Assembly (NCBI RefSeq): GCF_055900595.2 | Contig: NZ_CM148325.1 | Direction: 5' to 3' (one strand) | Length of the DNA stretch: 64,000 bases | Part shown: in pieces, positions 1 through 64,000 of the stretch | Layout of the letters: each line of letters opens with the position of its first letter | Numbering within the stretch: the first letter of the stretch is position 1 | Translations under genes and position numbers: made by a program | Notes under the pieces: generated by a model | What the model saw: only the letters and a program-made list of their open reading frames with translations | Told to the model about the DNA's origin: nothing | The model's database searches: none

Positions 1-133
1 CATCGGAGAGATCCGGCAGCGCATCCACTGGCGTGTTAATGATAGTCCAGGTGCCCCAGATACTCAGAAACAACGCGCCCATCAGCACCAGAAAACGGTT
101 CGCCACCGAGCGACGAATAATCCATTCAATCAT
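1..133 (-). CDS. cusA: CusA RND copper/silver efflux pump, N-terminal fragment only (gene runs off the window edge)
   Basis: Reverse complement translates [44 protein letters not shown] from ATG at 131-133, directly downstream of the cusB stop; matches remembered CusA N-terminus. Confidence 0.85.
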
Positions 134-144
134 TGGTTATTCCC

Positions 145-1368
145 TCAATGCGCATGGGTAGCACTTTCAGAGCGCATCCGCTCCAGTGCGCCAGAAATAT
201 TGGCTTCAGAATCAATCAGGTACAGGCCGCTGGAAACCACCTTTTCACCTTCCGCCAGACCAGAACGTAGCGCGGTGACGCCTTGCGACGCCTGGAAAAC
301 AGCAACGCGTTTCGGTACAAAGCGCCCGTCGGCATCAACGGTAATCACCCGCTGTTCGTTACCAGTATCAATCAGTGCCTGTGACGGAATGAGCAGCATC
401 GGTTCACTGGCGGTGTTGAGTTGCAACCAGGCGTTCATTCCCGGTTTTAGCGCCTCGTCGGCGTTGTCGACCTCCAGACGCAGTTGCAGCGTGCGGGTCG
501 CGGCATCCACGCCGGGTAGAAGGGTCCATTTGCGGATGCTGAGCGTTTTATCCGGTCGCGCCGGAACGGTGAGCGTAAATTGCGAGGCATCTTTCACCAG
601 CCAGGCGATGGACTCCGGGATCGCAGCAGTGACCCACACCGGGTCCATACCCTGAATTTTCGCGACCACGTTATCTTTGGCGATATTCATTCCCGCGCGC
701 AGATCAAACGCGGTGATCACGCCATCAATGGGCGCTTTGAGCGTAAAGCGAGTCTGGATTTTTTGCGTGGTAATCAGGCGGCGAATATCGGCCTCCGGCA
801 TTCCCGCCAGCCGCAGGCGCTCAAGAATGCCTTCAGTCTGGGTCGCCGTACCGCCGGTTTCGCGCAGCAGTAAATACTCACTCTGCGCTTCCACCCAGTC
901 GGGAATGGTCAGGTCGAGAAGCGGTGTGCCCTTTTGCACTTTATCGCCCACGGTGAGCGGATACACCTTGTCGATAAACCCGGCGGCGCGGGCCTGCACA
1001 ATGGCAAACTGATACTCGTTGTAACTCACATTCGCTGGGAAACTCTGGGCAAAAGTCAGCGGCCCGCGCGTGACGGTCGCCGTTTTCACCCCCAGATTTT
1101 GCGTCTGGGTCGGGTCAATGCGCACACCAGACGCAGAACTCTCTTCATCGGCATATTTCGGCACCAGATCCATATCCATAAACGGCGATTTACCTGGTTT
1201 ATCGAACCGCGTATTGGGATACATTGGGTCGTACCAGAATAAGACTTTACGTTCTGCGGTCGACGTTTTTTCTGCGGGCGGTTCAGCCTTTGCAAACCAG
1301 GTAAAACCTGCCGCAGAAATAATACCGCCCGCGATCATGCTGCCGATAATAAGCGCGATTTTTTTCAT
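145..1368 (-). CDS. cusB: CusB membrane fusion (periplasmic adaptor) protein of the CusCFBA efflux system
   Basis: 407-aa ORF with signal/lipid anchor-like N-terminus and adaptor-family sequence; order cusC-cusF-cusB-cusA. Confidence 0.9.
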   Translation of the reverse strand: MKKIALIIGSMIAGGIISAAGFTWFAKAEPPAEKTSTAERKVLFWYDPMYPNTRFDKPGKSPFMDMDLVPKYADEESSASGVRIDPTQTQNLGVKTATVTRGPLTFAQSFPANVSYNEYQFAIVQARAAGFIDKVYPLTVGDKVQKGTPLLDLTIPDWVEAQSEYLLLRETGGTATQTEGILERLRLAGMPEADIRRLITTQKIQTRFTLKAPIDGVITAFDLRAGMNIAKDNVVAKIQGMDPVWVTAAIPESIAWLVKDASQFTLTVPARPDKTLSIRKWTLLPGVDAATRTLQLRLEVDNADEALKPGMNAWLQLNTASEPMLLIPSQALIDTGNEQRVITVDADGRFVPKRVAVFQASQGVTALRSGLAEGEKVVSSGLYLIDSEANISGALERMRSESATHAH

Positions 1369-1383
1369 CTCATTAAACCTGGG

Positions 1384-1716
1384 TTACTGGCTGACTTTAA
1401 TATCCTGTAATAAAGAAAGGTTGCCCTGCTGGACAAAATTAAACGCTACTTTGTCGCCAGTTTTAATTTCACTCATTTTCGTCTGCGGGGTGATGGTAAA
1501 GCGCATGGTCATCTCCGGCCAGTTCACGGCAGCAATCGGATCGTGATGGATGGTGATTTTTTTGCTTTCCAGATCAACACCTTTTACCACACCGGTGGCG
1601 CTAATAACCTGTGGTTGTGCTTCGCTCATGGTTTCATGGTGATGTTCGTTAGCCTGGGCATTAAAGCCAATAACAGTAAACAGACTGAACATTACGACTT
1701 GCAGTGCTTTTTTCAT
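1384..1716 (-). CDS. cusF: CusF periplasmic copper/silver-binding chaperone
   Basis: 110-aa ORF with signal peptide, His-rich stretch (NEHHHETMSE) and position between cusC and cusB. Confidence 0.9.
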   Translation of the reverse strand: MKKALQVVMFSLFTVIGFNAQANEHHHETMSEAQPQVISATGVVKGVDLESKKITIHHDPIAAVNWPEMTMRFTITPQTKMSEIKTGDKVAFNFVQQGNLSLLQDIKVSQ

Positions 1717-1738
1717 TATTCTCTCCTGGAGTTAAAAT

Positions 1739-3121
1739 TTATTGCTGCCAACCGCCACCCAGGGCGGTATATAAGGAAACTTCGTTAACCTGACGGGCAT
1801 AATTCAGGTCGAGTAAAGTTTGTCGGGTTGCAAATAAAGAACGTTCGGCATCCAGCACTTCCAGATAACTTACCGCGCCGTGCTGATATAATGCCCGCGC
1901 CCGTTGCAGGGTAATTTGCAGCGACGCCAGATAACGCTGCTGGGCGCTGATTTGATCGTTCAGGCTTTGACGTAATGCAAGCGCATCTGCCACTTCTTTA
2001 AAGGCGTTCTGAATTTTCTGTTCATAATTCACCACCGACTGCTGCTGGCGAATTTCGGCGATATCCAGATTGGCCTGGTTGCGTCCGGCATTAAAAATGG
2101 GGATCTCAATTTTGGGAATAAAATTCCACATCCCGCTGCTGGCGTTAAATAATGATGACAGATCGCTGCTGGCGGTTGATATTCCACTGGTCAGGCTTAT
2201 AGACGGGAAAAATGCCGCACGCGCAGCACCAATATTGGCATTAGCCGCCATTAACGCGTGTTCAGCTTCCATAATATCCGGGCGCTGCAACAAGATTTGC
2301 GACGACAAGCCCGCCGGTAATTTAACGCTTTGCAGGCTGTCGCTGTTTACTGTCTGCGCTTGCGGCAGCTTGCCGTAGTTTCCCAATAACAGTTGCAATG
2401 CATTATTCGCCTGCGCCAGTTCCCCCTGACGTTTAGCGATATCACTGCGGGTACTTTCTATCACCCCGCGAGCCTGTTCCAGCGCCAGAACATTGCTGCT
2501 ACCAGTCAAAAGTTGTTTTTCGACAAACGCATATGACTGCTGATAATTACGCAGCGTTTCTTCGGCTATTTGTAATTGCGCATAAGCCAGTTGCTGATTG
2601 AAATAGCTTTGCGCGACATTAGAAACCAGCAGAATATGCACCGCGCGCTGAGCTTCCTCAGTGGCTAAATAATTTTGTCGCTCGGCTTCGCTCATGTTCT
2701 TTAAGCGACCGAAAAAATCGAGATCAAAGCTGGCGTTAAGGCCAGTCGAGAACTCCCGCGTCGTGGCTGAATCGCCTTTAAGATTGCCGCTCCAGCTGCC
2801 GCTACCCTCGCCATTGAGCTGCGGGTAGCGGTCGGCATCGGTCAGACGATATTGCGCCCGTGCCTCCTGCACTTTCAGCGTCGCCATGCGCAAATCCCGA
2901 TTATTCACCAGCGCCTCGCTAATCAGCGTCTTCACCTGATTATCAACAAAAAAGGTGCGCCAGCCCGCGTTCTGGTAGTTATCTACCGCGTTAACCAGGC
3001 CGTTCTGGCTGAGTGAGAACTGCTGCGGCACGGGCATTGCCGGACGCTGATATTCCGGTGCCAGTGAACAACCGGTTAGCGCAAGGGCCACACAAAATGG
3101 CAGAAGTTTACAAGGAGACAT
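1739..3121 (-). CDS. cusC: CusC outer-membrane efflux channel lipoprotein (TolC family)
   Basis: 460-aa ORF with lipobox (LTGCS) and outer-membrane factor repeats; divergent from cusRS. Confidence 0.9.
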   Translation of the reverse strand: MSPCKLLPFCVALALTGCSLAPEYQRPAMPVPQQFSLSQNGLVNAVDNYQNAGWRTFFVDNQVKTLISEALVNNRDLRMATLKVQEARAQYRLTDADRYPQLNGEGSGSWSGNLKGDSATTREFSTGLNASFDLDFFGRLKNMSEAERQNYLATEEAQRAVHILLVSNVAQSYFNQQLAYAQLQIAEETLRNYQQSYAFVEKQLLTGSSNVLALEQARGVIESTRSDIAKRQGELAQANNALQLLLGNYGKLPQAQTVNSDSLQSVKLPAGLSSQILLQRPDIMEAEHALMAANANIGAARAAFFPSISLTSGISTASSDLSSLFNASSGMWNFIPKIEIPIFNAGRNQANLDIAEIRQQQSVVNYEQKIQNAFKEVADALALRQSLNDQISAQQRYLASLQITLQRARALYQHGAVSYLEVLDAERSLFATRQTLLDLNYARQVNEVSLYTALGGGWQQ

Positions 3122-3190
3122 AGGCTCATAATTTCTGGTGATTTTATGCCGCCAACTTTACTCGCCAGGCTCTGATTTTCCGGTGACAGG

Positions 3191-3212
3191 AAAATGACAA
3201 AATTGTCATTTT
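3191..3212. promoter_or_regulatory. Palindromic CusR box in the cusC-cusR divergent promoter region
   Basis: Perfect inverted repeat AAAATGACAAAATTGTCATTTT seen in the cusC/cusR intergenic region; matches the remembered CusR binding consensus. Confidence 0.75.
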
Positions 3213-3277
3213 GCCAATAAGCGATTGCCATCTGATCCCGCTACTCTAGAATTGCCCGGGCAACATGCGGAGGAAAT

Positions 3278-3961
3278 ATGAAACTGTTGATTGTCGAAGA
3301 TGAAAAGAAAACCGGCGAATACTTAACCAAAGGGTTAACCGAGGCCGGTTTTGTGGTTGATTTGGCCGATAACGGGCTGAATGGATACCATCTGGCGATG
3401 ACAGGTGATTATGACCTGATAATCCTAGATATTATGCTGCCGGACGTGAACGGCTGGGATATCGTGCGTATGTTGCGTTCCGCCAATAAAGGGATGCCGA
3501 TTCTGTTGCTTACCGCGCTTGGCACCATTGAACATCGCGTCAAGGGGCTGGAGCTGGGAGCGGATGACTATCTGGTGAAGCCGTTCGCTTTTGCTGAACT
3601 GCTGGCGCGGGTGCGCACTCTACTGCGTCGCGGGGCGGCGGTGATTATCGAAAGTCAGTTTCAGGTTGCCGATTTAATGGTTGATCTGGTCAGCCGCAAA
3701 GTCACCCGCAGCGGCACGCGCATCACTTTGACCAGTAAAGAGTTTACTCTGCTGGAGTTTTTCCTTCGCCATCAGGGCGAAGTGCTGCCCCGCTCGCTTA
3801 TCGCCTCGCAGGTGTGGGACATGAATTTCGACAGCGACACTAACGCCATTGATGTGGCGGTGAAGCGGCTGCGCGGCAAAATCGACAACGACTTTGAGCC
3901 GAAGCTGATTCAAACCGTGCGCGGCGTGGGTTACATGCTTGAGGTGCCGGATGGTCAGTAA
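3278..3961 (+). CDS. cusR: CusR OmpR-family response regulator
   Basis: 227-aa ORF with receiver domain (LIVEDE...[11 protein letters not shown]) and winged-helix C-terminus. Confidence 0.9.
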
Positions 3962-5393
3962 GCCGTTTCAGCGCCCGTTTTCGCTGGCAACCCGCCTGAC
4001 CTTTTTTATTAGCCTGGCCACCATCGCGGCGTTTTTCGCCTTTGCATGGATCATGATCCACTCAGTAAAAGTGCATTTTGCCGAGCAGGATATTAATGAT
4101 TTAAAAGAGATTAGCGCCACACTTGAACGGGTACTTAATCACCCTGACGAAACGCAAGCCCGACGCTTAATGACGCTGGAAGATATTGTCAGTGGTTATT
4201 CCAATGTGTTGATTTCTCTGGCAGATAGCCACGGTAAAACGGTGTATCACTCCCCCGGCGCGCCGGATATCCGCGAGTTTGCACGTGATGCCATACCCGA
4301 TAAAGACGCTCGGGGCGGCGAGGTGTATCTCCTTTCCGGCCCGACAATGATGATGCCAGGCCACGGTCACGGGCATATAGAACACAGCAACTGGCGGATG
4401 ATTAACTTGCCGGTTGGCCCGCTGGTGGACGGCAAACCGATTTATACGCTCTACATCGCGCTGTCTATTGATTTTCATCTTCATTACATTAATGATTTGA
4501 TGAATAAACTTATTATGACCGCATCGATCATCAGCATCCTGATCGTCTTTATCGTGCTGTTGGCGGTACATAAAGGCCACGCGCCAATTCGCAGCGTCAG
4601 CCGTCAAATCCAGAACATTACCTCGAAAGATCTCGACGTTCGCCTCGATCCACAGACCGTGCCCATTGAACTGGAACAACTGGTGCTGTCGTTCAACCAT
4701 ATGATCGAGCGTATCGAGGATGTCTTTACCCGCCAGTCCAATTTCTGTGCGGATATCGCCCACGAAATTCGCACGCCGATTACGAATCTCATAACGCAAA
4801 CGGAAATCGCCCTCAGCCAGTCGCGCAGCCAGAAGGAGCTGGAAGATGTGCTCTACTCTAATCTCGAAGAGCTGACGCGAATGGCGAAAATGGTCAGCGA
4901 TATGCTGTTTCTCGCTCAGGCCGATAACAACCAGTTAATCCCCGAAAAGAAAATGCTCAACCTGGCGGATGAAGTTGGTAAAGTGTTCGATTTTTTCGAG
5001 GCGTTAGCGGAAGATCGCGGCGTAGCACTACGGTTTGTTGGCGACAAATGTCAGGTTGCGGGCGATCCGCTGATGCTGCGTCGGGCGCTAAGCAACCTGC
5101 TTTCTAACGCCCTGCGTTATACGCCGCCCGGAGAGGCAATTGTAGTGCGCTGTCAAACGGTCGATCACCAGGTGCAAGTTACCGTCGAAAACCCCGGTAC
5201 GCCCATTGCGCCCGAGCACTTACCGCGTTTGTTTGACCGTTTCTACCGCGTTGATCCTTCCCGCCAGCGAAAAGGTGAAGGTAGCGGTATTGGTCTGGCG
5301 ATAGTGAAATCAATTGTTGTCGCGCATAAAGGCACGGTTGCGGTAACGTCAGATGCGCGGGGGACAAGGTTTGTTATCATATTACCCGCTTAA
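3951..5393 (+). CDS. cusS: CusS sensor histidine kinase
   Basis: ORF 3939-5393; start placed at the internal Met ([10 protein letters not shown]) that gives a 480-aa protein overlapping the cusR stop; HisKA (HEIRTP) and HATPase motifs. Confidence 0.85.
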
Positions 5394-5542
5394 TCCTTCA
5401 GCAATCGGCAACTTTTATAACCAGTGTAAAAATAACGTGCCGCAATAATCCTACCTATTAATGATAAAAAGCTGTCACAATTCATAAAAAACTTTAATAT
5501 ACGCCACCCTAAACATAACCAGCGTTAATGTAAGGTTTTTGT

Positions 5543-7780
5543 GTGGACTGGCTTCTTGATGTTTTTGCAACCTGGCTATATGGCTTAAAAGTAATCGCGA
5601 TAACGTTAGCGGTCATCATGTTCATCAGCGGGCTGGACGATTTTTTTATTGATGTCGTCTACTGGGTACGCCGCATTAAACGCAAGTTGAGTGTTTATCG
5701 CCGCTACCCGCGAATGAGTTACCGCGAACTGTATAAACCAGATGAAAAACCGTTAGCGATTATGGTTCCGGCGTGGAATGAAACGGGCGTCATCGGCAAT
5801 ATGGCCGAGCTGGCGGCGACCACGCTCGACTATGAAAACTATCATATCTTTGTTGGCACCTACCCCAACGACCCAGATACTCAGCGTGATGTTGACGAAG
5901 TGTGCGCTCGCTTCCCAAACGTGCATAAGGTAGTCTGCGCGCGTCCTGGCCCCACCAGCAAAGCCGACTGCCTGAACAACGTGCTGGACGCCATCACCCA
6001 GTTTGAGCGTAGCGCCAATTTCGCTTTTGCTGGTTTTATTCTGCATGACGCCGAAGACGTAATTTCACCGATGGAATTGCGTCTGTTCAACTATCTGGTC
6101 GAGCGTAAAGATCTGATTCAGATCCCGGTATACCCATTCGAACGCGAATGGACGCACTTCACCAGCATGACTTACATTGATGAGTTTTCAGAACTGCATG
6201 GCAAAGATGTTCCGGTGCGTGAAGCCCTCGCCGGACAGGTGCCCAGCGCAGGCGTCGGTACTTGTTTCAGCCGCCGCGCCGTGACCGCACTGTTAGCTGA
6301 TGGTGACGGTATTGCTTTCGACGTGCAGAGTCTTACTGAAGATTACGACATTGGTTTCCGCCTGAAAGAAAAAGGTATGACGGAAATTTTTGTCCGTTTT
6401 CCGGTGGTGGACGAAGCCAAAGAACGCGAGCAGCGTAAATTTTTACAGCACGCGCGGACGTCAAACATGATCTGCGTGCGCGAATATTTCCCCGATACCT
6501 TTTCGACGGCGGTTCGACAAAAATCTCGCTGGATCATCGGCATTGTTTTCCAGGGCTTTAAAACCCATAAATGGACCTCCAGCCTGACGCTGAACTACTT
6601 TCTCTGGCGCGACCGCAAAGGGGCAATCAGTAACTTTGTCAGCTTCCTCGCGATGCTGGTGATGATCCAGCTTTTGCTGTTACTGGCGTATGAAAGTTTC
6701 TGGCCCGATGCCTGGCATTTCCTTTCTATTTTCAGCGGCAGCGCATGGTTAATGACCCTGCTGTGGCTAAACTTTGGTTTGATGGTTAACCGCATCGTGC
6801 AGCGGGTGATTTTTGTCACTGGCTACTACGGTCTGACGCAGGGGCTGCTATCTGTCCTGCGTCTTTTCTGGGGCAACCTGATTAACTTCATGGCCAACTG
6901 GCGCGCGTTAAGACAGGTACTTCAACACGGCGATCCACGTCGCGTCGCGTGGGATAAAACAACGCATGACTTCCCCAGCGTCACTGGCGATACCCGCTCG
7001 TTGCGCCCGTTAGGTCAAATTCTGCTGGAAAATCAGGTCATCACTGAAGAACAACTCGATACGGCACTGCGTAATCGTGTCGAAGGTCTACGCTTGGGCG
7101 GTTCAATGTTGATGCAGGGGCTGATTAGCGCCGAACAGCTGGCACAGGCACTGGCAGAGCAAAACGGCGTGGCGTGGGAGTCCATCGATGCCTGGCAGAT
7201 CCCTTCTTCGCTGATTGCCGCGATGCCGGCCTCCGTGGCGCTGCATTATGCGGTGCTACCGCTGCGTCTGGAAAATGATGAGTTAATTGTCGGCAGTGAA
7301 GATGGTATTGACCCGGTTTCGCTGGCAGCCCTGACGCGTAAAGTTGGATGCAAAGTGCGTTACGTCATTGTTCTGCGGGGACAAATTGTCACGGGGTTAC
7401 GTCACTGGTATGCACGCCGACGCGGTCACGATCCGCGGGCAATGTTGTACAATGCGGTTCAGCATCAGTGGCTCACGGAACAGCAGGCCGGTGAAATCTG
7501 GCGGCAATATGTGCCGCATCAGTTCCTGTTCGCCGAAATACTGACCACGCTCGGTCATATTAATCGTTCAGCAATTAACGTGTTGTTATTGCGCCATGAA
7601 CGCAGTTCTCTGCCGCTCGGCAAGTTTTTGGTCACCGAAGGCGTTATCAGCCAGGAAACGTTGGATCGCGTCCTGACAATTCAACGCGAATTACAAGTTT
7701 CGATGCAATCACTATTACTCAAAGCAGGTTTAAACACAGAACAGGTTGCGCAACTGGAGTCCGAAAATGAAGGAGAATAA
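5543..7780 (+). CDS. nfrB: NfrB, bacteriophage N4 adsorption protein B (inner-membrane glycosyltransferase-like)
   Basis: 745-aa ORF matching remembered NfrB length and position next to nfrA. Confidence 0.85.
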   Translation: MDWLLDVFATWLYGLKVIAITLAVIMFISGLDDFFIDVVYWVRRIKRKLSVYRRYPRMSYRELYKPDEKPLAIMVPAWNETGVIGNMAELAATTLDYENYHIFVGTYPNDPDTQRDVDEVCARFPNVHKVVCARPGPTSKADCLNNVLDAITQFERSANFAFAGFILHDAEDVISPMELRLFNYLVERKDLIQIPVYPFEREWTHFTSMTYIDEFSELHGKDVPVREALAGQVPSAGVGTCFSRRAVTALLADGDGIAFDVQSLTEDYDIGFRLKEKGMTEIFVRFPVVDEAKEREQRKFLQHARTSNMICVREYFPDTFSTAVRQKSRWIIGIVFQGFKTHKWTSSLTLNYFLWRDRKGAISNFVSFLAMLVMIQLLLLLAYESFWPDAWHFLSIFSGSAWLMTLLWLNFGLMVNRIVQRVIFVTGYYGLTQGLLSVLRLFWGNLINFMANWRALRQVLQHGDPRRVAWDKTTHDFPSVTGDTRSLRPLGQILLENQVITEEQLDTALRNRVEGLRLGGSMLMQGLISAEQLAQALAEQNGVAWESIDAWQIPSSLIAAMPASVALHYAVLPLRLENDELIVGSEDGIDPVSLAALTRKVGCKVRYVIVLRGQIVTGLRHWYARRRGHDPRAMLYNAVQHQWLTEQQAGEIWRQYVPHQFLFAEILTTLGHINRSAINVLLLRHERSSLPLGKFLVTEGVISQETLDRVLTIQRELQVSMQSLLLKAGLNTEQVAQLESENEGE

Positions 7781-10739
7781 CCTTAATCGCGTCATCGGAT
7801 GGTCTGGTTTACTGCTGACGTCTTTATTGAGTACCAGCGCACTCGCAGACAATATCGGCACCAGCGCAGAAGAGCTGGGGCTGAGCGATTATCGCCATTT
7901 TGTTATTTATCCCCGTCTCGATAAGGCGCTGAAGGCACAGAAAAATAACGACGAAGCAACCGCCATCCGCGAATTTGAATATATACACCAGCAGGTGCCG
8001 GATAATATTCCGCTGACTTTATACCTTGCGGAAGCCTATCGCCATTTTGGTCATGATGACCGGGCGCGGCTGTTGCTTGAGGATCAACTGAAACGTCACC
8101 CAGGAGATGCCCGACTTGAGCGCAGTCTGGCGGCTATTCCAGTTGAAGTGAAAAGCGTTACGACTGTTGAAGAACTGCTTGCCCAGCAAAAAGCGTGCGA
8201 CGCTGCGCCGACCCTGCGTTGTCGCAGTGAAGTCGGGCAGAATGCCCTGCGGCTGGCACAATTACCTGTCGCCAGAGCGCAACTGAACGATGCGACGTTT
8301 GCTGCATCGACGGAAGGAAAAACGCTGCGAACCGATCTGCTGCAACGGGCAATCTACCTCAAGCAGTGGTCGCTGGCAGAAGCGTTGTTCAGTGAATCAC
8401 GGCAACAAAATACATTAAACGCAGCTGAGCGCCGTCAGTGGTTTGATGTTCTGCTCGCAGGCCAGCTGGATGATCGGATCCTGGCGCTGCAATCAGAGGG
8501 GATCTTCACCGATCCACAGTCATATATTACTTACGCGACCGCGCTGGCTTATCGTGGCGAGAAAGCACGCCTCCAGCATTATCTCATTGAAAATAAGCCG
8601 CTGTTTACCACGGACGCACAAGAGAAAAGTTGGCTCTATCTGTTATCTAAATACAGCGCCAACCCCGTTCAGGCGTTGGCGAATTATACGGTACAGTTTG
8701 CCGATAACCGCCAGTATGTTGTTGGCGCGACGCTACCGGTGCTGTTAAAAGAAGGTCAGTACGACGCAGCGCAAAAACTGCTCGCCACCCTCCCCGCCAA
8801 TGAAATGCTTGAGGAGCGTTATACCGTTAGCGTAGCGACCCATAACAAGGCTGAAGCTCTGCGTCTGGCACGATTGCTGTATCAGCAAGAACCGGCAAAT
8901 CTTACCCGCCTGGATCAACTGACCTGGCAACTGATGCAGAACGAGCAGTCACGCGAAGCTGCCGATTTATTGCTGCAACGCTATCCTTTCCAGGGCGATG
9001 CGCGTGTCAGCCAGACTTTAATGGCGCGACTGGCGTCTCTGCTGGAAAGTCATCCTTACCTGGCAACTCCGGCGAAGGTGGCGATTTTATCGAAACCCTT
9101 ACCGCTGGCGGAGCAACGTCAGTGGCAAAGTCAGTTGCCGGGTATTGCAGATAATTGCCCGGCAATAGTTCGCTTGCTGGGCGATATGTCGCCTTCCTAC
9201 GATGCCGCCGCCTGGAACCGTCTGGCAAAGTGTTATCGGGACACGCTACCCGGCGTGGCGTTGTATGCATGGCTTCAGGCCGAACAACGGCAACCGAACG
9301 CCTGGCAACATCGTGCGGTAGCCTATCAGGCGTATCAGGTTGAGGATTACGCCACCGCACTGGCGGCCTGGCAGAAAATCAGTCTTCACGACATGAGCAA
9401 TGAGGATCTGCTTGCTGCTGCCAATACCGCCCAGGCGGCAGGAAATGGTGCGGCTCGCGATCGCTGGCTTCAGCAGGCAGAACAACGTGGGCTGGGAAAC
9501 AATGCCCTCTACTGGTGGCTGCATGCGCAACGTTACATTCCTGGTCAGCCGGAACTCGCACTGAACGATCTCACGCGCTCAATCAATATTGCGCCTTCTG
9601 CCAACGCTTACGTTGCGCGGGCGACAATTTATCGCCAACGTCATAATGTCCCGGCGGCGGTGAGTGATTTGCGCGCCGCTCTGGAACTGGAACCGAATAA
9701 TAGCAACACCCAGGCAGCGCTCGGTTACGCCTTGTGGGATAGCGGTGATATTGCACAGTCGCGGGAAATGCTCGAACAGGCGCATAAAGGGCTACCGGAC
9801 GATCCGGCACTTATCCGACAACTGGCCTACGTGAACCAGCGTCTGGATGATATGCCTGCGACGCAGCACTACGCCCGGCTGGTGATTGATGACATTGATA
9901 ATCAGGCGCTGATAACCCCACTGACCCCAGAGCAAAATCAGCAACGCTTCAATTTCCGCCGTCTGCATGAGGAGGTCGGTCGCCGCTGGACGTTCAGTTT
10001 CGATTCTTCTATCGGCTTGCGTTCCGGCGCAATGAGTACCGCTAACAATAATGTCGGCGGCGCAGCGCCAGGGAAAAGCTATCGTAGCTACGGGCAACTG
10101 GAAGCCGAGTACCGCATCGGACGCAATATGCTGCTGGAAGGCGACCTGCTCTCGGTTTACAGCCGTGTATTTGCCGATACCGGAGAAAACGGGGTGATGA
10201 TGCCGGTGAAAAATCCGATGTCCGGCACCGGTCTGCGCTGGAAGCCGCTGCGCGATCAGATCTTTTTCCTCGCCGTCGAACAGCAGTTGCCGCTGAACGG
10301 GCAAAATGGCGCATCCGATACCATGCTGCGCGCCAGCGCCTCATTCTTTAATGGCGGCAAATACAGCGACGAATGGCACCCGAACGGTTCAGGCTGGTTT
10401 GCCCAAAACCTGTACCTCGATGCGGCGCAATATGTCCGCCAGGATATTCAGGCGTGGACGGCAGATTATCGCTTAAGCTGGCATCAGAAGGTGGCGAACG
10501 GACAGACTATTGAGCCTTACGCTCACGTTCAGGACAACGGCTATCGGGATAAAGGTACCCAGGGCGCGCAGCTTGGCGGTGTCGGTGTCCGCTGGAATAT
10601 CTGGACCGGCGAGACGCACTACGACGCCTGGCCGCACAAAGTCAGTCTCGGCGTCGAATATCAACATACCTTTAAGGCGATTAATCAACGTAACGGAGAG
10701 CGCAACAACGCGTTTCTCACCATTGGAGTGCACTGGTAA
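7767..10739 (+). CDS. nfrA: NfrA, bacteriophage N4 adsorption protein A (outer membrane, TPR-rich)
   Basis: ORF 7746-10739; start at internal Met (MKENNLNRVIG) gives 990 aa with signal peptide; overlaps nfrB end. Confidence 0.85.
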   Translation: MKENNLNRVIGWSGLLLTSLLSTSALADNIGTSAEELGLSDYRHFVIYPRLDKALKAQKNNDEATAIREFEYIHQQVPDNIPLTLYLAEAYRHFGHDDRARLLLEDQLKRHPGDARLERSLAAIPVEVKSVTTVEELLAQQKACDAAPTLRCRSEVGQNALRLAQLPVARAQLNDATFAASTEGKTLRTDLLQRAIYLKQWSLAEALFSESRQQNTLNAAERRQWFDVLLAGQLDDRILALQSEGIFTDPQSYITYATALAYRGEKARLQHYLIENKPLFTTDAQEKSWLYLLSKYSANPVQALANYTVQFADNRQYVVGATLPVLLKEGQYDAAQKLLATLPANEMLEERYTVSVATHNKAEALRLARLLYQQEPANLTRLDQLTWQLMQNEQSREAADLLLQRYPFQGDARVSQTLMARLASLLESHPYLATPAKVAILSKPLPLAEQRQWQSQLPGIADNCPAIVRLLGDMSPSYDAAAWNRLAKCYRDTLPGVALYAWLQAEQRQPNAWQHRAVAYQAYQVEDYATALAAWQKISLHDMSNEDLLAAANTAQAAGNGAARDRWLQQAEQRGLGNNALYWWLHAQRYIPGQPELALNDLTRSINIAPSANAYVARATIYRQRHNVPAAVSDLRAALELEPNNSNTQAALGYALWDSGDIAQSREMLEQAHKGLPDDPALIRQLAYVNQRLDDMPATQHYARLVIDDIDNQALITPLTPEQNQQRFNFRRLHEEVGRRWTFSFDSSIGLRSGAMSTANNNVGGAAPGKSYRSYGQLEAEYRIGRNMLLEGDLLSVYSRVFADTGENGVMMPVKNPMSGTGLRWKPLRDQIFFLAVEQQLPLNGQNGASDTMLRASASFFNGGKYSDEWHPNGSGWFAQNLYLDAAQYVRQDIQAWTADYRLSWHQKVANGQTIEPYAHVQDNGYRDKGTQGAQLGGVGVRWNIWTGETHYDAWPHKVSLGVEYQHTFKAINQRNGERNNAFLTIGVHW

Positions 10740-11630
10740 ATGCGTAAGTTCATTTTCGTATTGCTGACACTGCTTTTGGTCAGCCCTTTTTCCTTTGCGA
10801 TGAAAGGTATTATCTGGCAACCACAAAACCGTGATAGTCAGGTTACCGATACCCAGTGGCAGGGGCTGATGAGTCAGTTACGTTTGCAAGGCTTCGATAC
10901 CCTGGTTTTGCAATGGACCCGTTACGGCGATGCATTCACCCAGCCAGAACAGCGCGCGTTATTGTTTAAGCGTGCCGCAGCTGCGCAACAGGCTGGCCTG
11001 AAGCTGATTGTCGGGCTGAATGCCGATCCGGAATTTTTTATGCACCAGAAACAGTCATCCGCGGCGCTGGAAAGCTATCTTAATCGCCTGCTGGCTGCCG
11101 ATCTCCAGCAAGCCAGATTATGGAGCGCCGTACCTGGCGTAACGCCGGATGGCTGGTACATCAGCGCGGAAATTGACGACCTGAACTGGCGCAGCGAAGC
11201 CGTCCGTCAGCCCTTGCTAACGTGGTTAAACAATGCGCAGCGGCTGATTAGTGATGTTTCGGCAAAACCGGTTTATATCAGTAGTTTTTTCGCCGGAAAT
11301 ATGTCGCCCGATGGCTATCGCCAACTGCTGGAACACGTTAAAGCAACCGGCGTTAATGTCTGGGTTCAGGATGGCAGCGGCGTTGATAAACTCACCGCTG
11401 AACAGCGTGAACGTTATCTACAGGCCAGCGCCGATTGCCAAAGCTCCGCCCCAGCAAGCGGCATTGTTTATGAACTGTTTGTCGCCGGCAAAGGCAAAAC
11501 CTTTACCGCGAAACCGAAACCGGATGCAGAGATCGCCTCGCTGTTAGCGAAACGTTCCTCTTGCGGTAAAGACACGCTCTATTTCTCTCTGCGCTATTTG
11601 CCCGTCGCGCACGGCATTCTCGAGTATTAA
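10740..11630 (+). CDS. ybcH: YbcH, uncharacterised exported protein
   Basis: 296-aa ORF with signal peptide, abutting the nfrA stop; position matches the K-12 gene order. Confidence 0.75.
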   Translation: MRKFIFVLLTLLLVSPFSFAMKGIIWQPQNRDSQVTDTQWQGLMSQLRLQGFDTLVLQWTRYGDAFTQPEQRALLFKRAAAAQQAGLKLIVGLNADPEFFMHQKQSSAALESYLNRLLAADLQQARLWSAVPGVTPDGWYISAEIDDLNWRSEAVRQPLLTWLNNAQRLISDVSAKPVYISSFFAGNMSPDGYRQLLEHVKATGVNVWVQDGSGVDKLTAEQRERYLQASADCQSSAPASGIVYELFVAGKGKTFTAKPKPDAEIASLLAKRSSCGKDTLYFSLRYLPVAHGILEY

Positions 11631-11812
11631 ATCTCCTCCAGGTAAGTCGGGTACGACCTGGCTTACCTCTTTCGCTCTCGTCAGAATTCCATCAAGATTA
11701 ATTGCTAAAAAGCGTGCTAAAGAAAGAAGATCGTTATCGGCGAACGGGCCGATCACTCATGCAGGAAGCATAGATCCTTTGAGCGGAGTTTCTGATATCT
11801 GAGGAGTGCGAA

Positions 11813-12574
11813 ATGCAATTGAGCAGCAGTGAACCTTGCGTGGTGATCCTGACCGAAAAAGAGGTAGAGGTAAGCGTCAATAACCATGCTACGTTTACCC
11901 TTCCGAAAAACTACCTGGCCGCCTTCGCGTGCAACAATAACGTCATTGAACTCTCAACGTTAAATCACGTATTAATCACCCACATCAACCGTAACATCAT
12001 CAACGATTATCTGTTGTTTTTAAATAAGAACTTAACCTGTGTAAAGCCCTGGTCGCGGCTGGCTACCCCGGTTATCGCTTGTCATAGCCGTACACCGGAA
12101 GTGTTCCGGCTAGCCGCCAACCACAGCAAGCAGCAACCCAGCAAACCCTGCGAAGCGGAGTTGACGCGCGCATTGCTTTTTACCGTATTGTCTAACTTTC
12201 TTGAGCAATCGCGGTTTATTGCCCTACTGATGTATATCTTACGCAGCAGCGTCCGCGACAGCGTCTGCCGCATTATTCAAAGCGATATTCAGCATTACTG
12301 GAATCTGCGAATTGTCGCCAGTTCGCTATGTTTAAGCCCCAGCCTGCTCAAAAAGAAATTAAAAAACGAAAATACCAGCTATAGCCAGATTGTCACAGAG
12401 TGTCGTATGCGTTACGCCGTACAGATGTTATTGATGGATAACAAAAATATCACTCAGGTAGCGCAATTATGTGGCTATAGCAGCACGTCGTACTTTATCT
12501 CTGTTTTTAAGGCGTTTTACGGCCTGACACCGTTGAATTATCTCGCCAAACAGCGACAAAAAGTGATGTGGTGA
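11813..12574 (+). CDS. envY: EnvY AraC-family transcriptional regulator (porin thermoregulation)
   Basis: 253-aa ORF with C-terminal AraC-type HTH (QVAQLCGYSSTSYFISVFKAFYGLTP); AT-rich gene. Confidence 0.85.
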   Translation: MQLSSSEPCVVILTEKEVEVSVNNHATFTLPKNYLAAFACNNNVIELSTLNHVLITHINRNIINDYLLFLNKNLTCVKPWSRLATPVIACHSRTPEVFRLAANHSKQQPSKPCEAELTRALLFTVLSNFLEQSRFIALLMYILRSSVRDSVCRIIQSDIQHYWNLRIVASSLCLSPSLLKKKLKNENTSYSQIVTECRMRYAVQMLLMDNKNITQVAQLCGYSSTSYFISVFKAFYGLTPLNYLAKQRQKVMW

Positions 12575-12617
12575 AGGGCAAAGCGGAAACAGATAAGACT
12601 GGCATAAATCAAGAAGA

Positions 12618-12664
12618 AATGGCGCGCCCTGCAGGATTCGAACCTGCGGCCCACGACTTAGAAG
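12618..12664. repeat. Prophage attachment-site repeat (attR): 47-bp identical copy of the 3' part of argU
   Basis: 12618-12664 is identical to 53560-53606 (3' 45 nt of the argU tRNA plus 2 nt), then diverges; marks the distal prophage boundary. Confidence 0.8.
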
Positions 12665-13086
12665 TTCCTAGAACGACATTTTAAGTCAACAACTTACCGC
12701 GCCATCTCTGCGCTCACACGTCCCACTACCTCAAAACATGTAAAGCCTTGCAAGCCATTGTGAGGCCTTATGTGTCTCAGTTTTGTCCCTCTTTTTTGTA
12801 CTAAAAAACATAGTAATTGAGGATAAACCTCATGCTATTTTCGCTTATATGCCTCTAAAGGCATGGCACTTAAATAGATAAAAGCACCACAAAAGCATAA
12901 AAAACCACACAGTAAAACCGCAATATGAAACAATAACAGATAATTAAACCAAAAACAGATAGCGCATTGTGATAATCATTCAATACTAAACAAAATATAA
13001 ACAGTGGAGCAATATGTAATTGACTCATTAAGTTAGATATAAAAAATACATATTCAATCATTAAAACGATTGAATGGAGAACTTTT

Positions 13087-14040
13087 ATGCGGGCGAAACT
13101 TCTGGGAATATTCCTGACAACCCCTATTGCGATCAGCTCTTTTGCTTCTACCGAGACTTTATCGTTTACTCCTGACAACATAAATGCGGACATTAGTCTT
13201 GGAACTCTGAGCGGAAAAACAAAAGAGCGTGTTTATCTAGCCGAAGAAGGAGGCCGAAAAGTCAGTCAACTCGACTGGAAATTCAATAACGCTGCAATTA
13301 TTAAAGGTGCAATTAATTGGGATTTGATGCCCCAGATATCTATTGGGGCTGCGGGCTGGACTACTCTCGGCAGCCGAGGTGGCAATATGGTCGATCAGGA
13401 CTGGATGGATTCCAGTAACCCCGGAACCTGGACAGATGAAAGTAGGCACCCTGATACACAACTCAATTATGCCAACGAATTTGATCTGAATATAAAAGGC
13501 TGGCTCCTCAACGAACCCAATTACCGCCTGGGACTCATGGCCGGATATCAGGAAAGCCGTTATAGCTTTACAGCCAGAGGTGGTTCCTATATCTACAGTT
13601 CTGAGGAGGGATTCAGAGATGATATCGGCTCCTTCCCGAATGGAGAAAGAGCAATCGGCTACAAACAACGTTTTAAAATGCCCTACATTGGCTTGACTGG
13701 AAGTTATCGTTATGAAGATTTTGAGCTAGGTGGCACATTTAAATACAGCGGCTGGGTGGAAGCATCTGATAACGATGAGCACTATGACCCAGGAAAAAGA
13801 ATCACTTATCGCAGTAAAGTCAAAGACCAAAATTACTATTCTGTTGCAGTCAATGCAGGTTATTACGTAACACCTAACGCAAAAGTTTATGTTGAAGGCG
13901 CATGGAATCGGGTTACGAATAAAAAAGGTAATACTTCACTTTATGATCACAATGATAACACTTCAGACTACAGCAAAAATGGTGCAGGCATAGAAAACTA
14001 TAACTTCATCACTACTGCTGGTCTTAAGTACACATTTTAA
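13087..14040 (+). CDS. ompT: OmpT outer-membrane protease (omptin)
   Basis: 317-aa ORF with signal peptide and omptin family sequence; classical DLP12 b-region cargo. Confidence 0.9.
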   Translation: MRAKLLGIFLTTPIAISSFASTETLSFTPDNINADISLGTLSGKTKERVYLAEEGGRKVSQLDWKFNNAAIIKGAINWDLMPQISIGAAGWTTLGSRGGNMVDQDWMDSSNPGTWTDESRHPDTQLNYANEFDLNIKGWLLNEPNYRLGLMAGYQESRYSFTARGGSYIYSSEEGFRDDIGSFPNGERAIGYKQRFKMPYIGLTGSYRYEDFELGGTFKYSGWVEASDNDEHYDPGKRITYRSKVKDQNYYSVAVNAGYYVTPNAKVYVEGAWNRVTNKKGNTSLYDHNDNTSDYSKNGAGIENYNFITTAGLKYTF

Positions 14041-14289
14041 GAACGCCAACTAAAATTTCCCCGAGGTGAAAATCGCCCCGGGGAATAACTAGCCATTTCA
14101 ATGTAACAATTAACCCTTAAAATAAACCCAGAAGGTTATTAACTAAATCACATAGAAAACCATCAATTATAGTGTGTATAAAATAGCCGACAGCAACCCA
14201 ATTACAAATTAATGGTTCCAGAATATCACATCAAAAAACACGCTGTATAATATTATAATTAACATGTAGACAACTTGTAATAAACATTA

Positions 14290-15039
14290 TCAGTCAATTG
14301 TTTTGTTTATTCCATCTGTGACGCCGATTATTTTCTCAAAATAATGAGATGGCGTGACACCATAATAATCTTTAAATGCACATATGAAATATGAAGTACT
14401 GTTATAGCCACATTTCTGGGCTACGACATTGATAGAATAAGAGTTTGAAGTTATGAGTTTTTTTGCATACCTCATCCTAGTATCTCTCAATATTTCAGTA
14501 AATGACGTTCCTTCATCCCTTAATCTTTTTTTTATTAAACTTTCACTCGTATAAATCAATTCCGCAATATCTTTTAAATGCCATTGCCGCTCAATATTAA
14601 AACTGATTATTCCAGTAATTTTACATGTAAATGTATTTATATTTGTTAGTATAAATGAATTTACACTTTCGCGTTTTTTGAACATGGCAAGTAAGGATAT
14701 ACATAGTCTTTCTTTTAACCAAAGGGAGTGTGAGTCTGCTATTTTAATCCCTTCAAACAGAGAAAAAACAAGCGATAATGGAGGTTCCTCTTCAGCAATA
14801 TAGCCATTCTTATCAAGAGTAAATTTGCCAGGCAACTCATTATTCACGTCGATAAAAAAGGATAAACATGTTTTCTTATCTATATCAACAATTCTTAGTT
14901 TAGAGGGGCATACTGGTAACTCTCTTCTAATTTTGTCGCTTACAATAAACAATGAATTTTTTTTGAACGAGATAACTCTCCTGTTTATAATTAAATCAAA
15001 TGATTGACAGATGAAAACTACGGAGCAAACATAATCCAT
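14290..15039 (-). CDS. appY: AppY AraC-family transcriptional activator
   Basis: 249-aa AT-rich ORF with C-terminal AraC HTH ([26 protein letters not shown]). Confidence 0.85.
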
Positions 15040-15714
15040 CTTGCACCTATCATAAAATTAAAACAAGTTGATAGTAGTCAAATAACAGCCAATTAAATAC
15101 ACAATCATAATCAGGATGATGTGCATTTATATTTTTATACACAAAATTATAGTTTGCAAATTTTAATAAGTTTCATTTAAGATTAAATTATTATATGTAT
15201 ATTGTTTTTTATTCTAACGTATTTCAAAGTTACATTTTTCAACGCTTACTATGCTTTTTATTAACATAAACTCACTACAACGCACCTGAAACCTCTTGCT
15301 ATATATATGTCAACCGTTTGAATTTAAAATAAAAAGAGTATCATTTTTACTTGCATTTCTTATCAAGTCACATTCAACAACAGTAAAAAAACATTATTAG
15401 AACCATTCAATTAACAAAAAACCAACATCCAGCTTGCTTAATTTTTCTTTATTAAACGATATTGAAAATCAATTGATAAAATACATCTAAACAACCTTTT
15501 GGGGCGCAAAAGCATAACATCAAACAAACAAATAACACACCGAAAAAACTCACAATTAATAACCTATGATATACATACTGTTTATTATGGTTGAATAAGC
15601 CACTCGATATCTGGTGCTACGGAAGTGTCCACACGGTTTAGCAGCACCCGATACTTTTTCCAGGCTTCCAGCAACGAGTTTTCTTCCTCCGTTGCATATA
15701 CAGCTCACCTTTTT

Positions 15715-16008
15715 TCACCCACGATTAACCAACAGCCAGACCAGCAGACACGCCACCACCGGCACAGCAAAATCCATCAGGCTTGCCACATCCCATGCAC
15801 GTGTATCAAAACCGCCCCACCACGGCATATTCATTCGCTTGCCATGCCCGAACATTTCGATCCAGCGATATTCTGCCTGGGTGTGTTCACGCGCAATGAA
15901 GAACGTACAACCGGCTATCGCCCCGTAAGCCCAGTTTCCGGTAAAAAGACCAACCAGTACCTGCGCAGCCACAGCACAAAGTGCATGAAGGAAAGGTGTT
16001 ATATCCAT
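15715..16008 (-). CDS. Small hydrophobic membrane protein, function unknown, at the end of the tail-fibre remnant
   Basis: 97-aa ORF with two predicted transmembrane stretches; chosen over the overlapping plus-strand ORF 15625-16170 because of coherent hydrophobic segments and co-orientation with neighbouring phage genes. Confidence 0.4.
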   Translation of the reverse strand: MDITPFLHALCAVAAQVLVGLFTGNWAYGAIAGCTFFIAREHTQAEYRWIEMFGHGKRMNMPWWGGFDTRAWDVASLMDFAVPVVACLLVWLLVNRG

Positions 16009-16018
16009 TATTCCTCCT

Positions 16019-16723
16019 TTATCCGATATCGCTTCGGGAAGTTAATAACAACTTTAATTCTGACTCAAGTTCATCAACTCTTTCAGTCAGCTTCTGGATA
16101 TGGTGAATCAGTGGAACAACCAGACGTTCGTACATTACACCTTCGGCAACAAGGCCATTGCTGGAAATAGCTTCAGGAGCATCATCTTCGTTAGCTGGTC
16201 GCCAGTGTACAAACTGAGGGGCAATTTCTCCTACTTCCTCGGCAATCAATCCGTAGAACCCCCAGTCACGCCTGTCATTTTCGCATTGCGACCTGTACCA
16301 CACAGGGCGCATCCTGAAAATGACATCGGCGTGCTCTGAATCTATCGTCTCTACTGAATGTTTATAGCGGATAGACGATGTGGACCGCAGTACAGACGAA
16401 ATTGCAGGGTCAGGATTAAGATAAAGGTTTGCCGCCGCAGTAGTCGTGCCCAACCCCCATAAATAAAACGCTTCGCGGCCAGTCAGCGGGTAAAAATCAC
16501 CGCCATAACGACCGCTTTCCAGATCGTTCGCTTCCACTTTGTTTTTCAGCTTATTATCAACTTCAGTTTTTGTGTATCTGGTGCTGATATCCTGCTTTGC
16601 ACTGGTCATATCAATCTGAAGCGTTGATACTTTTCCGTTAATTGAGGAAATATCTTCCTTAGTTTTACTGACATCTCCCTTTAGCGTGGTGATATCTCCA
16701 GGAATTACTGTCGATGTAGCCAT
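16019..16723 (-). CDS. Phage tail-fibre C-terminal domain protein (coiled-coil plus putative chaperone-like C-terminus)
   Basis: 234-aa ORF; heptad-rich N-terminal half (TTLKGDVSKTKEDISSINGKVSTLQIDMTSAKQDIS) and C-terminal coiled coil typical of tail-fibre/spike tips. Confidence 0.5.
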   Translation of the reverse strand: MATSTVIPGDITTLKGDVSKTKEDISSINGKVSTLQIDMTSAKQDISTRYTKTEVDNKLKNKVEANDLESGRYGGDFYPLTGREAFYLWGLGTTTAAANLYLNPDPAISSVLRSTSSIRYKHSVETIDSEHADVIFRMRPVWYRSQCENDRRDWGFYGLIAEEVGEIAPQFVHWRPANEDDAPEAISSNGLVAEGVMYERLVVPLIHHIQKLTERVDELESELKLLLTSRSDIG

Positions 16724-16732
16724 TTGTCTCCC

Positions 16733-17014
16733 TCACATCCAGCCACGAAGTTGATGCTCAACAACAACCGCGTATTCATCGAATATTGACGGTGTTTTCA
16801 CATCATTAATGATGCGCACGTTTACAAAATATCCGTCTTCCTTAACACATACCGGCTCGCCATCTTCAGTAATTTCCCCGGTTTCTTTGTACACGTTACC
16901 TATCACATCAATGAGAACATTGTTCTGCATCACCTCGTCATCGTCATAACCAATGCTATCCATAAAGGCCGAAAAGTCGGCCTTGTCTGTGAATTTGATA
17001 ATTAAGTCTCGCAT
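16733..17014 (-). CDS. Hypothetical phage protein
   Basis: 93-aa acidic ORF, start overlaps the upstream tail-fibre-like gene stop (operon-like). Confidence 0.4.
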   Translation of the reverse strand: MRDLIIKFTDKADFSAFMDSIGYDDDEVMQNNVLIDVIGNVYKETGEITEDGEPVCVKEDGYFVNVRIINDVKTPSIFDEYAVVVEHQLRGWM

Positions 17015-18024
17015 TATATTACCTCTCCCATTTGTGCATCGGTTAATTCTTTATGCCATATACGAAAATTACGAATGTGACCGAAAAGATGACGTAGACC
17101 GCTATTAGTCTGTCCCCCAATCCTGAAGAAATAACCAGATTTAACACCGACATGATCCGTGGTTTTAGGAGTCCCATGCTGGGCATTGCTAACGAAATGC
17201 ACATTACCAGATTCATTTAAAACAAATCCAAGAACAGATTTTTGTTCAAATAATACTGGCGATACGGCGGCTACTGTACTACCGTTTTTATTGTGCATCG
17301 TAACACCAGGAAATAATGTTGAACTAATAGCAACACTTATATATTGACCCGGAGTTGTGCTCCCACCACTGGTATCAAAAATTCGTGGTGCTGCATTTGG
17401 CGTTTCGTTCCAGTTTGTATGAACTTCAGCTAGAAATGTTAAAGGTGGTGTACCGATATTGTTATTTGTTGGTATATTCACCATATCACTGGCTCTTGTG
17501 ACTGGCGTTGCCTCAGTAATAATAAACGAAGAAGCGCACGAACCGCCTTCGACCTGAGGAGTTGCAACATAAATATAATCATCTGCACCAGTGCTTCCCC
17601 CTTTTGGTGGTGCATATTGCACCATCGCACCGATCATATTTTCTGTATCAAGTGCCTTAATTGTTGCCTCAAAGAAAATCCATTTGCTTGCTTCATTTTT
17701 AACAGCCCTTGCAGTAATACGACTTGCAGCGCCGCCAGTTTTATCAATCGATAAATCTGTCATATTTAAGTAAGCATCACCCAGGAATTTGTAGGTAGAT
17801 CCATCATATTCTTCAAATCGTAATCGACATCTTAAATTTGGAGTCCCACTTTGTACCCTGCATGAGATAGTTACATACTTTTCATCGCCGGTAACATCAT
17901 ATCCTTTGCTTCCAGATACTGTGACAATAGAAATGGCTGAGGTTTGCCCCACCATTTCTGGTTTTAATGTGAATTTTGCGTACTGGAAACCAAAATCATC
18001 TACACCTGATGTATTTAAAATCAT
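17014..18024 (-). CDS. Phage tail fibre / receptor-binding-like protein, 5' end abutting IS1 (possibly truncated)
   Basis: ORF 17014-18048 begins with a non-ATG start inside IS1; first ATG (MILNTSG) at 18024; Gly/Thr/Ser-rich beta-type sequence with C-terminal motif NFRIWHKELTDAQMGEVI resembling lectin-like tail-fibre tips. Confidence 0.5.
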   Translation of the reverse strand: MILNTSGVDDFGFQYAKFTLKPEMVGQTSAISIVTVSGSKGYDVTGDEKYVTISCRVQSGTPNLRCRLRFEEYDGSTYKFLGDAYLNMTDLSIDKTGGAASRITARAVKNEASKWIFFEATIKALDTENMIGAMVQYAPPKGGSTGADDYIYVATPQVEGGSCASSFIITEATPVTRASDMVNIPTNNNIGTPPLTFLAEVHTNWNETPNAAPRIFDTSGGSTTPGQYISVAISSTLFPGVTMHNKNGSTVAAVSPVLFEQKSVLGFVLNESGNVHFVSNAQHGTPKTTDHVGVKSGYFFRIGGQTNSGLRHLFGHIRNFRIWHKELTDAQMGEVI

Positions 18025-18049
18025 ATTTGATGACGGTAATGACTCCAAC

Positions 18050-18553
18050 TTATTGATAGTGTTTTATGTTCAGATAATGCCCGATGACTTTGTCATGCAG
18101 CTCCACCGATTTTGAGAACGACAGCGACTTCCGTCCCAGCCGTGCCAGGTGCTGCCTCAGATTCAGGTTATGCCGCTCAATTCGCTGCGTATATCGCTTG
18201 CTGATTACGTGCAGCTTTCCCTTCAGGCGGGATTCATACAGCGGCCAGCCATCCGTCATCCATATCACCACGTCAAAGGGTGACAGCAGGCTCATAAGAC
18301 GCCCCAGCGTCGCCATAGTGCGTTCACCGAATACGTGCGCAACAACCGTCTTCCGGAGCCTGTCATACGCGTAAAACAGCCAGCGCTGGCGCGATTTAGC
18401 CCCGACATAGCCCCACTGTTCGTCCATTTCCGCACAGACGATGACGTCACTGCCCGGCTGTATGCGCGAGGTTACCGACTGCGGCCTGAGTTTTTTAAGT
18501 GACGTAAAATCGTGTTGAGGCCAACGCCCATAATGCGGGCAGTTGCCCGGCAT
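18050..18553 (-). CDS. insB: IS1 transposase InsB
   Basis: 167-aa ORF identical in character to IS1 InsB ([25 protein letters not shown]...). Confidence 0.95.
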
Positions 18554-18747
18554 CCAACGCCATTCATGGCCATATCAATGATTTTCTGGTGCGTACCGGG
18601 TTGAGAAGCGGTGTAAGTGAACTGCAGTTGCCATGTTTTACGGCAGTGAGAGCAGAGATAGCGCTGATGTCCGGCGGTGCTTTTGCCGTTACGCACCACC
18701 CCGTCAGTAGCTGAACAGGAGGGACAGCTGATAGAAACAGAAGCCAC
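18472..18747 (-). CDS. insA: IS1 protein InsA
   Basis: 91-aa [43 protein letters not shown]..., classic InsA with zinc finger. Confidence 0.95.
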
Positions 18748-18797
18748 TGGAGCACCTCAAAAACACCATCATACACTAAATCAGTAAGTTGGCAGCA

Positions 18798-19430
18798 TCA
18801 CCCATTACCGCCCATAATGATGATATTAGTGACGCCCTCACTAAATTCTGCGTAGCTCTCAATATCATCATTTGGATCAAAAGTTTCTTTATCCTTACCT
18901 GACCACTCAGCACCGCCAGACTGAGTGATGATATTTTGTGGTTTAATATTCCAGTCCAGCTCATAACGTTCAATACCATCGCCCTCAATGATATTTTTCC
19001 CCGTTGTGATTGCCTGAACGGCAAGCCATTCAATACGTGCACGAATAGCTTTAGCCTGATTTACAATCGCCTGTTTAACTTTAATATTACGCGCTCCAAA
19101 AGCATTGTATTGCTCAGGTGATACACCAGCAGGGCGCACAGCTAACTTATTTGGATCAATGCTGCTTTTCGGCTTCATATAGCCTGGACGAATTGTTTTT
19201 GATTCGAACCCTTCGTCACGTGAAACTTTACTACCCACCATAGGAGAACAAAACGCTGCAATTGGGATATTTGGATCGTCGATTGTATCAAGAATAATAT
19301 CGCGCGATTCAAACATTACCGAGCGAGTAAAAAACAAACTGGTAAACAACGCATTTAGTTGTTTTTGTACATCTACAGCATTAACCACCTGTACAAGCTG
19401 AGTAGGCGAATATAAATCAACCATACGCAT
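18798..19430 (-). pseudogene. Divergent lambda-E-family major capsid protein gene, 3' end truncated by IS1
   Basis: From Met at about 19430 the translation aligns with lambda gpE (FFTRSVMFESRD..., PGYMKPK, NIITQSGGAEWSGKDKETFDPNDDIESYA) and terminates at the IS1 junction after NIII, roughly half the length of gpE. Confidence 0.65.
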
Positions 19431-19640
19431 CCTCTTTGCATTCATTAAAAATAATTGTGGATATATGCTATCACCGATATTTGTCATGCGAACACATGCA
19501 ACCGAGTGCAATGTTGTATAAAGTTTTGGGGTGACAACTTCAGTGCGGACAATTAGTGTTAATATCTTCACTCCCTTTGGTCGGGATTTATGTAGCATGC
19601 CGGAAAATTTATTTTTTCTGGCTTTTTTTATTGGCAATAT

Positions 19641-20090
19641 TTAAAACGGGATATCATCTCCCCATTGCTCATTATCTCCCACTGGTGGCTGGCTTCCTTG
19701 CTGATCTGCCTGTTGTTTTGCTCTGTTCAGTGCGTCAGTAGCCTGCCCCTGTTGGCCTTTATTGCCGCCCGGTCGCACCGATCGCGCACTGATTACGCTG
19801 TCTGCGATAACCTGCCAGCCCTGCCGCGTTTCGCCGTTCTGTCCAGTCCACTGGCTCATCTGCATGTTACCCGCCACGCTCAGGAGTTCGCCTTTGTGAT
19901 GCTTTGCCAGCGCGTCGGCTTGTCTGCCAAACGCCAGGACAGATAACCACATCGTCGCCTGACCGTCATCCGACTGACTGCAGGGCAGTGATACCGCCAT
20001 ACGCGCCAGCGTCATGGGGGTGCCCTTGCTGGTCTGTTTTGTCTGCGGGTCGTCCACCAACCGCCCGTAAACTGATATTTGCGCCGTCAT
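19641..20090 (-). CDS. ssb: Single-stranded DNA-binding protein (SSB), phage/plasmid type
   Basis: 149-aa ORF with OB-fold-like N-terminus, Gly/Gln-rich linker and acidic C-terminal tail ending DDIPF. Confidence 0.8.
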   Translation of the reverse strand: MTAQISVYGRLVDDPQTKQTSKGTPMTLARMAVSLPCSQSDDGQATMWLSVLAFGRQADALAKHHKGELLSVAGNMQMSQWTGQNGETRQGWQVIADSVISARSVRPGGNKGQQGQATDALNRAKQQADQQGSQPPVGDNEQWGDDIPF

Positions 20091-20332
20091 GCTGCCTGCT
20101 CTCCGGACTTAATATTGATTGTTGTCACTTCCTCCGCTTCAGCAATCTCCCGTTCGGTCAGAGTGGCAAAGTTTGCAGCCGCCGTTGTCATGAATGCGCT
20201 AATCAGTTCGGGATGTGCTTTCGCGTATCCTTCCCCGGCGTTGCGGTCGATGATTTTTATCGACACCCTTAACCAGTGTTCCGTCAAATCAAGGGCGTGC
20301 GATTGTGATTTTTTTGTGTGCTTCGCTGTCAT
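20087..20332 (-). CDS. Hypothetical protein upstream of ssb
   Basis: 81-aa ORF overlapping the ssb start by 4 nt. Confidence 0.4.
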   Translation of the reverse strand: MTAKHTKKSQSHALDLTEHWLRVSIKIIDRNAGEGYAKAHPELISAFMTTAAANFATLTEREIAEAEEVTTINIKSGEQAA

Positions 20333-20384
20333 AGGCTTTATCTCACAGCAGTAAATTAAAATTTTTGCGTTTTAACCCTTCACC

Positions 20385-20605
20385 TGTTCACCTTTTGATA
20401 TTTTCTCTTTTAATTCATAATGTTAATGGGTGAACAGTTTCACAAAAACTATTCACCAACTGTTCACCACTGTTCACCCTTGAAGCTCAATAAACAATCA
20501 AAAAGGTGAACAGTGAATAGTTTGGTGAACAGTTCATAAATAACTGTTCACCCTATAATATACTGATATAAAAGATATTTATGACAGGGTGAACAGTGGT
20601 GAACA
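20385..20605. repeat. P4-type replication origin/crr-like iteron cluster (TGTTCACC octamers)
   Basis: Nine copies of TGTTCACC / GGTGAACA in both orientations (20385, 20429, 20461, 20471, 20505, 20524, 20545, 20588, 20598) with an AT-rich stretch, immediately 3' of the primase gene. Confidence 0.75.
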
Positions 20606-20619
20606 GTTATTCCATAAGT

Positions 20620-22440
20620 TTAATTTTTGCTATCGTCATTAGTGACCGATACACATGATGGCATCCAGTCTTCTGATTCCTCCGTCAGTGTCACGTTTGA
20701 ACGCAAACCGTGCTTCGTTTTCCGTTTCATATACTCCCTGCCATATTCCGCCATTGCCCCCGGCATATCTTTACCGAAGCGCGTCAGTGTTACAGGTTTA
20801 CCAAACCCATGTGCCCTCATATAAGCCAGATAGGCATGATAGAGATACCTGCGTGGGCTAAATGGCACAATTTCAGCATTACCCACTAACAGGCCATCAC
20901 ACATTACCGATGCCATGAGATAGCCGCAGAAGTCCACCAGCGAATCCCCCTCTCGCTTTATCGCCAGTGCTTCTTCAGATTTCTGCTGCTCATATAACAG
21001 GCGTCTGGCTTCGTCCTGATCATCAAACCGTGTAAGCAGATGACGAATCACTACCGCCAGCTCACCTTCTATTTTTTCCGCCAGCATCGAATCGCGTTCG
21101 TTCTCCGGTACAACTTCCGAAAAATTGAATATCACCCGACGACGTGAGATCCCCCCGCTGCGGTCACTGAATGACATGGCGTTATTGTTAACCGCCAGCA
21201 CTACTGCCGGAATACGCGTTGAATAGGGGGCTTTGTGTTTCGGGTCAATTGCCACCTTGTCACCGCCTGTAATGGCCTTAATCCCTGCCCCATCACCAGC
21301 GTAGCGGGTCATATCCGGCATGATAATCAGCGAAAAGCCAACCACTAACGCACGTTCCCTTGCATCTTCCAGCGCCTTCATGCTTGCTGATACTGTATTA
21401 GCCTTACCCGCCAGCATGGTGCAAATCTCCGCCATCACACTTTTACCACTTCCCCCCGGCCCTGTTACCTCAATGAATAACTGCCAGTCGTACCGGTTCG
21501 CCAGCACCATGAATAATGCCGCCAGTACGCGATCTGCCTTGCGGTCATTCTCAGCCACCGAACGGCGCAACCACTTCCAGAAATTCGGCGCATGTGTTGC
21601 CAGCGTTTCCCCCTCTGCTGGTGGGCTGAAAGGTAATTCACTGGCAATTAACAACCAGTCGTTTTTGTTATGCTCCCGAAAATTACCTGTTCTGGTATCA
21701 AATACCCCGTTACTGAATCCAATCAGGTTACGGGCTGTATTCCCCATTACAGGCAAACTTAACTTCATGGTATCTACCGCCGATTTAATGGCGTTCTGCG
21801 AATAGCTGATCTCCACATCAATGAAAATCTGCGCCATAGCACGCTGTAACTCTTTATCCTGAACCGGCTCCCATACAACGCCGTTGTAATGATGAACGGT
21901 GTCAGAGTCGGCATTGATTGCCAGTTCGCCGCCGTAATGTGCCAGGAGAACTTCACCGCGCTGGCTGGCCCCCATCTGATTCAACGCCAAAGATGAAGCA
22001 CGCTCGTCATTTTTGCGCTCTGCCTTCTTCACTGGCAGTTCAATCACCAGACTTTCCCCATGCTCCGCTTCAGCTTTTAGGCCGACAAGGCGCGGAGTCC
22101 AGTCTTCAGGCTCTCGATCAACAAAGCTACGGTAACAACGTGCTTCCTTTACGCCTGCAATAGCAAGTAATGTCGCAACCTTCGTCAGATTTTTCTCTGC
22201 GATCTTTCCGGCACGATAAACACGCACATAATGACGGCCTTCATCGATAATTTGCATATCATCCAGGTTTTCCAGTTGTTCCGTACCCAGAATTACTGGT
22301 GGTGTATCATCTGCTGCAATATGCTTACCCGCCCATTCATTCCATTCTTTTGCATGGCTCCAGGCATCACTGCCAGCAAAAATGATGACTTCTGTCATTT
22401 TGTCGCGCGGTTGGTATTTTAAGTTCGGAGCACGTTTCAT
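20620..22440 (-). CDS. P4-alpha-family primase/helicase (phage/plasmid primase, P-loop NTPase)
   Basis: 606-aa ORF with Walker A GPGGSGKS and primase C-terminal-type sequence; adjacent to TGTTCACC iterons. Confidence 0.8.
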   Translation of the reverse strand: MKRAPNLKYQPRDKMTEVIIFAGSDAWSHAKEWNEWAGKHIAADDTPPVILGTEQLENLDDMQIIDEGRHYVRVYRAGKIAEKNLTKVATLLAIAGVKEARCYRSFVDREPEDWTPRLVGLKAEAEHGESLVIELPVKKAERKNDERASSLALNQMGASQRGEVLLAHYGGELAINADSDTVHHYNGVVWEPVQDKELQRAMAQIFIDVEISYSQNAIKSAVDTMKLSLPVMGNTARNLIGFSNGVFDTRTGNFREHNKNDWLLIASELPFSPPAEGETLATHAPNFWKWLRRSVAENDRKADRVLAALFMVLANRYDWQLFIEVTGPGGSGKSVMAEICTMLAGKANTVSASMKALEDARERALVVGFSLIIMPDMTRYAGDGAGIKAITGGDKVAIDPKHKAPYSTRIPAVVLAVNNNAMSFSDRSGGISRRRVIFNFSEVVPENERDSMLAEKIEGELAVVIRHLLTRFDDQDEARRLLYEQQKSEEALAIKREGDSLVDFCGYLMASVMCDGLLVGNAEIVPFSPRRYLYHAYLAYMRAHGFGKPVTLTRFGKDMPGAMAEYGREYMKRKTKHGLRSNVTLTEESEDWMPSCVSVTNDDSKN

Positions 22441-22724
22441 TTGTTACCTCCGGCAACTAACATTGCCCGAATTTTGCGGATATAGCCTGCGGCACGCCTC
22501 TGATTATCTGTCTTGCAATTTTTTACCAGAATGAAATCTCTTTCGAACTGCTGACGCGGCATAACACATTCAAAATCATAACCATCACGCAAATAAGAGA
22601 CACGACGATCATCAACCGAAATAATCTTTACCCGATAGCCATAGCTGTCTTTGAAAATATCCCCAAGGCTGATTTTTGAATGAGTTTGACCGCTGGCAAT
22701 AAAGCCAGAAAATTTATTTTTCAT
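22437..22724 (-). CDS. Hypothetical protein of the P4-like module
   Basis: 95-aa ORF overlapping the primase start (operon-like). Confidence 0.45.
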   Translation of the reverse strand: MKNKFSGFIASGQTHSKISLGDIFKDSYGYRVKIISVDDRRVSYLRDGYDFECVMPRQQFERDFILVKNCKTDNQRRAAGYIRKIRAMLVAGGNK

Positions 22725-22727
22725 TTT

Positions 22728-22952
22728 TTATTCTCCGGTATAGCTCTGGTCGTGTATTTTTATAGCTTCATCCAGCTCTTTGATGACAGGATCAAGTAAC
22801 GTAATTAACGCTCCAGCTAAATTAGCATCCCGTTCATCGTGTTCCGCATTTGTTGTCCCATCAAGCCAGGTTGATAAGATTTCTCGCATATTTTTGCCAC
22901 AAACGAGCGCGTTTTCAGCATGTGTCAGCACTTTAAAATAAAGATCATTCAT
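22728..22952 (-). CDS. Hypothetical protein of the P4-like module
   Basis: 74-aa acidic ORF in tandem with downstream genes. Confidence 0.4.
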   Translation of the reverse strand: MNDLYFKVLTHAENALVCGKNMREILSTWLDGTTNAEHDERDANLAGALITLLDPVIKELDEAIKIHDQSYTGE

Positions 22953-23259
22953 GGCACACCTCCTGACGAATACGGGCGGCGAATATCATCACGTAGCCAG
23001 TTGGGGATTGCAGCCGGGCTTCCTGTTCGCTGGCGGCCTCGATGGTAATCACGCGCGGTTGTGCCGTACTCAGGGCGATAAAACGCCAGATGTATTTATT
23101 CAGGTTGTGCGGGTCCCGCCCTTGCGGGTGTGTGGTATGATTTCTCATAGCTACCTCGATACTGTTGCTATCGTTGGTGGTTAGAAGCCCGTTGGTGTTC
23201 CTAGCACCTTCGGGCTTTGCTTTTTTAAGTGCCTCCGTGTTAAGGTGGTCACCTAACAA
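22945..23259 (-). CDS. Hypothetical protein of the P4-like module (true start probably the internal Met at 23148)
   Basis: 104-aa ORF; 5' part overlaps an opposite-strand ORF, so a shorter 67-aa product from 23148 is more plausible. Confidence 0.35.
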   Translation of the reverse strand: MLGDHLNTEALKKAKPEGARNTNGLLTTNDSNSIEVAMRNHTTHPQGRDPHNLNKYIWRFIALSTAQPRVITIEAASEQEARLQSPTGYVMIFAARIRQEVCHE

Positions 23260-23479
23260 TGAAAAGGCTAATTCAATAGGTGGTCACTTGTCAACGATCA
23301 AACGCGATAAAAGTCCTAAGGGTGATGGGCAATCTCCACAATTCAGAATGCGAATTTCTCCAGAGCTAAAAGAGCAATTCGACAAAGAAGCGCAGAGCGA
23401 CGGCATAAGCCTAGCCAACTGGCTTAAAGAATTAGGGCGCAAAGAGCTGCTACGGCGCGGTATTGAACCAAAAGGATAA
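23165..23479 (+). CDS. Putative ribbon-helix-helix DNA-binding protein (true start probably internal)
   Basis: C-terminal 45 residues (QFRMRISPELKEQFDKEAQSDGISLANWLKELGRKELL) fit an Arc/CopG-type RHH pattern; two GGTGGTCAC direct repeats lie just upstream of the likely start. Confidence 0.45.
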   Translation: MLSLVVRSPLVFLAPSGFAFLSASVLRWSPNNEKANSIGGHLSTIKRDKSPKGDGQSPQFRMRISPELKEQFDKEAQSDGISLANWLKELGRKELLRRGIEPKG

Positions 23480-23506
23480 GAATAATTGAAGTCAAGGAGC
23501 TAACAC

Positions 23507-23863
23507 ATGAAATACGAATTCTTCGCAACAAGTAGCAGTAGTTTGGATGTATACATAGTCACTGTATCAAACGATTCTGGCTCTCTAATCATGACTTGTA
23601 ATTGTCCAGCAGGAAGTAAAGGTATTCTATGTAGACACCGTAAAGCTTTAATTACCGGAAAAATCCGCGGTATATTCACTCCCCCAAGAAGGAATAATCC
23701 CGAAAAATTACAAGAAGCTATAAATTTAATAGCCACATATGGCATAGATAAAACATTAAAGTTGTACACTGATGAGTTAGAACGAGCAGAACAGACTTGG
23801 ATAAGTGTTCGCGATAATTTGAGAGCAATGATAAACGCTCTTGTTGAACCACCTAAATATTGA
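23507..23863 (+). CDS. Small SWIM-zinc-finger-like protein (cargo gene)
   Basis: 118-aa AT-rich ORF with CxC-x8-CxH motif (CNCPAGSKGILCRH); followed by a hairpin terminator. Confidence 0.55.
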   Translation: MKYEFFATSSSSLDVYIVTVSNDSGSLIMTCNCPAGSKGILCRHRKALITGKIRGIFTPPRRNNPEKLQEAINLIATYGIDKTLKLYTDELERAEQTWISVRDNLRAMINALVEPPKY

Positions 23864-23929
23864 ACTGTTCACATTGCCTATCAGGCGATAACCTCGTATT
23901 CTGATTAAGGCTAACTATATACTCACATT

Positions 23930-23955
23930 GGCGACCAATTCTGGTCGCCTTTATC
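23930..23955. terminator. Hairpin between two convergent cargo genes (likely bidirectional intrinsic terminator)
   Basis: GGCGACC-aattct-GGTCGCC stem-loop followed by TTTATC; sits between the convergent 118-aa and 284-aa genes. Confidence 0.55.
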
Positions 23956-23994
23956 TACCATTTTTATAATATCATAGATTAAGAGTGTTAATCC

Positions 23995-24849
23995 TTACCC
24001 CCTGAATGGAATTGATGAGGATTTAATTTCCACAGAACCAAATCCTCTTGAATCCAAAAACATTTTTATACCAGCCTCAATAAAATCATAATCGCTTGTC
24101 GGGCCAATTGTAATGCTTTTAATTGGTAACTTTCTATTATCTTTATTATTAATAATGATATAAGGGATGATACCATTATTATTTATTCTAAATTTCACAT
24201 CTGGCATTTGTATCCACGGAGTAAACACCAGTCTAAATTCATTTTCTTCGATAAAACTAGGATGTTTAAAAAATGGGATATATTTAGATATAAATTGATA
24301 CGTAGAGACCATTGTTACAAAATGATCATTCATTTCTTTAATGTTAATACCATTACAAGAAAAAAACTCATCCAACTCCTTACTCATCTTTGTAATATCG
24401 TCATTATTTGAATATATAACATCATGTGCAACACAATTTAAATAAATATTTTGACAAAAACTCACAAGTTCATCCGCATCAAATTCAATGCAAACGCCCT
24501 GTTTATTTCCGTAACCTCTCCACTGACTTAACTTATCGTTTTCTTTACAAAAAGATATGCTATAAACATGTTTATCAATCCCTTTTTCTTTTTGTAACTT
24601 CCCTTTCTCATACATGTCAAGAGACTTGAGCAAAATAGTTTTCTTATCTTTTGGGATGATATTATCATCAACTATTTTAATTGTATTTCGAAAACATTCA
24701 CATCCATGGTTAGACTCCTCTTTATCATTTAAGAAATATATATTTGTAGCCCATAAAGAATTAGAGTCTAATATACCTTTCAAACCAAAAAGATCTGTAT
24801 AATGAAATATAGCCACAATGCCCCACCTAATAGTTAAGTCGTTTCCCAC
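23995..24849 (-). CDS. DUF2971-like protein (candidate anti-phage cargo gene)
   Basis: 284-aa very AT-rich ORF; motifs FHYTDLFGLKGIL, YFLNDKEE, SISFC...LSQWRGYGN..GVCIEFD resemble my recollection of DUF2971; overlaps the alpA stop (co-transcribed). Confidence 0.5.
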   Translation of the reverse strand: MGNDLTIRWGIVAIFHYTDLFGLKGILDSNSLWATNIYFLNDKEESNHGCECFRNTIKIVDDNIIPKDKKTILLKSLDMYEKGKLQKEKGIDKHVYSISFCKENDKLSQWRGYGNKQGVCIEFDADELVSFCQNIYLNCVAHDVIYSNNDDITKMSKELDEFFSCNGINIKEMNDHFVTMVSTYQFISKYIPFFKHPSFIEENEFRLVFTPWIQMPDVKFRINNNGIIPYIIINNKDNRKLPIKSITIGPTSDYDFIEAGIKMFLDSRGFGSVEIKSSSIPFRG

Positions 24850-25064
24850 TCACCTCGAATCCATGCCTGCACTTCTGAAAGACGATATGCAACAGCAGTG
24901 GAACCAATCTTGATCCGCTTAGGAAATTTTCCTTCCTTCTCCAGCTTCCAGCGTGTGCTGTTCGCAAGAGTGGTTAGCTCCCGACATTCTTTCTCACGGA
25001 TCATACGATCGATGTTAGGAATGTACTCCAGACCCTTTTTATCAACAATTGCCATTTTTTTCAT
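24834..25064 (-). CDS. alpA: AlpA-family phage transcriptional regulator/excisionase-like HTH protein
   Basis: 76-aa ORF directly downstream of the integrase, sequence pattern (ELTTLANSTRWKLEKEGKFPKRIKIGSTAVAYRLSEVQAWI) typical of AlpA. Confidence 0.8.
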   Translation of the reverse strand: MKKMAIVDKKGLEYIPNIDRMIREKECRELTTLANSTRWKLEKEGKFPKRIKIGSTAVAYRLSEVQAWIRGEWETT

Positions 25065-25065
25065 G

Positions 25066-26352
25066 TTAACCAGCCTTTTGTTTGAGGATTGTCACTTTTG
25101 AATCAGCACCTGCGATGCTATTGAGATATGTAGTCCAGAGTTCCAGAGCATCCAGTTTTTTAGCCATAAACTTACTCCGGTTGTAAACACCCGCCACGCC
25201 AGGTAGCGCATGGCCTAACAGTTGTTCTACTACATAAAATTCAACACCGAGATCACTTAGATGAGTAGATAGCGTTCTTCTAAGGTCGTGTAGTGACCAT
25301 TGTTTTTCATGGCCCAAACGTTTACCGATTTTCCCCCCAATCTTGCTTACGCTTTCTCTAATTCGCAGACTTCCCAGCACATAACCAGTATGTTTTGTCT
25401 CTTCGTGAACATCCGTTACCCACTGTCGTAGAATTTCAGGTACTGGTCTGACGATTTCAACACCAGTTTTTGAGTGATCTTTTGGTACCGTCCAAACCCA
25501 ACTTTCGAGATCCCATTCGCTCCATTCAGATAATCGGGCTTCACTCATTCGACATCCAAATACTGTACAAAGCACAAACATTTTTCGCGTGTATTCAGAC
25601 ATTAGTTTTAAATCAGGCTCGACAAAAATTGCCTTCCAGAGCTGGCCGAGTTCGGCTTCATCCAGAACCCGATCCCGCTTACCTGCAATCTGCCCCACAT
25701 CACTCATGCGCAAATCCTTTAAAGCATCACACGTCGCGTACTGGCGTACCCGACAAAAACGAAGAGCTAATTTAGTGTCAGAAAAAACATACGCCGCCAT
25801 AACTGGTGCATTACGTTTAATTCGGTCAAAACAGTCCAGCCATTCATATAGGTGAGTGTCATTTACGGGCAAATGACCGATATAGGGAAAGATATGCTTT
25901 CGAAATCTGCCAAGCGTTACAGCATGAGTTTTACGACGCACCTTACAGTAATTTTCATACCAGTAATTTAGTGCATCCTCCACTGTGACCGGCTTTAAGC
26001 GTTCTTCAGCCTGAATCTTAATCTGGATACGCGGATCACGTTTGTCAGCCAACCAACCACGGCACTCGTCGCGCTTTTCCCTTGCCTGTTTGAGTGACAT
26101 ATCAGGATATTTACCCAACGTTAGCCAGACCGGAGCAGCCCGGCCACCTGCTAACCTGTAGAAGAAAACAAAGCTCACAGCCCCTTTAGTACTCACACGA
26201 ATAGAAAGCCCCTTTCCATCAGCAATGGTGATCTGCTTTTCTCTGGGTTTCCCCAGATATCCTTTAAGCGCTTTGTCGCTCAGTTTGTTCTCGCCAGCCA
26301 TTTTTAGCCCCAAAAAGCAATACAAGCTGCAATACAGAGATGATTGCAACAC
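25066..26352 (-). CDS. Tyrosine recombinase/integrase (P4-type)
   Basis: 428-aa ORF with C-terminal catalytic region containing HDLRRT and LLGHA...Y motifs; int-alpA arrangement typical of P4-like islands. Confidence 0.85.
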   Translation of the reverse strand: MLQSSLYCSLYCFLGLKMAGENKLSDKALKGYLGKPREKQITIADGKGLSIRVSTKGAVSFVFFYRLAGGRAAPVWLTLGKYPDMSLKQAREKRDECRGWLADKRDPRIQIKIQAEERLKPVTVEDALNYWYENYCKVRRKTHAVTLGRFRKHIFPYIGHLPVNDTHLYEWLDCFDRIKRNAPVMAAYVFSDTKLALRFCRVRQYATCDALKDLRMSDVGQIAGKRDRVLDEAELGQLWKAIFVEPDLKLMSEYTRKMFVLCTVFGCRMSEARLSEWSEWDLESWVWTVPKDHSKTGVEIVRPVPEILRQWVTDVHEETKHTGYVLGSLRIRESVSKIGGKIGKRLGHEKQWSLHDLRRTLSTHLSDLGVEFYVVEQLLGHALPGVAGVYNRSKFMAKKLDALELWTTYLNSIAGADSKVTILKQKAG

Positions 26353-26433
26353 ACAGATAACGAGGAAAATTCAGTGAAAGCACCAGATAAACTTATTCTT
26401 TATTATCAAAAGATTAAGTGTAAAAACCAGCAA

Positions 26434-26709
26434 CTACACGAAAGCCTCAGAAAGCCATGCTAAGTGCTTGGGTTTGACATAACCCGGCGTAAATTCAGAG
26501 GTGGAGCCGCCACGGGATCGGATAACCTCACCGGAAACAATCGGCGAAACGTACAGCGCCATGTTTACCAGTCCCGGAATTTGTGAGAGATAGACTTTTT
26601 CCGTGGTGAAAGGATAGGTTTCACGGAAAAACAGGCGCAGAAACAGCGGATCGAACTTAAAGTGATGCTGGGTCGATGCCAGTAATTCTGCAGTTGTATA
26701 TACAGACAT
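26434..26709 (-). pseudogene. E: Lambda major capsid protein E, N-terminal ~80 codons only (truncated)
   Basis: MSVYTTAELLASTQHHFKFDPLFLRLFFRETYPFTTEKVYLSQIPGLVNMALYVSPIVSGEVIRSRGGSTSEFTPGYVKPKH is near-identical to lambda gpE N-terminus, then diverges and stops. Confidence 0.85.
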
Positions 26710-26764
26710 AAATTATTTCCATAAAAAAAGCCGCACAGGCGGCCTTTGTTGATGAAGGGGAAGA

Positions 26765-27097
26765 TTAAACGATGCTGATTGCCGTTCCGGCAAACGCGGT
26801 CCGTTTTTTAGTCTCGTCGCTGGCAGCCTCCGGCCAGAGCACATCCTCATAACGGAACGAGCCGGACTTGTAGAACGTCAGTGTGGTGCTGGTCTGGTCA
26901 GCAGCAACCGCCAGAATGCCAACGGCTGCACCGTCGGTGGTGCCATCCCACACAACCAGCTTACGGGTAGTGCCATCCAGCATCAGCGGGGTCATTGCAG
27001 GCGTTTTCGCACTCAATCCGCCAGGCGCAATTGCTGTATGAGCCGGATCACTGTTACCCAGCGGCTGGTAATGGTTAAACTCTTCTTTTGTCGCCAT
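26765..27097 (-). CDS. D: Head decoration protein D
   Basis: 110-aa ORF closely matching lambda gpD ([14 protein letters not shown]...FAGTAISIV). Confidence 0.9.
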
Positions 27098-27106
27098 AAC
27101 TGCCTC

Positions 27107-28418
27107 TTATACCGGTAAAGCTTCAGGTGTATTAAGTAATTCTTTATTGGTATCAGATGCCAGGTTACCTGCAGCCAGCGGTGCCGGTGCACCCTGCATC
27201 AGACGATCCAGCGCAGTGTCACTGCGCGCCTGTGCACTCTGTGGTGCTGCAGCCAGAATGCGGCGGGCCGTTTCCACGGTCATTCCGGGGGTTTCGGCCA
27301 GAACGCGCGCCTGTTCTTCGCGTCCGTGAGCCTCCTCACAGTTGAGGATCCCCATAATGCGGCTGTTTTCTGCCGCAACCGCTGCGGTGATCTGCGCGTT
27401 CACGTCCGGCTGCGCCGCGCTGGCGTTTTCGCCCTCCGTCGCTGGCACCACGTCAGTAACGTCAGCCTGCGAAGCAGTGGCTGAAACAGTTGTTGATTGA
27501 GTCTCTTTGGTCATTCGCCCTCCTGAGAGACGGGATTTACGCGCATCCAGTGCATCACGCATGACGGTGATCGCATCGGTGCTGTTAACAAGTTCATCAG
27601 CCAGTCCGGCATCAATGGCCTCCTGACCGCTGTACACTGCAGCCTCGGTATCCAGCACAGCCTGCACAGACAGGCCGGTATATGCCGACACCTTCTGCGC
27701 AAACATCTGGCGGGTTGCGTCCATCCGGGACTGCAGTGTCTCCCGGACGTCATCCGGAAGATGGCTGTAGGGATTGCCATCCACCTTATGGCTGCCGCTG
27801 TAAATCAGCGTGATTTCCACACCCTGTTTCTCCAGGGCAGCACCGTAATTACTGTGAGCCATCATGACGCCGATGGAGCCTGTCCGGGCGGTCTGCGTGA
27901 CCAGACGCCGGGAGGCGGCACTGGCAAGCAGCTGACCTGCACTGCAGTTCATGTCGTTGGCCAGCGCCCATACCGGTTTTATGTCACGCACACGGGCGAT
28001 GATGTCAGCGCAGTCAAATGCCCCCGCCACCATTCCGCCTGGCGTGTCCATATCGAGCAGAATGCCGTCCACCATCGGGTCGCTGGCAGCCTGTTGCAGA
28101 CGGGCGATAATGCCGTTGTAACCGGTCATCCCCGAGTACGGCTGCAGCGCCCGCGTCCGGCTGACCAGCGTGCCGGACACCGGCAGCACGGCGATGCCGT
28201 TCATGACCTGATAACTGCGGGCCTGTCGTGGTCCGTCATCATCACCGGATAATGCCAGCGTCGCGAGTGCCTCCTGGGCAGTCAGGCTGTCGCCGGACAC
28301 CGCATCCGTCAGGCGGCTGATCCCAAGCTGGCCTGCAAGCGCACAAAAGAAAACCCGCGCATAGGCGGGTTCAAGCATCAGCGGCTCATTAAAGGCCATG
28401 CTGGCAATATGCGGGAGA

Positions 28419-28438
<20 letters not shown>
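27107..28438 (-). CDS. C: Head maturation protease/scaffold C (S49 family; Nu3 nested)
   Basis: ORF 27107-28552; start placed at the codon giving VTAELRNLPHIASMAFNEPL as in lambda gpC; overlaps portal gene end. Confidence 0.85.
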
Positions 28439-32119
<3,681 letters not shown>

Positions 32120-32145
<26 letters not shown>

Positions 32146-32665
32146 TCAGCAACCCCGGTATCAGTTCATCCAGCGCGGCTGCTTTGTTCATGGCTTTGAT
32201 GATATCCCGTTTCAGGAAATCAACATGTCGGTTTTCCAGTTCCGGAAAACGCCGCTGCACCGACAGGGGGATCCCGTCGAGAATACTGGCAATTTCACCT
32301 GCGATCCGCGACAGCACGAAAGTACAGAATGCGGTTTCCACCACTTCAGCGGAGTCTCTGGCATTTTTCAGCTCCTGTGCGTCGGCCTGTGCACGCGTAA
32401 GTCGGTGGCGTTCGTACTCAATAGTCCCTGGCTGGAGATCTGTCTCGCTGGCCTGCCGCAGTTCTTCAACTTCCCGGCGCAGCTTTTCGTTCTCAATTTC
32501 AGCATCCCTTTCGGCATACCATTTTATAACGGCGGCAGAGTCATAAAGCACCTCATTACCCTTGCCACCGCCTCGCAGAACGGGCATTCCCTGTTCCTGC
32601 CAGTTCTGAATGGTACGGATACTCGCACCGAAAATGTCAGCCAGCTGCTTTTTGTTGACTTCCAT
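32120..32665 (-). CDS. nu1: Terminase small subunit Nu1
   Basis: 181-aa ORF MEVNKKQLADIFGASIRTIQNWQEQGMPVLRGGGKGNEVLYDSAAVIKWY matching lambda Nu1. Confidence 0.9.
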
Positions 32666-32699
32666 TGTTCATTCCACGGCCAAAAACAGAGAAAGGAAA

Positions 32700-32870
32700 C
32701 GACAGAGGCCCAAAAGTTCGTTTTCAGCACCTGTCGCTTCCTTTCTTTTCAGGGGGTATTTTAAATAAAAACATTAAGTTACGACGAAGAAGAACGGAAA
32801 CGCCTTAAACCGGAAAATTTTCATAAATAGCGAAAACCCGCGAGGTCGCCGCCCCGTAACCTGTCGGATC
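32700..32870 (-). other. cos site region (cosB plus cosN)
   Basis: Reverse complement of 32843-32854 is GGGCGGCGACCT, the lambda 12-nt cohesive end, followed by sequence matching the lambda left end (cosB) upstream of Nu1. Confidence 0.8.
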
Positions 32871-33053
32871 GCCGGAAAGGACCCGCAAAATGATAATAAT
32901 TATCATCTACATGTCACAACGTGCATCTACGCCATCAAACCACGTCAAATAATCAATTATGACGCAGGTATCGTATTAATTGATCTGCATCAACTTAACG
33001 TAAAAACAACTTCAGACAATACAAATCAGCGACACTGAATACGGGGCAACCTC

Positions 33054-33248
33054 ATGTCAACTAAGAACAGAACCCGCAGAACAACAACCCGCAACATCCG
33101 CTTTCCTAACCAAATGATTGAACAAATTAACATCGCTCTTGAGCAAAAAGGGTCTGGGAATTTCTCAGCCTGGGTCATTGAAGCCTGCCGTCGGAGACTA
33201 ACGTCAGAAAAGAGAGCATATACATCAATCCAGAGTGATGATGAATAA
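33054..33248 (+). CDS. ylcI: Small basic DNA-binding-like protein near the prophage right end (YlcI/DUF3950-like)
   Basis: 64-aa ORF with Arg/Thr-rich N-terminus and RHH-like core; position between cos and bor. Confidence 0.5.
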   Translation: MSTKNRTRRTTTRNIRFPNQMIEQINIALEQKGSGNFSAWVIEACRRRLTSEKRAYTSIQSDDE

Positions 33249-33607
33249 ACATCCCGGTTTCTTCCACCATCGCACCGGAAAAGCGACTATGAGGGTAACC
33301 CTGCGTCTGTCAGCACAGTAAAACCCGGTGTGCATCGTTTTTGATTATTCCCGCACACTCACGCAGAAGGAATTCCCCGTCGGGCTACGGTCATGGTTAA
33401 TGCGGGAATACGGCGACGATACAGCGCAGCTAAAAGGGTAATGGACAGAAAGAGCGGTTTATTTCATTCCACAGGATTCTGAGTGCCCCCCTCCTCCAAT
33501 AGGCTGAGCATCCACCTATATAGTTTTAATTTTCATCAATCCATTTAACTATCGTTTAATTGTTGTCACATAGGATTCTGCCGTTTTTAACAATGCAGGA
33601 TAATAAG

Positions 33608-33901
33608 ATGAAAAAAATGTTGTTTTCTGCCGCTCTGGCAATGCTTATTACAGGATGTGCTCAACAGACGTTTACTGTTGGAAACAAACCGACAGCAGTA
33701 ACACCAAAGGAAACCATCACCCATCACTTCTTCGTTTCGGGAATTGGACAGGAGAAAACTGTTGATGCAGCCAAAATTTGTGGCGGCGCAGAAAATGTTG
33801 TTAAAACAGAAACCCAGCAAACATTCGTAAATGGATTGCTCGGTTTTATTACTTTAGGCATTTATACTCCGCTGGAAGCGCGTGTGTATTGCTCACAATA
33901 A
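33608..33901 (+). CDS. borD: Bor serum-resistance lipoprotein
   Basis: ORF 33560-33901; start at MKKMLFSAALAMLITGCAQQ (lipobox) gives a 97-aa protein matching lambda Bor. Confidence 0.85.
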   Translation: MKKMLFSAALAMLITGCAQQTFTVGNKPTAVTPKETITHHFFVSGIGQEKTVDAAKICGGAENVVKTETQQTFVNGLLGFITLGIYTPLEARVYCSQ

Positions 33902-33932
33902 TTGCATGAGTTGCCCATCGATATGGGCAGCT

Positions 33933-34394
33933 CTATCTGCACTGCTCATTAATATACTTCTGGGTTCCTTCCAGTTGTTTTTGCATAGTGATCAGCCTCT
34001 CTCTGAGGGTGAAATAATCCCGTTCAGCGGTGTCTGCCAGTCGGGGGGAGGCTGCATTATCCACGCCGGAGGCGGTGGTGGCTTCACGCACTGACTGACA
34101 GACTGCTTTGATGTGCAACCGACGACGACCAGCGGCAACATCATCACGCAGAGCATCATTTTCAGCTTTCGCATTAGCTAACTCCTTCGTGTATTTTTCA
34201 TCCAGTGCAGCAACATCACGCTGGCGCATCTGCATGTCAGTAATTGCCGCGTTCGCCAGCTTCAGTTCTCTGGCATTTTTGTCGCGCTGGGCTTTGTAGG
34301 TAATGGCGTTATCACGGTAATGATTAACAGCCCATGACAGGCAGACGATGATGCAGATAACCAGAGCGGAGATAATCGCGGTTACTCTGTTCAT
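33933..34394 (-). CDS. rzpD: Rz i-spanin
   Basis: ORF 33933-34406; start at [17 protein letters not shown] (TM anchor) then coiled-coil; overlaps R stop. Confidence 0.85.
33992..34174 (-). CDS. rzoD: Rz1 o-spanin lipoprotein embedded in Rz in the +1 frame
   Basis: 60-aa ORF with lipobox (VVVGCTS) and proline-rich segment ([18 protein letters not shown]) wholly inside Rz. Confidence 0.85.
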
Positions 34395-34888
34395 TGCTGA
34401 CCCCACAAACAGATTTCACGCTCAATCTCACGACGAGTCATGAGACCTTTCCATTGCTTACCGCCAGCATATGTCCAGCGACGTAGCTGATCACATGCGC
34501 CTTTGATATCGCCCTGGTTTATTTTGCGAAGAAGCGTCGATGTTCTGAAATTGCCAGCGCCCACGTTGTAAACGAACGAGTAAAGAGCGCCGCGCGTTGT
34601 TTCCGGTATATCAACTTTTATGTACGGGTTAATTTGTCTGGCGACCGTGGCAAGGTCTTTATTCAGGAGGGCTTTGCATTCTGCTTTGGTATACGTTTTA
34701 CCGAGCATGATGTCTTTTCCTGTATGCCCGTGACATACAGTCCATACACCAACAATATCTTTGTATGGTATGTAGCTGACACCTTCCAGACCATCGTTAC
34801 CACTTGGGCCAGTGATTAACACTGATGCTATAGCAATTGCTCCGCCACCAATAGCAGCAGCAACGGCTTTTCGTAATGATGGAGGCAT
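34391..34888 (-). CDS. rrrD: R endolysin (lysozyme)
   Basis: 165-aa ORF matching remembered DLP12 RrrD lysozyme. Confidence 0.9.
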
Positions 34889-35103
34889 TATTCACCTCTC
34901 GCAGCCTTGCGCTTATCTTCTTTAATCTTGAAATAAAGGTTTGTCAGGTACGTCAGCAGGCCAAATACCAGGCTACCCAGCACACCTATTGCTGCCCACT
35001 GTGAGGGCGTGACTTTATCGAGCAGCTGTAAAAACCAGTAACCGGCACTACCTGCTGAGGTGCCATAGGCGACACCCGTTGTTAACTTATCCATGGATTT
35101 CAT
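34888..35103 (-). CDS. essD: S holin
   Basis: ORF 34888-35148; start at [14 protein letters not shown] gives a 71-aa holin with two TM segments; overlaps R start. Confidence 0.85.
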
Positions 35104-35822
35104 AACCCCACCTCGCAGACAAAGCGGGTGTAAATTGAGGGAATACAACGTATCGCAAAAAAGCAGAAACGTAACAGACTCGGAGTCAGTGAATAACTCA
35201 GGTATTGAGTTATCAGCTAATATCGAGACTCAAAAAATGGAAAAACCAGCTCGACGGCGGGTTTAAGCTGTGTGACGAAGTAACCACTCTTAACAGCATA
35301 ACCAATTTTTTACGTACGTAAACCACTGAATGATATTTATGAGAATGCTACCGAGTGTTCAAAACACCACCACAAATATATAAGAAAACCTCAACAAATA
35401 ACCAATAAATAATTTCCGGCGTTATTTTTAGTTGATTTGAATTAAACCACCGAATTATAGAACCCCCATAAATAACAGCCATTAATATAAATTAGCTAAT
35501 AGGTTTATTTTTGTTCAAATAAGAGCCATAAATAGGTTTCGATAGAAAAAGTTCAGATAAAAATAGAGATCTACTTCACAAATTAAATGAGAAACTAAAA
35601 CTTACATCTTGAAATAATCACATTGATTAGATGAATATTTATCGCGCAGTGACATCATTTTTTAATAATAGTTCAAAAAAAAGGGCTCACGATGAAAAAA
35701 TTAACAGTGGCAATTTCTGCTGTAGCTGCATCAGTACTGATGGCGATGTCTGCTCAGGCAGCTGAAATTTATAATAAAGACAGTAACAAGCTGGATCTGT
35801 ACGGGAAAGTTAATGCCAAGCA

Positions 35823-37151
35823 CTGATGAATCCCCTAATGATTTTGGTAAAAATCATTAAGTTAAGGTGGATACACATCTTGTCATATGATCAAATGGTT
35901 TCGCCAAAAATCAATAATCAGACAACAAAATGTGCGAACTCGATATTTTACACGACTCTCTTTACCAATTCTGCCCCGAATTACACTTAAAACGACTCAA
36001 CAGCTTAACGTTGGCTTGCCACGCCTTACTTGACTGTAAAACTCTCACTCTTACCGAACTTGGCCGTAACCTGCCAACCAAAGCGAGAACAAAACATAAC
36101 ATCAAACGAATCGACCGATTGTTAGGTAATCGTCACCTCCACAAAGAGCGACTCGCTGTATACCGTTGGCATGCTAGCTTTATCTGTTCGGGCAATACGA
36201 TGCCCATTGTACTTGTTGACTGGTCTGATATCCGTGAGCAAAAACGGCTTATGGTATTGCGAGCTTCAGTCGCACTACACGGTCGTTCTGTTACTCTTTA
36301 TGAGAAAGCGTTCCCGCTTTCAGAGCAATGTTCAAAGAAAGCTCATGACCAATTTCTAGCCGACCTTGCGAGCATTCTACCGAGTAACACCACACCGCTC
36401 ATTGTCAGTGATGCTGGCTTTAAAGTGCCATGGTATAAATCCGTTGAGAAGCTGGGTTGGTACTGGTTAAGTCGAGTAAGAGGAAAAGTACAATATGCAG
36501 ACCTAGGAGCGGAAAACTGGAAACCTATCAGCAACTTACATGATATGTCATCTAGTCACTCAAAGACTTTAGGCTATAAGAGGCTGACTAAAAGCAATCC
36601 AATCTCATGCCAAATTCTATTGTATAAATCTCGCTCTAAAGGCCGAAAAAATCAGCGCTCGACACGGACTCATTGTCACCACCCGTCACCTAAAATCTAC
36701 TCAGCGTCGGCAAAGGAGCCATGGATTCTAGCAACTAACTTACCTGTTGAAATTCGAACACCCAAACAACTTGTTAATATCTATTCGAAGCGAATGCAGA
36801 TTGAAGAAACCTTCCGAGACTTGAAAAGTCCTGCCTACGGACTAGGCCTACGCCATAGCCGAACGAGCAGCTCAGAGCGTTTTGATATCATGCTGCTAAT
36901 CGCCCTGATGCTTCAACTAACATGTTGGCTTGCGGGCGTTCATGCTCAGAAACAAGGTTGGGACAAGCACTTCCAGGCTAACACAGTCAGAAATCGAAAC
37001 GTACTCTCAACAGTTCGCTTAGGCATGGAAGTTTTGCGGCATTCTGGCTACACAATAACAAGGGAAGACTCACTCGTGGCTGCAACCCTGCTTACTCAAA
37101 ATCTATTCACACATGGTTACGTTTTGGGGAAATTATGAGGGGATCTCTCAG
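35823..37151 (+). mobile_element. IS10 insertion sequence (1329 bp) with 9-bp target-site duplication
   Basis: Ends CTGATGAATCCCCTAATGATTTTGG... and ...GAAATTATGAGGGGATCTCTCAG; flanked by direct repeats TGCCAAGCA at 35814-35822 and 37152-37160. Confidence 0.95.
35930..37138 (+). CDS. IS10 transposase
   Basis: 402-aa ORF beginning 107 bp inside IS10, matching IS10 transposase sequence. Confidence 0.95.
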
Positions 37152-38301
37152 TGCCAAGCACTACTTTTCCTCTAACGATGCAGATGATGGTGATACTACT
37201 TATGCCCGTCTTGGCTTCAAAGGTGAAACCCAAATCAACGATCAACTGACTGGTTTCGGTCAGTGGGAATATGAATTCAAAGGCAACCGCGCTGAATCTC
37301 AAGGTTCCTCCAAAGACAAAACCCGTCTTGCATTTGCAGGCCTGAAATTCGGTGACTACGGCTCAATCGATTACGGCCGTAACTACGGTGTAGCATACGA
37401 CATCGGTGCGTGGACTGACGTCCTGCCAGAATTCGGTGGTGATACCTGGACCCAAACAGATGTGTTCATGACTGGTCGCACTACTGGTGTTGCAACTTAT
37501 CGTAACAACGACTTCTTTGGTCTGGTCGATGGCCTGAACTTTGCTGCTCAGTATCAGGGTAAAAATGACCGCACTGACGTAACTGAAGCCAATGGTGATG
37601 GTTTCGGTTTCTCCACTACTTATGAGTATGAAGGATTCGGCGTGGGTGCAACCTATGCTAAATCAGATCGCACTGACGGTCAGGTCGCCTATGGTAAGAG
37701 CAAATTCAATGCCTCCGGCAAAAATGCGGAAGTATGGGCTGCAGGCCTGAAATATGATGCGAACAATATCTATCTGGCTACCACATATTCTGAAACTCAG
37801 AATATGACCGTTTTTGGTAATAACCATATTGCAAACAAAGCACAAAACTTTGAAGCAGTAGCACAATATCAGTTTGACTTCGGTCTGCGCCCATCTGTTG
37901 CTTACCTTCAGTCAAAAGGTAAAGACCTTGGTGTTCATGGTGACCGAGACTTAGTCAAGTATGTCGATGTCGGTGCTACTTACTACTTTAATAAAAACAT
38001 GTCCACTTTTGTTGATTACAAAATCAACTTAATTGACGATAGTAAGTTTACCAAAACAGCTGGTATTGATACTGATGACATCGTTGCTGTAGGTCTGGTT
38101 TACCAGTTCTAATCTGATTACGAAAAAGATATGTTGCGGGAGGCGTTGCCTCCCCAACATATAAGTGGCTCCCTCAAGCCACTTCCTTTAGAAGCACAAC
38201 CTTGCTTCTAACTATATAAACCTTCTGTTATATATTACCCTTTATTTTTGGGGGCGTCTCAACGCCCCATTTTTAATAATTTTTAGTAAACAATTGGCAT
38301 A

Positions 38302-38700
38302 TTAATTAGAGTTATTAACAACGATATCCATCTCTAACCGGATATCTAATGCCATTAACATCCCTTCAATTATGCCCTCAGCCTTTTGTAACCTTTTCCC
38401 GATATAACCATCAGAGCAGCAATGCTTACCTGCCAGTGACATGAATGTCATACCGACTACATAATAATCTACTAATAAATCGTGCAAATCGCTGTTGTTC
38501 TTTTTCAGACGGGCCATGCACCCGCAAATGATCATCGCGTCATCGTCACAACATTGCGGGCGAGATTTTACTTTTGAAGGAATTAATCCCTTAAAACCGG
38601 CGGCAATGGACGACCAGGTCACATCTTCATGATTATTAGCCGCCCACGCTCCCCAACGCTCAAGAACCATCTGAATATCACGCATCAACTTACTCCACAA
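38302..38700 (-). CDS. quuD: Q late-gene antiterminator
   Basis: 132-aa Cys-rich ORF ([16 protein letters not shown]...HCCSDGY) upstream of the lysis cassette. Confidence 0.8.
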
Positions 38701-38907
38701 AACTCAGACCAGAACGCCAATTACAAGCAAAAATCAACAAAACAGTATTAGTTGATTGTTATCTCTGACTTCATACTCCTGCTCCTGTCAGTGTTTTGGC
38801 GTAATTCTTCAGTATTCGGTAATCGGTCAAAACAGAGCCGGGGAAACGATATAAGCGCAGACGCCCCCAGCGGTGGCGAAGAAGTTCTGCCATATTAAAC
38901 TCAAACA

Positions 38908-39270
38908 TCATTCATTCCCCATTTCGGTGATGGTCAGTTCCAGCCTCCCACCTTTGGTAACAGGCATCTTCACAACGCGGTAATCAACGACCTGAGCATC
39001 ATCCAGCCAGAAACCTGCTTTAGTGAGTGCGTCAAAAGCGGCTTTTTGCAGATTATCCAGGTCACGGCGACGGCGATCCGGCATGTGGCACTCAATGCGG
39101 ATTTTCACAGGCATAGCCAGGCCGATATCCAGCATTGCGTTTTTAATGATTCGGGCGACGTTATCGCGGTATGCCTGCCCCTCTGCGCTGACGTGCGTGC
39201 GCCCGCGATTATGGCGGTAATAGCGATTATTGCTCGGAGGCCAGGGTAGTGTGATGTGGTAAGTATTCAC
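38908..39270 (-). CDS. rusA: RusA Holliday-junction resolvase
   Basis: 120-aa [34 protein letters not shown]... matching RusA. Confidence 0.9.
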
Positions 39271-39557
39271 GCCTTAATTACCCTCTCTTTCAGCCAGATA
39301 ACCTGCGTTCTCGCCATACCTTCCAGCGCGCATTCTTTTGCATATCCAGCGTCAACAAAATGCGTGCGGCGGTCGATTTCGTCGTGGCAGGCAGAACATG
39401 CAATGGTGGCAATCAGGTCTGGCGGTTTGATACCGGTACCGCACAATCCAGCCAGCCGGATATGTGCCAGTACAGACGTCTCAGAATTGCCATTACATAC
39501 GCCAGGGATTCTTACCTGGCATTCCCGACCACGCGCTGCTTTTCTCAAATCAGCCAT
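39267..39557 (-). CDS. ybcO: YbcO-like nin-region nuclease (DUF1364)
   Basis: ORF 39267-39596; start at [10 protein letters not shown]; Cys-rich ([12 protein letters not shown]...ACSACHDE); overlaps rusA start. Confidence 0.75.
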
Positions 39558-39720
39558 GATTCCTCCTTGCTGCCAGTCGCAACCATTTTTTATCAACCAG
39601 GCTAGCGGTATATCCGAGCAGTGTTGGTATTTCGGATGGCTTCAGCTCAGGCTTACGCTTACGACGATTTGATACTCTGTAGATGTGTCCGTTCATGACA
39701 CGAATAAGCGGTGTAGCCAT
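39550..39720 (-). CDS. ninE: NinE-like small basic protein (below ORF-track cutoff)
   Basis: 56-aa [59 protein letters not shown] read from the minus strand; start overlaps ybcN stop and stop overlaps ybcO start. Confidence 0.6.
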   Translation of the reverse strand: MATPLIRVMNGHIYRVSNRRKRKPELKPSEIPTLLGYTASLVDKKWLRLAARRNHG

Positions 39721-40175
39721 TACGCCTCCTGCTTGTCGCGGAGCAGCTGGAACTCGCAGCTCTGCGGAATAGTCAGGTGGCAGCCAATATTCATCGCCCA
39801 GGCTTCAACCTTACACAGGAAGACATACATCTCTCCGGTATCAAGATTGGAGGTATGGCGTAACGACTGGATAGTGGTGATATCACCGGTTACGACATCA
39901 ACCAGGTCTTTGGTTTCATAACCGAGATATGTGTGTTTGAGAGCATCTTTTACCCAAGCTGGAGTGGCGAACGTTTTACCCCTGCTGATGAGGTATTCAC
40001 TGATTTCGCTGTACCACATGTGGCTGAGTGCATTCTGGGAAAGACTGCGTTTCTCACGCCACGGTTTAAGCACCAGGCGAAAGCATTTGCCCTCCTCCAG
40101 ATAAGGCTGGATCTGCCGACCGATAGCGGTGAAGTTGCCGCGATGTAATTTGATGCCGTCTTGTGAGAGGTTCAC
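39720..40175 (-). CDS. ybcN: NinB/YbcN recombination protein
   Basis: 151-aa ORF matching remembered DLP12 YbcN / lambda NinB family. Confidence 0.8.
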
Positions 40176-40208
40176 GCTTCCCCTCCGCAGAGGTCAAACG
40201 TTGGATGC

Positions 40209-40333
40209 AAAAAAACGCAGGTGCATTTCTGCATCTGTGAAGGGAGAAGAGAGTTTGGATTGTATGTGCGCATAAACGTCCCCGTTTAGCGCAGAAGTCA
40301 CCGGAGTTGTTCAGGCTCCGATGACATGATTAT
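40209..40333 (-). repeat. Direct repeat copy A (~125 bp) with terminator-like hairpin at its 3' end on the minus strand
   Basis: About 85 percent identical to 42596-42720; minus-strand hairpin CAGATGCA-gaaa-TGCACCTG followed by a T7 run (plus-strand 40209-40237). Confidence 0.6.
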
Positions 40334-40359
40334 GGCGGGTTGATTATTGAAAATCAAAG

Positions 40360-41037
40360 TTAATCGTACGAGTCGAGTATGTTCTGAAACGCCCAGCCAT
40401 CCTCCTTAGGAACACAAGACAGAATCGAATGAATTAGATCCCCTGCGGAAAGAAGTAACCCTTCTTGCCCTTCAAGAAAATAACGCCATTTAGGTCCATG
40501 AAACAGATTGTTCCGTAACCGGAAACAAACGAACAAGCACACTGCAAGCTGAGTCTCAGGCTCGGTTGTCATAGCTTGCATGGCTGAAAAACAGTCATCT
40601 CTCGCCTTTTGAGAGGTGTGGTGTAATTCCCCGCATAGGCTTTCAAACTTGCTTTTATCATTTACATAGCGTTCTGAAAAAAAATCGTATGTACACTTGA
40701 GAACCCCCAGATCCACAACCTCCATTTGCAAAAGACGATTGGCATATTTCGCACTTTTGCCTTGCCCCCCAGCGCAATTAAGAAGTAGAGACTCGAAGAA
40801 AGAGAAGTACAAAAAATAACGATTAACGGCGGTAAGGATAGATGGGGTAATCCTGCCTTCTGCATTAATCAACTCGTCAAATTCTGATGAAAAATCCAAC
40901 TGTTCATCCTTTTCCATTATATTCGGCCATTTATTGATATTGCACATCAGTCGCTCTTGGCAATGACAGGTTTGCTCTCGGTAATGTCTCAAACGCCCCA
41001 AAAAGTAGTCTCGCAAATGCTCTAGTTGCTCGCGCAT
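40360..41037 (-). CDS. Hypothetical protein with Rx4-6H (HEPN-like) motif; candidate abortive-infection cargo
   Basis: 225-aa ORF, no recognisable phage core function; contains RLRNNLFHG matching the HEPN Rx4-6H signature. Confidence 0.4.
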   Translation of the reverse strand: MREQLEHLRDYFLGRLRHYREQTCHCQERLMCNINKWPNIMEKDEQLDFSSEFDELINAEGRITPSILTAVNRYFLYFSFFESLLLNCAGGQGKSAKYANRLLQMEVVDLGVLKCTYDFFSERYVNDKSKFESLCGELHHTSQKARDDCFSAMQAMTTEPETQLAVCLFVCFRLRNNLFHGPKWRYFLEGQEGLLLSAGDLIHSILSCVPKEDGWAFQNILDSYD

Positions 41038-41197
41038 AACAACTTCGGCGATAACCGGCTATTCGGTCGTTCTTTATACGCTACGCTTGAAGGCGCAAGG
41101 CCAACGCTTACCTTGTCACGTTCCTATTGCGGTTTTGCTGCAATGTTCCTGTCAGTCTGACATAAAAAACCCCTCAATCATCTGAGGGGATTAGACA

Positions 41198-41398
41198 TCA
41201 TTGCTTCCAATACTTTTGAACCCGGATATTCATTGGCACACAAACATTTTCATAGATAGGGCCGCTAACAGTCATGACTATATAAATACCATCAAGACCA
41301 TCAATATTAAGCGAGAGTCTATCTCCGGCTCTAACCTCACGCTCTAGTTCAATATCTTCTACTCGTCCAGTATCATCGAAAGTCACTGAATACATCAT
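41198..41398 (-). CDS. Hypothetical small protein
   Basis: 66-aa ORF between Bro-N gene and the HEPN-like gene, same strand. Confidence 0.35.
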   Translation of the reverse strand: MMYSVTFDDTGRVEDIELEREVRAGDRLSLNIDGLDGIYIVMTVSGPIYENVCVPMNIRVQKYWKQ

Positions 41399-41560
41399 TT
41401 CAAATTTCCATCTAAGTGCATGAGGTGTCTAACGAAAATACCATAAAGAGAATTTGATTACATTGAACTTTTTCAGTGCTTACTTGGCTTATCTGAAGCC
41501 TTAATCATTGCCGCCCAGTGCGCTACCTGCTTGCATCCATTCAGCGCCTAATATGTAAAA

Positions 41561-42169
41561 CTATTGCAATCTAGCCTGACGCAAATGTGGCAATACCCTG
41601 CTCCACTTATTATCCTGCCAAGGCTGGAATTTTACATGTGCCGTTTTTCTGGCAAGGATTTCGCGCGCCTTATGTAGTATCTGGGGATATTCTTGCTCGA
41701 TAGAAGTAAAGCGACCGGCTTCGCGGTGTTCCGCAACCTGAAGAAGTGGAGTAACGTTCTGGCAGGCGGTTAACATCGTATCACTTGCTCGCCATAACCA
41801 AGCAAGTGTGCAAAGTTCGTTATCAGTGAATTGTTTTGTGATCGGGGATTGTTGAACTTCTCGATCGAGAATATCCAGAACCCAGCGGCGGAACTCTTTG
41901 GCTACAGGAGTTCGTGCAAACATGGCGATCAAATGGGCTCCGCGAAGGCTAAATACTCGAGACTCCTGCATTCCACGAGGGGTGGTCACTTTGACCACCC
42001 TTGTCATCATATCTGTAAATTCATCTGAGTGACGAGAGTAAATGCGCTGAACTGCTTTATCGTCCGCATATTCCAGAGCTAAACCAACTTCAGTGGCAGT
42101 AAGCCAAATTCTGTTATTGTGGCAAATTGGGGTAAACGTCGTTTTGTGGAATGCTAATTGAGTAGTCAT
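41561..42169 (-). CDS. Bro-N domain protein (antirepressor-like)
   Basis: 202-aa ORF; N-terminal half fits Bro-N pattern (F..F.....RI.LTATEV..ALEY...RIYSRHSDEF...RVF...G..LIA....TPVAKEFRRWVLDIL). Confidence 0.6.
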   Translation of the reverse strand: MTTQLAFHKTTFTPICHNNRIWLTATEVGLALEYADDKAVQRIYSRHSDEFTDMMTRVVKVTTPRGMQESRVFSLRGAHLIAMFARTPVAKEFRRWVLDILDREVQQSPITKQFTDNELCTLAWLWRASDTMLTACQNVTPLLQVAEHREAGRFTSIEQEYPQILHKAREILARKTAHVKFQPWQDNKWSRVLPHLRQARLQ

Positions 42170-42595
42170 AGTATCACCTCATCAGGTTAACCATCACCAC
42201 CAACGACGCCAATCGACTGGTGGTGAACTGTGCAAGGTTGGCGTAACCGGCTACTCAAACCCGGCGCTCCCGAAGAAGCCCTCACACAGCCCACCATAAT
42301 TTGGGCGTAGCCGTGCTTAGCGCATAAAAAAACCGCTTAACGCGGTATGCGTTGAGTAGTATTCCGGGACGCCAATCCCGTGTGCCGATTTTGCGGCAAC
42401 GCACAGAATATAGCGCCGGATAAATAATGTCGTCAACCCTTGCAAATGGGTGGCGCGATGATCACTACTACCACTATAACCGCTCCAACTGTTGCAACTA
42501 CTTTAGGCCAAGACATCAAGATTTCCATATCACCTTTAGCTGCGAAACGAACAGAGGTTCCCATCTCTATACTGCCGAGGCCAAACACCGAATAT

Positions 42596-42720
42596 AAAAA
42601 ACCGCAGGTGCATTTCTGCATCTATGACGGGAGAAGATAGTTTGGATTGTGTGGGCTCATAAACTCCCCGTTTGGTGCAGTAGTCACCGTAGTTGTTCAT
42701 ATTCTGATGACATGATAATT
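42596..42720 (-). repeat. Direct repeat copy B (~125 bp), paralogue of 40209-40333
   Basis: Aligns base-for-base with copy A at about 85 percent identity; weaker hairpin plus T-run on minus strand. Confidence 0.6.
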
Positions 42721-42917
42721 TCCTATTGAATAGAAAAAATTAACACTACTCATTCTTATGACTAGAAAAAGCAATCATGCTAATAATCATTGTTGTTCCA
42801 GTTCCAAATGCAGCGAAATAATCACTAATATTTTTTCTACCGGTTTCGACTTTGATGCTATATTCTGCTAACACCTAACTAACACTACGTTTCACACAGC
42901 AATTACATGGAAATAAC

Positions 42918-43265
42918 ATGACTATCAAAGCGACTGACATAGAGATTCTTCATCGTTATGCTGAAGGGGTAATGGAACGTTCTAACCATCATGCAAAAAA
43001 TGTTGGTGCAGCCGCTCTTACATTGCTAGGAGGTGTTATCTGGAAAGCCCTGCCCGGCTCAATCGAGATAAGAACGTATAACGGAAGTCTTGCAAATATG
43101 GTGTGGTGGCAAAGCGAAAGAACATTAAAAAATTATGCAATCTCATACAACCATAATTCATGTGAAATTGAAATGAGAGATGAATCAGTCAAAGGTGCTG
43201 TATTATTTAGCATTTCCAACGAAACCACTCCAGAAAAAATATTATCACAGCTTTCTGAGCTTTAA
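42918..43265 (+). CDS. Hypothetical protein, opposite strand to the surrounding early-right operon
   Basis: 115-aa ORF with AT-rich upstream region and a GGCGGTG-ctaa-CACCGCC hairpin right after its stop. Confidence 0.45.
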   Translation: MTIKATDIEILHRYAEGVMERSNHHAKNVGAAALTLLGGVIWKALPGSIEIRTYNGSLANMVWWQSERTLKNYAISYNHNSCEIEMRDESVKGAVLFSISNETTPEKILSQLSEL

Positions 43266-43270
43266 TTAAA

Positions 43271-43288
43271 GGCGGTGCTAACACCGCC
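43271..43288. terminator. Stem-loop after the 115-aa gene (possible terminator, no clear T-tract)
   Basis: GGCGGTG-ctaa-CACCGCC perfect 7-bp stem. Confidence 0.35.
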
Positions 43289-43469
43289 CATACCATTACT
43301 CCACATCTTACGCAACTTGATAATTATGCTCTATTAAATACCCACAATATTTCATCAATGCATGGGTCAGCTATAAAATGTTTACCGTGGTAATTCCTGT
43401 TTTCGCAACATCTCAAAAGAACAATAAACACTGTATTTCTTCAAGTAACGAAGAATCTTTCTTTGCCCG

Positions 43470-44171
43470 TCATACACTTGCTCCTTTCAGCCCAAACTTA
43501 GCTTTGATTTCTGCGATCTTCGCCAGAGCCTGTGCACGATTTAGAGGTCTACCGCCCATGACAGGAAGTTGTTTTACTGGTTCAGGTATCGCCTCACCAC
43601 GGTTAATTCGCGCGGTCATACAGGTCAGCTCATCGGCAGCTTTACGCCGTAATTCCGCGTCAGTCAGCGCATTGGCCCGCATGTTCTGGTACAGGTTGGT
43701 AACCAACCAGTAGTGCGCGTTTGATTTCCATGGATAAGACTCTGCGTCCGGATACAGGCCACGCTTCCGGCAATACTCGTAAACCATATCAACCAGCTCG
43801 CTAGCGTTTGGCAGCCCGGCGGTAACGGATGCTTCTTCCCGGCACCAGGCAACAAACTGCCCGGGTGATGGCAGGAATGGTCGATTCTGCCGACGGGCTA
43901 CGCGCATTCCAGCGTTAACCTGTTCCATCGTGGTGATCCCATTTTCCCGGAAAGCCAGAACCCACTGGCGGCGGATTTCGTTCAGTTCGTTCTGGTCACG
44001 GTTAGCCAGGCTCGCAGGGAAAGTTGCCAGTAACTGGCTGAACACACCGTTGATGATCTGCGCTACCTGCTGTACCTGCGGCTTTTCGTCGTACTGTTCC
44101 GGCATGTTGTTGGCGATCCGACGCATCTGCTCACGGTCAAAGTTAACCATCTGTGCGGCGATGTTTTTCAT
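43470..44171 (-). CDS. P: Replication protein P (DnaB helicase loader)
   Basis: 233-aa ORF essentially matching lambda P (MKNIAAQMVNFDREQMRRIANNMPEQYDEKPQVQQVAQIINGVFSQ...). Confidence 0.95.
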   Translation of the reverse strand: MKNIAAQMVNFDREQMRRIANNMPEQYDEKPQVQQVAQIINGVFSQLLATFPASLANRDQNELNEIRRQWVLAFRENGITTMEQVNAGMRVARRQNRPFLPSPGQFVAWCREEASVTAGLPNASELVDMVYEYCRKRGLYPDAESYPWKSNAHYWLVTNLYQNMRANALTDAELRRKAADELTCMTARINRGEAIPEPVKQLPVMGGRPLNRAQALAKIAEIKAKFGLKGASV

Positions 44172-45097
44172 AGATCAACCCCGTAAATCCAGTCTGTGTT
44201 TGTCAGGTCGAGTTTTGGTTTGCTGGCTGTCACGCCTGCCTGTTGCTTGTTACGGTTGATTTCGAGCTGGGTCCACTTGTCGCGGAGTTTGGCCGGACTT
44301 AGCACGTTACCGGACCAGAAGTTGTCCTGGCATGCCCAGCGGAACAGCACGCACATGTCGCGGTGGTTACGTCCGTCACGTTCACGCATCAGGCGGATAT
44401 CGTTAGCCCACCCTGCAAAATTCGGTTTTCTGGCTGATGGCGCGATGGTCTTCACCATGTCAAACATCCACTCTGCGGCGGTCAGGTCTTCTGCTGTCCC
44501 CCACTTGCTGCCGCTCTGAATCGCAGCATCCGGTTTCACCACAGGAAGGTCGTTTTCTGGCTGATCAGAGGATTCGCCAGAATTCTCGGACGAATAAGGT
44601 TTTATATTGTCTTTTGTTAGTTTGTCTTTTGTGTTTACCTGATTCGGGTAAACGCCTTTACCTGATTTGGGTAAACTTTTCTTACCTGATTCAGGTAAAT
44701 TTACCTCTTTCAGGTAAACTTTATTTTTCTTACCTGATTCGGGTAATGTTGACCATTCACTGACCACATTATTAATACCGATATTCCGCCCGCTCTGAAT
44801 CAAAATCCCACGCTTTACCAGAACACTTTTTGCAGCAGAACACTTGTGCGGTAATATCTCGGTCAATCCAGACAGTTGCTCGTTGCTCACCCAATCCAGT
44901 TTTTTATTAAAGCCATATGTTTTGCGCATGACAGCCAGGAAGACCAGAAGCTGGTGCTGTGTTAATCCGGCCAGCATCACAGCTTCCAGCAACTCATTTG
45001 CAATGCGCGTATAACCATCATCGAGATCTGCCACGCGCGGCTCCTTTTGTGCCGCATCCGGCACTGGAAAATTGAATATCTCAGCAGTGTTTGCCAT
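44168..45097 (-). CDS. O: Replication initiator O
   Basis: ORF 44168-45187; start placed at MANTAEIFNFPVP by analogy with lambda O; iterons lie inside the gene; C-terminus conserved with lambda O. Confidence 0.85.
   Translation of the reverse strand: MANTAEIFNFPVPDAAQKEPRVADLDDGYTRIANELLEAVMLAGLTQHQLLVFLAVMRKTYGFNKKLDWVSNEQLSGLTEILPHKCSAAKSVLVKRGILIQSGRNIGINNVVSEWSTLPESGKKNKVYLKEVNLPESGKKSLPKSGKGVYPNQVNTKDKLTKDNIKPYSSENSGESSDQPENDLPVVKPDAAIQSGSKWGTAEDLTAAEWMFDMVKTIAPSARKPNFAGWANDIRLMRERDGRNHRDMCVLFRWACQDNFWSGNVLSPAKLRDKWTQLEINRNKQQAGVTASKPKLDLTNTDWIYGVDL
44635..44747. repeat. ori-lambda-type iterons inside the O gene
   Basis: Five 18-bp repeats of TACCTGATTCGGGTAAAC type (44635, 44658, 44682, 44701, 44730) with an adjacent AT-rich run. 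Confidence 0.85.
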
Positions 45098-45183
45098 AAT
45101 TCCTCCCGCAATGAGTGTGTTACGATTTGCACCTGAAAGTCGGTTCTGTTCCAGCAGACCGGCTTTCGCCATTTCTGAACCTG

Positions 45184-45723
45184 TCATATCGCCCCCAGCA
45201 TGGTAGTAACCATCGCCATCAATGGACCAGCCAGATCTGGGTCCACACGAAACATCGATACAATACCTTCACTAATTTCCTTCAGTTTCTGGTGGCGTGG
45301 TGCGTTGAGAATGACAGCCTGTTTTGCCTCACTGAGTTCCTTTTCCATTTCAGCCAGCCGAGCTATGAAGCTATCCTGCTCAACCAGGTGGCCGCGATAT
45401 TCCAGCGGTAGTACCGCCAGAATTGCCGGGGTCAGTTCACGCACGTTATTTCGGTATTTTTCAGAATCGAATTTGTTATCGAGGAAGCGGAACAGCTTCT
45501 GGCGTGCACGGCTGACATCATCAGGGAAATCGATGGTGCCGCCGCCCTGCTCCCGATACTCATTCACAATGAGTGCGGCAACGACATCCTGATTATCTAC
45601 AGCCGACCAGGCGCGGACGGCATCACGGATTTTTTCGTGGCCTGGAGCTTGTTTTGTTTGAGAACGATTTATCACCGCAGTCGGGCTAAATCCGCTAGTC
45701 TGTTGGTATGTAAGTGGTTGCAT
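45184..45723 (-). CDS. YdaT/CII-position regulatory protein (function uncertain)
   Basis: 179-aa ORF located between the cro-like gene and O, the slot occupied by cII in lambda and ydaT in Rac. Confidence 0.45.
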   Translation of the reverse strand: MQPLTYQQTSGFSPTAVINRSQTKQAPGHEKIRDAVRAWSAVDNQDVVAALIVNEYREQGGGTIDFPDDVSRARQKLFRFLDNKFDSEKYRNNVRELTPAILAVLPLEYRGHLVEQDSFIARLAEMEKELSEAKQAVILNAPRHQKLKEISEGIVSMFRVDPDLAGPLMAMVTTMLGAI

Positions 45724-45792
45724 AATTGACTCCTTTAGTTTGAATTGACTGTTAAGTTGATTGCTTATTGTTAAAGAGCGTGAAATGGAAAT

Positions 45793-46023
45793 TTAAGCTG
45801 CGTTCTTTTCAGTGTGTGGAAACAACTTCGGAAGATCCGGGCGAATCTGGTATGCCTTCACTACTCCACCAGTAGCCGTAACAATGCTGCCGACATGTTC
45901 AGGGGATACCTTTGCTTTGTTGTGAAGCCACTTATAGACGGCCTGCTGTGAAACTTCGCAGGCAGCGCCTAGTTTCTTTTGTGAACCAACGATATTGATC
46001 GCTGTTTTGATGGCTGGGTTCAT
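45793..46023 (-). CDS. Cro/YdaS-like HTH regulator
   Basis: 76-aa ORF divergent from cI with HTH-like segment (LGAACEVSQQAVYKWL). Confidence 0.7.
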   Translation of the reverse strand: MNPAIKTAINIVGSQKKLGAACEVSQQAVYKWLHNKAKVSPEHVGSIVTATGGVVKAYQIRPDLPKLFPHTEKNAA

Positions 46024-46127
46024 AACAACCTCCGTGGTTAATTTGAATCAAGATTAAAACTATGGTTGTTTTTAGTCAACAACCATTTTCGTTTGATGAA
46101 ATAAAACCTTGGTTGTACATTTGGACT
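46024..46127. promoter_or_regulatory. Immunity-region divergent promoter/operator region (OR-like)
   Basis: Intergenic between cro-like and cI genes; inverted repeats built on GGTTGT/ACAACC (ATGGTTGTTTTTAGTCAACAACCAT, AACCTTGGTTGTACA). Confidence 0.55.
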
Positions 46128-46817
46128 ATGAAAACAACACTCTCAGAAAGACTTAAAGAAGCCAGATTAGCGCGAGGCCTTACACAAAAGGCGCTTGGGG
46201 ATTTGGTCGGGGTTAGCCAAGCAGCTATTCAGAAAATCGAAACAGGGAAAGCTAACCAAACAACTAAAATCGTGGAGATCGCGAACGCTTTGGGTGTGCG
46301 CGCAGAATGGTTATCTTCTGGCGTTGGAAATATGTCAGACAGTACAGTGCAACCAATACAAACAACTGTCAGCCATTCCAAATACTTTAAGATTGACGTT
46401 CTTGATATCGAAGTGAGTGCCGGGCCGGGAGTCATCAACCGTGAGTTTGTAGAAGTTCTACGTTCGGTTGAGTATTCGTTTGACGATGCTCGTCACATGT
46501 TCGATGGCAGGAAGGCGGAAAATATCCGTATCATTAACGTACGCGGTGACAGCATGTCAGGAACGATCGAACCAGGTGATCTGCTATTCGTTGATATCAC
46601 TGTTAAATCTTTCGACGGTGATGGTATCTATGCGTTTCTGTACGACGACACAGCCCATGTAAAGCGCCTGCAAATGATGAAGGATAAACTGCTGGTTATC
46701 TCTGATAACAAGAGCTACTCACCGTGGGACCCAATCGAGAAAGACGAGATGAACCGGGTATTCATCTTCGGGAAAGTCATCGGGAGCATGCCGCAGACGT
46801 ATAGGAAGCATGGATAA
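46128..46817 (+). CDS. cI: CI-type repressor (HTH plus S24 LexA-like autopeptidase domain)
   Basis: ORF 46062-46817; start at MKTTLSERLKEARLARGLTQKALGDLVGVSQAAIQKIE (HTH); C-terminal S24 motifs (RGDSMSGTI, KRL). Confidence 0.85.
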   Translation: MKTTLSERLKEARLARGLTQKALGDLVGVSQAAIQKIETGKANQTTKIVEIANALGVRAEWLSSGVGNMSDSTVQPIQTTVSHSKYFKIDVLDIEVSAGPGVINREFVEVLRSVEYSFDDARHMFDGRKAENIRIINVRGDSMSGTIEPGDLLFVDITVKSFDGDGIYAFLYDDTAHVKRLQMMKDKLLVISDNKSYSPWDPIEKDEMNRVFIFGKVIGSMPQTYRKHG

Positions 46818-46912
46818 TTCGACATAAATTCAACAAGTTAACTTTGGCTTCAAAAAAGCATCGATAACATTGCATTATATTTTTCCTTTTGTCTAACTTA
46901 AAAGGATGAACA

Positions 46913-47638
46913 ATGGAAGAACGTGGGAATTACCTAATAGACCCCCTAGAAGTAATTGGTTCTGGCGGTTTTGGCCTTGTAGAAAAAATAAGGTTATATA
47001 ACTCACAAAGAAAAATTTGTGGTCTATATGCCAGAAAAATTTTACGACCTGATGCAACAGATCCTGAACTCTTTACCAGATTTGAACGAGAAGTAAGATA
47101 TCAAACTGAATGCCTGCATACTAATATTGTCCAAATATTCATATGCCACTTACAGAATGCTCAGCCTTGGTTCGTAATGGAACTAGCAGAAACAAATCTT
47201 GAAGAAGAAATAAAAAGTGGAACTCTTACAAAGGCTGAAAAAATCTCTATTGTAAAAATGGTACTAAATGCCGTCGGATGGATTCATAAGAAAGGATATC
47301 TTCATCGGGATATAAAACCACTAAATGTACTAAAATTTAAAGATGGAATTTATAAGTTATCTGACTTCGGCCTTGCAAAAAATGTGTCACCAGATGCCAA
47401 TACACAGCTATTAACACAAATTGGCCAATACCCCGCTACTCCTAAATACTTTGATTACAACGTTTTCCTCAACGGATATTCAAAACAATCAGATATATAT
47501 TCAATTGGTATTTTAATTGAAGAATTAAATATTGATGGTTTTGATGATATAATAAACAAATGTACGCATAGACAACTTAACAAAAGATTCCTGACCGTAG
47601 AGCAGATCTTTGAGGAATTGGAGTTGAAACGCTTATGA
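46913..47638 (+). CDS. Eukaryotic-like (Hanks-type) Ser/Thr protein kinase, minimal 241-aa form
   Basis: Gly-rich loop GSGGFGLV, catalytic loop HRDIKPLN, DFG (SDFGLAK); very AT-rich; directly downstream of cI in the rexAB slot. Confidence 0.8.
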   Translation: MEERGNYLIDPLEVIGSGGFGLVEKIRLYNSQRKICGLYARKILRPDATDPELFTRFEREVRYQTECLHTNIVQIFICHLQNAQPWFVMELAETNLEEEIKSGTLTKAEKISIVKMVLNAVGWIHKKGYLHRDIKPLNVLKFKDGIYKLSDFGLAKNVSPDANTQLLTQIGQYPATPKYFDYNVFLNGYSKQSDIYSIGILIEELNIDGFDDIINKCTHRQLNKRFLTVEQIFEELELKRL

Positions 47639-48378
47639 TTAGCATACTCTCATCATCCATATTTTCTGTACCAAAACATAATGGCAGGGAAAATCAAGAT
47701 AGCGTGCTTTATCCACTTCAAACACCAAATGGTTATCTTATGGCTATAGCTGATGGGGTTGGTGGTTATAAAGGAGGAAAAGAAGCATCTGCAGCAGTAA
47801 TAAATCATTTGTATAGTATTAAAGACAGCTTCACTCATGAAGACAATGTCTTATCCTTACTTAAGACCCTACAAGAAAAGGTGGCATCTCTTTCGTCAGT
47901 TGATAAAGAATTAGCATCTGCTGCTACAACTTTAACAATGTGCCTACTTCACAATCAAGGTCTAACAATTATACATGTAGGTGACTGTCGTGTTTATTTA
48001 AAAAATGGAAATAAGCTAATCCAATTAACAACAGATCATACTCAACATCAAATGTTGATAGATAGCGGTATTTATACAGCTCGACAGCTCAAAAATGCAA
48101 AAGGTAAAAATATTATTACAACTGCACTTGCTGCCAAGATCCCCCTTCAACATCAAGTCATAAATATTGATAAAGATGAACTTCCTCTTGACGATGGTGT
48201 TCTATCTCTATTCATCATGTCTGATGGCGCGCATACCTTTTGGGAGCAACGCCCACGATTTTCTTACCGTACATTGTCAACCGCATCAAGGTTTGCCTCC
48301 AGCCTAATGCGAAGAATAGAGACAAAAGGCCCGACTGACGATTATTCTCTTATAGCGGTAAATGTAAAGTATTTGTAA
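47635..48378 (+). CDS. PP2C-family Ser/Thr protein phosphatase
   Basis: 247-aa ORF overlapping kinase stop by 4 nt (ATGA); motifs AIADGVGG, GDCRVY, TTDHT, SDG. Confidence 0.75.
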   Translation: MISILSSSIFSVPKHNGRENQDSVLYPLQTPNGYLMAIADGVGGYKGGKEASAAVINHLYSIKDSFTHEDNVLSLLKTLQEKVASLSSVDKELASAATTLTMCLLHNQGLTIIHVGDCRVYLKNGNKLIQLTTDHTQHQMLIDSGIYTARQLKNAKGKNIITTALAAKIPLQHQVINIDKDELPLDDGVLSLFIMSDGAHTFWEQRPRFSYRTLSTASRFASSLMRRIETKGPTDDYSLIAVNVKYL

Positions 48379-48382
48379 ACTT

Positions 48383-48410
48383 CCCGGCCACCGTGCCGGG
48401 TTTTCTTTTA
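48383..48410 (+). terminator. Intrinsic terminator after the cI-kinase-phosphatase unit
   Basis: CCCGGC-caccgt-GCCGGG hairpin followed by TTTTCTTTT, 5 nt after the phosphatase stop. Confidence 0.8.
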
Positions 48411-48774
48411 TCCCCTCCCCTCATCACGTATACCGTTCAAAAAACCACCACAATCTCCCTTCAGTTATCGCTATGCGATGCAAGTCACAAAATAAATCCA
48501 TCCTAAATACAACCAGTTACATCTAAAACAACCAATAAAACAACTTTTGTTGTTGACGATAAAACAACTATAGTTTTAAATAAATTCATCGCAACAACAC
48601 AACGATACGGCAACCACCTGATTCACCGTTGCGATGACCGCTTAGATCCGCAGCTTGAATTTCAGCAGGCTTCGGGGAGTGCGAGGGATGAAACGGACGC
48701 GTGAACGTCGGTGTGACCAGCTGAAATCAACTCAACATTTCATACCTTAGTCGCTTCAACGAGGCGGCTTAGTT

Positions 48775-49065
48775 ATGACAACCGGCGGCCATCCACCGCC
48801 TGAATACGCGCAGAAGTCTTTATATGTTCAGCAGCCCAGCTTACGGGCAGGAGTTTTTATGGTTCATCAACATTACGGAACGCAGACCGTTAATCGAGGT
48901 GCGGTCATGCCAGGAATGCTGGTCAAACACAAAGATGGTACCTGGACTGCATCAGCTAATTTACGCGGACGGCTTTATCTGCATCGCGGCATCGAGCGCA
49001 CTTATACCCGTGATTTGCTCGTGGAAGTTTTTCTCGACGGACGCGGTAACGGCCTGAATCACTAA
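48775..49065 (+). CDS. Hypothetical protein upstream of gam (kil/cIII position)
   Basis: 96-aa ORF in the early-left operon; no family recognised. Confidence 0.35.
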
Positions 49066-49141
49066 CCCCCCTTTCCTGTTTTCCTTATCAGCCTGGCATT
49101 TCGCGGGCGATATTTTCACAGCCATTTTCAGGAGTTCAGCC

Positions 49142-49438
49142 ATGAACGCTTATTACATTCAGGATCGTCTTGAGGCTCAGAGCTGGGCGCGTCACTACCA
49201 GCAGATCGCCCGTGAAGAGAAAGAGGCAGAACTGGCAGACGACATGGAAAAAGGCCTGCCCCAGCACCTGTTTGAATCGCTATGCATCGATCATTTGCAA
49301 CGCCACGGGGCCAGCAAAAAAGCCATTACCCGTGCGTTTGATGACGATGTTGAGTTTCAGGAGCGCATGGCAGAACACATCCGTTACATGGTTGAAACCA
49401 TTGCTCACCACCAGGTTGATATTGATTCAGAGGTATAA
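49142..49438 (+). CDS. gam: Gam RecBCD inhibitor (short form)
   Basis: 98-aa [63 protein letters not shown]... matching lambda GamS. Confidence 0.9.
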
Positions 49439-49443
49439 AACGG

Positions 49444-50229
49444 ATGAGTACAGCACTCGCAACGCTGGCTGGGAAGCTGGCTGAACGTGTCGGCATGGAT
49501 TCTGTCGACCCACAGGAACTGATCACCACTCTTCGCCAGACGGCATTTAAAGGTGATGCCAGCGATGCGCAGTTTATCGCATTGCTGATCGTTGCCAACC
49601 AGTACGGCCTTAATCCGTGGACGAAAGAAATTTACGCCTTCCCTGATAAGCAGAACGGCATCGTTCCTGTGGTGGGCGTTGATGGCTGGTCCCGCATCAT
49701 TAATGAAAACCAGCAGTTTGATGGCATGGACTTTGAGCAGGACAATGAATCATGTACATGCCGGATTTACCGCAAGGACCGTAATCATCCGATCTGCGTT
49801 ACCGAGTGGATGGATGAATGCCGCCGCGAACCATTCAAAACCCGCGAAGGCAGAGAAATCAAGGGACCGTGGCAGTCGCATCCCAAACGGATGTTAAGGC
49901 ATAAAGCTATGATTCAGTGTGCCCGTCTGGCCTTCGGATTTGCTGGTATCTATGACAAGGATGAAGCCGAGCGCATTGTCGAAAATACCGCATACACTGC
50001 AGAACGTCAGCCGGAACGCGACATCACTCCGGTTAACGATGAAACCATGCAGGAGATTAACACTCTGCTGATCGCCCTGGATAAAACATGGGATGACGAC
50101 TTATTGCCGCTCTGTTCCCAGATATTTCGCCGCGACATTCGCGCATCGTCAGAACTGACACAGGCCGAAGCAGTGAAAGCTCTTGGATTCCTGAAACAGA
50201 AAGCCACTGAGCAGAAGGTGGCAGCATGA
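49444..50229 (+). CDS. bet: Bet single-strand annealing recombinase
   Basis: 261-aa ORF matching lambda Bet. Confidence 0.9.
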
Positions 50230-50906
50230 CACCGGACATTATCCTGCAGCGTACCGGGATCGACGTGAGAGCTGTCGAACAGGGGGATGATGCATGGCAC
50301 AAATTACGGCTCGGCGTCATCACCGCTTCAGAAGTTCACAACGTGATAGCTAAGCCCCGCTCAGGAAAGAAGTGGCCTGACATGAAAATGTCCTACTTCC
50401 ACACCCTGCTGGCTGAGGTTTGCACCGGTGTGGCTCCGGAAGTTAATGCTAAGGCGCTGGCCTGGGGAAAACAGTACGAGAACGACGCCAGAACCCTGTT
50501 TGAATTCACTTCCGGCGTGAATGTTACTGAATCCCCGATCATCTATCGCGACGAAAGTATGCGCACAGCCTGCTCTCCCGATGGTTTATGCAGTGACGGC
50601 AATGGCCTTGAGCTGAAATGCCCGTTTACCTCTAGGGATTTCATGAAGTTCCGGCTCGGTGGTTTCGAGGCCATAAAGTCGGCTTACATGGCCCAGGTGC
50701 AGTACAGCATGTGGGTGACGCGAAAAGATGCCTGGTACTTTGCCAACTATGACCCGCGTATGAAGCGTGAAGGCCTGCATTATGTCGTGATTGAGCGGAA
50801 TGAAAAGTACATGGCGAATTTTGACGAGATGGTGCCGGAGTTCATCGAAAAAATGGACGTGGCACTGGCTGAAATTGGTTTTGTATTTGGGGAGCAATGG
50901 CGATGA
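50226..50906 (+). CDS. exo: Exo 5'-3' exonuclease
   Basis: 226-aa [43 protein letters not shown]... matching lambda Exo. Confidence 0.9.
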
Positions 50907-51085
50907 AGCATCCTCACGATAATATCCGGGTAGGCGCGATCACTTTCGTCTACTCCGTTACAAAGCGAGGCTGGGTATTTCCCGGCCTTCCTGTTATCCG
51001 AAATCCCCTGAAAGCACAGCGGCTGGCTGAGGAGATAAATAATAAACGGGGGGCTGTATGCACAAAGCATCTCCTGTTGAGTTAA
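50897..51085 (+). CDS. Hypothetical protein (ea-region)
   Basis: 62-aa ORF overlapping exo stop. Confidence 0.35.
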
Positions 51086-51249
51086 GAACGAGTATCGAGA
51101 TGGCACATAGCCTCGCTCAAATTGGAGTCAGGTTTGTGCCAATACCAGTAGAAACAGACGAAGAATTTCATACGTTAGCCACATCCCTTTCACAAAAGCT
51201 GGAAATGATGTTGGCGAAAGCAGAAGCAGATGAGAGAGACCAGGTATGA
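51058..51249 (+). CDS. Hypothetical protein (ea-region)
   Basis: 63-aa ORF in tandem. Confidence 0.35.
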   Translation: MHKASPVELRTSIEMAHSLAQIGVRFVPIPVETDEEFHTLATSLSQKLEMMLAKAEADERDQV

Positions 51250-51259
51250 CAACCACTGA

Positions 51260-51541
51260 ATGCATTTTTCTGGCAGCGGGCTTCATATTCTGTGTGCTTA
51301 TGCTTGCCGACATGGGGCTTGTTCAGTGACACCTCAGCAGGAAAACGCCCTTCGCAGCATTGCCCGTCAGGCTAATTCTGAAATCAAAAAAACCAGACAG
51401 CAGTTTCCGGATAAAAACGTCGATGACATTTGCCGTAGCGTACTGAAGAAGCACCGCGAAACGGTAACGCTGATGGGATTCACACCGACTCATTTAAGCC
51501 TGGCAATCGGCATGTTAAACGGCGTTTTTAAGGAACGGTGA
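51260..51541 (+). CDS. Hypothetical protein (ea-region)
   Basis: 93-aa ORF in tandem; start uncertain. Confidence 0.3.
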   Translation: MHFSGSGLHILCAYACRHGACSVTPQQENALRSIARQANSEIKKTRQQFPDKNVDDICRSVLKKHRETVTLMGFTPTHLSLAIGMLNGVFKER

Positions 51542-51639
51542 ACATGAAAAGCAAAATCATCAGGGAGCTACAGGCTCCTTTTTTATTATTCGCATTCACC
51601 CTCAAGCGTATTAACCAACAATTCAGGGATTAATGAAAG

Positions 51640-51858
51640 ATGGCAGACATCATTGATTCAGCATCAGAAATTGAAGAATTACAGCGCAACACAGCAATAA
51701 AAATGCGCCGCCTGAACCACCAGGCTATATCTGCCACTCATTGTTGTGAGTGTGGCGATCCCATAGATGAGCGAAGACGCCTGGCCGTTCAGGGTTGTCG
51801 GACTTGTGCAAGTTGCCAGGAGGAGATCGAACTTAAGAACAAACAATGGGGACTGTGA
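51640..51858 (+). CDS. TraR/DksA-family C4 zinc-finger protein
   Basis: 72-aa ORF with CCECGDPIDERRRLAVQGCRTCASCQ (four-Cys finger). Confidence 0.75.
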   Translation: MADIIDSASEIEELQRNTAIKMRRLNHQAISATHCCECGDPIDERRRLAVQGCRTCASCQEEIELKNKQWGL

Positions 51859-51905
51859 TGGCCTCAAAGCAGCAAATTTCAACATCGTCCAACTGAGGTG
51901 TAAAA

Positions 51906-52184
51906 ATGTTCAGAATCATTTTTCCTAACACCTGGTACGTCGACCACCACGGCACTCCCTGCAAAATCCTGCGTTCTACCCACAACAAAGTTCACTACAT
52001 CCGAAAAGGCAGAACATGTATCGCCAGCATGTTCCGCTTTAATCATGACTTTGAACCTGTGAATAAAGCTGATGCAGATCGGATAGCAGAAGAGATCGAA
52101 ACGGCAGAACACATTAAGAAGTTACGTGACATGCGTTCAAAAAGCAGAGGTAACCATGGAATCATACAGCCTCACACTCGATGA
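51906..52184 (+). CDS. Hypothetical protein
   Basis: 92-aa ORF upstream of xis. Confidence 0.35.
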   Translation: MFRIIFPNTWYVDHHGTPCKILRSTHNKVHYIRKGRTCIASMFRFNHDFEPVNKADADRIAEEIETAEHIKKLRDMRSKSRGNHGIIQPHTR

Positions 52185-52527
52185 GGCCTGTCAGTTTCTT
52201 AAGATATCCAGACCAACCGCCACCAACTGGATACGAACAGGCCGCCTACAGGCAACACGTAAAGATCCAACCAAGCCAAAATCTCCTTACCTCACAACAC
52301 GGCAAGCCTGCATTGCGGCGCTTCAGTCTCCGCTGCATACTGTCCAGGTGAGCGCGGGTGATGGCATAACAGAGGAAAGAAAATGTCACTCTTCCGCAGA
52401 AATGAAATATGGTATGCCTCGTATTCGCTCCCGGGCGGGAAACGAATTAAGGAATCTCTTGGCACAAAGGACAAGCGGCAAGCTCAGGAGTTGCACGACA
52501 AGCGAAAAGCAGAACTCTGGCGAGTAG
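52156..52527 (+). CDS. xisD: Excisionase-like HTH protein (3' end overlaps int; true stop uncertain)
   Basis: From Met at 52156: [37 protein letters not shown] is an Xis/AlpA-type HTH; overlap with int as in lambda xis-int. Confidence 0.5.
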
Positions 52528-53546
52528 AAAAGCTAGGGGATTTACCTGATGTCACTTTTGAAGAGGCCTGCCTAAGATGGCTTGAGGAAAAAGCTGATAA
52601 AAAATCTCTCGATTCAGATAAAAGCCGGATTGAGTTCTGGCTTGAACATTTTGAGGGTATAAGGCTTAAAGATATCTCGGAGGCAAAGATTTACTCTGCT
52701 GTAAGCAGAATGCATAACAGAAAGACGAAAGAAATATGGAAACAGAAAGTTCAGGCCGCCATCAGGAAAGGTAAAGAACTGCCTGTTTATGAACCAAAGC
52801 CAGTATCAACTCAGACAAAGGCAAAGCATCTTGCCATGATAAAGGCCATTCTCCGTGCTGCAGAACGCGACTGGAAGTGGCTGGAAAAAGCGCCTGTCAT
52901 CAAGATACCAGCGGTCAGAAACAAGCGAGTCAGATGGCTGGAAAAGGAGGAAGCAAAACGCCTTATTGATGAGTGCCCCGAACCACTGAAATCTGTCGTC
53001 AAGTTTGCGCTGGCAACTGGTCTGAGAAAGTCGAACATCATAAATCTGGAATGGCAACAAATCGACATGCAGCGACGAGTTGCCTGGGTGAATCCAGAAG
53101 AGAGCAAATCAAACCGCGCCATTGGTGTGGCGCTGAACGATACCGCCTGTAAAGTGTTGCGTGATCAAATAGGCAAGCATCACAAATGGGTGTTTGTACA
53201 TACCAAGGCGGCTAAGCGAGCAGATGGAACATCAACGCCTGCGGTCAGGAAGATGCGCATCGACAGCAAGACATCATGGCTATCAGCTTGTCGTCGTGCA
53301 GGAATTGAAGATTTCCGTTTCCATGACCTCAGACACACCTGGGCAAGCTGGCTGATTCAGTCAGGCGTCCCATTATCAGTGCTTCAGGAAATGGGCGGAT
53401 GGGAGTCCATAGAAATGGTTCGTAGGTATGCTCACCTTGCGCCTAATCATTTGACAGAGCATGCGAGGAAAATAGACGACATTTTTGGTGATAATGTCCC
53501 AAATATGTCCCACTCTGAAATTATGGAGGATATAAAGAAGGCGTAA
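52383..53546 (+). CDS. intD: Prophage tyrosine integrase
   Basis: 387-aa ORF with HDLRHTWAS...VRRYAHL catalytic motifs, ending 15 bp from argU. Confidence 0.9.
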
Positions 53547-53561
53547 CTGATTGAATTGTAA

Positions 53562-53638
53562 TGGCGCGCCCTGCAGGATTCGAACCTGCGGCCCACGACT
53601 TAGAAGGTCGTTGCTCTATCCAACTGAGCTAAGGGCGC
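53562..53638 (-). tRNA. argU: tRNA-Arg (UCU anticodon), prophage attL
   Basis: Reverse complement gives GCGCCCTTAGCTCAGTTGGATAGAGCAACGACCTTCTAAGTCGTGGGCCGCAGGTTCGAATCCTGCAGGGCGCGCCA, cloverleaf-compatible with CCA end. Confidence 0.9.
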
Positions 53639-53880
53639 GTTGATACCGCAATGCGGTGTAATCGCGTGAATTATACGGTCAACCCTTGCTGAGTCAATGG
53701 CTTTTGATCTGGTTGCTGAACAAGTGAACGACCGCGTCTGATTTTCTGATTTATTTCGCTATAGCGGCAAACAAACGTACACCGCTGCGCGTCTGAATCA
53801 AGAAAACCCGTATTTTCATGTATCAAAGTACAATTTCCCGCCCTAACGGAAAATTGTCCGATCCTATGAGACTGATAACT

Positions 53881-64000: not shown

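What the first reader, a model, noticed from the sequence alone, without database searches (positions are those of the whole stretch)
12618..12664. Partial argU duplication defines a 41-kb prophage that places ompT and appY inside and envY outside
A 47-bp exact copy of the argU 3' region sits between envY and ompT, and the intact argU abuts intD at the other end. This gives explicit att boundaries (12618-12664 and 53560-53606). The prophage interior then holds ompT and appY in the b-region between attR and the tail remnants.
Basis: seen in the sequence. Interest (0 to 1): 0.3.

Follow-up and report, generated by a model that had tools for sequence, protein, structure and literature searches.

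The report
DLP12-type prophage att sites at argU
The 47-base repeat is real and marks the two ends of a defective lambda-like virus inserted in the E. coli argU tRNA gene, carrying ompT and appY as passenger genes; this is the long-known DLP12 arrangement, so it is correct but ordinary.

Summary
Observation confirmed. An exact 47-bp direct repeat lies at 12618-12664 and 53560-53606, with none expected by chance. It consists of the anticodon loop through the 3' end of argU plus 2 nt.

Interpretation supported by two in-silico tests. (1) Empty site: a chimeric envY-flank + argU-flank query is collinear in 2445 of 5426 complete E. coli genomes. The junctions fall exactly at the repeat edges, and envY is retained. 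(2) attP: the predicted excision junction intD-core-ompT is collinear at 99.1-99.4% in isolated phages (Kati, Turner, 2G7b, ev243). Kati also carries an AppY 100% identical to the window's.

So ompT and appY are phage cargo and envY is chromosomal. None of this is new. MG1655 RefSeq annotates DLP12 with exactly these boundaries, Ramisetty & Sudhakari 2019 describe the 47-bp argU-like attR, and Wang et al. 2010 measured DLP12 excision.

The window's copy is a larger (40,942 bp) but still defective relative. It has intact int/xis, immunity, replication, lysis and terminase genes. Its capsid gene is split by a helper-embedded PICI satellite, an IS1-associated deletion has removed all tail genes, and an IS10-like element interrupts the porin gene.

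The parts
11813..12574 (+). envY, chromosomal flank outside the element
   Evidence: PGAP annotation of the 99.98%-identical strain E400634. The same EnvY protein accession occurs in empty-site genomes VCSW7 and O157:H7 PV15-279.
12618..12664 (.). attR core: displaced partial copy of argU (tRNA positions 33-77 plus 2 nt)
   Evidence: Exact 47-bp repeat. Its left edge is the point where homology to the empty site ends (A1). Its right side is continuous with the phage attP arm (A2).
12665..12790 (.). Phage P arm of the attachment site, conserved with attP of argU-type phages (Kati, 2G7b, SEN22); its distal part is also conserved with thrW-type phage SfI. Overlaps a sub-threshold tRNA-like match at 12631-12714 (-).
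   Evidence: Alignments A2 and A3. Rfam tRNA match of 24.8 bits against a gathering score of 29.
13087..14040 (+). ompT (omptin outer-membrane protease), cargo next to attR
   Evidence: ORF of 317 aa, PGAP name. Collinear with int-core in phages Kati, Turner, 2G7b and ev243 at 99.1-99.4%.
14290..15039 (-). appY (AraC-family activator), cargo
   Evidence: PGAP name. 249/249 aa identical to the regulator gene of phage Kati located next to ompT.
15585..18034 (-). Tail-fibre and tail-fibre-assembly remnants (side-fibre region)
   Evidence: PGAP annotation of the identical sequence in E400634: tail fiber assembly pseudogene, tail fiber domain protein, head spike fiber domain pseudogene. Laminin_G_3 domain.
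18035..18802 (-). IS1 (768 bp) at the deletion junction that removed the tail genes V to J and the far end of the nested satellite
   Evidence: 23-nt terminal inverted repeats at 18035-18057 and 18780-18802. 167-aa InsB-like transposase, phrog_720. Synteny with E400634 and with MLI106K1 breaks at 18034 and 18803.
18803..26433 (-). Truncated helper-embedded PICI satellite (11capE type): integrase 25066-26352, HTH 24834-25064, DUF2971 23995-24849, SWIM 23507-23863 (+), primase-helicase 20620-22440, SSB 19641-20090, truncated own capsid gene 18798-19637
   Evidence: Pfam Arm-DNA-bind_3 + Phage_integrase; D5_N/Pox_D5/DUF5906. phrog_29 major head protein. 98.3% identical to the complete element in MLI106K1. 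Kind described by Mageeney et al. 2023, PMC10111431.
26434..26709 (-). N-terminal fragment (about 82 codons) of the prophage's lambda-E-like major capsid gene, interrupted by the satellite
   Evidence: phrog_6020/2353 major head protein, profile positions 1-82. PGAP 'major capsid protein, missing C-terminus' in MLI106K1.
26765..32665 (-). Lambda-like head and packaging genes: D-like decoration, C/S49 protease, portal, head-tail joining, terminase large subunit (30220-32145), Nu1/nohD (32120-32665)
   Evidence: ORFs. 98.3% identity to the annotated MLI106K1 genes. 96-98% identity to lambda-like phages.
33933..35148 (-). Lysis cassette (rzpD, rrrD, essD homologues)
   Evidence: ORFs. 96.8% match to the annotated MLI106K1 lysis genes.
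35825..37151 (+). IS10-like (IS4 family, ISVsa5-type) insertion at the 5' end of the nmpC/ompC-type porin gene (porin remnant 37135-38112)
   Evidence: 402-aa DDE_Tnp_1 transposase and 325-aa Porin_1 protein. Insertion relative to E400634 between 35824 and 37152. PGAP name in related genomes.
38302..46023 (-). Early-right region: Q antiterminator (38302-38700), nin region, Ant-like anti-repressor (41561-42169), P (43470-44171), O (44168-45187), cII (45184-45723), cro (45793-46023)
   Evidence: PHROGs hits. Homology to the annotated K-12, E400634 and MLI106K1 genes.
46062..48378 (+). cI-type repressor (HTH + S24 peptidase, 46062-46817) followed by a Ser/Thr kinase (46913-47638) and a PP2C phosphatase (47635-48378)
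   Evidence: Pfam.
52126..52527 (+). Xis-like excisionase ORF (HTH_17), intact
   Evidence: Pfam HTH_17. 100% identical to the ORF in phage 2G7b and 99% to Kati. Truncated in K-12 (xisD pseudogene) and in E400634.
52383..53546 (+). intD, tyrosine integrase, intact
   Evidence: PF00589, E = 5e-47. 388/388 identical (387 aa plus stop) to K-12 IntD, and 385-386/388 to the integrases of phages Kati and 2G7b.
53560..53606 (.). attL core, inside the intact argU
53562..53638 (-). argU, tRNA-Arg(UCU), regenerated intact by the phage-borne copy of its 3' part
   Evidence: ARAGORN. PGAP tRNA-Arg.

Best explanation
The two 47-bp copies are the attR and attL cores left by site-specific integration of a DLP12-family lambdoid phage into argU, the tRNA-Arg(UCU) gene. 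The phage attP carries a copy of argU from the first base of the anticodon loop to the 3' end, plus 2 nt. The tyrosine integrase IntD, encoded 13 nt from the core, recombines attP with argU (attB). The int-proximal junction therefore regenerates an intact argU, and the displaced native 3' piece is left 41 kb away beside envY. Everything between the cores entered with the phage, including ompT and appY, which sit in the position of the lambda b region between attP and the tail-fibre genes. envY is host DNA.

Shown here: the repeat, the exact empty-site junction, the reciprocal attP junction in isolated phages, the cargo status of ompT and appY, and intact int and xis.

Inferred: strand exchange within the anticodon-loop end of the core, by analogy with P22-type tRNA integrases; and present-day competence for Int/Xis-mediated excision. 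The element cannot make virions, because its capsid gene is split by a truncated satellite and all tail genes are deleted. At most it can excise, replicate and lyse.
For: The repeat is exact and not due to chance, and it covers the 3' 45 nt of the only tRNA in the window. Empty site: a chimeric envY-flank + argU-flank query matches as one place covering at least 80% in 2445 of 5426 complete E. coli genomes. The 30 best are single pieces of 2059-2060 nt at 99.0-99.2%. Alignment A1 shows homology switching exactly at the core edges. attP: a chimeric intD-core-ompT query is collinear in one piece at 99.1-99.4% in phages Kati, Turner, 2G7b and ev243. The ECOR-derived PhiR phage records begin or end in the core. 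The five-way alignment A2 shows the pattern expected for attB x attP giving attL + attR. Kati is collinear with window 12618-15695 (core-ompT-appY) and 52156-53606 (xis-int-core), and its AppY is 100% identical. Strain N58 has two elements in tandem at argU, each with its own ompT next to its core. IntD has a full catalytic domain and equals K-12 IntD; Xis equals that of phage 2G7b. K-12 MG1655 RefSeq annotates 'cryptic prophage DLP12' at 564755..586056, running from the first base of one core to the base before the other. Published: the 47-bp argU-like attR (PMC6379469); DLP12 excises at under 1 per 100,000 cells and reconstitutes the tRNA (PMC3105296); ompT is part of DLP12 (PMC2588501).
Against: No experiment was done on this strain, so excision, integrase expression and the crossover point inside the 47 bp are not shown. 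The interval is a composite, with a nested satellite and two IS elements, so not all 41 kb arrived in one integration event. No complete genome in the collection carries the same prophage end to end; the best is 86% coverage at 97% identity. The history of the interior is therefore inferred from mosaic relatives.
Confidence: 0.95

Rival explanations
1. The interval is the sum of two successive integrations at argU. An old remnant would have contributed ompT-appY and a later prophage the rest, with the internal att core lost. In that case ompT and appY were not brought in by the present prophage.
For: Tandem arrays do occur at this site: strain N58 has remnant-core-prophage, each with its own ompT. 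B2-type strains keep a 3-kb ompT remnant with a diverged core, 91% over 46 nt. The interior is mosaic relative to all complete genomes.
Against: The window contains no third core copy or fragment of at least 18 nt. Phage Kati carries xis-int-core-ompT-appY as one contiguous 4.5-kb block at 98.9-99.4% identity to the two ends of the window's element. A single phage of this type therefore explains both ends.
Confidence: 0.04
2. The att sites are genuine but are now only scars. In this strain the element is fixed and never excises, because int/xis are silent or some required site has decayed.
For: The prophage is defective in other respects: split capsid gene, no tail genes and two IS elements. 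K-12 DLP12 excises only at under 1 per 100,000 cells. Many lineages carry decayed versions.
Against: Both cores are exact. IntD and the Xis-like ORF are full length and essentially identical to those of plaque-forming phages. The P and P' arms are 99% identical to the attP of phages Kati and 2G7b. The cI repressor retains an S24 autocleavage domain.
Confidence: 0.25
3. The 47-bp copy is a chance match or a local duplication of argU unrelated to any mobile element.
For: None beyond the bare existence of a repeat.
Against: Zero matches in 100 shuffles. The repeat is not embedded in a larger duplication. The interval it bounds is absent as a unit in 2445 genomes. The reciprocal junction exists in phage genomes.
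Confidence: 0.005

Closest known systems
Cryptic lambdoid prophage DLP12 of E. coli K-12 (Lindsey, Mullin & Walker 1989, cited from the reference list seen, paper not held; RefSeq NC_000913.3 feature 564755..586056)
   Same: Same insertion site (argU) and same 47-bp core at both ends. Same flanks (fimZ-argU | envY-ybcH). IntD is 100% identical. Same order: int ... Q-porin-lysis-nohD ... tail-fibre remnants-appY-ompT. ompT and appY are inside and envY outside.
   Different: The K-12 copy is 21,302 bp; this one is 40,942 bp. The window keeps an intact xis, exo/bet/gam, cI/cro/cII, O/P, terminase large subunit, portal, protease and decoration genes, all of which K-12 lacks or has as pseudogenes. 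The IS elements differ: IS1 and an IS10-like element here, IS3 and IS5 in K-12. The window also contains a nested HE-PICI fragment and a kinase/phosphatase pair.
Isolated ompT-carrying lambdoid phages Kati (PP925833), Turner (PP925837), 2G7b (NC_049954, Nesevirus) and ev243 (NC_049955)
   Same: The xis-int-attP core-ompT block is 99% identical, and Kati also has appY. Their head and terminase genes are about 97% identical to the window's. They are the free form of what is integrated here.
   Different: They are complete genomes of 45-48 kb with full tail modules. The window's element has lost its capsid integrity and all tail genes. 2G7b carries an alpha/beta hydrolase and a methyltransferase instead of appY.
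P22 / SfI-SfV-SfX type integration modules at thrW (tRNA-Thr)
   Same: The integrases are homologous (75-80% nucleotide identity) and the int-attP layout is the same. The attP core is a copy of the 3' part of a tRNA starting at the anticodon loop, and a lysogenic-conversion cargo lies immediately beyond the P arm (gtrABC in SfI, ompT here). The distal P arm is nearly identical between SfI and Kati.
   Different: The core and the following 43 nt or so form a tRNA-length cassette that is replaced, so the target is thrW rather than argU. The virion modules also differ.
Helper-embedded PICI satellites, site E:Phage_cap_E:80 (Mageeney et al. 2023, PMC10111431). This applies to the nested element only.
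   Same: An integrase with an arm-binding domain, an HTH regulator, a D5-type primase and its own E-like capsid gene are inserted at about codon 80-82 of the helper's lambda-E-like capsid gene. They are co-oriented with the late genes.
   Different: Here the satellite's distal end and its second att site are deleted next to IS1. It can therefore no longer excise to restore the capsid gene.

Membership tests
DLP12-family lambdoid prophage at argU | IntD-type tyrosine integrase gene immediately adjacent to an intact argU | tested here: met
   intD at 52383-53546 ends 15 nt from the argU 3' end. PF00589. 388/388 identical to K-12 IntD.
DLP12-family lambdoid prophage at argU | Second copy of the 47-bp argU 3' segment at the far end, between ompT and envY | tested here: met
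   12618-12664 is an exact copy. The same sequence occurs at both ends of K-12 DLP12, at positions that match the RefSeq feature limits.
DLP12-family lambdoid prophage at argU | Lambdoid gene order with ompT and appY between the tail-fibre remnants and the att core | tested here: met
Integrase-mediated insertion into a tRNA gene (attB x attP -> attL + attR) | Unoccupied attB in related genomes, with junctions exactly at the repeat edges | tested here: met
   2445 of 5426 genomes; alignment A1.
Integrase-mediated insertion into a tRNA gene (attB x attP -> attL + attR) | Reciprocal attP junction present in the free element | tested here: met
   int-core-ompT is collinear in four isolated phage genomes; alignment A2.
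Integrase-mediated insertion into a tRNA gene (attB x attP -> attL + attR) | tRNA gene regenerated intact after insertion | tested here: met
   ARAGORN calls a complete tRNA-Arg(UCU) at 53562-53638 and nothing at 12618-12664.
Integrase-mediated insertion into a tRNA gene (attB x attP -> attL + attR) | Recombination directionality factor (Xis) present | tested here: met
   HTH_17 ORF at 52126-52527 overlaps the int start and is identical to the phage 2G7b ORF. Its function was not assayed.
Integrase-mediated insertion into a tRNA gene (attB x attP -> attL + attR) | Demonstrated excision or integration activity, and a mapped crossover point within the core | not testable with these tools
   Only literature on K-12 DLP12 is available: excision at under 1 per 100,000 cells (PMC3105296).
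Intact (inducible, plaque-forming) temperate phage | Complete capsid and tail modules | tested here: not met
   The capsid gene E is reduced to an 82-codon fragment. The tail genes V to J that are present in MLI106K1 are absent, with IS1 at the junction.
Helper-embedded PICI (nested element) | Integrase of the HE-PICI type inserted in a prophage late gene and co-oriented with it, together with a regulator and a primase | tested here: met
   definition from PMC10111431. Membership of the integrase in the published clade was not tested phylogenetically.
Helper-embedded PICI (nested element) | Both satellite att sites (short identity block) flanking the element | tested here: inconclusive
   The distal end is deleted in the window. 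In MLI106K1 a 21-nt imperfect direct repeat flanks the element (20137-20157 and 30688-30708 of L007), but it was not compared with the published 10-bp block.

The most novel reading that the evidence does not exclude
In this integrase family the attP may embed a whole, half-decayed tRNA gene. Between the conserved int 3' end and a conserved distal P arm, a cassette of about 90 nt differs wholesale between argU-type phages (Kati, 2G7b, SEN22, this prophage) and thrW-type phages (SfI). The cassette consists of the 47-bp host-identical tRNA 3' part plus about 43 nt with weak tRNA-like 5'-half features. This would mean that target switching between tRNA genes happened by swapping a tRNA-gene-length cassette rather than by gradual change of the core. 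It would also mean that the partial argU beside ompT is the 3' half of a phage-borne pseudo-tRNA.
Probability: 0.3. Interest if true: 0.3.

Novelty: already known. Interest (0 to 1): 0.1.

Why it matters
The result matters mainly as a check. It shows that a reader working from raw sequence can recover correct prophage boundaries from a partial tRNA duplication. It also gives clean in-silico equivalents of the attB and attP PCR tests.

Biologically it restates three known points. ompT (a protease relevant to virulence and to protein production) and appY are phage-borne conversion genes that travel next to attP. About 45% of complete E. coli genomes have an empty argU site. envY is a host gene.

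The window adds one further member of the family. It shows several decay routes in a single element: a satellite inserted in the capsid gene, an IS1-associated deletion of the tail genes, and an IS10-like insertion in the porin gene.

Tried and rejected
(1) Larger duplication around the repeat: none. It extends only to 50 nt with one mismatch.

(2) A third, degenerate argU fragment that would mark an older element or place envY inside one: none of at least 18 nt in the window. A fuzzy regex attempt timed out.

(3) envY as old phage cargo. Its G+C is lowish and it is AraC-family like appY. However, it is present in empty-site genomes, and B2-type strains keep only a vestige of its 3' end next to the core. 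It is therefore treated as a host flank that was deleted in that lineage.

(4) A full-length match to the window's prophage in complete E. coli genomes or in phage records: none. The best is 86% coverage at 97% identity. For 12665-37600 the best was 39% coverage in the phage collection and 64% in the E. coli genomes.

(5) Lindsey et al. 1989 could not be read, as the paper is not held. It is cited only from the reference list seen.

(6) Literature on the PhiR, Kati and 2G7b phages carrying ompT: searches found nothing useful.

(7) The tRNA-like signal in the P arm is below Rfam's gathering score (24.8 against 29 bits) and ARAGORN does not call it. It is kept only as a curiosity.

(8) A first BLAST script failed because of how locus files are stored. 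It was repeated successfully.

Full report
**1. The observation**

Reading the sequence and searching for the pattern show the 47-mer AATGGCGCGCCCTGCAGGATTCGAACCTGCGGCCCACGACTTAGAAG at exactly 12618-12664 and 53560-53606.
- Both copies are on the + strand and have no mismatch.
- None of 100 dinucleotide-preserving shuffles gave a match.
- A whole-window repeat search finds this pair as one of only two direct-repeat families. It extends the pair to only 50 nt with one mismatch, at a spacing of 40,942 bp. The repeat is therefore not part of a larger duplication.
- ARAGORN finds a single tRNA in the window, tRNA-Arg(UCU) at 53562-53638 on the minus strand.
- Indexing the tRNA shows that the repeat starts at position 33, the first base of the anticodon loop, runs to the CCA end and adds two downstream bases.

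**2. Where the window comes from**

The window is E. coli chromosome. The gene order is cusCFBA-cusRS-nfrBA-ybcH-envY | ompT-appY-prophage-intD | argU-fimZ-sfm-folD.
- Its backbone is 99.96-99.98% identical to strain E400634 over 1-18034 and 52777-64000.
- E400634 has only a DLP12-like remnant of about 21.7 kb between the same two cores.

**3. Empty-site test**

I joined the envY flank (11600-12617) to the argU flank (53560-54600) and searched 5,426 complete E. coli genomes.
- 2,445 genomes hold this chimera as one place covering at least 80% of the query.
- The 30 best are single pieces of 2,059-2,060 nt at 99.0-99.2% identity. They include soil isolates and O157:H7.
- In the annotated examples envY is followed directly by tRNA-Arg and fimZ.
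- The alignment of both window junctions with two empty sites (A1) shows homology switching exactly at the two edges of the 47-bp block.
- EnvY has the same protein accession in occupied and empty genomes, so it is outside the element.

**4. attP test**

I joined intD + core (52383-53606) to the sequence that follows the other core (12665-14100, ompT) and searched 50,697 phage records.
- The chimera is collinear in a single piece at 99.1-99.4% in Escherichia phages Kati, Turner, 2G7b and ev243.
- Several ECOR-derived PhiR phage records begin or end inside the core.
- 2G7b has int-attP-ompT-hydrolase-methyltransferase-tail fibre.
- Kati has int-attP-ompT-regulator-...-tail fibre, and that regulator is 249/249 identical to the window's AppY.
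- Kati is collinear with window 12618-15695 and 52156-53606.
- The five-way alignment of attB, both window junctions and two attP sequences (A2) shows the textbook pattern.
- Strain N58 adds independent support. It has two elements in tandem at argU, each with its own ompT next to its own core.

**5. State of the recombination module**

- IntD has a complete Phage_integrase domain.
- IntD is identical to K-12 IntD and differs at 2-3 residues from the integrases of Kati and 2G7b.
- The overlapping upstream ORF (52126-52527) has an HTH_17 excisionase-type domain and is identical to the 2G7b ORF.
- That same ORF is a truncated pseudogene in K-12 and in E400634.
- Both cores are exact, and the arms are about 99% identical to phage attP.
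- Excision competence is therefore a reasonable inference, but it is not shown.
- By analogy with P22-type tRNA integrases (my knowledge of the family, not tested), strand exchange is expected in the anticodon-loop end of the core.

**6. What the 41 kb contains**

The element is a DLP12-type lambdoid prophage that is more complete than K-12's but still defective.

Genes present:
- int, xis and the exo/bet/gam region;
- a cI repressor with an S24 domain, cro, cII, O and P;
- an Ant-like protein, the nin region and Q;
- the lysis genes, Nu1, terminase large subunit, portal, protease and decoration protein.

Defects:
- The lambda-E-like capsid gene stops after about 82 codons (26434-26709). At that point an integrase-primase element is inserted (18803-26433).
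- In strain MLI106K1 the same element is complete. There it splits the capsid gene and carries its own capsid and decoration genes and a TIR protein.
- This element is the helper-embedded PICI described by Mageeney et al. 2023 at site E:Phage_cap_E:80.
- In the window its distal end and every tail gene from V to J are missing. A 768-bp IS1 (18035-18802) sits at the junction, consistent with an IS1-mediated deletion.
- An IS10-like element (about 35825-37151) cuts the 5' end of the porin gene.
- The element therefore cannot make particles.

**7. Comparison with what is known**

- K-12 MG1655 RefSeq annotates 'cryptic prophage DLP12' at 564755..586056.
- The same 47-mer lies at 564755-564801 and 586057-586103. 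The curated feature runs from the first base of one core to the base before the other.
- Ramisetty & Sudhakari 2019 state that the probable attR is similar to 47 bp of argU at the other end of DLP12.
- Wang et al. 2010 treat DLP12 as 21,302 bp, note that it reconstitutes a functional tRNA, and measured excision at under 1 per 100,000 cells.
- Guillier & Gottesman 2008 state that ompT is part of DLP12.
- The finding is therefore correct and already known. The window is another, larger member of the family.

**8. A side observation on attP**

I aligned attP of Kati (argU type), SfI (thrW type, with an annotated attP core) and SEN22.
- The end of int and the distal P arm are conserved.
- About 90 nt in between differ completely between the argU and thrW types: the tRNA-identical core plus about 43 nt.
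- That segment is conserved between Kati and the Salmonella P22-like phage SEN22.
- Rfam gives a sub-threshold tRNA match across it in the window (12631-12714, 24.8 bits against a gathering score of 29). The Kati record annotates a 'tRNA-Pro' there, but ARAGORN calls nothing.
- This may mean that target specificity is exchanged as a tRNA-length cassette. I did not test it further.

**9. Other lineages**

- In B2-type strains such as MY504 the site holds a 3-kb remnant: diverged core, an ompT allele about 88-90% identical, a methyltransferase, a tail-fibre-assembly fragment and an integrase fragment.
- In those strains envY is reduced to a vestige of its 3' end.
- 1,587 genomes have the window's envY-core-ompT junction.

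**10. Verdict**

The novelty rating is 'already known' and interest is low.

Noticed in passing
window 18803-26709 (complete copy in L007 at about 20060-30835): A satellite is nested inside the prophage. It has a tyrosine integrase with an arm-binding domain, an HTH regulator, DUF2971, SWIM, a D5-type primase-helicase, SSB and its own E-like capsid gene. It is inserted at about codon 82 of the prophage's major capsid gene. It matches the published helper-embedded PICI type (11capE, site E:Phage_cap_E:80). In MLI106K1 it also carries a TIR-domain protein.
   Followed up: partly
window 18035-18802: A complete 768-bp IS1 sits exactly where synteny with relatives breaks, between the tail-fibre remnants and the satellite's capsid gene. 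This fits an IS1-mediated deletion that removed tail genes V to J and the satellite's distal att site.
   Followed up: partly
window 35825-38112: An IS10-like element (IS4 family, 402-aa transposase) is inserted at the 5' end of the prophage's nmpC/ompC-type porin gene. In K-12 the same gene is disrupted by IS5 at a different position.
   Followed up: partly
window 46913-48378: A Ser/Thr protein kinase and a PP2C phosphatase lie directly downstream of the cI repressor on the same strand, in the position lambda uses for rexAB. This may be a lysogen-expressed exclusion or defence pair.
   Followed up: no
window 12631-12714 (-); L009 5936-6019: The phage arm next to the core, together with the core, gives a sub-threshold tRNA-like match (Rfam 24.8 bits against 29). 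The phage Kati record annotates it as 'tRNA-Pro'. Compared with thrW-type attP (SfI), a segment of about 90 nt, the length of a tRNA gene, is swapped between conserved flanks.
   Followed up: partly
L006 (strain N58) 2440-12483; L005 (strain MY504) 5828-9457: N58 has a tandem array at argU: a 3-kb remnant followed by a second prophage, each with its own ompT allele. B2-type strains such as MY504 have only the 3-kb remnant (diverged core, an ompT allele about 88-90% identical, a methyltransferase). They lack envY except for a vestige of its 3' end, and they lack the sfm/fimZ cluster on the other side of argU.
   Followed up: partly
window 52126-52527: The Xis-like ORF is intact here and identical to that of phage 2G7b. 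In K-12 it is the xisD pseudogene, and in the otherwise near-identical strain E400634 it is cut after 60 codons.
   Followed up: yes

What the first reader, a model, noticed from the sequence alone, without database searches (positions are those of the whole stretch)
16019..18024. Tail-fibre genes persist although all tail-shaft and baseplate genes are gone
Two tail-fibre-type ORFs (coiled-coil plus lectin-like tip) remain adjacent to IS1, while no tape-measure, tube or J-like genes are present in the prophage. Retained fibre tips without a tail may be inert debris, or a reservoir for host-range recombination with incoming phages.
Basis: inference. Interest (0 to 1): 0.25.

Follow-up and report, generated by a model that had tools for sequence, protein, structure and literature searches.

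The report
Leftover side-tail-fibre genes after IS1 deletion
These are the last 3 kb of a lambda-like prophage's side-tail-fibre module, left behind when a roughly 18-kb deletion with an IS1 element at its joint removed the tail genes, and this is ordinary prophage decay.

Summary
The window carries an argU/DLP12-site lambdoid prophage, about 15.05-53.6 kb. IS1 (18035-18802) is directly flanked by fibre-type ORFs, and no tail-shaft, tape-measure, tube or J genes are present.

The "344-aa ORF" is not a gene. It is the C-terminal 338 residues of a 796-aa lambda-Stf-type lateral tail fibre. The N-terminal tail anchor and the shaft are gone, and its first codons lie inside IS1. Downstream lie three intact ORFs:
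- orf93;
- orf234, with an N-terminal helix and a Peptidase_S74 chaperone domain;
- orf97.

Intact relatives carry the order E-FI-FII-Z-U-V-G-T-H-M-L-K-I-J-lom-stf-orf93-orf234-orf97, with 99.7% DNA identity over the cassette. These include strain TCM3e1 and the isolated phage IdasGreatGrand.

IS1 has no 9-bp target duplication and joins two loci that lie about 18 kb apart in relatives. This points to an IS1-associated deletion. The fibre end survives because it lies beyond the deletion endpoint, and the event is too recent for decay.

A reservoir role is known in principle (lambda with Rac/Qin stf). Here it is weakened because the upstream homology arm is deleted.

Verdict: ordinary and already known, low interest. 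A satellite-like element integrated in the prophage capsid gene is the more unusual thing nearby.

The parts
15585..15695 (-). Tail-fibre-assembly (tfa/tfaX-like) gene fragment at the prophage right end, next to appY
   Evidence: RefSeq annotation of the 100%-identical segment in L001, 'tail fiber assembly protein, missing N-terminus'. Window 15040-15695 is 98.9% identical to the K-12 DLP12 right end.
15715..16008 (-). orf97: intact small hydrophobic protein of unknown function, last gene of the fibre cassette in lambdoid phages
   Evidence: ORF list. phrog_1443 at 1.7e-58, unknown function. No Pfam or NCBIfam hit. Present after orf234 in L002, L003 and phage IdasGreatGrand.
16019..16723 (-). 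orf234: intact short fibre-type protein with an N-terminal long helix (coiled-coil candidate) and a C-terminal Peptidase_S74 / intramolecular-chaperone domain. It is either a mini-fibre subunit or a lateral-fibre chaperone.
   Evidence: Pfam PF13884 at 27.3 bits against cut-off 22, residues 116-172. phrog_3299 at 7.9e-140 and phrog_454 'tail fiber' at 3e-32. PDB 8hqz L-shaped tail fibre at 5.7e-8. AF2 model has helices 10-47 and 52-60 plus a C-terminal alpha/beta domain, and its best fold hits are the MyRF ICA domain and 3gw6 'intramolecular chaperone'. S116 is nearly invariant and K121 invariant among 32 homologues. A 56%-identical homologue in phage PeterMerian is annotated 'putative lateral tail fiber chaperone'.
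16733..17014 (-). orf93: intact small protein of unknown function that travels with the fibre tip and orf234
   Evidence: ORF list. phrog_1361 at 2e-43, unknown function. Co-linear with stf and orf234 in lambdoid prophages and in T1-like phages.
17014..18034 (-). stf': 3' remnant (C-terminal 338 of 796 codons) of a lambda-Stf-type lateral tail-fibre gene, encoding two beta-sandwich, lectin-like domains. It lacks the start codon, the N-terminal tail-attachment domain and the Ala-rich shaft.
   Evidence: The full-length 796-aa ORF in L003 is co-linear from '...KSSNMILNT' onward. phrog_1419 positions 455-793 of 793. NF048003 and Laminin_G_3 hits. The N-terminal residues 5-97 of the full-length protein match PDB 9e7m 'tail fiber protein' at 7e-49 and are absent here. 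The AF2 model is confident only for residues 1-160, and its fold hits are lectin, LamG, galectin, CBM and phage baseplate-fibre proteins at low TM.
18035..18802 (-). IS1 (768 bp, insA 18472-18747, insB' 18050-18553) sitting at the deletion joint, without a target-site duplication
   Evidence: Sequence and inverted-repeat ends. The flanks are TTTGATGAC and CATTACCGC, which do not match. Control copies show 9-bp duplications: CTTATTACT in L008 and TACCACCCA in L005.
18803..19424 (-). 5' part (about 207 codons) of the capsid (lambda-E-like) gene of a satellite-like integrative element, cut at its 3' end by IS1. This is the other edge of the deletion.
   Evidence: Pfam Phage_cap_E at 1.3e-20. Co-linear with the uninterrupted 347-codon gene in L002 at 19582-20622.
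19641..26464 (-). Remainder of the satellite-like element: SSB, D5/P4-alpha-type primase, DUF2971 protein and tyrosine integrase. It is inserted in the prophage capsid gene E.
   Evidence: Pfam hits. 98.2% identity to L002 20001-34402 with its annotation. Junction analysis.
26464..26709 (-). First 82 codons of the prophage's own major capsid gene E. The rest of E, together with FI through stf codon ~458, is deleted.
   Evidence: tblastn with L003 E residues 1-82 at 100% identity. D (26768-27097) and C (27110-28438) are also 100%.

Best explanation
The segment 15.6-18.0 kb is the distal end of the late operon of a lambda-like prophage integrated at argU (the DLP12 site). It is what remained after one deletion of about 18 kb with IS1 at the joint.

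The ancestor had the usual order: ...C-D-E (with a satellite-like element inserted in E)-FI-FII-Z-U-V-G-T-H-M-L-K-I-J-lom-stf-orf93-orf234-orf97. IS1 inserted either in the satellite's capsid gene or in stf. Then either an IS1-mediated adjacent deletion occurred, or two IS1 copies recombined. Everything between the two points was lost: the satellite's right arm, most of E, all head-completion, tail-shaft, tape-measure, tip and J genes, lom, and the first ~458 codons of stf.

What is left is a promoterless, start-less 3' half of the side-fibre gene plus three small intact ORFs that belong to the same fibre module. They survive only because they lie beyond the deletion endpoint, between IS1 and appY/ompT, and because the event is very recent. 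Without a tail, an anchor domain or a capsid they cannot contribute to any particle made by this prophage.

Shown here: the gene identities, the missing genes, the co-linearity with intact relatives, and the absence of a target duplication. Inferred: the order of events and the lack of current function.
For: - Flanking matches. Window 1-18034 is 99.98% identical to strain Z0117EC0005, and the match stops exactly at IS1. Window 18803-33216 is 98.2% identical to a T-HYM1 prophage, starting exactly at the other IS1 end.
- Distance in intact relatives. The two flanks are separated there by about 14.7 kb of phage DNA (L003 20306-34971) plus about 3.3 kb of satellite DNA (L002 16723-20000). That stretch contains every tail gene.
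- Tail genes absent. None of 14 tail or head-completion proteins gives a tblastn hit in the window, while C and D are 100% identical to L003.
- IS1 lacks the 9-bp duplication that simple insertions show.
- The 344-aa ORF equals residues ~459-796 of a 796-aa fibre, and the N-terminal anchor (PDB 9e7m match) is missing.
- The same cassette sits after J-lom in the isolated phage IdasGreatGrand at 97.5% identity.
- Recency. The cassette has 0 differences from L001 and 6 in 2305 nt from L003.
- No excess of promoter-like sites (11 found against 12.0 expected) and none upstream of stf'.
- Other strains show independent decays at the same site: a nu1'-stf' fusion in L001 and nu1-J'-stf-IS1-orf93' in L004.
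- At least five draft assemblies have contigs ending at window positions 18024-18028, within 10 nt of this junction. This is consistent with a repeat element at that spot in several isolates.
Against: - No precursor was found. No complete RefSeq E. coli genome (5,426) and no GTDB species representative carries either IS1 junction of the window. A simple IS1 insertion at one of the two sites was never seen, so the order of events is inferred.
- The only IS1 found in a related satellite capsid gene (O121, L005) is 3 bp away. It is therefore an independent insertion, not the precursor.
- Lack of function is inferred from anatomy only. Expression was not measured, and Q-antiterminated late transcription could still read through IS1 into the three intact ORFs.
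- The draft contigs stop 6-10 nt short of the IS1 boundary and do not show what lies on the other side.
Confidence: 0.85

Rival explanations
1. Recombination reservoir. The remnant is maintained, or at least matters, because incoming lambdoid or T1-like phages can copy the fibre tip with orf93 and orf234 by homologous recombination and so change their primary-receptor specificity.
For: - Lambda acquires DNA from the stf/tfa remnants of Rac and Qin and from DLP12 in K-12 by RecA- and Red-beta-dependent recombination (PMC3945230).
- The same module occurs in viable temperate phages (IdasGreatGrand 97.5%, PhiR49_1 85%). It also occurs at about 65-79% nt identity in virulent T1-like phages (tuinn, tunus, SECphi27, swan01), so it does move between phage lineages.
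- Lateral-fibre loci are the most variable part of small siphoviruses (PMC8594841).
Against: - The upstream homology arm (stf 5' half, lom, J) is deleted.
- Against other alleles, high identity exists only downstream: 91% with L002 over 16004-17094 and 97.5% with L004 over 15600-16906. Across the tip-coding 17095-18034 identity is 66% or less, with no exact match longer than 16 nt. A double crossover that transfers this tip to a different-allele phage therefore lacks one arm.
- Phages with the same allele gain nothing from the exchange.
- No recombinant was observed, and there is no sign of selection because the sequences are near-identical.
Confidence: 0.1
2. Domesticated function. The intact ORFs (orf234 mini-fibre, orf93, the membrane-like orf97), or a truncated Stf' product, are expressed by the host and protect it. 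One possible route is masking a surface receptor, as reported for the chimeric cryptic-prophage fibre protein StfE2. Another is acting as a moron at the prophage end.
For: - Cryptic-prophage fibre proteins can block adsorption: PinQ-driven inversion in e14 produces StfE2, which inhibits T2 adsorption (PMC12529663).
- orf93, orf234 and orf97 are intact in several independently decayed DLP12-site prophages (window, L001; orf234 and orf97 in L004).
- They lie at the prophage end, where lysogenic-conversion genes commonly sit (own knowledge).
Against: - The sample is biased, because these relatives were found by searching with the cassette itself.
- K-12-type DLP12 lacks the cassette altogether and shares only window 15040-15695.
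- No promoter signal above chance.
- There is no invertase or invertible segment here.
- The ORFs are identical to those in intact phages, so intactness is explained by youth.
- The Stf' remnant has no start codon of its own.
Confidence: 0.04
3. Assembly artefact. The genome really carries two IS1 copies, one in stf and one in the satellite capsid gene, with the tail genes between them. The assembler collapsed them into one copy.
For: - Neither junction is found in any complete RefSeq E. coli genome.
- IS1 is a multi-copy repeat and a typical cause of collapsed joins.
- The draft assemblies only show contig ends near the stf side.
Against: - No tail-gene sequence exists anywhere in the 64-kb window.
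- A true IS1 x IS1 recombination would give the identical sequence and is common in E. coli.
- Closely related strains have independently lost the same genes, so loss is plausible.
Confidence: 0.04

Closest known systems
Fibre-gene remnants of E. coli K-12 cryptic prophages (DLP12 tfaD/tfaX, Rac stfR-tfaR, Qin stfQ-tfaQ, e14 stfE-tfaE)
   Same: These are also tail-less defective lambdoid prophages that still carry side-tail-fibre or assembly genes at the end next to the host junction. The site is the same (argU/DLP12, next to appY-ompT), and window 15040-15695 is 98.9% identical to K-12. Such remnants recombine with incoming lambda (PMC3945230).
   Different: The module is different: a LamG-type tip with orf93, an S74 mini-fibre and orf97, instead of stf/tfa with or without an invertase. 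The prophage is much younger, with head, lysis, replication and immunity genes still present. The deletion is marked by IS1.
Bacteriophage lambda side tail fibre Stf (with Tfa)
   Same: The full-length relative (796 aa, L003) has the lambda-Stf N-terminal attachment domain, matching PDB 9e7m 'tail fiber protein' at 7e-49. It also has Pfam PF08400 in homologues, and its gene follows J and lom.
   Different: The window copy lacks that N-terminal domain and the shaft. The tip is a GTA-spike-fibre-like plus LamG-like pair rather than the lambda/T4 gp37-type tip. The accessory genes are orf93 and orf234, not tfa.
Lateral tail-fibre loci of small virulent siphoviruses (Drexlerviridae and relatives; BASEL collection)
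   Same: The fibre tip, orf93 and orf234 are shared at about 65-79% nt identity with T1-like phages. KurtStettler's 'lateral tail fiber protein' is 67% identical to stf'. PeterMerian's 'putative lateral tail fiber chaperone' is 56% identical to orf234. These fibres are thought to bind surface glycans as primary receptors (PMC8594841).
   Different: Those are functional genes in complete virions. Here the module is decapitated and has no tail to sit on.
T5/DT57C-type L-shaped tail fibres and endosialidase tailspikes with a C-terminal intramolecular chaperone (Peptidase_S74 / ICA) domain
   Same: The C-terminal half of orf234 matches PF13884 and 8hqz residues 952-1068. Its model matches the MyRF ICA domain and 3gw6. 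A conserved Ser116...Lys121 pair is present.
   Different: orf234 is only 234 aa, so after the predicted self-cleavage only about 115 residues, mostly one long helix, would remain. Cleavage was not tested.
PinQ/StfE2 adsorption block from cryptic prophage e14
   Same: It is a fibre-derived protein from a tail-less cryptic prophage that acts for the host (PMC12529663).
   Different: That system needs an invertase and an invertible P segment to create the chimeric gene. Nothing comparable is present at 15.0-18.8 kb.

Membership tests
Lambda-type side (lateral) tail fibre, Stf | N-terminal tail-attachment domain (Pfam PF08400; as in PDB 9e7m) | tested here: not met
   It is present at residues 5-97 of the full-length 796-aa relative, E = 7e-49. 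The window ORF starts at about residue 459, so the domain is deleted.
Lambda-type side (lateral) tail fibre, Stf | C-terminal part homologous to phage lateral/side fibre proteins | tested here: met
   phrog_1419 'tail protein' at 7e-126, positions 455-793 of 793. 67% identity to the KurtStettler lateral tail fibre protein.
Lambda-type side (lateral) tail fibre, Stf | Gene located after J and lom at the end of the tail operon | tested here: not met
   This holds in L002, L003 and IdasGreatGrand. In the window J and lom are absent and IS1 precedes the remnant.
Lambda-type side (lateral) tail fibre, Stf | Lectin-like (ConA/LamG) receptor-binding tip | tested here: inconclusive
   Laminin_G_3 scores 24.5 bits, below the 27.6 cut-off, although PF13385 is precomputed for several homologues. 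The AF2 model has pLDDT below 50 over most of residues 165-339. Fold hits to LamG, galectin and CBM proteins come only at TM 0.36 or less.
Lambda-type side (lateral) tail fibre, Stf | Binds a cell-surface receptor and speeds adsorption | not testable with these tools
   This needs adsorption assays with a phage carrying the full-length gene.
Peptidase_S74 / intramolecular chaperone auto-processing (ICA) domain proteins | Match to the PF13884 domain above the curated threshold | tested here: met
   orf234 residues 116-172 score 27.3 bits against a cut-off of 22.
Peptidase_S74 / intramolecular chaperone auto-processing (ICA) domain proteins | Conserved Ser...Lys catalytic pair at the cleavage site (own knowledge of endosialidase Ser911/Lys916) | tested here: met
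   K121 is invariant and S116/S117 are nearly invariant in 32 homologues down to 30% identity.
Peptidase_S74 / intramolecular chaperone auto-processing (ICA) domain proteins | ICA fold | tested here: met
   The best PDB fold hits are the MyRF ICA domain (prob 1.00, TMt 0.56, 26% identity) and 3gw6 'intramolecular chaperone'. The model is of only moderate quality, mean pLDDT 63.
Peptidase_S74 / intramolecular chaperone auto-processing (ICA) domain proteins | Autoproteolytic release of the C-terminal domain after trimerisation | not testable with these tools
   This needs expression followed by SDS-PAGE or mass spectrometry.
IS1 simple insertion | 768-bp element with terminal inverted repeats and insA/insB' | tested here: met
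   Located at 18035-18802, with ends GGTAATGACTCCAAC... and ...GTTGGCAGCATCACC, and insA and insB' ORFs.
IS1 simple insertion | 9-bp direct target duplication on both sides | tested here: not met
   The flanks are TTTGATGAC and CATTACCGC. Controls carry duplications. The element therefore sits at a deletion or recombination joint.
Defective (cryptic) lambdoid prophage at argU (DLP12 site) | Integrase next to tRNA-Arg on one side and appY-ompT on the other | tested here: met
   The intD homologue is at 52383-53546 and the flanks are co-linear with annotated L001 and L006.
Defective (cryptic) lambdoid prophage at argU (DLP12 site) | Loss of genes essential for virion formation | tested here: met
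   All tail genes are absent. The phage E gene is reduced to 82 codons and the satellite capsid gene is truncated.

The most novel reading that the evidence does not exclude
Tail genes were lost independently, several times, at the DLP12 site with orf234 and orf97 kept intact (and orf93, except in FDAARGOS_1250 where IS1 cuts it): in the window, in the Z0117EC0005 group and in FDAARGOS_1250. The novel reading is that this reflects selection. The self-cleaving mini-fibre orf234, with orf93 and the membrane-like orf97, would be a host-retained module. It might mask a surface glycan or porin against lateral-fibre-dependent phages, a constitutive analogue of StfE2.
Probability: 0.04. Interest if true: 0.5.

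Novelty: already known. Interest (0 to 1): 0.1.

Why it matters
It matters little on its own. It is a clean example of how IS elements strip a young prophage of its morphogenesis genes, and of why fibre genes at the operon end are so often the last structural genes left in cryptic prophages.

It is useful for annotation: the 344-aa ORF should be called a pseudogene, and orf234 a fibre or chaperone protein. It is also a caution that 'retained' genes in a near-identical, recently deleted prophage are not evidence of selection.

If the remnant did donate its tip to incoming phages, it would add one more case to a phenomenon already shown experimentally in K-12.

Tried and rejected
- Precursor or identical junction. 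I searched for both IS1 junctions in 5,426 complete E. coli genomes and for the stf-side junction in GTDB species representatives. No hit. The O121 IS1 in a related satellite capsid gene is 3 bp off and has its own duplication, so it is not the precursor.
- Apparent 22-29-nt extension of IS1 matches into the stf flank in other genomes. Checked on two loci, it is chance similarity of AT-rich IS1 targets.
- Own promoters or terminators around the cassette. Counts are at shuffle expectation.
- Structure prediction to confirm the 'lectin-like tip'. Only the first beta-sandwich (residues 1-160) modelled well. The LamG part stayed at low confidence and the fold hits are weak.
- Selection test by dN/dS. 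Rejected as uninformative, because there are 0-6 differences to the nearest relatives, and relatives were ascertained with the cassette as query.
- Exact-protein look-up of the truncated ORF. The 344-aa TTG form is absent. The 336-aa form exists only as contig-end partial genes in drafts, which supports a repeat at that site but does not show the far side.
- Two literature searches for a satellite that integrates in a prophage capsid gene found nothing specific.
Full report
**1. What is at the coordinates**

On the minus strand the window holds these features in order:

| Feature | Coordinates |
|---|---|
| appY | 14290-15039 |
| tail-fibre-assembly gene fragment | 15585-15695 |
| orf97 | 15715-16008 |
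| orf234 | 16019-16723 |
| orf93 | 16733-17014 |
| 344-codon ORF | 17014-18048 |
| IS1 (768 bp) | 18035-18802 |

The TTG start and the first 14 nt of the 344-codon ORF lie inside IS1. So the ORFs and the IS1 adjacency are real.

**2. Are they fibre genes?**

Yes, both are.

The 344-aa product:
- It matches phrog_1419 'tail protein' over profile positions 455-793 of 793, E = 7e-126.
- It matches the NCBIfam 'phage head spike fiber' domain above threshold.
- It matches Pfam Laminin_G_3 just below threshold.
- It is 67% identical to the annotated lateral tail fibre of phage KurtStettler.

In strain TCM3e1 the same gene is a 796-codon ORF. The window copy begins at about residue 459. Residues 5-97 of the full-length protein match the solved lambda-type 'tail fiber protein' N-terminal domain, PDB 9e7m, at 7e-49. 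That anchor and the long Ala-rich shaft are missing here.

An AlphaFold model was confident for residues 1-160, a beta-sandwich, but poor for the LamG-like part. The fold hits were phage baseplate-fibre, laminin-G, galectin and CBM proteins, all weak. 'Lectin-like tip' is therefore plausible but not proven.

orf234:
- It has a Peptidase_S74 domain above threshold.
- It matches the C-terminal ends of long tail fibres in PHROGs and the L-shaped tail fibre 8hqz.
- Its model shows an N-terminal 38-residue helix and a C-terminal domain whose best fold matches are intramolecular-chaperone (ICA) domains.
- K121 is invariant and S116 nearly invariant among homologues. This fits the Ser-Lys self-cleavage pair of this family (own knowledge).
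- A 56%-identical protein in phage PeterMerian is annotated 'putative lateral tail fiber chaperone'.

**3. Are the tail genes really gone?**

The window is an argU (DLP12-site) lambdoid prophage running from about 15.05 kb to the integrase at 52383-53546.

The head proteins C and D are 100% identical to those of an intact prophage in TCM3e1 (L003). I ran tblastn with that prophage's FI, FII, Z, U, V, G, T, H, M, L, K, I, J and Lom. None gave a hit anywhere in the window. The segments not covered by annotated relatives contain only an IS10-like transposase, a porin, and Bro/antirepressor-type and nin-region genes.

**4. Why they are gone**

- Left of IS1, the window is 99.98% identical to strain Z0117EC0005 up to base 18034.
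- Right of IS1, it is 98.2% identical to a T-HYM1 prophage from base 18803.
- In T-HYM1 and TCM3e1 these two points are separated by the right arm of a satellite-like element, the rest of capsid gene E, FI through J, lom and the 5' 458 codons of stf. That is about 3.3 kb plus 14.7 kb.
- IS1 has no 9-bp target duplication: its flanks are TTTGATGAC and CATTACCGC. Ordinary IS1 insertions examined as controls do have one.

This is the signature of an IS1-mediated adjacent deletion, or of recombination between two IS1 copies. The fibre end survives because it lies outside the deleted interval.

No precursor and no identical junction exists in 5,426 complete genomes or in GTDB representatives. Five or more draft assemblies have contigs that stop at window positions 18024-18028, carrying the same truncated gene as a contig-end partial. 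That fits a repeat element at this spot in several isolates.

**5. Debris, reservoir or function?**

The cassette has no differences from Z0117EC0005 and 6 in 2305 nt from the intact TCM3e1 prophage. The deletion is therefore recent, and intact small ORFs carry no information about selection. Promoter-like sites are at chance level.

Related strains show other, independent decays of the same prophage: a nu1'-stf' fusion in Z0117EC0005 and nu1-J'-stf-IS1-orf93' in FDAARGOS_1250. I found these by searching with the cassette, so their retention of it is ascertainment, not evidence. K-12's DLP12 shares only 15040-15695.

Recombination of incoming lambda with stf/tfa remnants of Rac and Qin is experimentally documented (PMC3945230). 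The module is also clearly mobile:
- It occurs in the isolated temperate phage IdasGreatGrand at 97.5% identity, after J-lom.
- It occurs at about 65-79% identity in virulent T1-like phages.

Here, however, the upstream homology arm has been deleted. Other alleles share high identity only downstream of the tip. This remnant is therefore a poor donor for a tip swap.

A host-protective role like StfE2 (PMC12529663) cannot be excluded, but nothing supports it.

**6. Comparison and verdict**

This is the familiar state of cryptic lambdoid prophages (K-12 DLP12, Rac, Qin and e14 all keep fibre or assembly-gene fragments). The differences are a different fibre module and an unusually clear IS1 scar.

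Membership:
- The remnant is homologous to Stf-type lateral fibres but fails the defining N-terminal anchor and operon-context features.
- orf234 meets the sequence, motif and fold features of S74/ICA proteins. Self-cleavage is untested.

Novelty: already known. Interest is low.

The more unusual feature nearby is the integrative, satellite-like element that splits the prophage's capsid gene and brings its own capsid gene. It is recorded under things noticed in passing.

Noticed in passing
window 18803-26464 (complete copy: L002 16723-27663): A roughly 10.9-kb integrative, satellite-like element sits inside the prophage's major capsid gene E, after codon ~82. It is flanked in T-HYM1 by a 10-bp direct repeat, TGCTTCGGCT. 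It encodes a tyrosine integrase, an HTH protein, a DUF2971 protein, an Icd-like protein, a D5/P4-alpha-type primase, an SSB, and its own lambda-E-like capsid protein (35% identical to the phage's E). In complete copies it also has a gpD-like decoration protein; a relative in O121 additionally has a small terminase. Eight complete E. coli genomes carry at least 80% of window 17500-27500. Two quick literature searches found no description of a satellite that targets a helper's capsid gene.
   Followed up: partly
window 16087-18034, versus phage records: The fibre tip, orf93 and orf234 module is shared at about 65-79% nucleotide identity between temperate lambdoid phages and virulent T1-like Drexlerviridae (tuinn, tunus, SECphi27, swan01, XY3). 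orf97 is not part of the shared block.
   Followed up: partly
L005 20001-20768 (E. coli O121) versus window 18803: There is an independent IS1 insertion in the related satellite's capsid gene, only 3 bp from the window's IS1 end and in the same orientation, with its own 9-bp duplication TACCACCCA. This may be a local IS1 hot spot.
   Followed up: partly
L001 22318-24191 and L004 13734-17865: Other strains show independent decay of the same DLP12-site prophage. In Z0117EC0005 and ten other genomes a deletion fuses the small-terminase gene to stf codon ~133. In FDAARGOS_1250 a deletion runs from nu1 into J, and an IS1 lies between stf and orf93.
   Followed up: partly
window 35843-37151: A 1.3-kb IS10/IS4-family element (402-aa DDE transposase, ORF 35930-37138) is inserted at the 5' end of the prophage porin (nmpC/ompC-like) gene, between Q and the lysis genes. 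The remaining porin ORF is 37135-38112.
   Followed up: partly
window 46913-48378: The prophage immunity region carries a protein-kinase-domain gene (46913-47638) followed by a PP2C-family Ser/Thr phosphatase gene (47635-48378). The assignment is by annotation transfer from strain R1.
   Followed up: no
window 40359-43459: A 3.1-kb nin-region segment differs from the K-12-type ybcM-ybcL-ybcK-emrE block. It holds a Bro-N/P22 antirepressor-C protein (41561-42169) and, on the opposite strand, a 115-aa ORF (42918-43265) matching the integron-cassette protein family VCH_CASS14 at 5.7e-20.
   Followed up: no

Follow-up and report, generated by a model that had tools for sequence, protein, structure and literature searches.

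An IS1-marked deletion of about 17.8 kb in a lambdoid prophage carrying the remnant of a helper-embedded satellite at the argU/DLP12 site

In Escherichia coli K-12, the DLP12 prophage retains its early and lysis genes and terS and has lost its morphogenesis genes, and nohD there is followed directly by tail-fibre-assembly pseudogenes and appY. IS1-mediated adjacent deletions were reportedly described by Reif and Saedler in 1975, and Turlan and Chandler are said to have described IS1-mediated adjacent deletions of the replicative, or "abortive transposition," kind in 1995. Deletions of 11-66 kb beside a single resident IS1 arise readily in E. coli and fit abortive transposition (Wan et al. 2023, PMC10569738), while in the E. 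coli long-term evolution experiment IS copies without target-site duplications have been ascribed to either adjacent deletion or IS-IS recombination (PMC11708052). The helper-embedded PICI (HE-PICI) was published by Tommasini, Mageeney and Williams (2023, PMC10111431), and a doubled motif with fixed spacing from the att centre is specific to this group (PMC10111431). All of the components of the locus presented here, namely IS1, an IS1-associated deletion, an HE-PICI, and decay of the prophage at the DLP12 site, are already known biology, and the locus is a case of ordinary prophage decay.

The stretch of DNA analysed (64,000 nucleotides; hereafter the window) contains, at the argU/DLP12 site adjoining appY-ompT-envY, a lambdoid prophage whose major capsid gene E is occupied near codon 80 by an 11capE-type satellite (Table 1). 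The chromosomal genes cus-nfrBA-ybcH-envY-ompT-appY lie on one side and the prophage on the other. The helper prophage keeps its early, lysis, and head-left genes, but the 3' part of E and the morphogenesis tail genes FI-J are gone, so it is predicted to be unable to make virions. The early region (33216-52777: bet, replication, an S24 repressor-type peptidase, and lysis genes) is only 94-98% identical to the sister lineage where it can be aligned, and elsewhere does not align, unlike the chromosomal flank, which is 99.98% identical; the divergence, as read from these alignments, suggests mosaic exchange among lambdoid prophages at the argU/DLP12 site. An IS10-like element of 1329 bp (35823-37151), encoding a 402-aa transposase and annotated as ISVsa5 in relatives, lies in the ompC/nmpC-like porin gene of the prophage, and the same site without the element reads TGCTAAGCA in a sister strain.

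Table 1. Positions of prophage, satellite, and IS1 features in the window
Feature	Position	Strand	Remarks
Distal tail-fibre genes, retained	15715-17014	minus	three ORFs
97-aa ORF, distal tail fibre	15715-16008	minus	
234-aa tail-fibre-domain protein, S74 chaperone domain	16019-16723	minus	
93-aa ORF, distal tail fibre	16733-17014	minus	
Helper stf, 3' fragment	17014-18034	minus	C-terminal 340 of 794 residues; abuts IS1
Left junction 9-mer TTTGATGAC	18026-18034		stf-side breakpoint; 980-2 locus (L002) position 32264
IS1 (IS1A-like), intact, 768 bp	18035-18802	minus	IRL end at 18802, IRR end at 18035
insB' frame (167 aa)	18050-18553	minus	PF03400 (2.3e-78)
insA (91 aa)	18472-18747	minus	PF12759 (4.7e-31), PF03811 (1.3e-21)
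Satellite major capsid gene (E-like), truncated	18798-19424	minus	start at 19424; runs into IS1
HE-PICI remnant, 11capE type	18803-26474	minus	integrase, att, motif, gene order
Right junction 9-mer CATTACCGC	18803-18811		satellite-capsid-side breakpoint; 980-2 locus (L002) position 14475
Satellite SSB	19641-20090	minus	
Satellite primase	20620-22440	minus	
Satellite DUF4222 gene	22437-22724	minus	
Satellite DUF2971 gene	23995-24849	minus	in variable zone
Satellite alpA	24834-25064	minus	
Satellite int	25066-26301	minus	Arm-DNA-bind_3 and Phage_integrase domains; 410/411 identical to Eco567.11capE integrase
HE-PICI-specific doubled arm motif TGTATTGCAGCTTGTATTGC	26317-26336	minus	one exact match, about 132 bp inside attL
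attL identity block AACCCAAGCA	26465-26474	minus	at KPKH codons of E fragment
Helper major capsid gene E, 5' fragment (about 82 codons)	26465-26709	minus	Phage_cap_E profile positions 1-78; cut by satellite integration
Helper head/packaging genes D, S49 protease, portal, W, terL, terS (nohD), retained	26765-32665	minus	collinear with 980-2

Two separate fragments of E-family capsid genes lie in the window (19424-18803 and 26709-26465), and the truncated gene beside IS1 belongs to the satellite nested in the prophage rather than to the prophage itself. Aligned with the intact 346-aa protein of E. coli 980-2, the satellite ORF keeps residues 1-207 (...NIIIMGGN), to which IS1 supplies just one Gly codon and a TGA stop; the fragment covers positions 4-183 of the 329 in the Phage_cap_E profile and is identical to the capsid protein of the type element Eco567.11capE at 206 of 207 residues. 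A first-pass annotation of this DNA described the ORF as cut after NIII and finishing in IS1; it does end in IS1, but the cut lies four codons later (MGGN, residue 207). That annotation missed the satellite's ownership of the capsid gene, the loss of attR and of the late zone, and the exact cut point. For annotation, the value of the distinction is that the capsid gene beside IS1 is the satellite's, while the prophage's own is a short fragment 7.7 kb away; automated pipelines would call both partial major capsid proteins and overlook the nested structure.

In four relatives (980-2, S1bESBLb, WP7-S17-ESBL-04, and NRG857c) the prophage E gene is present as two pieces, 246 bp from the 5' end and 789 bp from the 3' end. 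Between them lies an 11-kb element with a variable zone and genes for integrase, AlpA, an Icd-like protein, DUF4222, a D5-type primase, SSB, an E-like capsid protein, decoration protein, regulator, and TerS, which is the published HE-PICI (PMC10111431). The satellite in the window is 99.1% identical in nucleotide sequence to Eco567.11capE over 18803-23092 and 24845-28804. Its genes all read from the minus strand, in the direction of the helper late operon, and its zones follow the order of Gram-negative PICIs (int/alpA, Bro/variable, primase replication, and late), the late zone ending at capsid codon 207. The variable zone (23092-24845) is unlike that of the type element and contains the gene for the DUF2971 protein along with plus-strand ORFs whose counterparts in a relative (locus L001) carry the annotations SWIM zinc-finger (about 23507-23863) and HicB-like antitoxin. 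The attL block is identical to the block listed for Eco567.11.E_Phage_cap_E_80 (PMC10111431 supplement), and an attL region of about 160 nt has one mismatch to the published attL. This 10-bp block, AACCCAAGCA, occurs once in the window, its attR copy falling in the deleted interval (980-2 locus L002, position 17584). The doubled motif tgTGTATTGCantgTGTATTGCa is expected to flank the attP centre at fixed distances. In the window one exact copy remains, at the published spacing of about 132 bp, and that at about 81 bp is deleted; intact 980-2 has both, with the attR-side copy at L002 17487. Judged by an integrase of the 11capE clade, capsid identity, the site in the E fragment, the attL block, and the remaining copy of the doubled motif, the satellite is an E:Phage_cap_E:80 HE-PICI, and the loss of attR marks it, on the same sequence grounds, as a remnant rather than an intact member. 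Having lost attR, the attR-side motif, 40% of its capsid gene, and the genes for decoration protein, regulator, and TerS, the satellite is predicted to be unable to excise or assemble; the absence of attR and of the helper tail and capsid genes likewise predicts that excision and mobilisation would fail on induction of the helper. Both helper prophage and satellite are, as far as gene content indicates, immobilised, and one ordinary IS1 event would have fixed the two in place.

The deletion was measured against E. coli 980-2 (locus L002), which carries the same prophage undeleted at the argU/DLP12 site and in which the full stf comes after J and lom. Window positions 8297-18034 align to L002 42001-32264 and 18803-23198 to L002 14475-10078, with order and orientation kept and 99.1-99.2% identity on both sides, and IS1 stands in place of L002 14476-32263. 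The missing interval is 17,788 bp as measured on 980-2, although the satellite late zone varies among relatives and that of the true ancestor may differ. The breakpoints are exact to the base and read, in window orientation and with junctions marked by slashes, ...TTTGATGAC / TTGTTCCAC...TTCTTCCATA / CATTACCGC..., or in longer form ...ATATTTGATGAC / TTGTTCCAC ... TTCTTCCATA / CATTACCGCC.... By the annotation of 980-2, the missing interval holds codons 208-346 of the satellite capsid gene, genes for a decoration protein, an HTH regulator, a small terminase, and DUF2971, the 3' fragment of the second capsid gene (E), the whole tail module (FI, FII, Z, U, V, G, T, H, M, L, K, I, and J), and, beyond it, lom together with codons 1-455 of stf (the 5' 1.36 kb). 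A single IS1 is now found, as read in the 64-kb window, where about 17.8 kb is missing, from satellite capsid codon 208 to stf codon 455. Because the flanks are collinear parts of one prophage and the interval between them has been replaced, this is a deletion and not a simple insertion. The first-pass annotation had proposed an IS1-mediated deletion or rearrangement, rather than a simple insertion, that removed the rest of the capsid gene and most tail genes, with a tail-fibre-like gene abutting the element. The abutting gene is the 3' fragment of stf (18034-17014), and alignment to an intact relative, which that annotation had suggested as a check, supports the proposal when run on 980-2: the flanks are 17,788 bp apart there in the same order and orientation, and the interval holds the rest of the capsid gene together with FI-J, lom, and 5' stf. 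The annotation had also suggested looking for another IS1 with the reciprocal junction in the genome; this search was run within the window, where 18035-18802 is the sole IS1 copy. With 64 kb of the genome covered, relocation of the missing segment to another part of it is a formal possibility; as an inversion or translocation, it would leave TTGTTCCACTTTG... or ...GGTATTTCTTCCATA beside another IS1.

The IS1 itself has both ends, GGTAATGACTCC... and ...GGCAGCATCACC, with imperfect terminal inverted repeats GGTGATGCTGCCAACTTACTGAT and GGTAATGACTCCAACTTATTGAT, and is 99.5-99.7% identical to copies in relatives annotated as IS1A family. It encodes the Pfam domains DDE_Tnp_IS1, HTH_Tnp_IS1, and Zn_ribbon_InsA and has the A6C -1 frameshift motif AAAAAAC at IS1 position 306. 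Its transposase genes are co-directional with the late genes of phage and satellite. A possible chimeric ORF begins at 18048 on the minus strand, at a TTG in the IS1 IRR that is in frame with the stf fragment (MESLP-SSNMIL...). This TTG together with co-directional IS1 transcription could allow the predicted expression of the tail-fibre C-terminal domain and of the downstream fibre genes.

What is unusual for IS1 at this position is the missing target-site duplication. Repeat lengths of 7-14 bp were considered, allowing a shift of at most 3 bp at each boundary, and no candidate with fewer than two mismatches was found; the single candidate with two mismatches needs shifted ends that take in IS1 bases. 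The best k-mer common to the 30-bp flanks is a misplaced 6-mer, and the flanking 9-mers (TTTGATGAC and CATTACCGC) agree at three of nine positions, so the earlier statement that IS1 lacks a target-site duplication is borne out with the same 9-mers. As controls, four of five IS1 copies of related loci have perfect 8-9 bp duplications, and the IS10-like element of the window has a perfect 9-bp duplication, TGCCAAGCA. Since simple insertions in these controls keep their duplications, the absence at the window IS1 is real and unusual for IS1. It is what is expected for an IS1 at a deletion point, and it counts against simple insertion but not against the identity of the element as IS1.

Two routes to the deletion have to be weighed. 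We favour, with moderate confidence, a one-step adjacent deletion over recombination between two IS1 copies. An ordinary IS1 insertion at one or other breakpoint would have come first, and the resident copy would then have undergone intramolecular replicative ("abortive") transposition, in which one IS1 end kept its original flank while the other attacked the same DNA molecule at a distance of 17.8 kb. What lay between would have been lost as a circle, leaving one IS1 without a target-site duplication. A hypothetical precursor with a simple insertion in the capsid gene would have the junction TCCATACATTACCGC / GGTAATGACTCC, and one with a simple insertion in stf would read GCAGCATCACC / TTTGATGAC / TTGTTCC. 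No precursor of this kind, that is, a simple IS1 insertion at either exact breakpoint, occurs among 5,426 complete E. coli genomes, and because none was found the one-step route and recombination between two IS1 copies are not separable.

The competing route begins with independent IS1 insertions, in direct orientation, in the satellite capsid gene and in stf; homologous recombination between these copies would then have removed 17.8 kb and one IS1. It is credible, though we hold it to be somewhat improbable. The surviving IS1 would hold one flank from each insertion, and the product would be identical: no duplication, collinear flanks, and a single IS1. Recombination between IS copies is documented as a frequent source of elements that lack duplications (PMC11708052), many E. 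coli carry IS1 at 10-40 or more places, and in an O121 relative IS1 is found four times within 24 kb of the homologous region. On the other hand, this route requires two insertions in one 18-kb interval plus recombination; neither a single-insertion intermediate nor a genome with both insertions is present among the 5,426 complete E. coli genomes; and the IS1 deletions of this size seen experimentally arose beside a single IS1 (PMC10569738). In the one-step route, either the capsid-side or the stf-side breakpoint could have served as the anchor. A possible IS1 hot spot at the capsid junction (see below) was considered as a pointer to the side of the original insertion and set aside, because the first insertion and the intramolecular attack would be equally likely to land on a preferred target.

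A false deletion, produced by collapse or mis-joining of two, or of unrelated, IS1 copies during assembly, is very unlikely. IS1 is a multicopy repeat of the kind at which short-read assemblies break, and the public contigs with either junction all end in or near IS1, none reading through both. The window, however, runs uninterrupted through IS1 and the 1.3-kb IS10-like element, which is typical of finished or long-read assemblies, and its flanks are two parts of one prophage, correctly ordered and oriented, which a random mis-join would not give. The capsid-IS1 junction also recurs in two independent read sets, in Logan contigs (L006 and L007) that both end 23-28 bp into IS1 and that match the chimeric protein made of the truncated capsid and the added Gly; the precursor and the deleted state would look alike in these contigs. 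On the other side, the stf-fragment protein is found on draft contigs of three other assemblies, all of which stop 6-10 nt short of the left junction and so lend indirect support, and a search for the 31-nt left junction in a collection of genome contigs gave no matches. Among the 5,426 complete E. coli genomes, the left junction has no match, while the sole match to the right junction is a separate insertion, offset by 3 bp, in an O121 strain. Sister strains, moreover, have lost the same region independently. A simple IS1 insertion, whether with a decayed duplication or between genes that were already adjacent, is scarcely credible and was ruled out by the alignment to 980-2, since beyond the general fact that duplications can erode with time nothing speaks for it, whereas the flanking 9-mers disagree under every shifted alignment, the flanks are otherwise 99-100% identical to relatives, too close a match for local decay, each of the two flanking genes breaks off within its ORF, and the flanks are adjacent, with or without IS1, in none of the 5,426 complete E. 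coli genomes; natural adjacency without IS1 and 8-9 bp repeats were the two observations that the first-pass annotation had named as contrary to its reading, and neither was found.

The insertion in E. coli O121 201805972 (NZ_CP119441.1, locus L003 11533-12300) interrupts the corresponding capsid gene of a homologous satellite, is oriented like the window IS1, and has a 9-bp duplication, TACCACCCA. Its own duplication and the 3-bp offset from the window junction show that it is independent of the event in the window. The capsid-gene target, ...ACATTACCGCCCA, holds CATTACC, which is the terminal heptamer of IS1, GGTAATG, read on the opposite strand, and this suggests targeting directed by the transposase. 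Targets of IS1 reportedly resemble IS1 ends (Galas, Calos and Miller, 1980), although a literature search for text in support of this resemblance found none. From these sequences the capsid junction is to be regarded as a genuine IS1 target, made by transposase, while the order in which the two junctions formed does not follow from this. It is a tentative and rather doubtful step further to suppose that this position is a sequence-directed hot spot at which IS1 repeatedly knocks out satellites and seeds deletions that disarm helper and satellite, a reading that rests on two events noticed after the fact; the possible hot spot is a minor, testable lead. In the same O121 locus, another IS1 (L003 20401-21168) is without a target duplication, with flanks ...AAGAAAAATTG and TAATTTCCTGC..., and lies beside a truncated integrase gene, which suggests a second IS1-associated rearrangement there.

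The closest chromosomal relatives of the window, such as Z0117EC0005, are 99.98% identical to it over 18 kb. In Z0117EC0005 an overlapping 30.3 kb (L002 1017-31286) has been lost with no IS and 3-bp microhomology, and at the junction (locus L005 23510-23512) the 5' end of terS is fused to stf, with the satellite and all head and tail genes removed. Because this deletion differs from that in the window, at least two independent events within one clone complex have removed the morphogenesis region of the prophage, and the IS-free loss in sister lineages illustrates the repeated decay of the prophage at the DLP12 site.

The prophage in the window resembles DLP12 of K-12 in its chromosomal site, its lambdoid character, and its retention of early, lysis, and terS genes with loss of morphogenesis genes. 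The fusion of terS to stf in Z0117EC0005 is a DLP12-type deletion, whereas the prophage in the window has other breakpoints, has IS1 at the scar, and retains terS through D and a satellite remnant. The satellite shares with Eco567.11capE the gene order int-alpA-variable zone-icd/DUF4222-primase-SSB-capsid, the doubled TGTATTGC motif about 132 bp from the att centre, and insertion into a lambda E homologue around codon 80, co-oriented with the late operon. The helper of Eco567.11capE is at icd and that of the window satellite at argU/DLP12, and the window satellite also differs in its variable zone and in the loss of attR, the second arm motif, and the late zone past capsid codon 207. The long-term evolution experiment (PMC11708052) concerned IS150 and a time series that shows precursors, while the window presents IS1 in a single snapshot; in both cases, IS copies without duplications are read as adjacent deletion or IS-IS recombination. 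Experimental IS1 deletions removed DNA at a selected chromosomal locus, and the DNA lost here consists of prophage and satellite morphogenesis genes; the state before the deletion is unobserved in the window, where the route through one IS is inferred. The window nonetheless has what IS1 adjacent deletions have, namely a single intact IS1 at the deletion point, no duplication, and the loss of one contiguous interval, and its 17.8 kb falls within the 11-66 kb seen experimentally in E. coli (PMC10569738).

What the first reader, a model, noticed from the sequence alone, without database searches (positions are those of the whole stretch)
18803..26433. P4-satellite-like replicon embedded inside a lambdoid prophage in place of the tail genes, between two capsid-E fragments
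The prophage has cos, Nu1, A, W, B, C and D nearly intact in lambda order, but E stops after about 80 codons (26434-26709). The next 7.6 kb is not the tail genes Fi through J. Instead it holds a P4-type integrase, alpA, cargo, three small ORFs, a P4-alpha-type primase, a TGTTCACC iteron origin, an SSB gene and a second, divergent capsid-E gene that is itself cut by IS1. No tRNA or obvious att core flanks the integrase, so this does not look like a simple site-specific insertion. The arrangement (own replication plus partial capsid genes, no tails) is reminiscent of capsid-encoding satellite islands, but here the capsid genes are disrupted.
Basis: partly seen in the sequence, partly recalled or inferred. 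Interest (0 to 1): 0.6.

Follow-up and report, generated by a model that had tools for sequence, protein, structure and literature searches.

The report
IS1-truncated helper-embedded phage satellite (HE-PICI)

Summary
Window 18803-26464 holds int, alpA, two cargo genes, three small ORFs, a D5/P4-alpha-like replicase, a TGTTCACC iteron origin, ssb and the first 207 codons of a second lambda-E-family capsid gene. It lies between IS1 (18035-18802) and the first 82 codons of the prophage's gene E.

[quoted passage not shown] Its integrase and attL are 99.7% identical to the published type element Eco567.11capE of E. coli NRG857c (Tommasini et al. 2023, PMC10111431).

The insertion is site-specific, at E codons 79-82. 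The core AACCCAAGCA and the doubled TGTATTGC arm motif are both present in the window. An empty attB exists in strain JA0265.

The satellite did not replace the tail genes. Against strain 980-2, which has the full prophage plus satellite at the same argU locus, the window lacks 17,788 bp exactly at the left end of an IS1 that has no target duplication. The lost DNA includes attR, the cos-like block, the decoration gene, the 3' part of E and tail genes FI to J.

The remnant should be unable to excise or be packaged. 173 of 5,426 complete E. coli genomes carry this integrase-attL-E' junction. The element is already known, so interest is low.

The parts
17014..18034 (-). 3' remnant (about 340 codons) of the prophage side tail fibre gene stf; this is the left deletion endpoint
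   Evidence: 100% identical to L005 (strain 980-2) 25001-29035. There the gene is an intact 794-aa 'prophage tail fiber N-terminal domain' protein at 28015-30399.
18035..18802 (-). IS1 (768 bp) with no flanking 9-bp target duplication; it joins stf to the satellite capsid gene
   Evidence: Both terminal inverted repeats found. InsA and InsB ORFs at 18472-18747 and 18050-18553. Flanks are TTTGATGAC and CATTACCGC.
18803..19424 (-). Satellite's own major capsid gene, first 207 of 346 codons, cut by IS1
   Evidence: PHROG 29 major head protein 3e-46. Pfam Phage_cap_E 5.7e-21. The full gene in L001 (14582-15622) encodes a protein 41.5% identical to helper gpE.
19641..20090 (-). ssb, intact at 149 aa
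   Evidence: PHROG 44 7e-38. Same length as the RefSeq SSB in L001.
20087..20332 (-). Conserved 81-aa ORF of unknown function in the replication zone
   Evidence: PHROG 1231 2e-48.
20385..20605 (.). Replication origin with nine TGTTCACC iterons in both orientations
   Evidence: 9 of the window's 10 copies lie here. 0 of 100 shuffles reach 10 copies.
20620..22440 (-). Replicase ('primase'), 606 aa, D5_N + DUF5906 (SF3 helicase) + Pox_D5
   Evidence: PHROG 864 DNA primase 6e-186. Pfam domains.
22437..22724 (-). DUF4222 protein, 95 aa
   Evidence: PHROG 285. RefSeq name in L001.
22728..22952 (-). 74-aa hypothetical protein
   Evidence: PHROG 2196 4e-35.
22945..23259 (-). Icd-like / repressor-like small ORF; RefSeq calls the 3' 204 bp
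   Evidence: PHROG 6196 1e-53. 'Icd-like' in L001 and L003.
23507..23863 (+). Variable-zone cargo: SWIM zinc-finger protein, 118 aa
   Evidence: PHROG 13130 and RefSeq name. The zone 23093-24844 is replaced by other genes in 11capE of NRG857c.
23995..24849 (-). Variable-zone cargo: DUF2971 protein, 284 aa
   Evidence: RefSeq name. PHROG 1762. Weak PADLOC hit to PDC-S31, 2e-4.
24834..25064 (-). alpA (excisionase/regulator), 76 aa
   Evidence: Pfam Phage_AlpA 3.7e-15. PHROG 2790.
25066..26301 (-). Tyrosine integrase of the 11capE clade, 411 aa, intact
   Evidence: Pfam domains. The int+attL+E' stretch is 99.7% identical to NRG857c.
26317..26336 (-). Doubled TGTATTGC arm motif on the int-proximal side of attL
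   Evidence: Minus-strand sequence is TGTATTGCAGCTTGTATTGC. It starts about 133 nt from the core centre. The paper gives 132 +/- 2 bp.
26465..26474 (-). attL core (AACCCAAGCA, E codons 79-82); island-specific sequence starts at 26464
   Evidence: Alignment of attB (JA0265), attL (window, L001, L003) and attR (L001, L003, L005).
26465..26709 (-). Helper prophage gene E, first 82 codons; the ORF reads on to a stop codon ending at 26434
   Evidence: 100% identical to the first 245 bp of the intact 341-aa E gene in JA0265.
26765..32854 (-). Helper head genes D, C, B, W, A, Nu1 and cosN (32843-32854)
   Evidence: ORF lengths. 98% identity to annotated genes in L001. cosN GGGCGGCGACCT found.

Best explanation

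Step 1. The satellite integrated by its tyrosine integrase into codons 79-82 of major capsid gene E of a DLP12-family lambdoid prophage at tRNA-Arg (argU). It is co-oriented with the late operon. This step is shown by att comparisons.

Step 2. An IS1 then came to lie in the satellite's own capsid gene at codon 207. The 17,788 bp to its left were lost, either by IS1-mediated adjacent deletion or by recombination with a second IS1. The loss is shown by comparison with strain 980-2 and by the missing target duplication; the exact route is inferred. The lost DNA holds the capsid gene 3' third, the decoration gene, a second AlpA-like regulator, the cos-like block, the distal cargo, attR, the 3' part of E, FI, FII, Z, U, V, G, T, H, M, L, K, I, J, lom and the 5' part of stf.

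How the intact element works. Induction data for 11capE are published; the rest is inferred by the authors.
- The composite excises and replicates.
- Late transcription probably reads from E' into int and alpA.
- The satellite then excises late, which restores E.
- It replicates from its own iteron origin.
- It is presumed to be packaged through its cos-like site by helper terminase.

The window's copy has lost attR and cos. It should therefore be unable to excise or be packaged, and the helper is left permanently without E and tails. Its nine remaining ORFs are still full length, which is consistent with recent decay.
For: Recurrent architecture. In MLI108K3, ET979, NRG857c and 980-2 the order is E'-int-alpA-cargo-icd-DUF4222-primase-ori-ssb-capsid-decoration-HTH-cargo-'E, followed by a full FI-to-J tail set.

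Precise insertion. attB, attL and attR share AACCCAAGCA, and the E fragments rebuild gpE.

Identity to the type element. int+attL is 99.7% identical to NRG857c. Shared segments are 99.1% and 98.5% identical.

attP arm motif. The doubled TGTATTGC motif sits at the published distance.

The class, the site, 201 instances at it and inducible excision are published.

IS1 and the deletion. IS1 ends are exact and carry no target duplication. The collinear match to L005 breaks at 29035 and resumes at 46824.

No cos-like sequence is left in the remnant, while all intact relatives have one.

ORF lengths equal those annotated in L001.

No minus-strand terminator-like site is predicted between E' and int.
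Against: - No wet-lab data exist for this copy.
- The route of the deletion (adjacent deletion versus IS1-IS1 recombination) cannot be told apart from the sequence.
- No sequenced intermediate or identical joint was found in 5,426 complete E. coli genomes, so the order of events is inferred.
- For the class itself, satellite virions were never obtained, so packaging and the role of the satellite's capsid and decoration genes remain presumptions.
- The promoter/terminator scan is at chance level overall.
Confidence: 0.93

Rival explanations
1. One reading: a P4-like replicon replaced the tail genes by a non-site-specific, illegitimate or mosaic event, leaving two fragments of capsid gene E.
For: In the window alone there is no attR, no tRNA and no tail genes. 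The integrase, alpA and D5-type replicase resemble those of P4.
Against: - The att core and arm motif are present, and an empty attB is known.
- The tail genes follow the island in relatives.
- The tail loss maps to the IS1 end.
- The second capsid gene is the satellite's own, 41.5% identical to gpE in its full-length form, and not a piece of E.
- There is no sid, psu or delta and no C4/isrK RNA in the island.
Confidence: 0.03
2. An ordinary mosaic joint: the int-primase-ssb block is a normal part of some intact temperate phage genome.
For: Lambdoid phages are highly mosaic, and PHROG families hit all the genes.
Against: - No phage record among 50,697 contains the block; the only hit is a 78%-identical primase in a 16.5-kb induced element.
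- The block is bounded by att sites and interrupts an essential gene.
- Published data show it excises on its own, separately from the prophage.
Confidence: 0.02
3. A capsid-forming PICI (cf-PICI) that builds its own capsids and steals only tails.
For: It carries its own HK97/lambda-E-family capsid gene. In intact copies it also has a decoration gene, and some variants have a TerS.
Against: Intact relatives lack terL, portal, protease/scaffold and head-completion genes. These must come from the helper.
Confidence: 0.02

Closest known systems
Eco567.11capE, the type HE-PICI of E. coli NRG857c (site group E:Phage_cap_E:80; Tommasini, Mageeney & Williams 2023, PMC10111431)
   Same: - Same integrase and attL (99.7% identity over int+attL+E').
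- Same 10-bp core in E codons 79-82 and same doubled TGTATTGC arm motif.
- Same alpA, Icd-like, DUF4222, primase, iteron origin, ssb and capsid gene, at 98.5-99.1% identity.
- Same co-orientation with the helper's late operon.
   Different: - The variable zone 23093-24844 carries SWIM + DUF2971 here, against YlcI + a hypothetical protein in 11capE.
- The helper sits at argU (DLP12 site) rather than icd.
- The window copy is truncated by IS1 and lacks the capsid 3' third, the decoration gene, the second HTH regulator, the cos-like block, the distal cargo and attR.
Gram-negative PICIs such as EcCICFT073
   Same: - int-alpA-(variable zone)-primase/replication-late zone layout.
- Lambdoid cos helper.
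- Packaging presumed to go through a cos site.
   Different: Classical PICIs integrate in chromosomal genes and interact with the helper in trans. This one integrates in the helper's capsid gene.
Satellite phage P4
   Same: Related tyrosine integrase clade, an AlpA-type regulator, a D5/SF3 helicase-type replicase with iteron origin, and an Icd-like gene.
   Different: - No sid, psu, delta or epsilon.
- No CI/C4 RNA inside the island.
- No Toprim or primase domain detected by Pfam in the 606-aa replicase.
- The helper is lambdoid, not P2-like.
IS1-mediated adjacent deletions, as in cryptic prophage decay such as DLP12 of E. coli K-12 (from general knowledge)
   Same: A complete IS1 without target duplication sits exactly at a deletion endpoint, and the prophage has lost structural genes.
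   Different: Here the deletion spans a satellite/helper composite and inactivates both elements at once.

Membership tests
HE-PICI, site group E:Phage_cap_E:80 | Tyrosine integrase of the 11capE clade at the upstream end of the island, reading inward | tested here: met
   The 411-aa Int has Arm-DNA-bind_3 plus Phage_integrase. The int+attL+E' stretch is 99.7% identical in nucleotides to NRG857c.
HE-PICI, site group E:Phage_cap_E:80 | alpA directly downstream of int and co-oriented with it | tested here: met
   Pfam Phage_AlpA 3.7e-15 at 24834-25064.
HE-PICI, site group E:Phage_cap_E:80 | [quoted passage not shown] | tested here: met
   E' ends at codon 82 and the core spans codons 79-82. All these genes are on the minus strand. 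An empty attB exists in JA0265.
HE-PICI, site group E:Phage_cap_E:80 | 10-bp identity block present at both attL and attR | tested here: inconclusive
   The attL block AACCCAAGCA is present. attR is deleted in the window. Both are present in L001, L003 and L005.
HE-PICI, site group E:Phage_cap_E:80 | Doubled TGTATTGC motif 81 bp upstream and 132 bp downstream of the attP centre | tested here: met
   The downstream copy is at 26317-26336, about 133 nt from the core centre. The upstream copy lies on the deleted attR side and is seen in L001 at 11964-11983.
HE-PICI, site group E:Phage_cap_E:80 | Four ordered zones: Integration, Bro/dynamic, Replication, Late | tested here: met
   int-alpA; variable SWIM/DUF2971 plus Icd-like; primase-ori-ssb; capsid gene (truncated). 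No Bro-N domain protein was seen in this copy.
HE-PICI, site group E:Phage_cap_E:80 | Excision after helper induction that restores the late gene | not testable with these tools
   Shown for 11capE by qPCR and deep sequencing. Predicted to be impossible for the window copy because attR is absent.
P4-like satellite | sid, psu and delta (capsid-size and transactivation genes) | tested here: not met
   No such PHROG hits among the window ORFs or the scanned late-zone and distal-cargo ORFs of relatives. None is annotated in the intact islands.
P4-like satellite | CI/C4-type immunity RNA within the element | tested here: not met
   The Rfam gathering scan finds C4 and isrK only at 42216-42398, in the helper's early region, and none in 18803-26464.
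P4-like satellite | Alpha-type primase-helicase | tested here: inconclusive
   D5_N, DUF5906 and Pox_D5 helicase and origin-binding parts are present. No primase catalytic domain is detected in residues 1-160.
Capsid-forming PICI (cf-PICI) | Complete head module (terS, terL, portal, protease, capsid, connectors) | tested here: not met
   Intact relatives carry only a capsid gene and a decoration gene, plus a cos-like block and sometimes a TerS.
IS1-associated deletion | Complete IS1 without a 9-bp target duplication, with collinearity to an intact relative breaking exactly at the IS end | tested here: met
   IS1 is at 18035-18802. Its flanks TTTGATGAC and CATTACCGC differ. L005 29036-46823 is missing.

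The most novel reading that the evidence does not exclude
The immobilised remnant may not be mere debris. Nine ORFs are still full length: int, alpA, DUF2971, SWIM, Icd-like, DUF4222, the replicase with its origin, the 81-aa ORF and ssb. The remnant is still wired to the helper's late operon. It might act as a fixed module that gives phage defence through its DUF2971/SWIM cargo. It might also drive in-situ origin firing when a superinfecting lambdoid phage supplies antitermination. In addition, the satellite capsid gene may be a recurrent IS1 target, because two independent insertions lie 3 bp apart in different islands.
Probability: 0.1. Interest if true: 0.35.

Novelty: already known. Interest (0 to 1): 0.2.

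Why it matters
That phenomenon is already published, including the type element that is nearly identical to this one.

This window adds one documented decay route. A single IS1-linked 17.8-kb deletion disables satellite and helper together. It is also a caution for annotation. In such remnants attR is gone and the tail genes are missing, so the element can look like a non-site-specific chimera or a 'capsid-encoding island'.

The open questions about the class cannot be addressed from this truncated copy. These are whether the satellite's own capsid and decoration proteins build its particles, and how its variant cos is used.

Tried and rejected
- P4-like satellite: rejected. No sid, psu or delta, no C4/isrK RNA in the island, and a lambdoid helper.
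- cf-PICI: rejected. No terL, portal or protease in intact relatives.
- Part of a known phage genome: rejected. Nothing in the phage collection beyond a 78%-identical primase.
- Same IS1 event as in O121 strain 201805972: rejected. That IS1 lies 3 bp away, has its own TACCACCCA duplication and sits in an island only 88% identical.
- Search for the window's exact IS1 joints in 5,426 complete E. coli genomes: none found. All 15 genomes with the stf flank stop matching at the IS1 edge. The source strain and any intermediate therefore remain unidentified. Piece limits in IS1-rich genomes make a lower bound, which is why one search used a query with only 35 bp of IS1.
- Direct-repeat search inside the intact island: it gave mostly chance pairs. 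Only the doubled arm motif (D5) and the iterons (D2, D7) were meaningful.
- Promoter/terminator scan: counts are at chance level. The only useful point is that no minus-strand terminator-like site lies between E' and int.
- The 64-aa ORF next to the cos-like block of 11capE as a TerS DNA-binding domain: rejected. Only its first 15 residues match Nu1.

Full report
**1. What is in the window**

The minus strand of 18803-26709 carries the following, in gene order.
- A 91-aa ORF at 26434-26709. Its first 82 residues are lambda gpE-like.
- A 411-aa tyrosine integrase at 25066-26301, with Pfam Arm-DNA-bind_3 and Phage_integrase.
- A 76-aa AlpA at 24834-25064.
- A DUF2971 protein at 23995-24849, and on the plus strand a SWIM zinc-finger ORF at 23507-23863.
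- Three small ORFs: Icd-like 22945-23259, a 74-aa ORF at 22728-22952, and DUF4222 at 22437-22724.
- A 606-aa replicase at 20620-22440, with D5_N, DUF5906 and Pox_D5 and PHROG 864 'DNA primase' at 6e-186.
- A 220-bp intergenic stretch holding 9 of the window's 10 TGTTCACC octamers. None of 100 shuffles reached 10.
- An 81-aa ORF and ssb at 19641-20090.
- The first 207 codons of a second Phage_cap_E-family capsid gene at 18803-19424.

A complete IS1 occupies 18035-18802. Upstream of E' lie D, C, B, W, A and Nu1. Most have lambda-like ORF lengths; the listed C ORF is longer because it starts at an upstream TTG. The lambda cosN GGGCGGCGACCT is at 32843-32854. The true island/E junction is at 26464/26465.

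**2. What relatives show**

A search of 5,426 complete E. coli genomes found the region from 18803 rightwards contiguous in many strains. Four were examined: MLI108K3, ET979, NRG857c and 980-2. All show the same architecture inside a complete lambdoid prophage:
- Nu1-A-W-B-C-D-E' on one side;
- then int-alpA-variable cargo-Icd-DUF4222-primase-ori-ssb-capsid (346 aa)-decoration (113 aa)-AlpA-like HTH-variable cargo;
- then 'E-FI-FII-Z-U-V-G-T-H-M-L-K-I-J on the other side.

So the island is inserted within gene E, and the tail genes follow it normally.

The E fragments in MLI108K3 (82 codons, and a piece starting PKHEVNPQ...) rebuild gpE exactly. Strain JA0265 has an uninterrupted E whose first 245 bp are 100% identical to the window's E'. 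Aligning its attB with the window's attL and with attR of three relatives shows a 10-bp shared core, AACCCAAGCA, at codons 79-82. Island sequence starts immediately after it. The doubled motif TGTATTGCAGCTTGTATTGC lies at 26317-26336, about 133 nt from the core centre. A second copy lies on the attR side in intact islands.

**3. It is already described**

A literature search found Tommasini, Mageeney & Williams, NAR Genomics and Bioinformatics 2023 (PMC10111431). The paper defines helper-embedded PICIs (HE-PICIs). It reports the following.
- The type example is Eco567.11capE of E. coli NRG857c, an 11-kb island in a lambda-E-like capsid gene that carries its own capsid gene.
- There is a 10-bp identity block at the att sites.
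- The doubled motif tgTGTATTGCantgTGTATTGCa lies 81 bp upstream and 132 bp downstream of the attP centre.
- 201 instances occur at site E:Phage_cap_E:80.
- After mitomycin C, the composite excises and replicates first, and the satellite excises later.
- No virions could be recovered.
- Many helpers look truncated in their chromosomal setting.

NRG857c is my locus L003. The window's int+attL+E' is 99.7% identical to it. The island segments 18803-23092 and 24845-26464 are 99.1% and 98.5% identical. Only the variable zone 23093-24844 differs. In the present collection 173 of 5,426 genomes (3.2%) have int-attL-E' contiguous. No later functional study of the class was found.

**4. Why the tails are missing**

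Left of IS1 the window is 100% identical to strains carrying the usual right end of the argU/DLP12 locus: nfrA, ybcH, envY, ompT, appY, tail-fibre assembly remnants and the 3' part of stf. Strain 980-2 has, at this same locus, the complete prophage with an HE-PICI in E.

Against it the window matches 14000-18034 to L005 25001-29035, and 18803-21013 to L005 46824-49035. The window therefore lacks 17,788 bp, replaced by IS1. The lost DNA holds:
- the stf 5' part, lom, and J through FI;
- the 3' part of E;
- the island's attR, distal cargo, cos-like block with TerS, second HTH, decoration gene and the 3' third of its capsid gene.

The nine bases on the two sides of IS1 differ (TTTGATGAC versus CATTACCGC). 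That is expected for an IS1-mediated adjacent deletion or for recombination between two IS1 copies, and not for a simple insertion.

A related island in O121 strain 201805972 has an independent, simple IS1 insertion 3 bp away in its capsid gene, with a TACCACCCA duplication. None of the complete genomes shares the window's joints.

**5. Consequences**

Intact relatives carry a 206-559-bp block 88-92% identical to the helper cos region at window 32628-32886. The remnant has none. Without attR and cos, the remnant should neither excise nor be packaged, and the helper is permanently E-negative and tail-less. All nine remaining satellite ORFs have the same lengths as in intact copies, which is consistent with recent decay. 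No minus-strand terminator-like site lies between E' and int. This agrees with, but does not prove, read-through from the late operon.

**6. Classification**

- It meets the tested defining features of the E:Phage_cap_E:80 HE-PICI group, apart from those removed by the deletion.
- It is not P4-like as a family. It has no sid, psu or delta, no C4/isrK RNA in the island, and a lambdoid helper.
- It is not a cf-PICI, because relatives have no terL, portal or protease.
- It is not part of any deposited phage genome.

**7. Verdict**

The kind of element is already known and this copy is a degraded instance, so interest is low.

Noticed in passing
window 35868-37200: IS10 lies inside the prophage's nmpC/ompC-like porin gene. 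Evidence is Rfam RNA-OUT at 35868-35937 (97 bits) and a 402-aa transposase ORF at 35930-37138. The same arrangement occurs in O111:H11 strain 88.0502.
   Followed up: partly
window 42216-42398 (-): A C4 antisense RNA (72.7 bits) and isrK (60.7 bits) lie side by side in the helper prophage's early region. In the aligned O111:H11 locus (L007) the corresponding region holds a P22AR C-terminal-domain gene. This RNA immunity-type module belongs to the helper, not to the satellite.
   Followed up: no
window 18802/18803 and L006 14001-14768: Two independent IS1 insertions, in the same orientation and 3 bp apart, hit the satellite capsid gene in two different HE-PICIs. The O121 copy keeps its TACCACCCA duplication. 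This may be an IS1 hot spot.
   Followed up: partly
L003 10553-10811; L005 44862-45634; compare window 32628-32886: Intact relatives carry a cos-like block 88-92% identical to the helper's. In 11capE the 12-nt cosN differs (GGGCGTCAGGCG versus GGGCGGCGACCT). The 980-2 variant also encodes a full TerS that is 72% identical to helper Nu1 and diverges in its C-terminal third.
   Followed up: partly
L001 12095-13237; L003 8616-10332; L005 43997-44755: The cargo slot next to attR holds different defence-like genes in different strains. These are a TIR protein, a DUF262/NsnA-like protein plus HEPN, and a DUF2971/PDC-S31-like protein. It behaves like a defence hot spot. This slot is deleted in the window.
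   Followed up: partly
L004 17318-19191 (same argU locus in strain Z0117EC0005): The same prophage family has decayed differently here. A truncated Nu1 is fused to a truncated stf, with no head genes and no satellite. This shows repeated independent erosion at this locus.
   Followed up: no
window 20620-22440 (-): The 'primase' has no Pfam-detectable primase catalytic domain. Only D5_N, DUF5906 and Pox_D5 are found, and residues 1-160 have no Pfam domain match.
   Followed up: no

What the first reader, a model, noticed from the sequence alone, without database searches (positions are those of the whole stretch)
20385..20605. Nine TGTTCACC octamers in both orientations immediately downstream of the primase gene
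The octamer TGTTCACC is the iteron bound by the P4 alpha protein at ori and crr. Here nine copies in both orientations cluster within 220 bp next to an AT-rich stretch (ATAATATACTGATATAAAAGATATTTA), directly after the primase stop. This is a textbook replication origin for the embedded P4-like module and argues that the module may still be replication-competent.
Basis: partly seen in the sequence, partly recalled or inferred. Interest (0 to 1): 0.5.

Follow-up and report, generated by a model that had tools for sequence, protein, structure and literature searches.

The report
P4-type iteron origin of a satellite island
The nine TGTTCACC repeats are real and are almost certainly the replication origin of a phage-satellite island (a PICI sitting inside a lambda-like prophage), built from the same repeat unit as the phage P4 origin; this kind of origin is already described, so the finding is correct but ordinary.

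Summary
Observation confirmed: nine exact TGTTCACC octamers lie at 20385-20605 (about 2 expected in the whole 64-kb window), plus three degenerate copies. The cluster fills the gap between the stop of a 606-aa "primase" gene (20620-22440, minus strand) and the next gene.

Residues 149-596 of that protein are 51% identical to the helicase and origin-binding domain of P4 alpha (PDB 1KA8, E 2e-24). Its first 148 residues are not the P4 primase domain.

The region is two ~125-bp units in inverted orientation. Each unit has 2 tandem octamers, a 34-35-nt AT-rich spacer, 1 inverted octamer and 3 tandem octamers. Each unit is collinear with the P4 ori repeat set and with each P4 crr repeat.

EcCICFT073, a PICI whose pri-ori was shown experimentally to replicate a plasmid, has the same layout at the same offsets but a different iteron (TGTCTACC) and a more divergent binding domain. 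Octamers are 96% conserved against a 74%-identical relative; the other positions are 60% conserved.

The host element is a helper-embedded PICI of the published 11capE type, here truncated by IS1. Pri and ori are intact, but the island has lost its far end.

Verdict: an iteron origin of a known kind. Low to moderate interest.

The parts
20365..20617 (-). Whole origin region. It consists of two inverted ~125-bp iteron units between the pri stop and the next gene.
   Evidence: It is the only octamer cluster in the element. It is at least 90% identical over full length in 593 of 5426 complete E. coli genomes, next to a 'DNA primase family protein' gene in 29 of the 30 records sampled across the ranking.
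20492..20617 (-). Unit 1, proximal to pri and read on the minus strand. It has tandem octamers at 20598 and 20588, then the spacer, then an inverted octamer at 20545, then tandem copies at 20524, 20512-19 (degenerate) and 20505.
   Evidence: Alignments A1 and A3. It is collinear with P4 ori (X51522 9298-9425, reverse complement), with crr A and B, and with the units of vB_KppS-Ant and EcCICFT073.
20365..20490 (+). Unit 2, distal to pri and read on the plus strand. It has tandem copies at 20376 (degenerate) and 20385, then the spacer, then an inverted octamer at 20429, then tandem copies at 20450 (degenerate), 20461 and 20471.
   Evidence: blastn aligns 20411-20483 to the P4 'origin of DNA replication / ori type 1 repeat x4' at 78.7% identity.
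20554..20587 (.). AT-rich spacer of unit 1 (34 nt, 82% A+T). It is a candidate DNA-unwinding element and holds one exact IHF consensus at 20556-20568.
   Evidence: Spacer length is 34-35 nt in the seven window, vB_KppS-Ant and P4 units and 39 nt in the two EcCICFT073 units.
20393..20427 (.). AT-rich spacer of unit 2 (35 nt, 86% A+T). It is the second candidate unwinding element.
20620..22440 (-). pri, the initiator gene (606 aa). Residues 1-148 are an N-terminal module of unknown function. Residues 149-490 are a D5_N plus SF3 helicase. Residues 491-606 are a winged-helix origin-binding domain.
   Evidence: Pfam hits are D5_N, DUF5906 and Pox_D5. Identity to P4 alpha residues 323-771 is 51%. 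PDB 1KA8 matches at E 1.9e-24. Identity to EcCICFT073 Pri is 43% over the full length.
20087..20332 (-). 81-aa gene of unknown function downstream of ori. It is conserved at this position in EcCICFT073 and in 11capE-type islands.
   Evidence: phrog_1231; synteny.
19641..20090 (-). Single-stranded DNA-binding protein gene. It is part of the replication module.
   Evidence: phrog_44 and TIGR00621.
18803..19637 (-). The island's own major capsid gene, truncated at its 3' end by IS1.
   Evidence: phrog_29. The match to the intact island L003 stops at window 18803.
18035..18802 (.). IS1 that ends the island prematurely.
   Evidence: 98.8-99.6% identity to IS1 copies in 11 of the 12 phage records listed (96.2% in a Klebsiella phage).
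24834..26352 (-). Integrase gene (25066-26352) and AlpA-like HTH gene (24834-25064) at the surviving end of the island. They sit next to the N-terminal fragment of the interrupted lambdoid capsid gene (26434-26709).
   Evidence: This is the HE-PICI configuration described in PMC10111431.

Best explanation
The cluster is the replication origin (ori) of a phage-inducible chromosomal island. The island's Pri protein is an SF3 helicase with a C-terminal winged-helix domain homologous to the origin-binding domain of P4 alpha.

Proposed mechanism (inferred): Pri binds the TGTTCACC iterons. These are spaced about one helical turn apart (8-11 bp) and are arranged as two inverted units. Binding on both sides of the AT-rich spacers concentrates Pri, melts an AT-rich spacer and loads helicase rings. 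The inverted two-unit layout would suit loading in both directions. Priming would come from Pri's own N-terminal domain if it is active, or more probably from host DnaG. The island's SSB gene lies just downstream.

Shown here: the repeats, their non-random clustering, their selective conservation, their homology to P4 ori/crr and to the EcCICFT073 ori, and the domain make-up of Pri.

Inferred: binding, melting site, directionality and the source of primers.

In this genome both pri and ori are intact, but IS1 has cut off the island's far end. Any firing would therefore amplify DNA in situ rather than produce a transferable element.
For: (1) Nine exact octamers lie in 221 bp, against 2.05 expected in 64 kb.

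(2) The P4 record annotates the same octamer as 'ori type 1 repeat', with 6 copies in ori and 10 in crr. blastn aligns the region to P4 ori.

(3) Pri residues 149-596 are 51% identical to P4 alpha 323-771. Residues 498-594 match the solved P4 origin-binding domain 1KA8 at E 1.9e-24.

(4) Nine units align collinearly. They are two each from the window, vB_KppS-Ant and EcCICFT073, plus P4 ori, crrA and crrB. Spacers are 34-39 nt.

(5) EcCICFT073 has 11 of its 12 TCTACC cores within 270 bp after pri. Their offsets from the stop are 17+, 26+, 72-, 94+, 105+, 114+ | 145-, 156-, 178+, 224-, 233-. The offsets here are 18+, 28+, 71-, 92+, (103), 111+ | 145-, 155-, (166), 187+, 231-, (240). The EcCICFT073 pri-ori segment maintained a temperature-sensitive plasmid, and deleting pri or ori abolished or reduced this (PMC6092414).

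(6) Iteron sequence tracks the binding domain. At 80% (Ant) and 50% (P4) domain identity the iteron is the same TGTTCACC. At 36% (CFT073) it is TGTCTACC. At 32% (Serratia phage Scapp) it is a TTGCACTTTTC cluster after the gene.

(7) Selection acts on the octamers. Against vB_KppS-Ant, 69 of 72 octamer positions are identical versus 124 of 206 other positions (Fisher p 7e-10).

(8) All 80 related IMG/VR loci carry 6-10 octamers at the same offsets. Helicase, binding domain and ori stay 95-100% identical while the N-terminal domain drops to about 50%.

(9) The published description of 11capE-type islands states that they carry their own primase and origin.
Against: There is no direct evidence for this sequence. 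No binding, melting or replication assay exists for a TGTTCACC-type PICI ori.

In P4 the cluster at this position (crr) is an auxiliary cis site rather than the start site, and P4 needs a second site 4.5 kb away.

Pri lacks a recognisable primase active site, so the replicon may not be self-sufficient.

In the 11capE study, replication of the excised island was weak or undetectable in two of three repeats.

The island here is truncated, and expression of pri depends on induction signals that may no longer reach it.
Confidence: 0.85

Rival explanations
1. The cluster is a crr-like auxiliary site. It would be a cis-acting enhancer or copy-number (handcuffing) element bound by Pri, with initiation taking place elsewhere.
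For: It occupies the position of P4 crr, directly after the alpha-type gene. Like crr, it has two units. Unit 2's spacer is most similar to the crrA spacer (60%).
Against: No second octamer cluster exists in the island or in any of the 80 related loci. Both spacers are 82-86% A+T, like P4 ori (85%) and unlike crr (68-74%). Unit 2 is most similar overall to P4 ori (64%). Deleting the equivalent region of EcCICFT073 reduced plasmid maintenance.
Confidence: 0.07
2. The site is an origin by descent but is functionally dead in this genome. It would be a relic in a decaying island that is never expressed or fired.
For: IS1 has deleted the island's right end (the rest of its capsid gene, attR and probably cos) and more than 9 kb of helper head and tail genes. 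The helper prophage can no longer make virions.
Against: Pri here is 100% identical to copies in many other contigs. The ori has the modal 9-octamer layout. int, alpA and all genes upstream of pri are intact ORFs. This rival concerns present activity, not what the sequence is.
Confidence: 0.25
3. The cluster is a transcriptional operator or roadblock. Pri, or another winged-helix protein, would bind it to control read-through from pri into the downstream genes for the 81-aa protein, SSB and capsid.
For: The site lies inside a unidirectional operon with no terminator-like or promoter-like signal. Winged-helix domains often act as regulators.
Against: The homology is to origin sequences and to an origin-binding domain attached to a helicase. 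The AT-rich spacers and the 12 sites are far more than an operator needs. This role could coexist with origin function.
Confidence: 0.03
4. The cluster is a hairpin or cruciform signal, such as a single-strand initiation site, a recombination site or a packaging site, formed by the large inverted repeat.
For: As single-stranded DNA the 256-nt region folds into one long imperfect hairpin of -50.7 kcal/mol, with z -8.2 against shuffles.
Against: Complementarity comes almost entirely from the octamers. Spacers of the two arms are no more similar to each other (60%) than to their orthologues in vB_KppS-Ant (56-63%), so nothing maintains pairing. P4 crr has the units in direct orientation. The cos site of these islands is reported elsewhere.
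Confidence: 0.02

Closest known systems
Bacteriophage P4 ori and crr with the alpha protein
   Same: The 8-bp iteron is identical (TGTTCACC, 'type 1 repeat'). The unit architecture is the same: 2 tandem copies, a 34-35-nt spacer, 1 inverted copy, then 2-3 tandem copies. The initiator shares 51% identity across the SF3 helicase and the winged-helix origin-binding domain. A cluster lies directly after the initiator gene.
   Different: P4 splits the function into one unit at ori and two direct units at crr, 4.5 kb apart. Here two inverted units sit together and no second site exists. P4 alpha has a 322-aa N-terminal zinc-ribbon and DnaG-type primase domain. Here a 148-aa unrelated module takes its place (hhalign probability 0.4%). 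A terminator separates alpha from crr in P4; none was found here. The surrounding element is a PICI, with no sid, delta or psu genes among the functions annotated in the intact relative L003 and no P4 CI-type (C4/isrK) RNA match.
EcCICFT073 pri-ori, the Gram-negative PICI replicon (Fillol-Salom et al. 2018, PMC6092414)
   Same: Pri has the same full-length architecture, including the N-terminal module (43% identity over 598 aa). The ori is immediately 3' of pri, with the same two inverted units at nearly identical offsets. The synteny is the same: DUF4222, pri, ori, small ORF, ssb, capsid, decoration. Autonomous replication of pri-ori was shown experimentally for this relative.
   Different: The iteron core is TGTCTACC rather than TGTTCACC, and the binding domain is only 36% identical. 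Its distal spacer is GC-rich (44% A+T), whereas both spacers are AT-rich here. EcCICFT073 is integrated in the chromosome, not inside a prophage gene.
Eco567.11capE helper-embedded PICI (PMC10111431)
   Same: This is an ~11-kb island with int, alpA, pri, ssb and capsid genes, integrated in and co-oriented with the major capsid gene of a lambdoid prophage. [quoted passage not shown]
   Different: The copy in this window is truncated by IS1 in its capsid gene and has lost its second attachment site. In the passages of the paper I retrieved by term search, the iterons and their identity with those of P4 are not described (the word 'iteron' does not occur in its main text).
[quoted passage not shown]
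   Same: The position is the same (immediately 3' of the initiator gene). The logic is the same (two sets of iterons around AT-rich DNA), as stated in PMC6092414.
   Different: No sequence relationship was tested or is expected. The initiators there are Pri and Rep, sometimes as separate proteins.

Membership tests
P4-type (alpha-dependent) iteron origin | Multiple TGTTCACC type 1 repeats in both orientations | tested here: met
   Nine exact and three degenerate copies. The P4 record annotates this octamer as 'ori type 1 repeat'.
P4-type (alpha-dependent) iteron origin | Collinearity with the P4 ori/crr repeat unit | tested here: met
   Alignments A1 and A3. blastn hit to P4 ori at 78.7% over 73 nt.
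P4-type (alpha-dependent) iteron origin | Cognate initiator with an alpha-type SF3 helicase and a C-terminal winged-helix origin-binding domain | tested here: met
   51% identity to alpha 323-771. 1KA8 matches at E 1.9e-24.
P4-type (alpha-dependent) iteron origin | Bipartite arrangement, with ori and a separate crr kilobases apart | tested here: not met
   Only one cluster is present in the island and in the 80 related loci.
P4-type (alpha-dependent) iteron origin | Initiator carries the alpha N-terminal zinc-ribbon and DnaG-type primase domain | tested here: not met
   [not shown]
P4-type (alpha-dependent) iteron origin | Protein binds the iterons and replication starts there | not testable with these tools
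   This needs EMSA or footprinting and a replication assay.
Gram-negative PICI pri-ori replicon (EcCICFT073 type) | ori immediately 3' of pri, with two sets of iterons around AT-rich DNA | tested here: met
   The family description is in PMC6092414.
Gram-negative PICI pri-ori replicon (EcCICFT073 type) | Pri homologous over its full length, including the N-terminal module | tested here: met
   43% identity over residues 1-593.
Gram-negative PICI pri-ori replicon (EcCICFT073 type) | Unidirectional int, alpA, pri, ori, (ssb), capsid gene order | tested here: met
Gram-negative PICI pri-ori replicon (EcCICFT073 type) | The pri-ori segment drives autonomous replication | not testable with these tools
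   Shown only for EcCICFT073.
Helper-embedded PICI (11capE type) | [quoted passage not shown] | tested here: met
   int (25066-26352, minus strand) abuts the N-terminal fragment of a lambdoid capsid gene (26434-26709, minus strand). That fragment is followed by decoration, protease and portal genes. The second junction has been deleted by IS1.
P4-like satellite (whole element) | P4 hallmark genes (sid, delta, psu, epsilon) and a CI RNA | tested here: not met
   The annotated gene content of the intact relative L003 names no such functions (several small ORFs are unnamed; no sid/delta/psu query was run). There is no Rfam C4/isrK match in 18000-27000.

The most novel reading that the evidence does not exclude
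Two satellite families that exploit different helpers share one initiator-origin specificity. These are P4, which depends on P2, and this lambdoid-dependent PICI. P4 alpha could then fire or titrate the PICI ori, and PICI Pri could act on P4 ori/crr, giving cross-replication or incompatibility between satellites in the same cell.

A linked idea concerns the origin's form. The compact origin of two inverted units would be the complete form, suited to loading two opposed SF3 helicase rings. P4's split ori plus crr would be a derived version.

A second linked idea concerns Pri. Its N-terminal module would be a catalytically dead Toprim-like domain, so PICI 'primases' of this class would not be primases at all.
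Probability: 0.3. Interest if true: 0.5.

Novelty: new member of a known kind. Interest (0 to 1): 0.3.

Why it matters
The result pins down the cis-acting origin of a satellite type found in about 11% of complete E. coli genomes (593 of 5426). It gives the origin's exact anatomy: 12 sites, two inverted units and two AT-rich spacers.

It shows that the PICI origin and the P4 ori/crr are built from one homologous unit. The PICI literature I read treats the two as different. This gives a ready system for asking how a winged-helix domain changes iteron specificity (TGTTCACC versus TGTCTACC). It also allows a test of whether unrelated satellites interfere with each other's replication.

For this genome specifically, an intact pri-ori in a truncated island could still cause local amplification of the prophage region on induction. 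None of this changes current understanding of how such origins work.

Tried and rejected
- **Rfam scan:** nothing at E <= 0.1 in 18000-27000, so there is no RNA element in or near the cluster.
- **Promoter and terminator scan:** nothing in 20000-20800.
- **Host-factor motifs:** no DnaA boxes and no GATC in 20330-20640. There is one IHF consensus, which is a lead only.
- **N-terminal domain against the P4 primase domain:** hhalign found no relationship.
- **Foldseek against AFDB50:** it returned only sequence relatives of the N-terminal domain and gave no functional assignment.
- **Pasteurella satellite Pmp8:** Pri is 34% identical, but only a terminator and the integrase gene follow pri. No iteron cluster was seen there, so it adds nothing to the covariation test.
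- **The 80 IMG/VR relatives:** they are too close in the ori (96-98% identical) for a strong octamer-versus-spacer contrast. The contrast came from vB_KppS-Ant instead.
- **Full-text search for TGTTCACC:** it returned only primer noise.
- **Primary P4 papers:** Ziegelin 1993 and 1995 are not held. P4 mechanism statements therefore rest on the P4 GenBank annotation, on PMC2777425 and on my own knowledge.
- **Hairpin reading:** considered and rejected because the spacers show no arm-to-arm conservation.

Full report
**Observation**

The sequence at 20385-20605 contains nine exact TGTTCACC octamers, four on the plus strand and five on the minus strand. The whole 64-kb window holds ten. Dinucleotide shuffles give 2.05 on average and never ten.

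Three degenerate copies sit in register with the exact ones: CCTTCACC at 20376, TATTCACC at 20450 and TATTCACT at 20512-19 on the minus strand. That makes 12 sites in all. The preferred extended form is ACTGTTCACC.

The cluster fills the 287-bp gap between two minus-strand genes. One is a 606-aa ORF (20620-22440) whose stop lies 14 nt from the first octamer. The other is an 81-aa ORF starting at 20332. G+C falls to 22-43% across the gap, against 45-65% in the flanking genes.

**Anatomy**

The region is not a loose scatter. It consists of two units of about 125 bp in inverted orientation, meeting near 20491. Read outward from the centre, each unit has:

- three tandem sites, with the middle or outer one degenerate;
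- about 12 nt;
- one site in the opposite orientation;
- a 34-35-nt spacer of 82-86% A+T;
- two tandem sites.

Tandem sites are 8-11 bp apart, about one helical turn. The distal unit has its own spacer (20393-20427).

As single-stranded DNA the whole region can fold into one long imperfect hairpin (z -8.2). This is a consequence of the inverted units. The spacers of the two arms are no more alike (60%) than orthologous spacers in a diverged relative (56-63%). I therefore see no selection for pairing itself.

**The neighbouring protein**

Pfam finds D5_N, DUF5906 (an SF3 helicase core) and Pox_D5 in residues 163-592. Residues 149-596 are 51% identical to residues 323-771 of P4 alpha. Residues 498-594 match the solved P4 origin-binding winged-helix domain 1KA8 at E 1.9e-24.

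The first 148 residues do not match the P4 primase domain:

- BLASTP, Pfam and NCBIfam find nothing for them.
- hhalign against alpha residues 1-322 gives probability 0.4%.
- The family-invariant residues read IIFAGSDAW and RxYxAG. A Toprim domain has an acidic E-G and a DxD at those places. The correspondence is my inference from the motif pattern.

So primase activity is doubtful. The 'primase' name comes from the P4-family helicase model TIGR01613.

The same N-terminal module heads proteins with other helicase types, including DUF927, VapE and NrS-1-like. It also recombines independently. In relatives whose Pri is '85-87% identical', the N-domain is about 50% identical. In the same relatives the helicase and binding domain are 95-100% identical and the ori is at least 96% identical.

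**Homology of the site**

The P4 record annotates TGTTCACC as 'ori type 1 repeat', with six copies in ori (9310-9413) and ten in crr (4291-4590). blastn aligns window 20411-20483 to P4 ori.

A nine-way alignment shows that both window units, both units of the induced element vB_KppS-Ant, P4 ori, each 120-bp crr repeat and both units of EcCICFT073 are collinear. Site order, orientation and spacer length match.

- P4 therefore uses one unit at ori and two direct units at crr, immediately after alpha.
- This element uses two inverted units immediately after its alpha-like gene and has no other cluster.
- By position the site corresponds to crr.
- By A+T content of the spacers (82-86%, against 85% for ori and 68-74% for crr) and by overall similarity (unit 2 is 64% identical to ori), it resembles ori.

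**Evidence that it functions as an origin**

(a) EcCICFT073 Pri is 43% identical over its full length, N-domain included. The 270 bp after its gene hold 11 of the locus's 12 TCTACC cores, at almost the same offsets from the stop codon as here. Fillol-Salom et al. showed that this pri-ori segment maintains a temperature-sensitive plasmid at the restrictive temperature. Deleting pri abolished this and deleting ori reduced it. [quoted passage not shown]

(b) Iteron sequence follows the binding domain:

| Relative | Binding-domain identity | Iteron |
|---|---|---|
| vB_KppS-Ant | 80% | TGTTCACC |
| P4 | 50% | TGTTCACC |
| EcCICFT073 | 36% | TGTCTACC |
| Serratia phage Scapp | 32% | TTGCACTTTTC (cluster after the gene) |

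(c) Against vB_KppS-Ant, whose region is 74.5% identical, 69 of 72 octamer positions are conserved versus 124 of 206 other positions (p 7e-10).

(d) All 80 IMG/VR relatives have 6-10 octamers at the same offsets. Gains and losses of tandem copies occur in 10-bp steps.

(e) The ori sequence occurs at 90% identity or more in 593 of 5426 complete E. coli genomes, next to a 'DNA primase family protein' gene in 29 of the 30 records sampled across the ranking.

**Context**

The gene order in the intact relative (L003) is int, alpA-like HTH, DUF2971, SWIM, Icd-like, small ORFs, DUF4222, pri, ori, 81-aa ORF, ssb, major capsid, decoration, HTH, TIR protein. This ~11-kb island sits inside the major capsid gene of a lambdoid prophage, whose two capsid fragments flank it.

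This is the helper-embedded PICI configuration described for Eco567.11capE. [quoted passage not shown]

In this window the integrase end and the capsid N-fragment are present (25066-26352 and 26434-26709). However, IS1 (18035-18802) cuts the island's own capsid gene and joins it to the 3' part of a tail gene (17014-18048). The rest of the island and more than 9 kb of helper head and tail genes are missing. The island cannot excise or be packaged from here. pri is 100% identical to copies in other contigs, and the ori has the modal layout.

**Mechanism**

Shown here: a dense, selectively conserved array of P4-type iterons in two inverted units with AT-rich spacers. It lies next to a gene for an SF3 helicase fused to the P4 origin-binding domain, followed by ssb.

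Inferred: Pri binds the iterons through its winged-helix domain, oligomerises, melts a spacer and loads helicase. The inverted units would allow two rings to be loaded in opposite directions, as in other SF3 initiators. Primers probably come from host DnaG, given the doubtful N-domain.

One exact IHF consensus lies in the proximal spacer (20556-20568). About 0.06 would be expected by chance in the region, so this is a lead only. A spacer motif close to TTTAATTCAGTAnnTTA is shared even with EcCICFT073 unit 1, whose iteron differs. This hints at a function that does not depend on iteron specificity.

**Rivals**

- **crr-like auxiliary site only:** weakened by the absence of any second cluster and by the EcCICFT073 ori deletion.
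- **Relic that no longer fires in this truncated island:** this concerns activity rather than identity, and it is plausible.
- **Operator or roadblock within the operon:** could coexist with origin function.
- **Hairpin signal:** has no support beyond the iterons.

**Comparison and novelty**

The site works like, and is homologous to, both P4 ori/crr and the Gram-negative PICI ori. It is a member of the PICI pri-ori family, since all testable features are met. It uses the P4 iteron, but it fails two P4 features: the bipartite ori/crr arrangement and the alpha primase domain.

The kind is known. The island type is published. The sequence is common in E. coli.

Three points appear to be unremarked in the papers I could read:

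- the iteron is identical with that of P4;
- one unit is shared by P4 ori, P4 crr and PICI origins;
- the helicase, binding domain and ori form a linkage block with a swappable, probably non-catalytic N-domain.

Fillol-Salom et al. state that PICI Pri variants differ from alpha and that the origin organisation is unlike that of any other known bacterial replicon.

**Verdict**

This is a new member of a known kind. Interest 0.3.

Noticed in passing
window 18803-26352, with flanks 26434-30020: The 'P4-like module' is part of a helper-embedded PICI of the 11capE type. It is inserted in, and co-oriented with, the major capsid gene of a lambdoid prophage. The capsid N-terminal fragment (26434-26709) is followed by decoration, protease and portal genes.
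   Followed up: yes
window 17014-19637: IS1 (18035-18802) joins the truncated PICI capsid gene to the 3' part of a lambdoid tail gene (17014-18048; aa 455-793 of the family profile). The rest of the island is missing, including decoration, HTH and TIR genes, attR and probably cos. More than 9 kb of helper head and tail genes are also missing. This looks like an IS1-mediated deletion.
   Followed up: yes
[not shown]
   Followed up: partly
L011, L006 and L072, downstream of pri (offsets 145-165): The number of tandem octamers varies among otherwise near-identical origins in 10-bp steps: one extra copy in L011, one fewer in L006 and L072. This is consistent with replication slippage.
   Followed up: partly
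window 20556-20568 (minus strand): There is one exact IHF consensus (TATCAGTATATTA) inside the AT-rich spacer of the pri-proximal unit. The whole window has 13 such matches (0.2 per kb). No DnaA box or GATC occurs in the origin.
   Followed up: partly
window 20400-20425 and 20556-20580; L086 7040-7065: A spacer motif close to TTTAATTCAGTAnnTTA is conserved across the units of this element, vB_KppS-Ant, P4 ori/crr and EcCICFT073 unit 1, even though the EcCICFT073 iteron differs. Its function is unknown.
   Followed up: no
L086 7126-7245 (EcCICFT073 distal unit): The distal unit of the experimentally validated EcCICFT073 origin has a GC-rich spacer (44% A+T), unlike its proximal unit (79%) and unlike both units here. 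The two units may therefore not be equivalent in function.
   Followed up: no
L003 6095-7237: Intact islands of this type carry a TIR-domain protein gene at their far end, a likely anti-phage cargo. It is absent from the window because of the IS1 deletion.
   Followed up: no
window 51537-51544 (minus strand): A lone tenth TGTTCACC lies far from the cluster, at the chance level expected for the window.
   Followed up: yes

What the first reader, a model, noticed from the sequence alone, without database searches (positions are those of the whole stretch)
23165..24849. Convergent cargo locus in the P4-like module: AlpA with a DUF2971-like protein facing an RHH gene with a SWIM-zinc-finger gene
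Between the P4-type integrase/alpA and the primase, where P4-like satellites are known to carry variable anti-phage hotspots, lie two convergent units separated by a shared hairpin (23930-23955). (a) A 284-aa protein whose start overlaps the alpA stop, with motifs I recall as DUF2971-like. (b) On the other strand a small RHH-like gene followed by a 118-aa protein with a SWIM-type CxC-x8-CxH zinc finger. The locus is strongly AT-rich relative to neighbours. I cannot match this gene combination to a named defence system.
Basis: partly seen in the sequence, partly recalled or inferred. Interest (0 to 1): 0.85.

Follow-up and report, generated by a model that had tools for sequence, protein, structure and literature searches.

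The report
Two cargo slots in a phage satellite
The four genes are real, but they are not one defence system: two are backbone regulators of a known phage satellite that sits inside its helper prophage, and each regulator carries a swappable passenger gene, one of them a DarT-like ADP-ribosyltransferase from a family with one tested anti-phage member.

Summary
There is a DUF2971 gene (Pfam E 1.1e-11), a SWIM gene (E 3.9e-5, with CxC-x8-CxH invariant), a small RHH gene, a hairpin at 23930-23949, and a GC content of 0.29 over the DUF2971 gene.

The element is not a canonical P4-like satellite. It is a helper-embedded PICI of the published 11capE type, inserted in the major capsid gene of a lambdoid prophage. 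The locus lies in that family's "dynamic (Bro) zone".

alpA and RHH are backbone regulators. RHH homologues occur in 36 loci across Enterobacterales, none with SWIM or DUF2971. The two RHH operators change together with its DNA-reading beta-strand.

The swapped cassette is the DUF2971 ORF alone (about 23953-24845). Relatives carry a TIR protein, SIR2+HerA, a Bro-N protein, unknown proteins or nothing in the same slot.

SWIM is a separate passenger gene co-transcribed with the repressor. Its function is unknown.

Overall this is a new member of known kinds, of moderate interest.

The parts
25066..26301 (-). Tyrosine integrase of the satellite (Integration zone).
   Evidence: RefSeq annotation of the 100%-identical locus L001. 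It is 98.7-98.8% identical at the DNA level to the L003 and L004 islands. The raw ORF extends to 26352.
24834..25064 (-). alpA, an AlpA-family regulator/excisionase. It is a backbone gene and heads cargo slot A.
   Evidence: phrog_2790 E 5.8e-18. It is conserved next to int in L003, L004, L007-L015 and L070.
23995..24816 (-). Slot A cargo: a 273-aa DUF2971 protein, predicted to be a DarT-like ADP-ribosyltransferase.
23953..24845 (.). The exchanged cassette: the stretch with no homology to otherwise 91-99% identical island backbones.
   Evidence: blastn against L003 and L004: homology ends at 23952 and resumes at 24846 or 24858.
23930..23949 (+). Terminator hairpin of the RHH-SWIM operon. It is part of the conserved backbone side, not of the cassette.
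   Evidence: 8-bp stem with a T-run on the + strand. dG -15.2 kcal/mol, z -5.8. It lies inside the region still homologous to L003 and L004.
23507..23863 (+). Slot B cargo: a 118-aa SWIM zinc-finger protein with a long C-terminal helix.
   Evidence: Pfam SWIM E 3.9e-5. phrog_13130 E 1e-82. The CxC-x8-CxH motif is invariant. AF2 pLDDT 89.1. It starts 27 nt after the RHH stop and has its own AAGGAG ribosome-binding site. pN 0.18 against pS 0.81.
23288..23479 (+). A 63-aa RHH DNA-binding protein, inferred to be the satellite's repressor/switch regulator. It is a backbone gene.
   Evidence: phrog_228 Arc-like E 4.4e-6. Pfam HicB E 6.6e-4. Alignment A1. 36 loci in Enterobacterales. dN/dS 0.12.
23278..23289 (.). 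Operator O2 (AGGTGGTCACTT), overlapping the RHH start codon.
   Evidence: It co-varies with the RHH beta-strand across loci. AGGTGGTCAC occurs exactly twice in the 64-kb window.
23243..23254 (.). Operator O1 (the palindrome AGGTGGTCACCT), 35 bp upstream of O2.
23184..23227 (+). A conserved hairpin followed by a T-run, antisense to the icd leader. It is a candidate 3' end of a small cis-antisense RNA.
   Evidence: RNAalifold: 14 pairs, 5 of them with compensatory changes; the G-U pairs are valid only on the + strand. dG -23.2 kcal/mol, z -4.9.
22945..23148 (-). Icd-like gene, the first gene of the divergent replication operon (icd, orf74, DUF4222, primase).
   Evidence: NCBIfam NF033153 E 7.4e-19. 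RefSeq CDS in L001.

Best explanation
The locus is the dynamic ("Bro") zone of a helper-embedded, Gram-negative phage-inducible chromosomal island (HE-PICI) of the 11capE type. It is made of two convergent units. Each unit has a conserved backbone regulator followed by an exchangeable passenger gene.

Unit A is alpA followed by slot A. Here slot A holds a single-gene cassette that encodes a DUF2971 protein. I infer that this protein is an NAD+-dependent ADP-ribosyltransferase of the DarT/Tpt1-like branch, which targets nucleic acids. I also infer that it acts like the validated DUF2971 system Aristaios: a toxin that stays quiet until phage infection or island induction, and then modifies DNA, RNA or a key protein, so that the infection is aborted or a competing phage is blocked.

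Unit B is RHH followed by slot B. RHH is inferred to be the island's sequence-specific repressor. It would bind two palindromic operators, O1 and O2. O2 overlaps its own start codon, and both lie in the 140-bp region that separates RHH from the divergent icd-primase replication operon. RHH would therefore autoregulate and probably hold the replication operon off. The SWIM gene is a passenger transcribed together with this repressor, so it would be expressed in the quiescent state. It is either an exclusion/defence factor or a co-factor of the switch. The hairpin at 23930-23949 terminates unit B.

Shown here: the gene content, the domains and folds, the cassette boundaries, the independent assortment of the parts, the co-variation of operators with the RHH beta-strand, and purifying selection.

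Inferred: enzymatic activity and target, the anti-phage phenotype, repression by RHH, co-transcription of alpA with DUF2971, and any role for SWIM.
For: Element identity. The island (int, alpA..., icd, DUF4222, primase, SSB, its own major capsid and decoration genes) splits a lambdoid major capsid gene. This matches Eco567.11capE and the four-zone plan described in PMC10111431.

Cassette. Homology to the L003 and L004 backbones stops at 23952 and resumes at 24846-24858.

What fills slot A in relatives:
- a Bro-N protein (L002)
- unknown proteins of 273, 265 and 276 aa (L003, L004, L068)
- a TIR protein, PF10137 (L070)
- SIR2+HerA, E 3.5e-126 and 9.5e-248 (L047)
- nothing (L005, L006, L066)

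DUF2971 protein:
- It sits right after int-alpA in other islands at 43-60% identity.
- It is found on 621 plasmids, and on an IncI plasmid it lies next to Abi_C and DUF3800 genes.
- Pfam E 1.1e-11. The HYT and ExExR motifs are invariant.
- Literature: DUF2971 is described as a DarT/AbiGi-like ART family (PMC12522546), and Aristaios is a single-gene DUF2971 abortive-infection system (PMC11381338).

RHH:
- Homologues are found in 36 loci across Erwinia, Pectobacterium, Pantoea, Morganella and other genera. None of them has SWIM or DUF2971.
- The two operators change together with the beta-strand residues: QFRMRIS goes with AGGTGGTCACCT, PFHMRIV with AGGTGTACACCT, TFQIRIS with TACGTACGTA, AFQIRIN with GTGTGTACCTAT, and IFSVRLT with GTATGGACC.
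- The operator word occurs only at these two sites in the 64-kb window.

SWIM:
- In the satellite loci examined (L001-L005, L007, L066-L068, L070) it follows a small upstream gene on the same strand. In most loci this gene matches the RHH model; in L007 it is a DUF3950 gene that my RHH model did not detect.
- A homologue follows an S24 CI-like repressor in a phage immunity region (L072).
- Other genes replace SWIM after RHH in other genera.

All three genes are under purifying selection.
Against: - No experiment supports any activity.
- PADLOC gives only weak, partial hits: PDC-S31 at E 2.4e-4 and PDC-S62 at E 4.9e-5.
- A free-standing DarT-like toxin would be expected to need an antidote, and none was identified.
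- If DUF2971 is transcribed only from the helper-induced alpA promoter, it would not protect a quiescent cell against unrelated phages.
- No sigma-70 promoter was recognisable in the RHH-icd intergenic region (and manual inspection).
- In E. coli, DUF2971 is always found with SWIM (35 of 35 genomes), so a functional link cannot be excluded from those genomes alone.
Confidence: 0.6

Rival explanations
1. The two units form one system. DUF2971 would be the toxin or effector, and RHH-SWIM its antitoxin, regulator or sensor.
For: - All 35 E. coli genomes with DUF2971 also carry RHH-SWIM.
- In Buttiauxella (L007), a DUF2971 protein at 60% identity again faces a SWIM-like protein at 32% identity that follows a small DUF3950 gene.
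- PGAP names the RHH in L004 a "HicB family antitoxin", and Pfam HicB matches at E 6.6e-4.
- A DarT-like toxin would be expected to need a neutraliser.
Against: - RHH-SWIM occurs with Bro-N, TIR, three unrelated unknown proteins or no gene at all in the slot.
- DUF2971 occurs with RHH but no SWIM (L012-L015), with neither RHH nor SWIM detected by my models (L008/L009, L011; L010 gave a weak RHH-model match), and on plasmids.
- The cassette boundary separates DUF2971 from the SWIM terminator.
- Within E. coli the two units have different histories. In ET490-type genomes DUF2971 is 100% identical but RHH-SWIM only 92%. In the other genomes DUF2971 is 96.2% identical and RHH-SWIM 99.5%.
- IS1414 truncates SWIM in three isolates that keep an intact DUF2971 gene. 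Only about 12 codons are lost, so this is weak evidence.
- No HicA-type toxin lies next to RHH.
Confidence: 0.1
2. DUF2971 is not a defence gene. It would be a satellite life-cycle weapon, expressed together with AlpA when the helper is induced. It would ADP-ribosylate helper or host components to bias resources towards the satellite. Phage T4 Alt, ModA and ModB are a known example of phage ARTs that modify host proteins.
For: - The gene lies 17 nt downstream of alpA on the same strand, with no terminator predicted between them.
- The position corresponds to the Bro/eta position of P4, which holds regulatory and killing functions (PMC10111431).
- The T4 ART example comes from my own knowledge.
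Against: - The gene is absent from most islands with the same backbone, so it is not part of the core cycle.
- It is interchangeable with TIR and SIR2+HerA, which are defence-type cargo.
- Homologues are common on conjugative plasmids, next to Abi_C.
- The one tested family member is an anti-phage abortive-infection system (PMC11381338).
Confidence: 0.2
3. SWIM is not cargo. It would be a working partner of the repressor, for example a co-repressor, or the sensor or anti-repressor that couples helper induction to RHH release.
For: - In the satellite loci examined, SWIM follows the small regulator gene with a gap of about 27 nt.
- A homologue follows a CI-like S24 repressor in a phage.
- The model shows a zinc module plus a long helix, which would suit protein or DNA binding.
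Against: - RHH stands alone or is followed by unrelated genes in most genera.
- SWIM also occurs as a stand-alone gene away from any repressor, in Salmonella contigs that look like phage-plasmids.
- GC is 0.36 for SWIM against 0.46 for RHH, which suggests separate acquisition.
Confidence: 0.3
4. The RHH ORF is not a gene. The coding strand would be the minus strand, as in PGAP's pseudogene call and the 221-aa ORF annotated in L006.
For: RefSeq annotates a minus-strand pseudogene over this stretch in L001 and a 221-aa hypothetical protein in L006.
Against: - In the + frame, pS is 0.60 against pN 0.14 (dN/dS 0.12).
- The 63-aa protein is conserved at 58-97% identity from E. coli to Enterobacter, and in 36 further loci.
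- Profile hits to Arc-like and HicB RHH families.
- The minus frame carries internal stops in the window.
Confidence: 0.02

Closest known systems
[quoted passage not shown]
   Same: An island of about 11 kb integrated inside the major capsid gene of a lambdoid prophage and co-oriented with it. It carries its own capsid gene. The zones run in the same order: Integration (int, alpA), Bro/dynamic, Replication (primase, SSB), Late.
   Different: The paper describes the dynamic zone in terms of Bro-network proteins and C4/isrK-type immunity RNAs. It does not mention RHH, SWIM, DUF2971 or defence cargo. No C4 or isrK hit was found here. I did not compare this island directly with the 11capE sequence.
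Aristaios, a single-gene DUF2971 anti-phage system from a Lactococcus plasmid (PMC11381338)
   Same: It belongs to the same Pfam family, PF11185. It is a stand-alone gene on a mobile element. It has a predicted ADP-ribosyltransferase fold. The abortive-infection logic would fit here too.
   Different: Aristaios is 316 aa, from a Gram-positive plasmid, and was tested when overexpressed. The protein here is 273 aa and sits in a satellite slot behind alpA. I had no Aristaios sequence or model, so similarity beyond the shared Pfam family is untested. No phenotype is known for the protein here.
DarT of the DarTG toxin-antitoxin/defence system
   Different: There is no DarG macrodomain partner. The protein has large helical insertions at about residues 43-85 and 152-193. 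Sequence identity is 8-14%. Its substrate is unknown.
The psu-int defence hotspot of P4-like satellites (PMC9122126)
   Same: The concept is the same: a fixed position in a satellite where unrelated, AT-rich, often single-gene anti-phage cassettes are exchanged.
   Different: It belongs to a different element type and a different position. The P4 hotspot lies next to cos, between psu and int. This island has no annotated psu, delta or sid gene, and its slot lies between alpA and the repressor.
Repressor-operon passenger genes of temperate phages, such as lambda cI-rexAB (from my own knowledge)
   Same: SWIM is placed directly downstream of the element's repressor and on the same strand. A SWIM homologue follows an S24 CI-like repressor in L072.
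   Different: There is no sequence or fold relationship to RexA, RexB or SieB. No exclusion phenotype is known.

Membership tests
Helper-embedded PICI (HE-PICI, PMC10111431) | [quoted passage not shown] | tested here: met
   Split major capsid pseudogene halves flank the island in the 100%-identical record. All the genes lie on the same strand as the prophage head genes.
Helper-embedded PICI (HE-PICI, PMC10111431) | int followed by alpA, then a dynamic zone, then primase/SSB, then late genes. | tested here: met
   The gene order matches.
Helper-embedded PICI (HE-PICI, PMC10111431) | The integrase belongs to the single HE-PICI clade (cap_E subclade). | not tested
   No phylogeny was built. I only observed that near-identical integrases (98.7-100% DNA identity) sit at the same capsid-gene site in L003 and L004.
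P4-like satellite (psu, delta, sid, alpha, epsilon, int, alpA) | Presence of the capsid-size and polarity genes psu, delta and sid. | tested here: not met
   None is annotated in the island. The late zone instead carries a major capsid gene and a head decoration gene. This rests on annotation only; no dedicated HMM search was run.
P4-like satellite defence hotspot | The cassette lies between psu and int, next to cos. | tested here: not met
   The cassette lies between alpA and the RHH-SWIM operon. The hotspot definition comes from PMC9122126.
DUF2971 (PF11185) | A significant match to the Pfam profile. | tested here: met
   E 1.1e-11, covering the full model (positions 1-89). Homologues carry a precomputed PF11185 hit.
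ADP-ribosyltransferase superfamily, H-Y-E type, DarT-like | Conserved motif I (H), motif II (Y/S) and motif III (ExE). | tested here: met
   H16 Y17 T18, S99 F100 and E202 E204 R206 are invariant or nearly so in 42 sequences. The motif scheme follows PMC12522546.
ADP-ribosyltransferase superfamily, H-Y-E type, DarT-like | An ART fold. | tested here: inconclusive
ADP-ribosyltransferase superfamily, H-Y-E type, DarT-like | NAD+-dependent transfer of ADP-ribose to a substrate. | not testable with these tools
   This needs biochemistry.
DarTG | An adjacent DarG macrodomain antitoxin. | tested here: not met
   The neighbours are alpA, SWIM and RHH. None of them matches a macrodomain in Pfam, NCBIfam or PHROGs.
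Aristaios | A single DUF2971 gene is sufficient (stand-alone cassette). | tested here: met
   The cassette boundaries enclose only this ORF. The gene occurs with varied neighbours.
Aristaios | A match to the Aristaios protein or model, and an anti-phage phenotype. | not tested
PADLOC v2 has no Aristaios model. A phenotype would need experiments.
SWIM zinc finger (PF04434) | The CxCxnCxH signature and a profile match. | tested here: met
   E 3.9e-5. C31, C33, C42 and H44 are invariant.
RHH (Arc / CopG / HicB-C) DNA-binding proteins | A profile match to an RHH family. | tested here: met
   phrog_228 E 4.4e-6. Pfam HicB E 6.6e-4, with 4 of 7 members at E <= 1e-3. The match is weak but consistent.
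RHH (Arc / CopG / HicB-C) DNA-binding proteins | Cognate palindromic operators near its own promoter. | tested here: met
   Two palindromes co-vary with the beta-strand residues across five specificity classes. They are the only two exact copies in the window. Binding itself was not tested.
HicAB toxin-antitoxin | An adjacent HicA toxin. | tested here: not met
   No HicA-like gene was found. The downstream gene is SWIM, and the upstream gene is the divergent icd.
PADLOC candidate systems PDC-S31 and PDC-S62 | A full-length, significant match to the candidate model. | tested here: inconclusive
   PDC-S31: E 2.4e-4 over residues 77-154 only. PDC-S62: E 4.9e-5, matching positions 54-138 of a 566-position model.

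The most novel reading that the evidence does not exclude
Gram-negative PICIs of this lineage would have an undescribed regulatory layer and a two-state cargo architecture.

- An RHH master repressor, with specificity classes defined by co-varying operator pairs, would keep the replication operon off. A roughly 80-nt cis-antisense RNA over the icd start may add to this.
- The zone between alpA and the repressor would consist of two convergent cargo slots: one read from the helper-induced alpA promoter, and one read together with the repressor in the quiescent state.
- The island could then deploy different passenger genes in each state: NAD+-using effectors such as the DUF2971 ART, TIR or SIR2-HerA in one slot, and small factors such as the SWIM protein in the other.
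- The small SWIM family, with 516 representative clusters, would be a new class of repressor-linked exclusion or sensing factor in mobile elements.
Probability: 0.3. Interest if true: 0.65.

Novelty: new member of a known kind. Interest (0 to 1): 0.42.

Why it matters
If the DUF2971 protein is an active DarT-like ADP-ribosyltransferase that blocks phages, three things follow.

- It would extend the only validated DUF2971 defence (Aristaios, from Lactococcus) to Enterobacteriaceae, where homologues sit on hundreds of plasmids and in satellites.
- It would add the slot after alpA in helper-embedded PICIs to the list of places to look for new defence genes. TIR and SIR2-HerA already occupy this slot in relatives, and several fillings are complete unknowns.
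- The RHH/operator pairs offer a directly testable candidate for a repressor in Gram-negative PICIs. Their control has so far been described mainly through the activator AlpA.

None of this is a categorical surprise. It refines the map of a known satellite family.

Tried and rejected
- Rfam search of 18000-27500 at E <= 1, looking for C4/isrK-type immunity RNAs expected near icd-like genes: no hit, only chance matches.
- NCBIfam: nothing for DUF2971 or SWIM.
- PADLOC: only weak partial hits for the window proteins, and none for the alternative cargo proteins.
- Pfam on the 273-aa and 265-aa alternative cargo proteins: nothing.
- Profile of DUF2971 homologues against PDB sequences: only spurious GABA-receptor matches.
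- Consensus promoter scan of 22800-25200: no more sites than in shuffles, and none in the RHH-icd intergenic region.
- Search for att core repeats at the island ends: only one 10-mer (TTCTTTATTA, at 15445 and 26396). I could not validate it.
- tblastn against phage records: only 6 distant DUF2971 hits.
- Considered and rejected: that the RHH ORF is the antisense of a real minus-strand gene (see rivals), and that the hairpin belongs to the cassette. It lies in the conserved flank.
Full report
**What is there.** The ORFs exist as described.
- The 284-aa minus-strand ORF (23995-24849) matches Pfam DUF2971 at E 1.1e-11 and phrog_1762 at E 2e-25.
- The 118-aa plus-strand ORF (23507-23863) matches Pfam SWIM at E 3.9e-5. 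Its C31-x-C33-x8-C42-x-H44 signature is invariant in homologues.
- The small upstream ORF matches Arc-like RHH phrog_228 at E 4.4e-6 and Pfam HicB at E 6.6e-4.
- The hairpin at 23930-23949 has an 8-bp stem, dG -15.2 kcal/mol and z -5.8, with a T-run only on the + strand.
- GC is 0.29 over DUF2971, 0.36 over SWIM and 0.46 over RHH, against 0.44-0.50 for int, alpA and primase.

**Two corrections to coordinates.**
- All DUF2971 homologues are about 273 aa and start at residue 12 of the ORF. A GTG at 24816 follows a well-spaced AGGTGG. The gene therefore most likely starts 17 nt after the alpA stop and does not overlap it.
- The RHH gene starts at TTG 23288 (ATG in relatives) and encodes 63 aa. 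The stretch 23165-23287 is regulatory DNA, not coding sequence.

**What the element is.** A 100%-identical E. coli chromosome (NZ_CP141767) shows the context. The gene order is: int, alpA, DUF2971, then SWIM and RHH on the other strand, then Icd-like, orf74, DUF4222, primase, orf81, SSB, a major capsid gene, a head-decoration gene, an HTH gene, and finally a restriction endonuclease. The whole island is inserted inside the major capsid gene of a lambdoid prophage, and the two pseudogene halves of that gene flank it.
- This is the published helper-embedded PICI type (Eco567.11capE, PMC10111431). That family has four zones: Integration, Bro/dynamic, Replication and Late. The finding lies in the dynamic zone.
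- No psu, delta or sid gene is annotated, so the element is not a canonical P4-like satellite.
- The published P4 defence hotspot lies between psu and int, next to cos (PMC9122126).

**The four genes do not form one system.**
- Counts in 5,426 complete E. coli genomes: the DUF2971 gene occurs in 35; the RHH+SWIM unit occurs nearly full-length in 45, with more at 70% identity; the RHH stretch alone accounts for most of the remaining 206 matching genomes.
- Islands with the same backbone carry other things in the slot behind alpA (int-alpA is 98.7-98.8% identical in L003 and L004):
  - a Bro-N anti-repressor-like protein (L002)
  - a 273-aa phrog_16034 protein (L003)
  - a 265-aa unknown protein (L004)
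  - nothing (L005, L006)
- More distant SWIM-bearing islands carry a 276-aa unknown protein (L068), a TIR-domain protein PF10137 (L070), or nothing (L066).
- DUF2971 homologues at 43-60% identity sit immediately after int-alpA in related satellites embedded in other prophage head genes. In most of these SWIM is absent (L008-L015). Only L007 has a weak SWIM-like neighbour, at 32% identity.
- blastn places the cassette boundaries at 23952 and at 24846 or 24858. The exchanged unit is therefore the DUF2971 ORF alone, and the hairpin belongs to the conserved RHH-SWIM side.
- Within E. coli the two units have different histories. In ET490-type genomes DUF2971 is 100% identical but RHH-SWIM only 92%. 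In the other genomes DUF2971 is 96.2% identical and RHH-SWIM 99.5%.
- The 35-of-35 co-occurrence in E. coli is therefore best explained as linkage within one island lineage.

**RHH is a backbone regulator.**
- A scan of one genome per species found 36 loci with RHH homologues, in Erwinia, Pectobacterium, Brenneria, Pantoea, Morganella, Xenorhabdus, Buttiauxella and other genera. None has SWIM or DUF2971 by HMM.
- RHH is always divergent from the Icd-like/primase operon where that operon is recognisable.
- Upstream of RHH lie two palindromic sites 35 bp apart: O1 at 23243-23254 and O2 at 23278-23289. O2 overlaps the start codon.
- Both sites change together with the residues of the RHH beta-strand across five classes:
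  - QFRMRIS with AGGTGGTCACCT
  - PFHMRIV with AGGTGTACACCT
  - TFQIRIS with TACGTACGTA
  - AFQIRIN with GTGTGTACCTAT
  - IFSVRLT with GTATGGACC
- AGGTGGTCAC occurs exactly twice in the 64-kb window, at these two sites.
- The RHH frame has dN/dS 0.12. This rules out PGAP's minus-strand pseudogene reading.
- I infer that RHH is an autoregulated repressor of the island's switch region. Binding and repression were not tested.

**SWIM is a second, separate passenger gene.**
- In the satellite loci examined it follows a small upstream gene on the same strand, at a gap of about 27 nt. In most loci this gene matches the RHH model; in L007 it is a DUF3950 gene that the model did not detect.
- RHH often stands alone. 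In other genera it is followed by unrelated genes: a 128-aa hydrophobic protein in Pectobacterium and Brenneria, and proteins of 220-467 aa elsewhere.
- The small SWIM family is large, with 516 representative clusters at E <= 1e-3.
- One member directly follows an S24 CI-like repressor in a phage immunity region (L072). Another stands alone, convergent with a Bro-N gene, in Salmonella contigs that look like phage-plasmids.
- The AF2 model is confident (pLDDT 89). It shows a zinc module plus a long helix, but has no informative structural neighbour.
- The position suggests expression together with the repressor in the quiescent state, either as an exclusion or defence passenger gene or as a switch co-factor. 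I cannot decide between these.

**DUF2971.**
- In 42 homologues the following residues are invariant or nearly so: H16 Y17 T18, N41 D42 E45, S99 F100, W110 Y113, K195, and E202 E204 R206. This matches the modified H-Y-E ART motifs described for this family in PMC12522546.
- A sequence profile against the PDB finds nothing.
- dN/dS is 0.12.
- Homologues at 39-48% identity occur on 621 plasmids. On an IncI plasmid one lies next to an Abi_C "abortive infection" gene and a DUF3800 gene.
- One DUF2971 protein, Aristaios from a Lactococcus plasmid, is an experimentally validated single-gene abortive-infection system (PMC11381338).
- In Buttiauxella brennerae, SIR2+HerA lies convergent with RHH at the equivalent position. 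A TIR protein fills the slot in L070.
- Together these results make an anti-phage NAD+-dependent effector the most likely role.
- The main rival is a satellite weapon fired together with AlpA during helper induction. The gene is probably co-transcribed with alpA, and alpA is helper-induced in Gram-negative PICIs (PMC11773190).

**Verdict.** The locus is the dynamic zone of a known satellite family. It holds one swap-in DUF2971 ART cassette, which is a new enterobacterial member of a family with one validated defence system, and one repressor-linked SWIM passenger gene of unknown function. The RHH/operator co-variation and the conserved plus-strand hairpin over the icd leader are, as far as the papers I read go, undescribed. 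They are the most interesting by-products of this analysis.

Noticed in passing
window about 15524-26463, flanked by 14735-15523 and 26464-26709: The whole roughly 11-kb satellite is inserted inside the major capsid gene of a lambdoid prophage and carries its own capsid and decoration genes. This matches the published helper-embedded PICI 11capE type (PMC10111431). Relatives sit in other head genes: terL in L002, and the protease/capsid fusion gene in L007 and L010.
   Followed up: partly
window 23133-23228 (+): A conserved hairpin (23184-23218) followed by a T-run. 5 of its 14 pairs show compensatory changes, and its G-U pairs are valid only on the + strand. It is preceded by the sequence TGGTATGAT, which resembles an extended -10 element and is conserved among the closest islands. 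This could be a cis-antisense RNA of about 80 nt covering the icd start codon at 23148. No Rfam family matches it.
   Followed up: partly
window 15719-16591 (+): A gene annotated as "restriction endonuclease" (290 aa) lies at the far end of the island, with no methyltransferase annotated next to it. It may be further cargo at the 3' end of the satellite. NCBIfam gave no hit.
   Followed up: no
window 23212-23478 (-); L006 4910-5575 (-): RefSeq/PGAP annotates a minus-strand pseudogene, and in L006 a 221-aa hypothetical protein, directly antisense to the conserved RHH gene. In most of the records checked the RHH gene itself is left unannotated. Substitution patterns show that the + strand is the coding strand.
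   Followed up: yes
window 20432-20548: An AT-rich stretch dense in inverted repeats lies just downstream of the primase gene. It produced chance microRNA-family hits. It is probably the satellite's replication origin, which the literature places downstream of pri (PMC10111431).
   Followed up: no
L071 (NZ_OW968288) 3738-5299; E. coli ET670, Ec-U1 and PRO_A-2576: Natural insertion mutants exist. IS1414 removes the last roughly 12 codons of SWIM while DUF2971 stays intact. IS5 or IS3 elements interrupt DUF2971 in three other genomes that keep SWIM.
   Followed up: partly
L016-L051, downstream of RHH: The position after RHH on the same strand is itself variable across genera. It holds a 123-128-aa hydrophobic protein in Pectobacterium and Brenneria, and proteins of 220-467 aa elsewhere. 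One of these gives a weak LeoBC-like hit, and another looks like an ATPase.
   Followed up: partly
L003 5592-5801; L004 5715-5864: Short ORF fragments that match the SWIM profile lie just downstream of the intact SWIM gene in islands with other cargo. They may be scars of past cassette exchange.
   Followed up: no
L012-L014 10600-14700: In Enterobacter kobei, the int-alpA-255aa-DUF2971-RHH fragment lies next to an Abi_C gene, RadC, and a pyocin-S/immunity pair rather than a replication module. This looks like a decayed island inside a defence or competition cluster.
   Followed up: no
window 17637-18020 (-): A second AlpA-like HTH gene (127 aa, 36% identical to alpA over 67 residues) sits at the late end of the island. 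This recalls the second alpA copy described for EcCIMP1.
   Followed up: no
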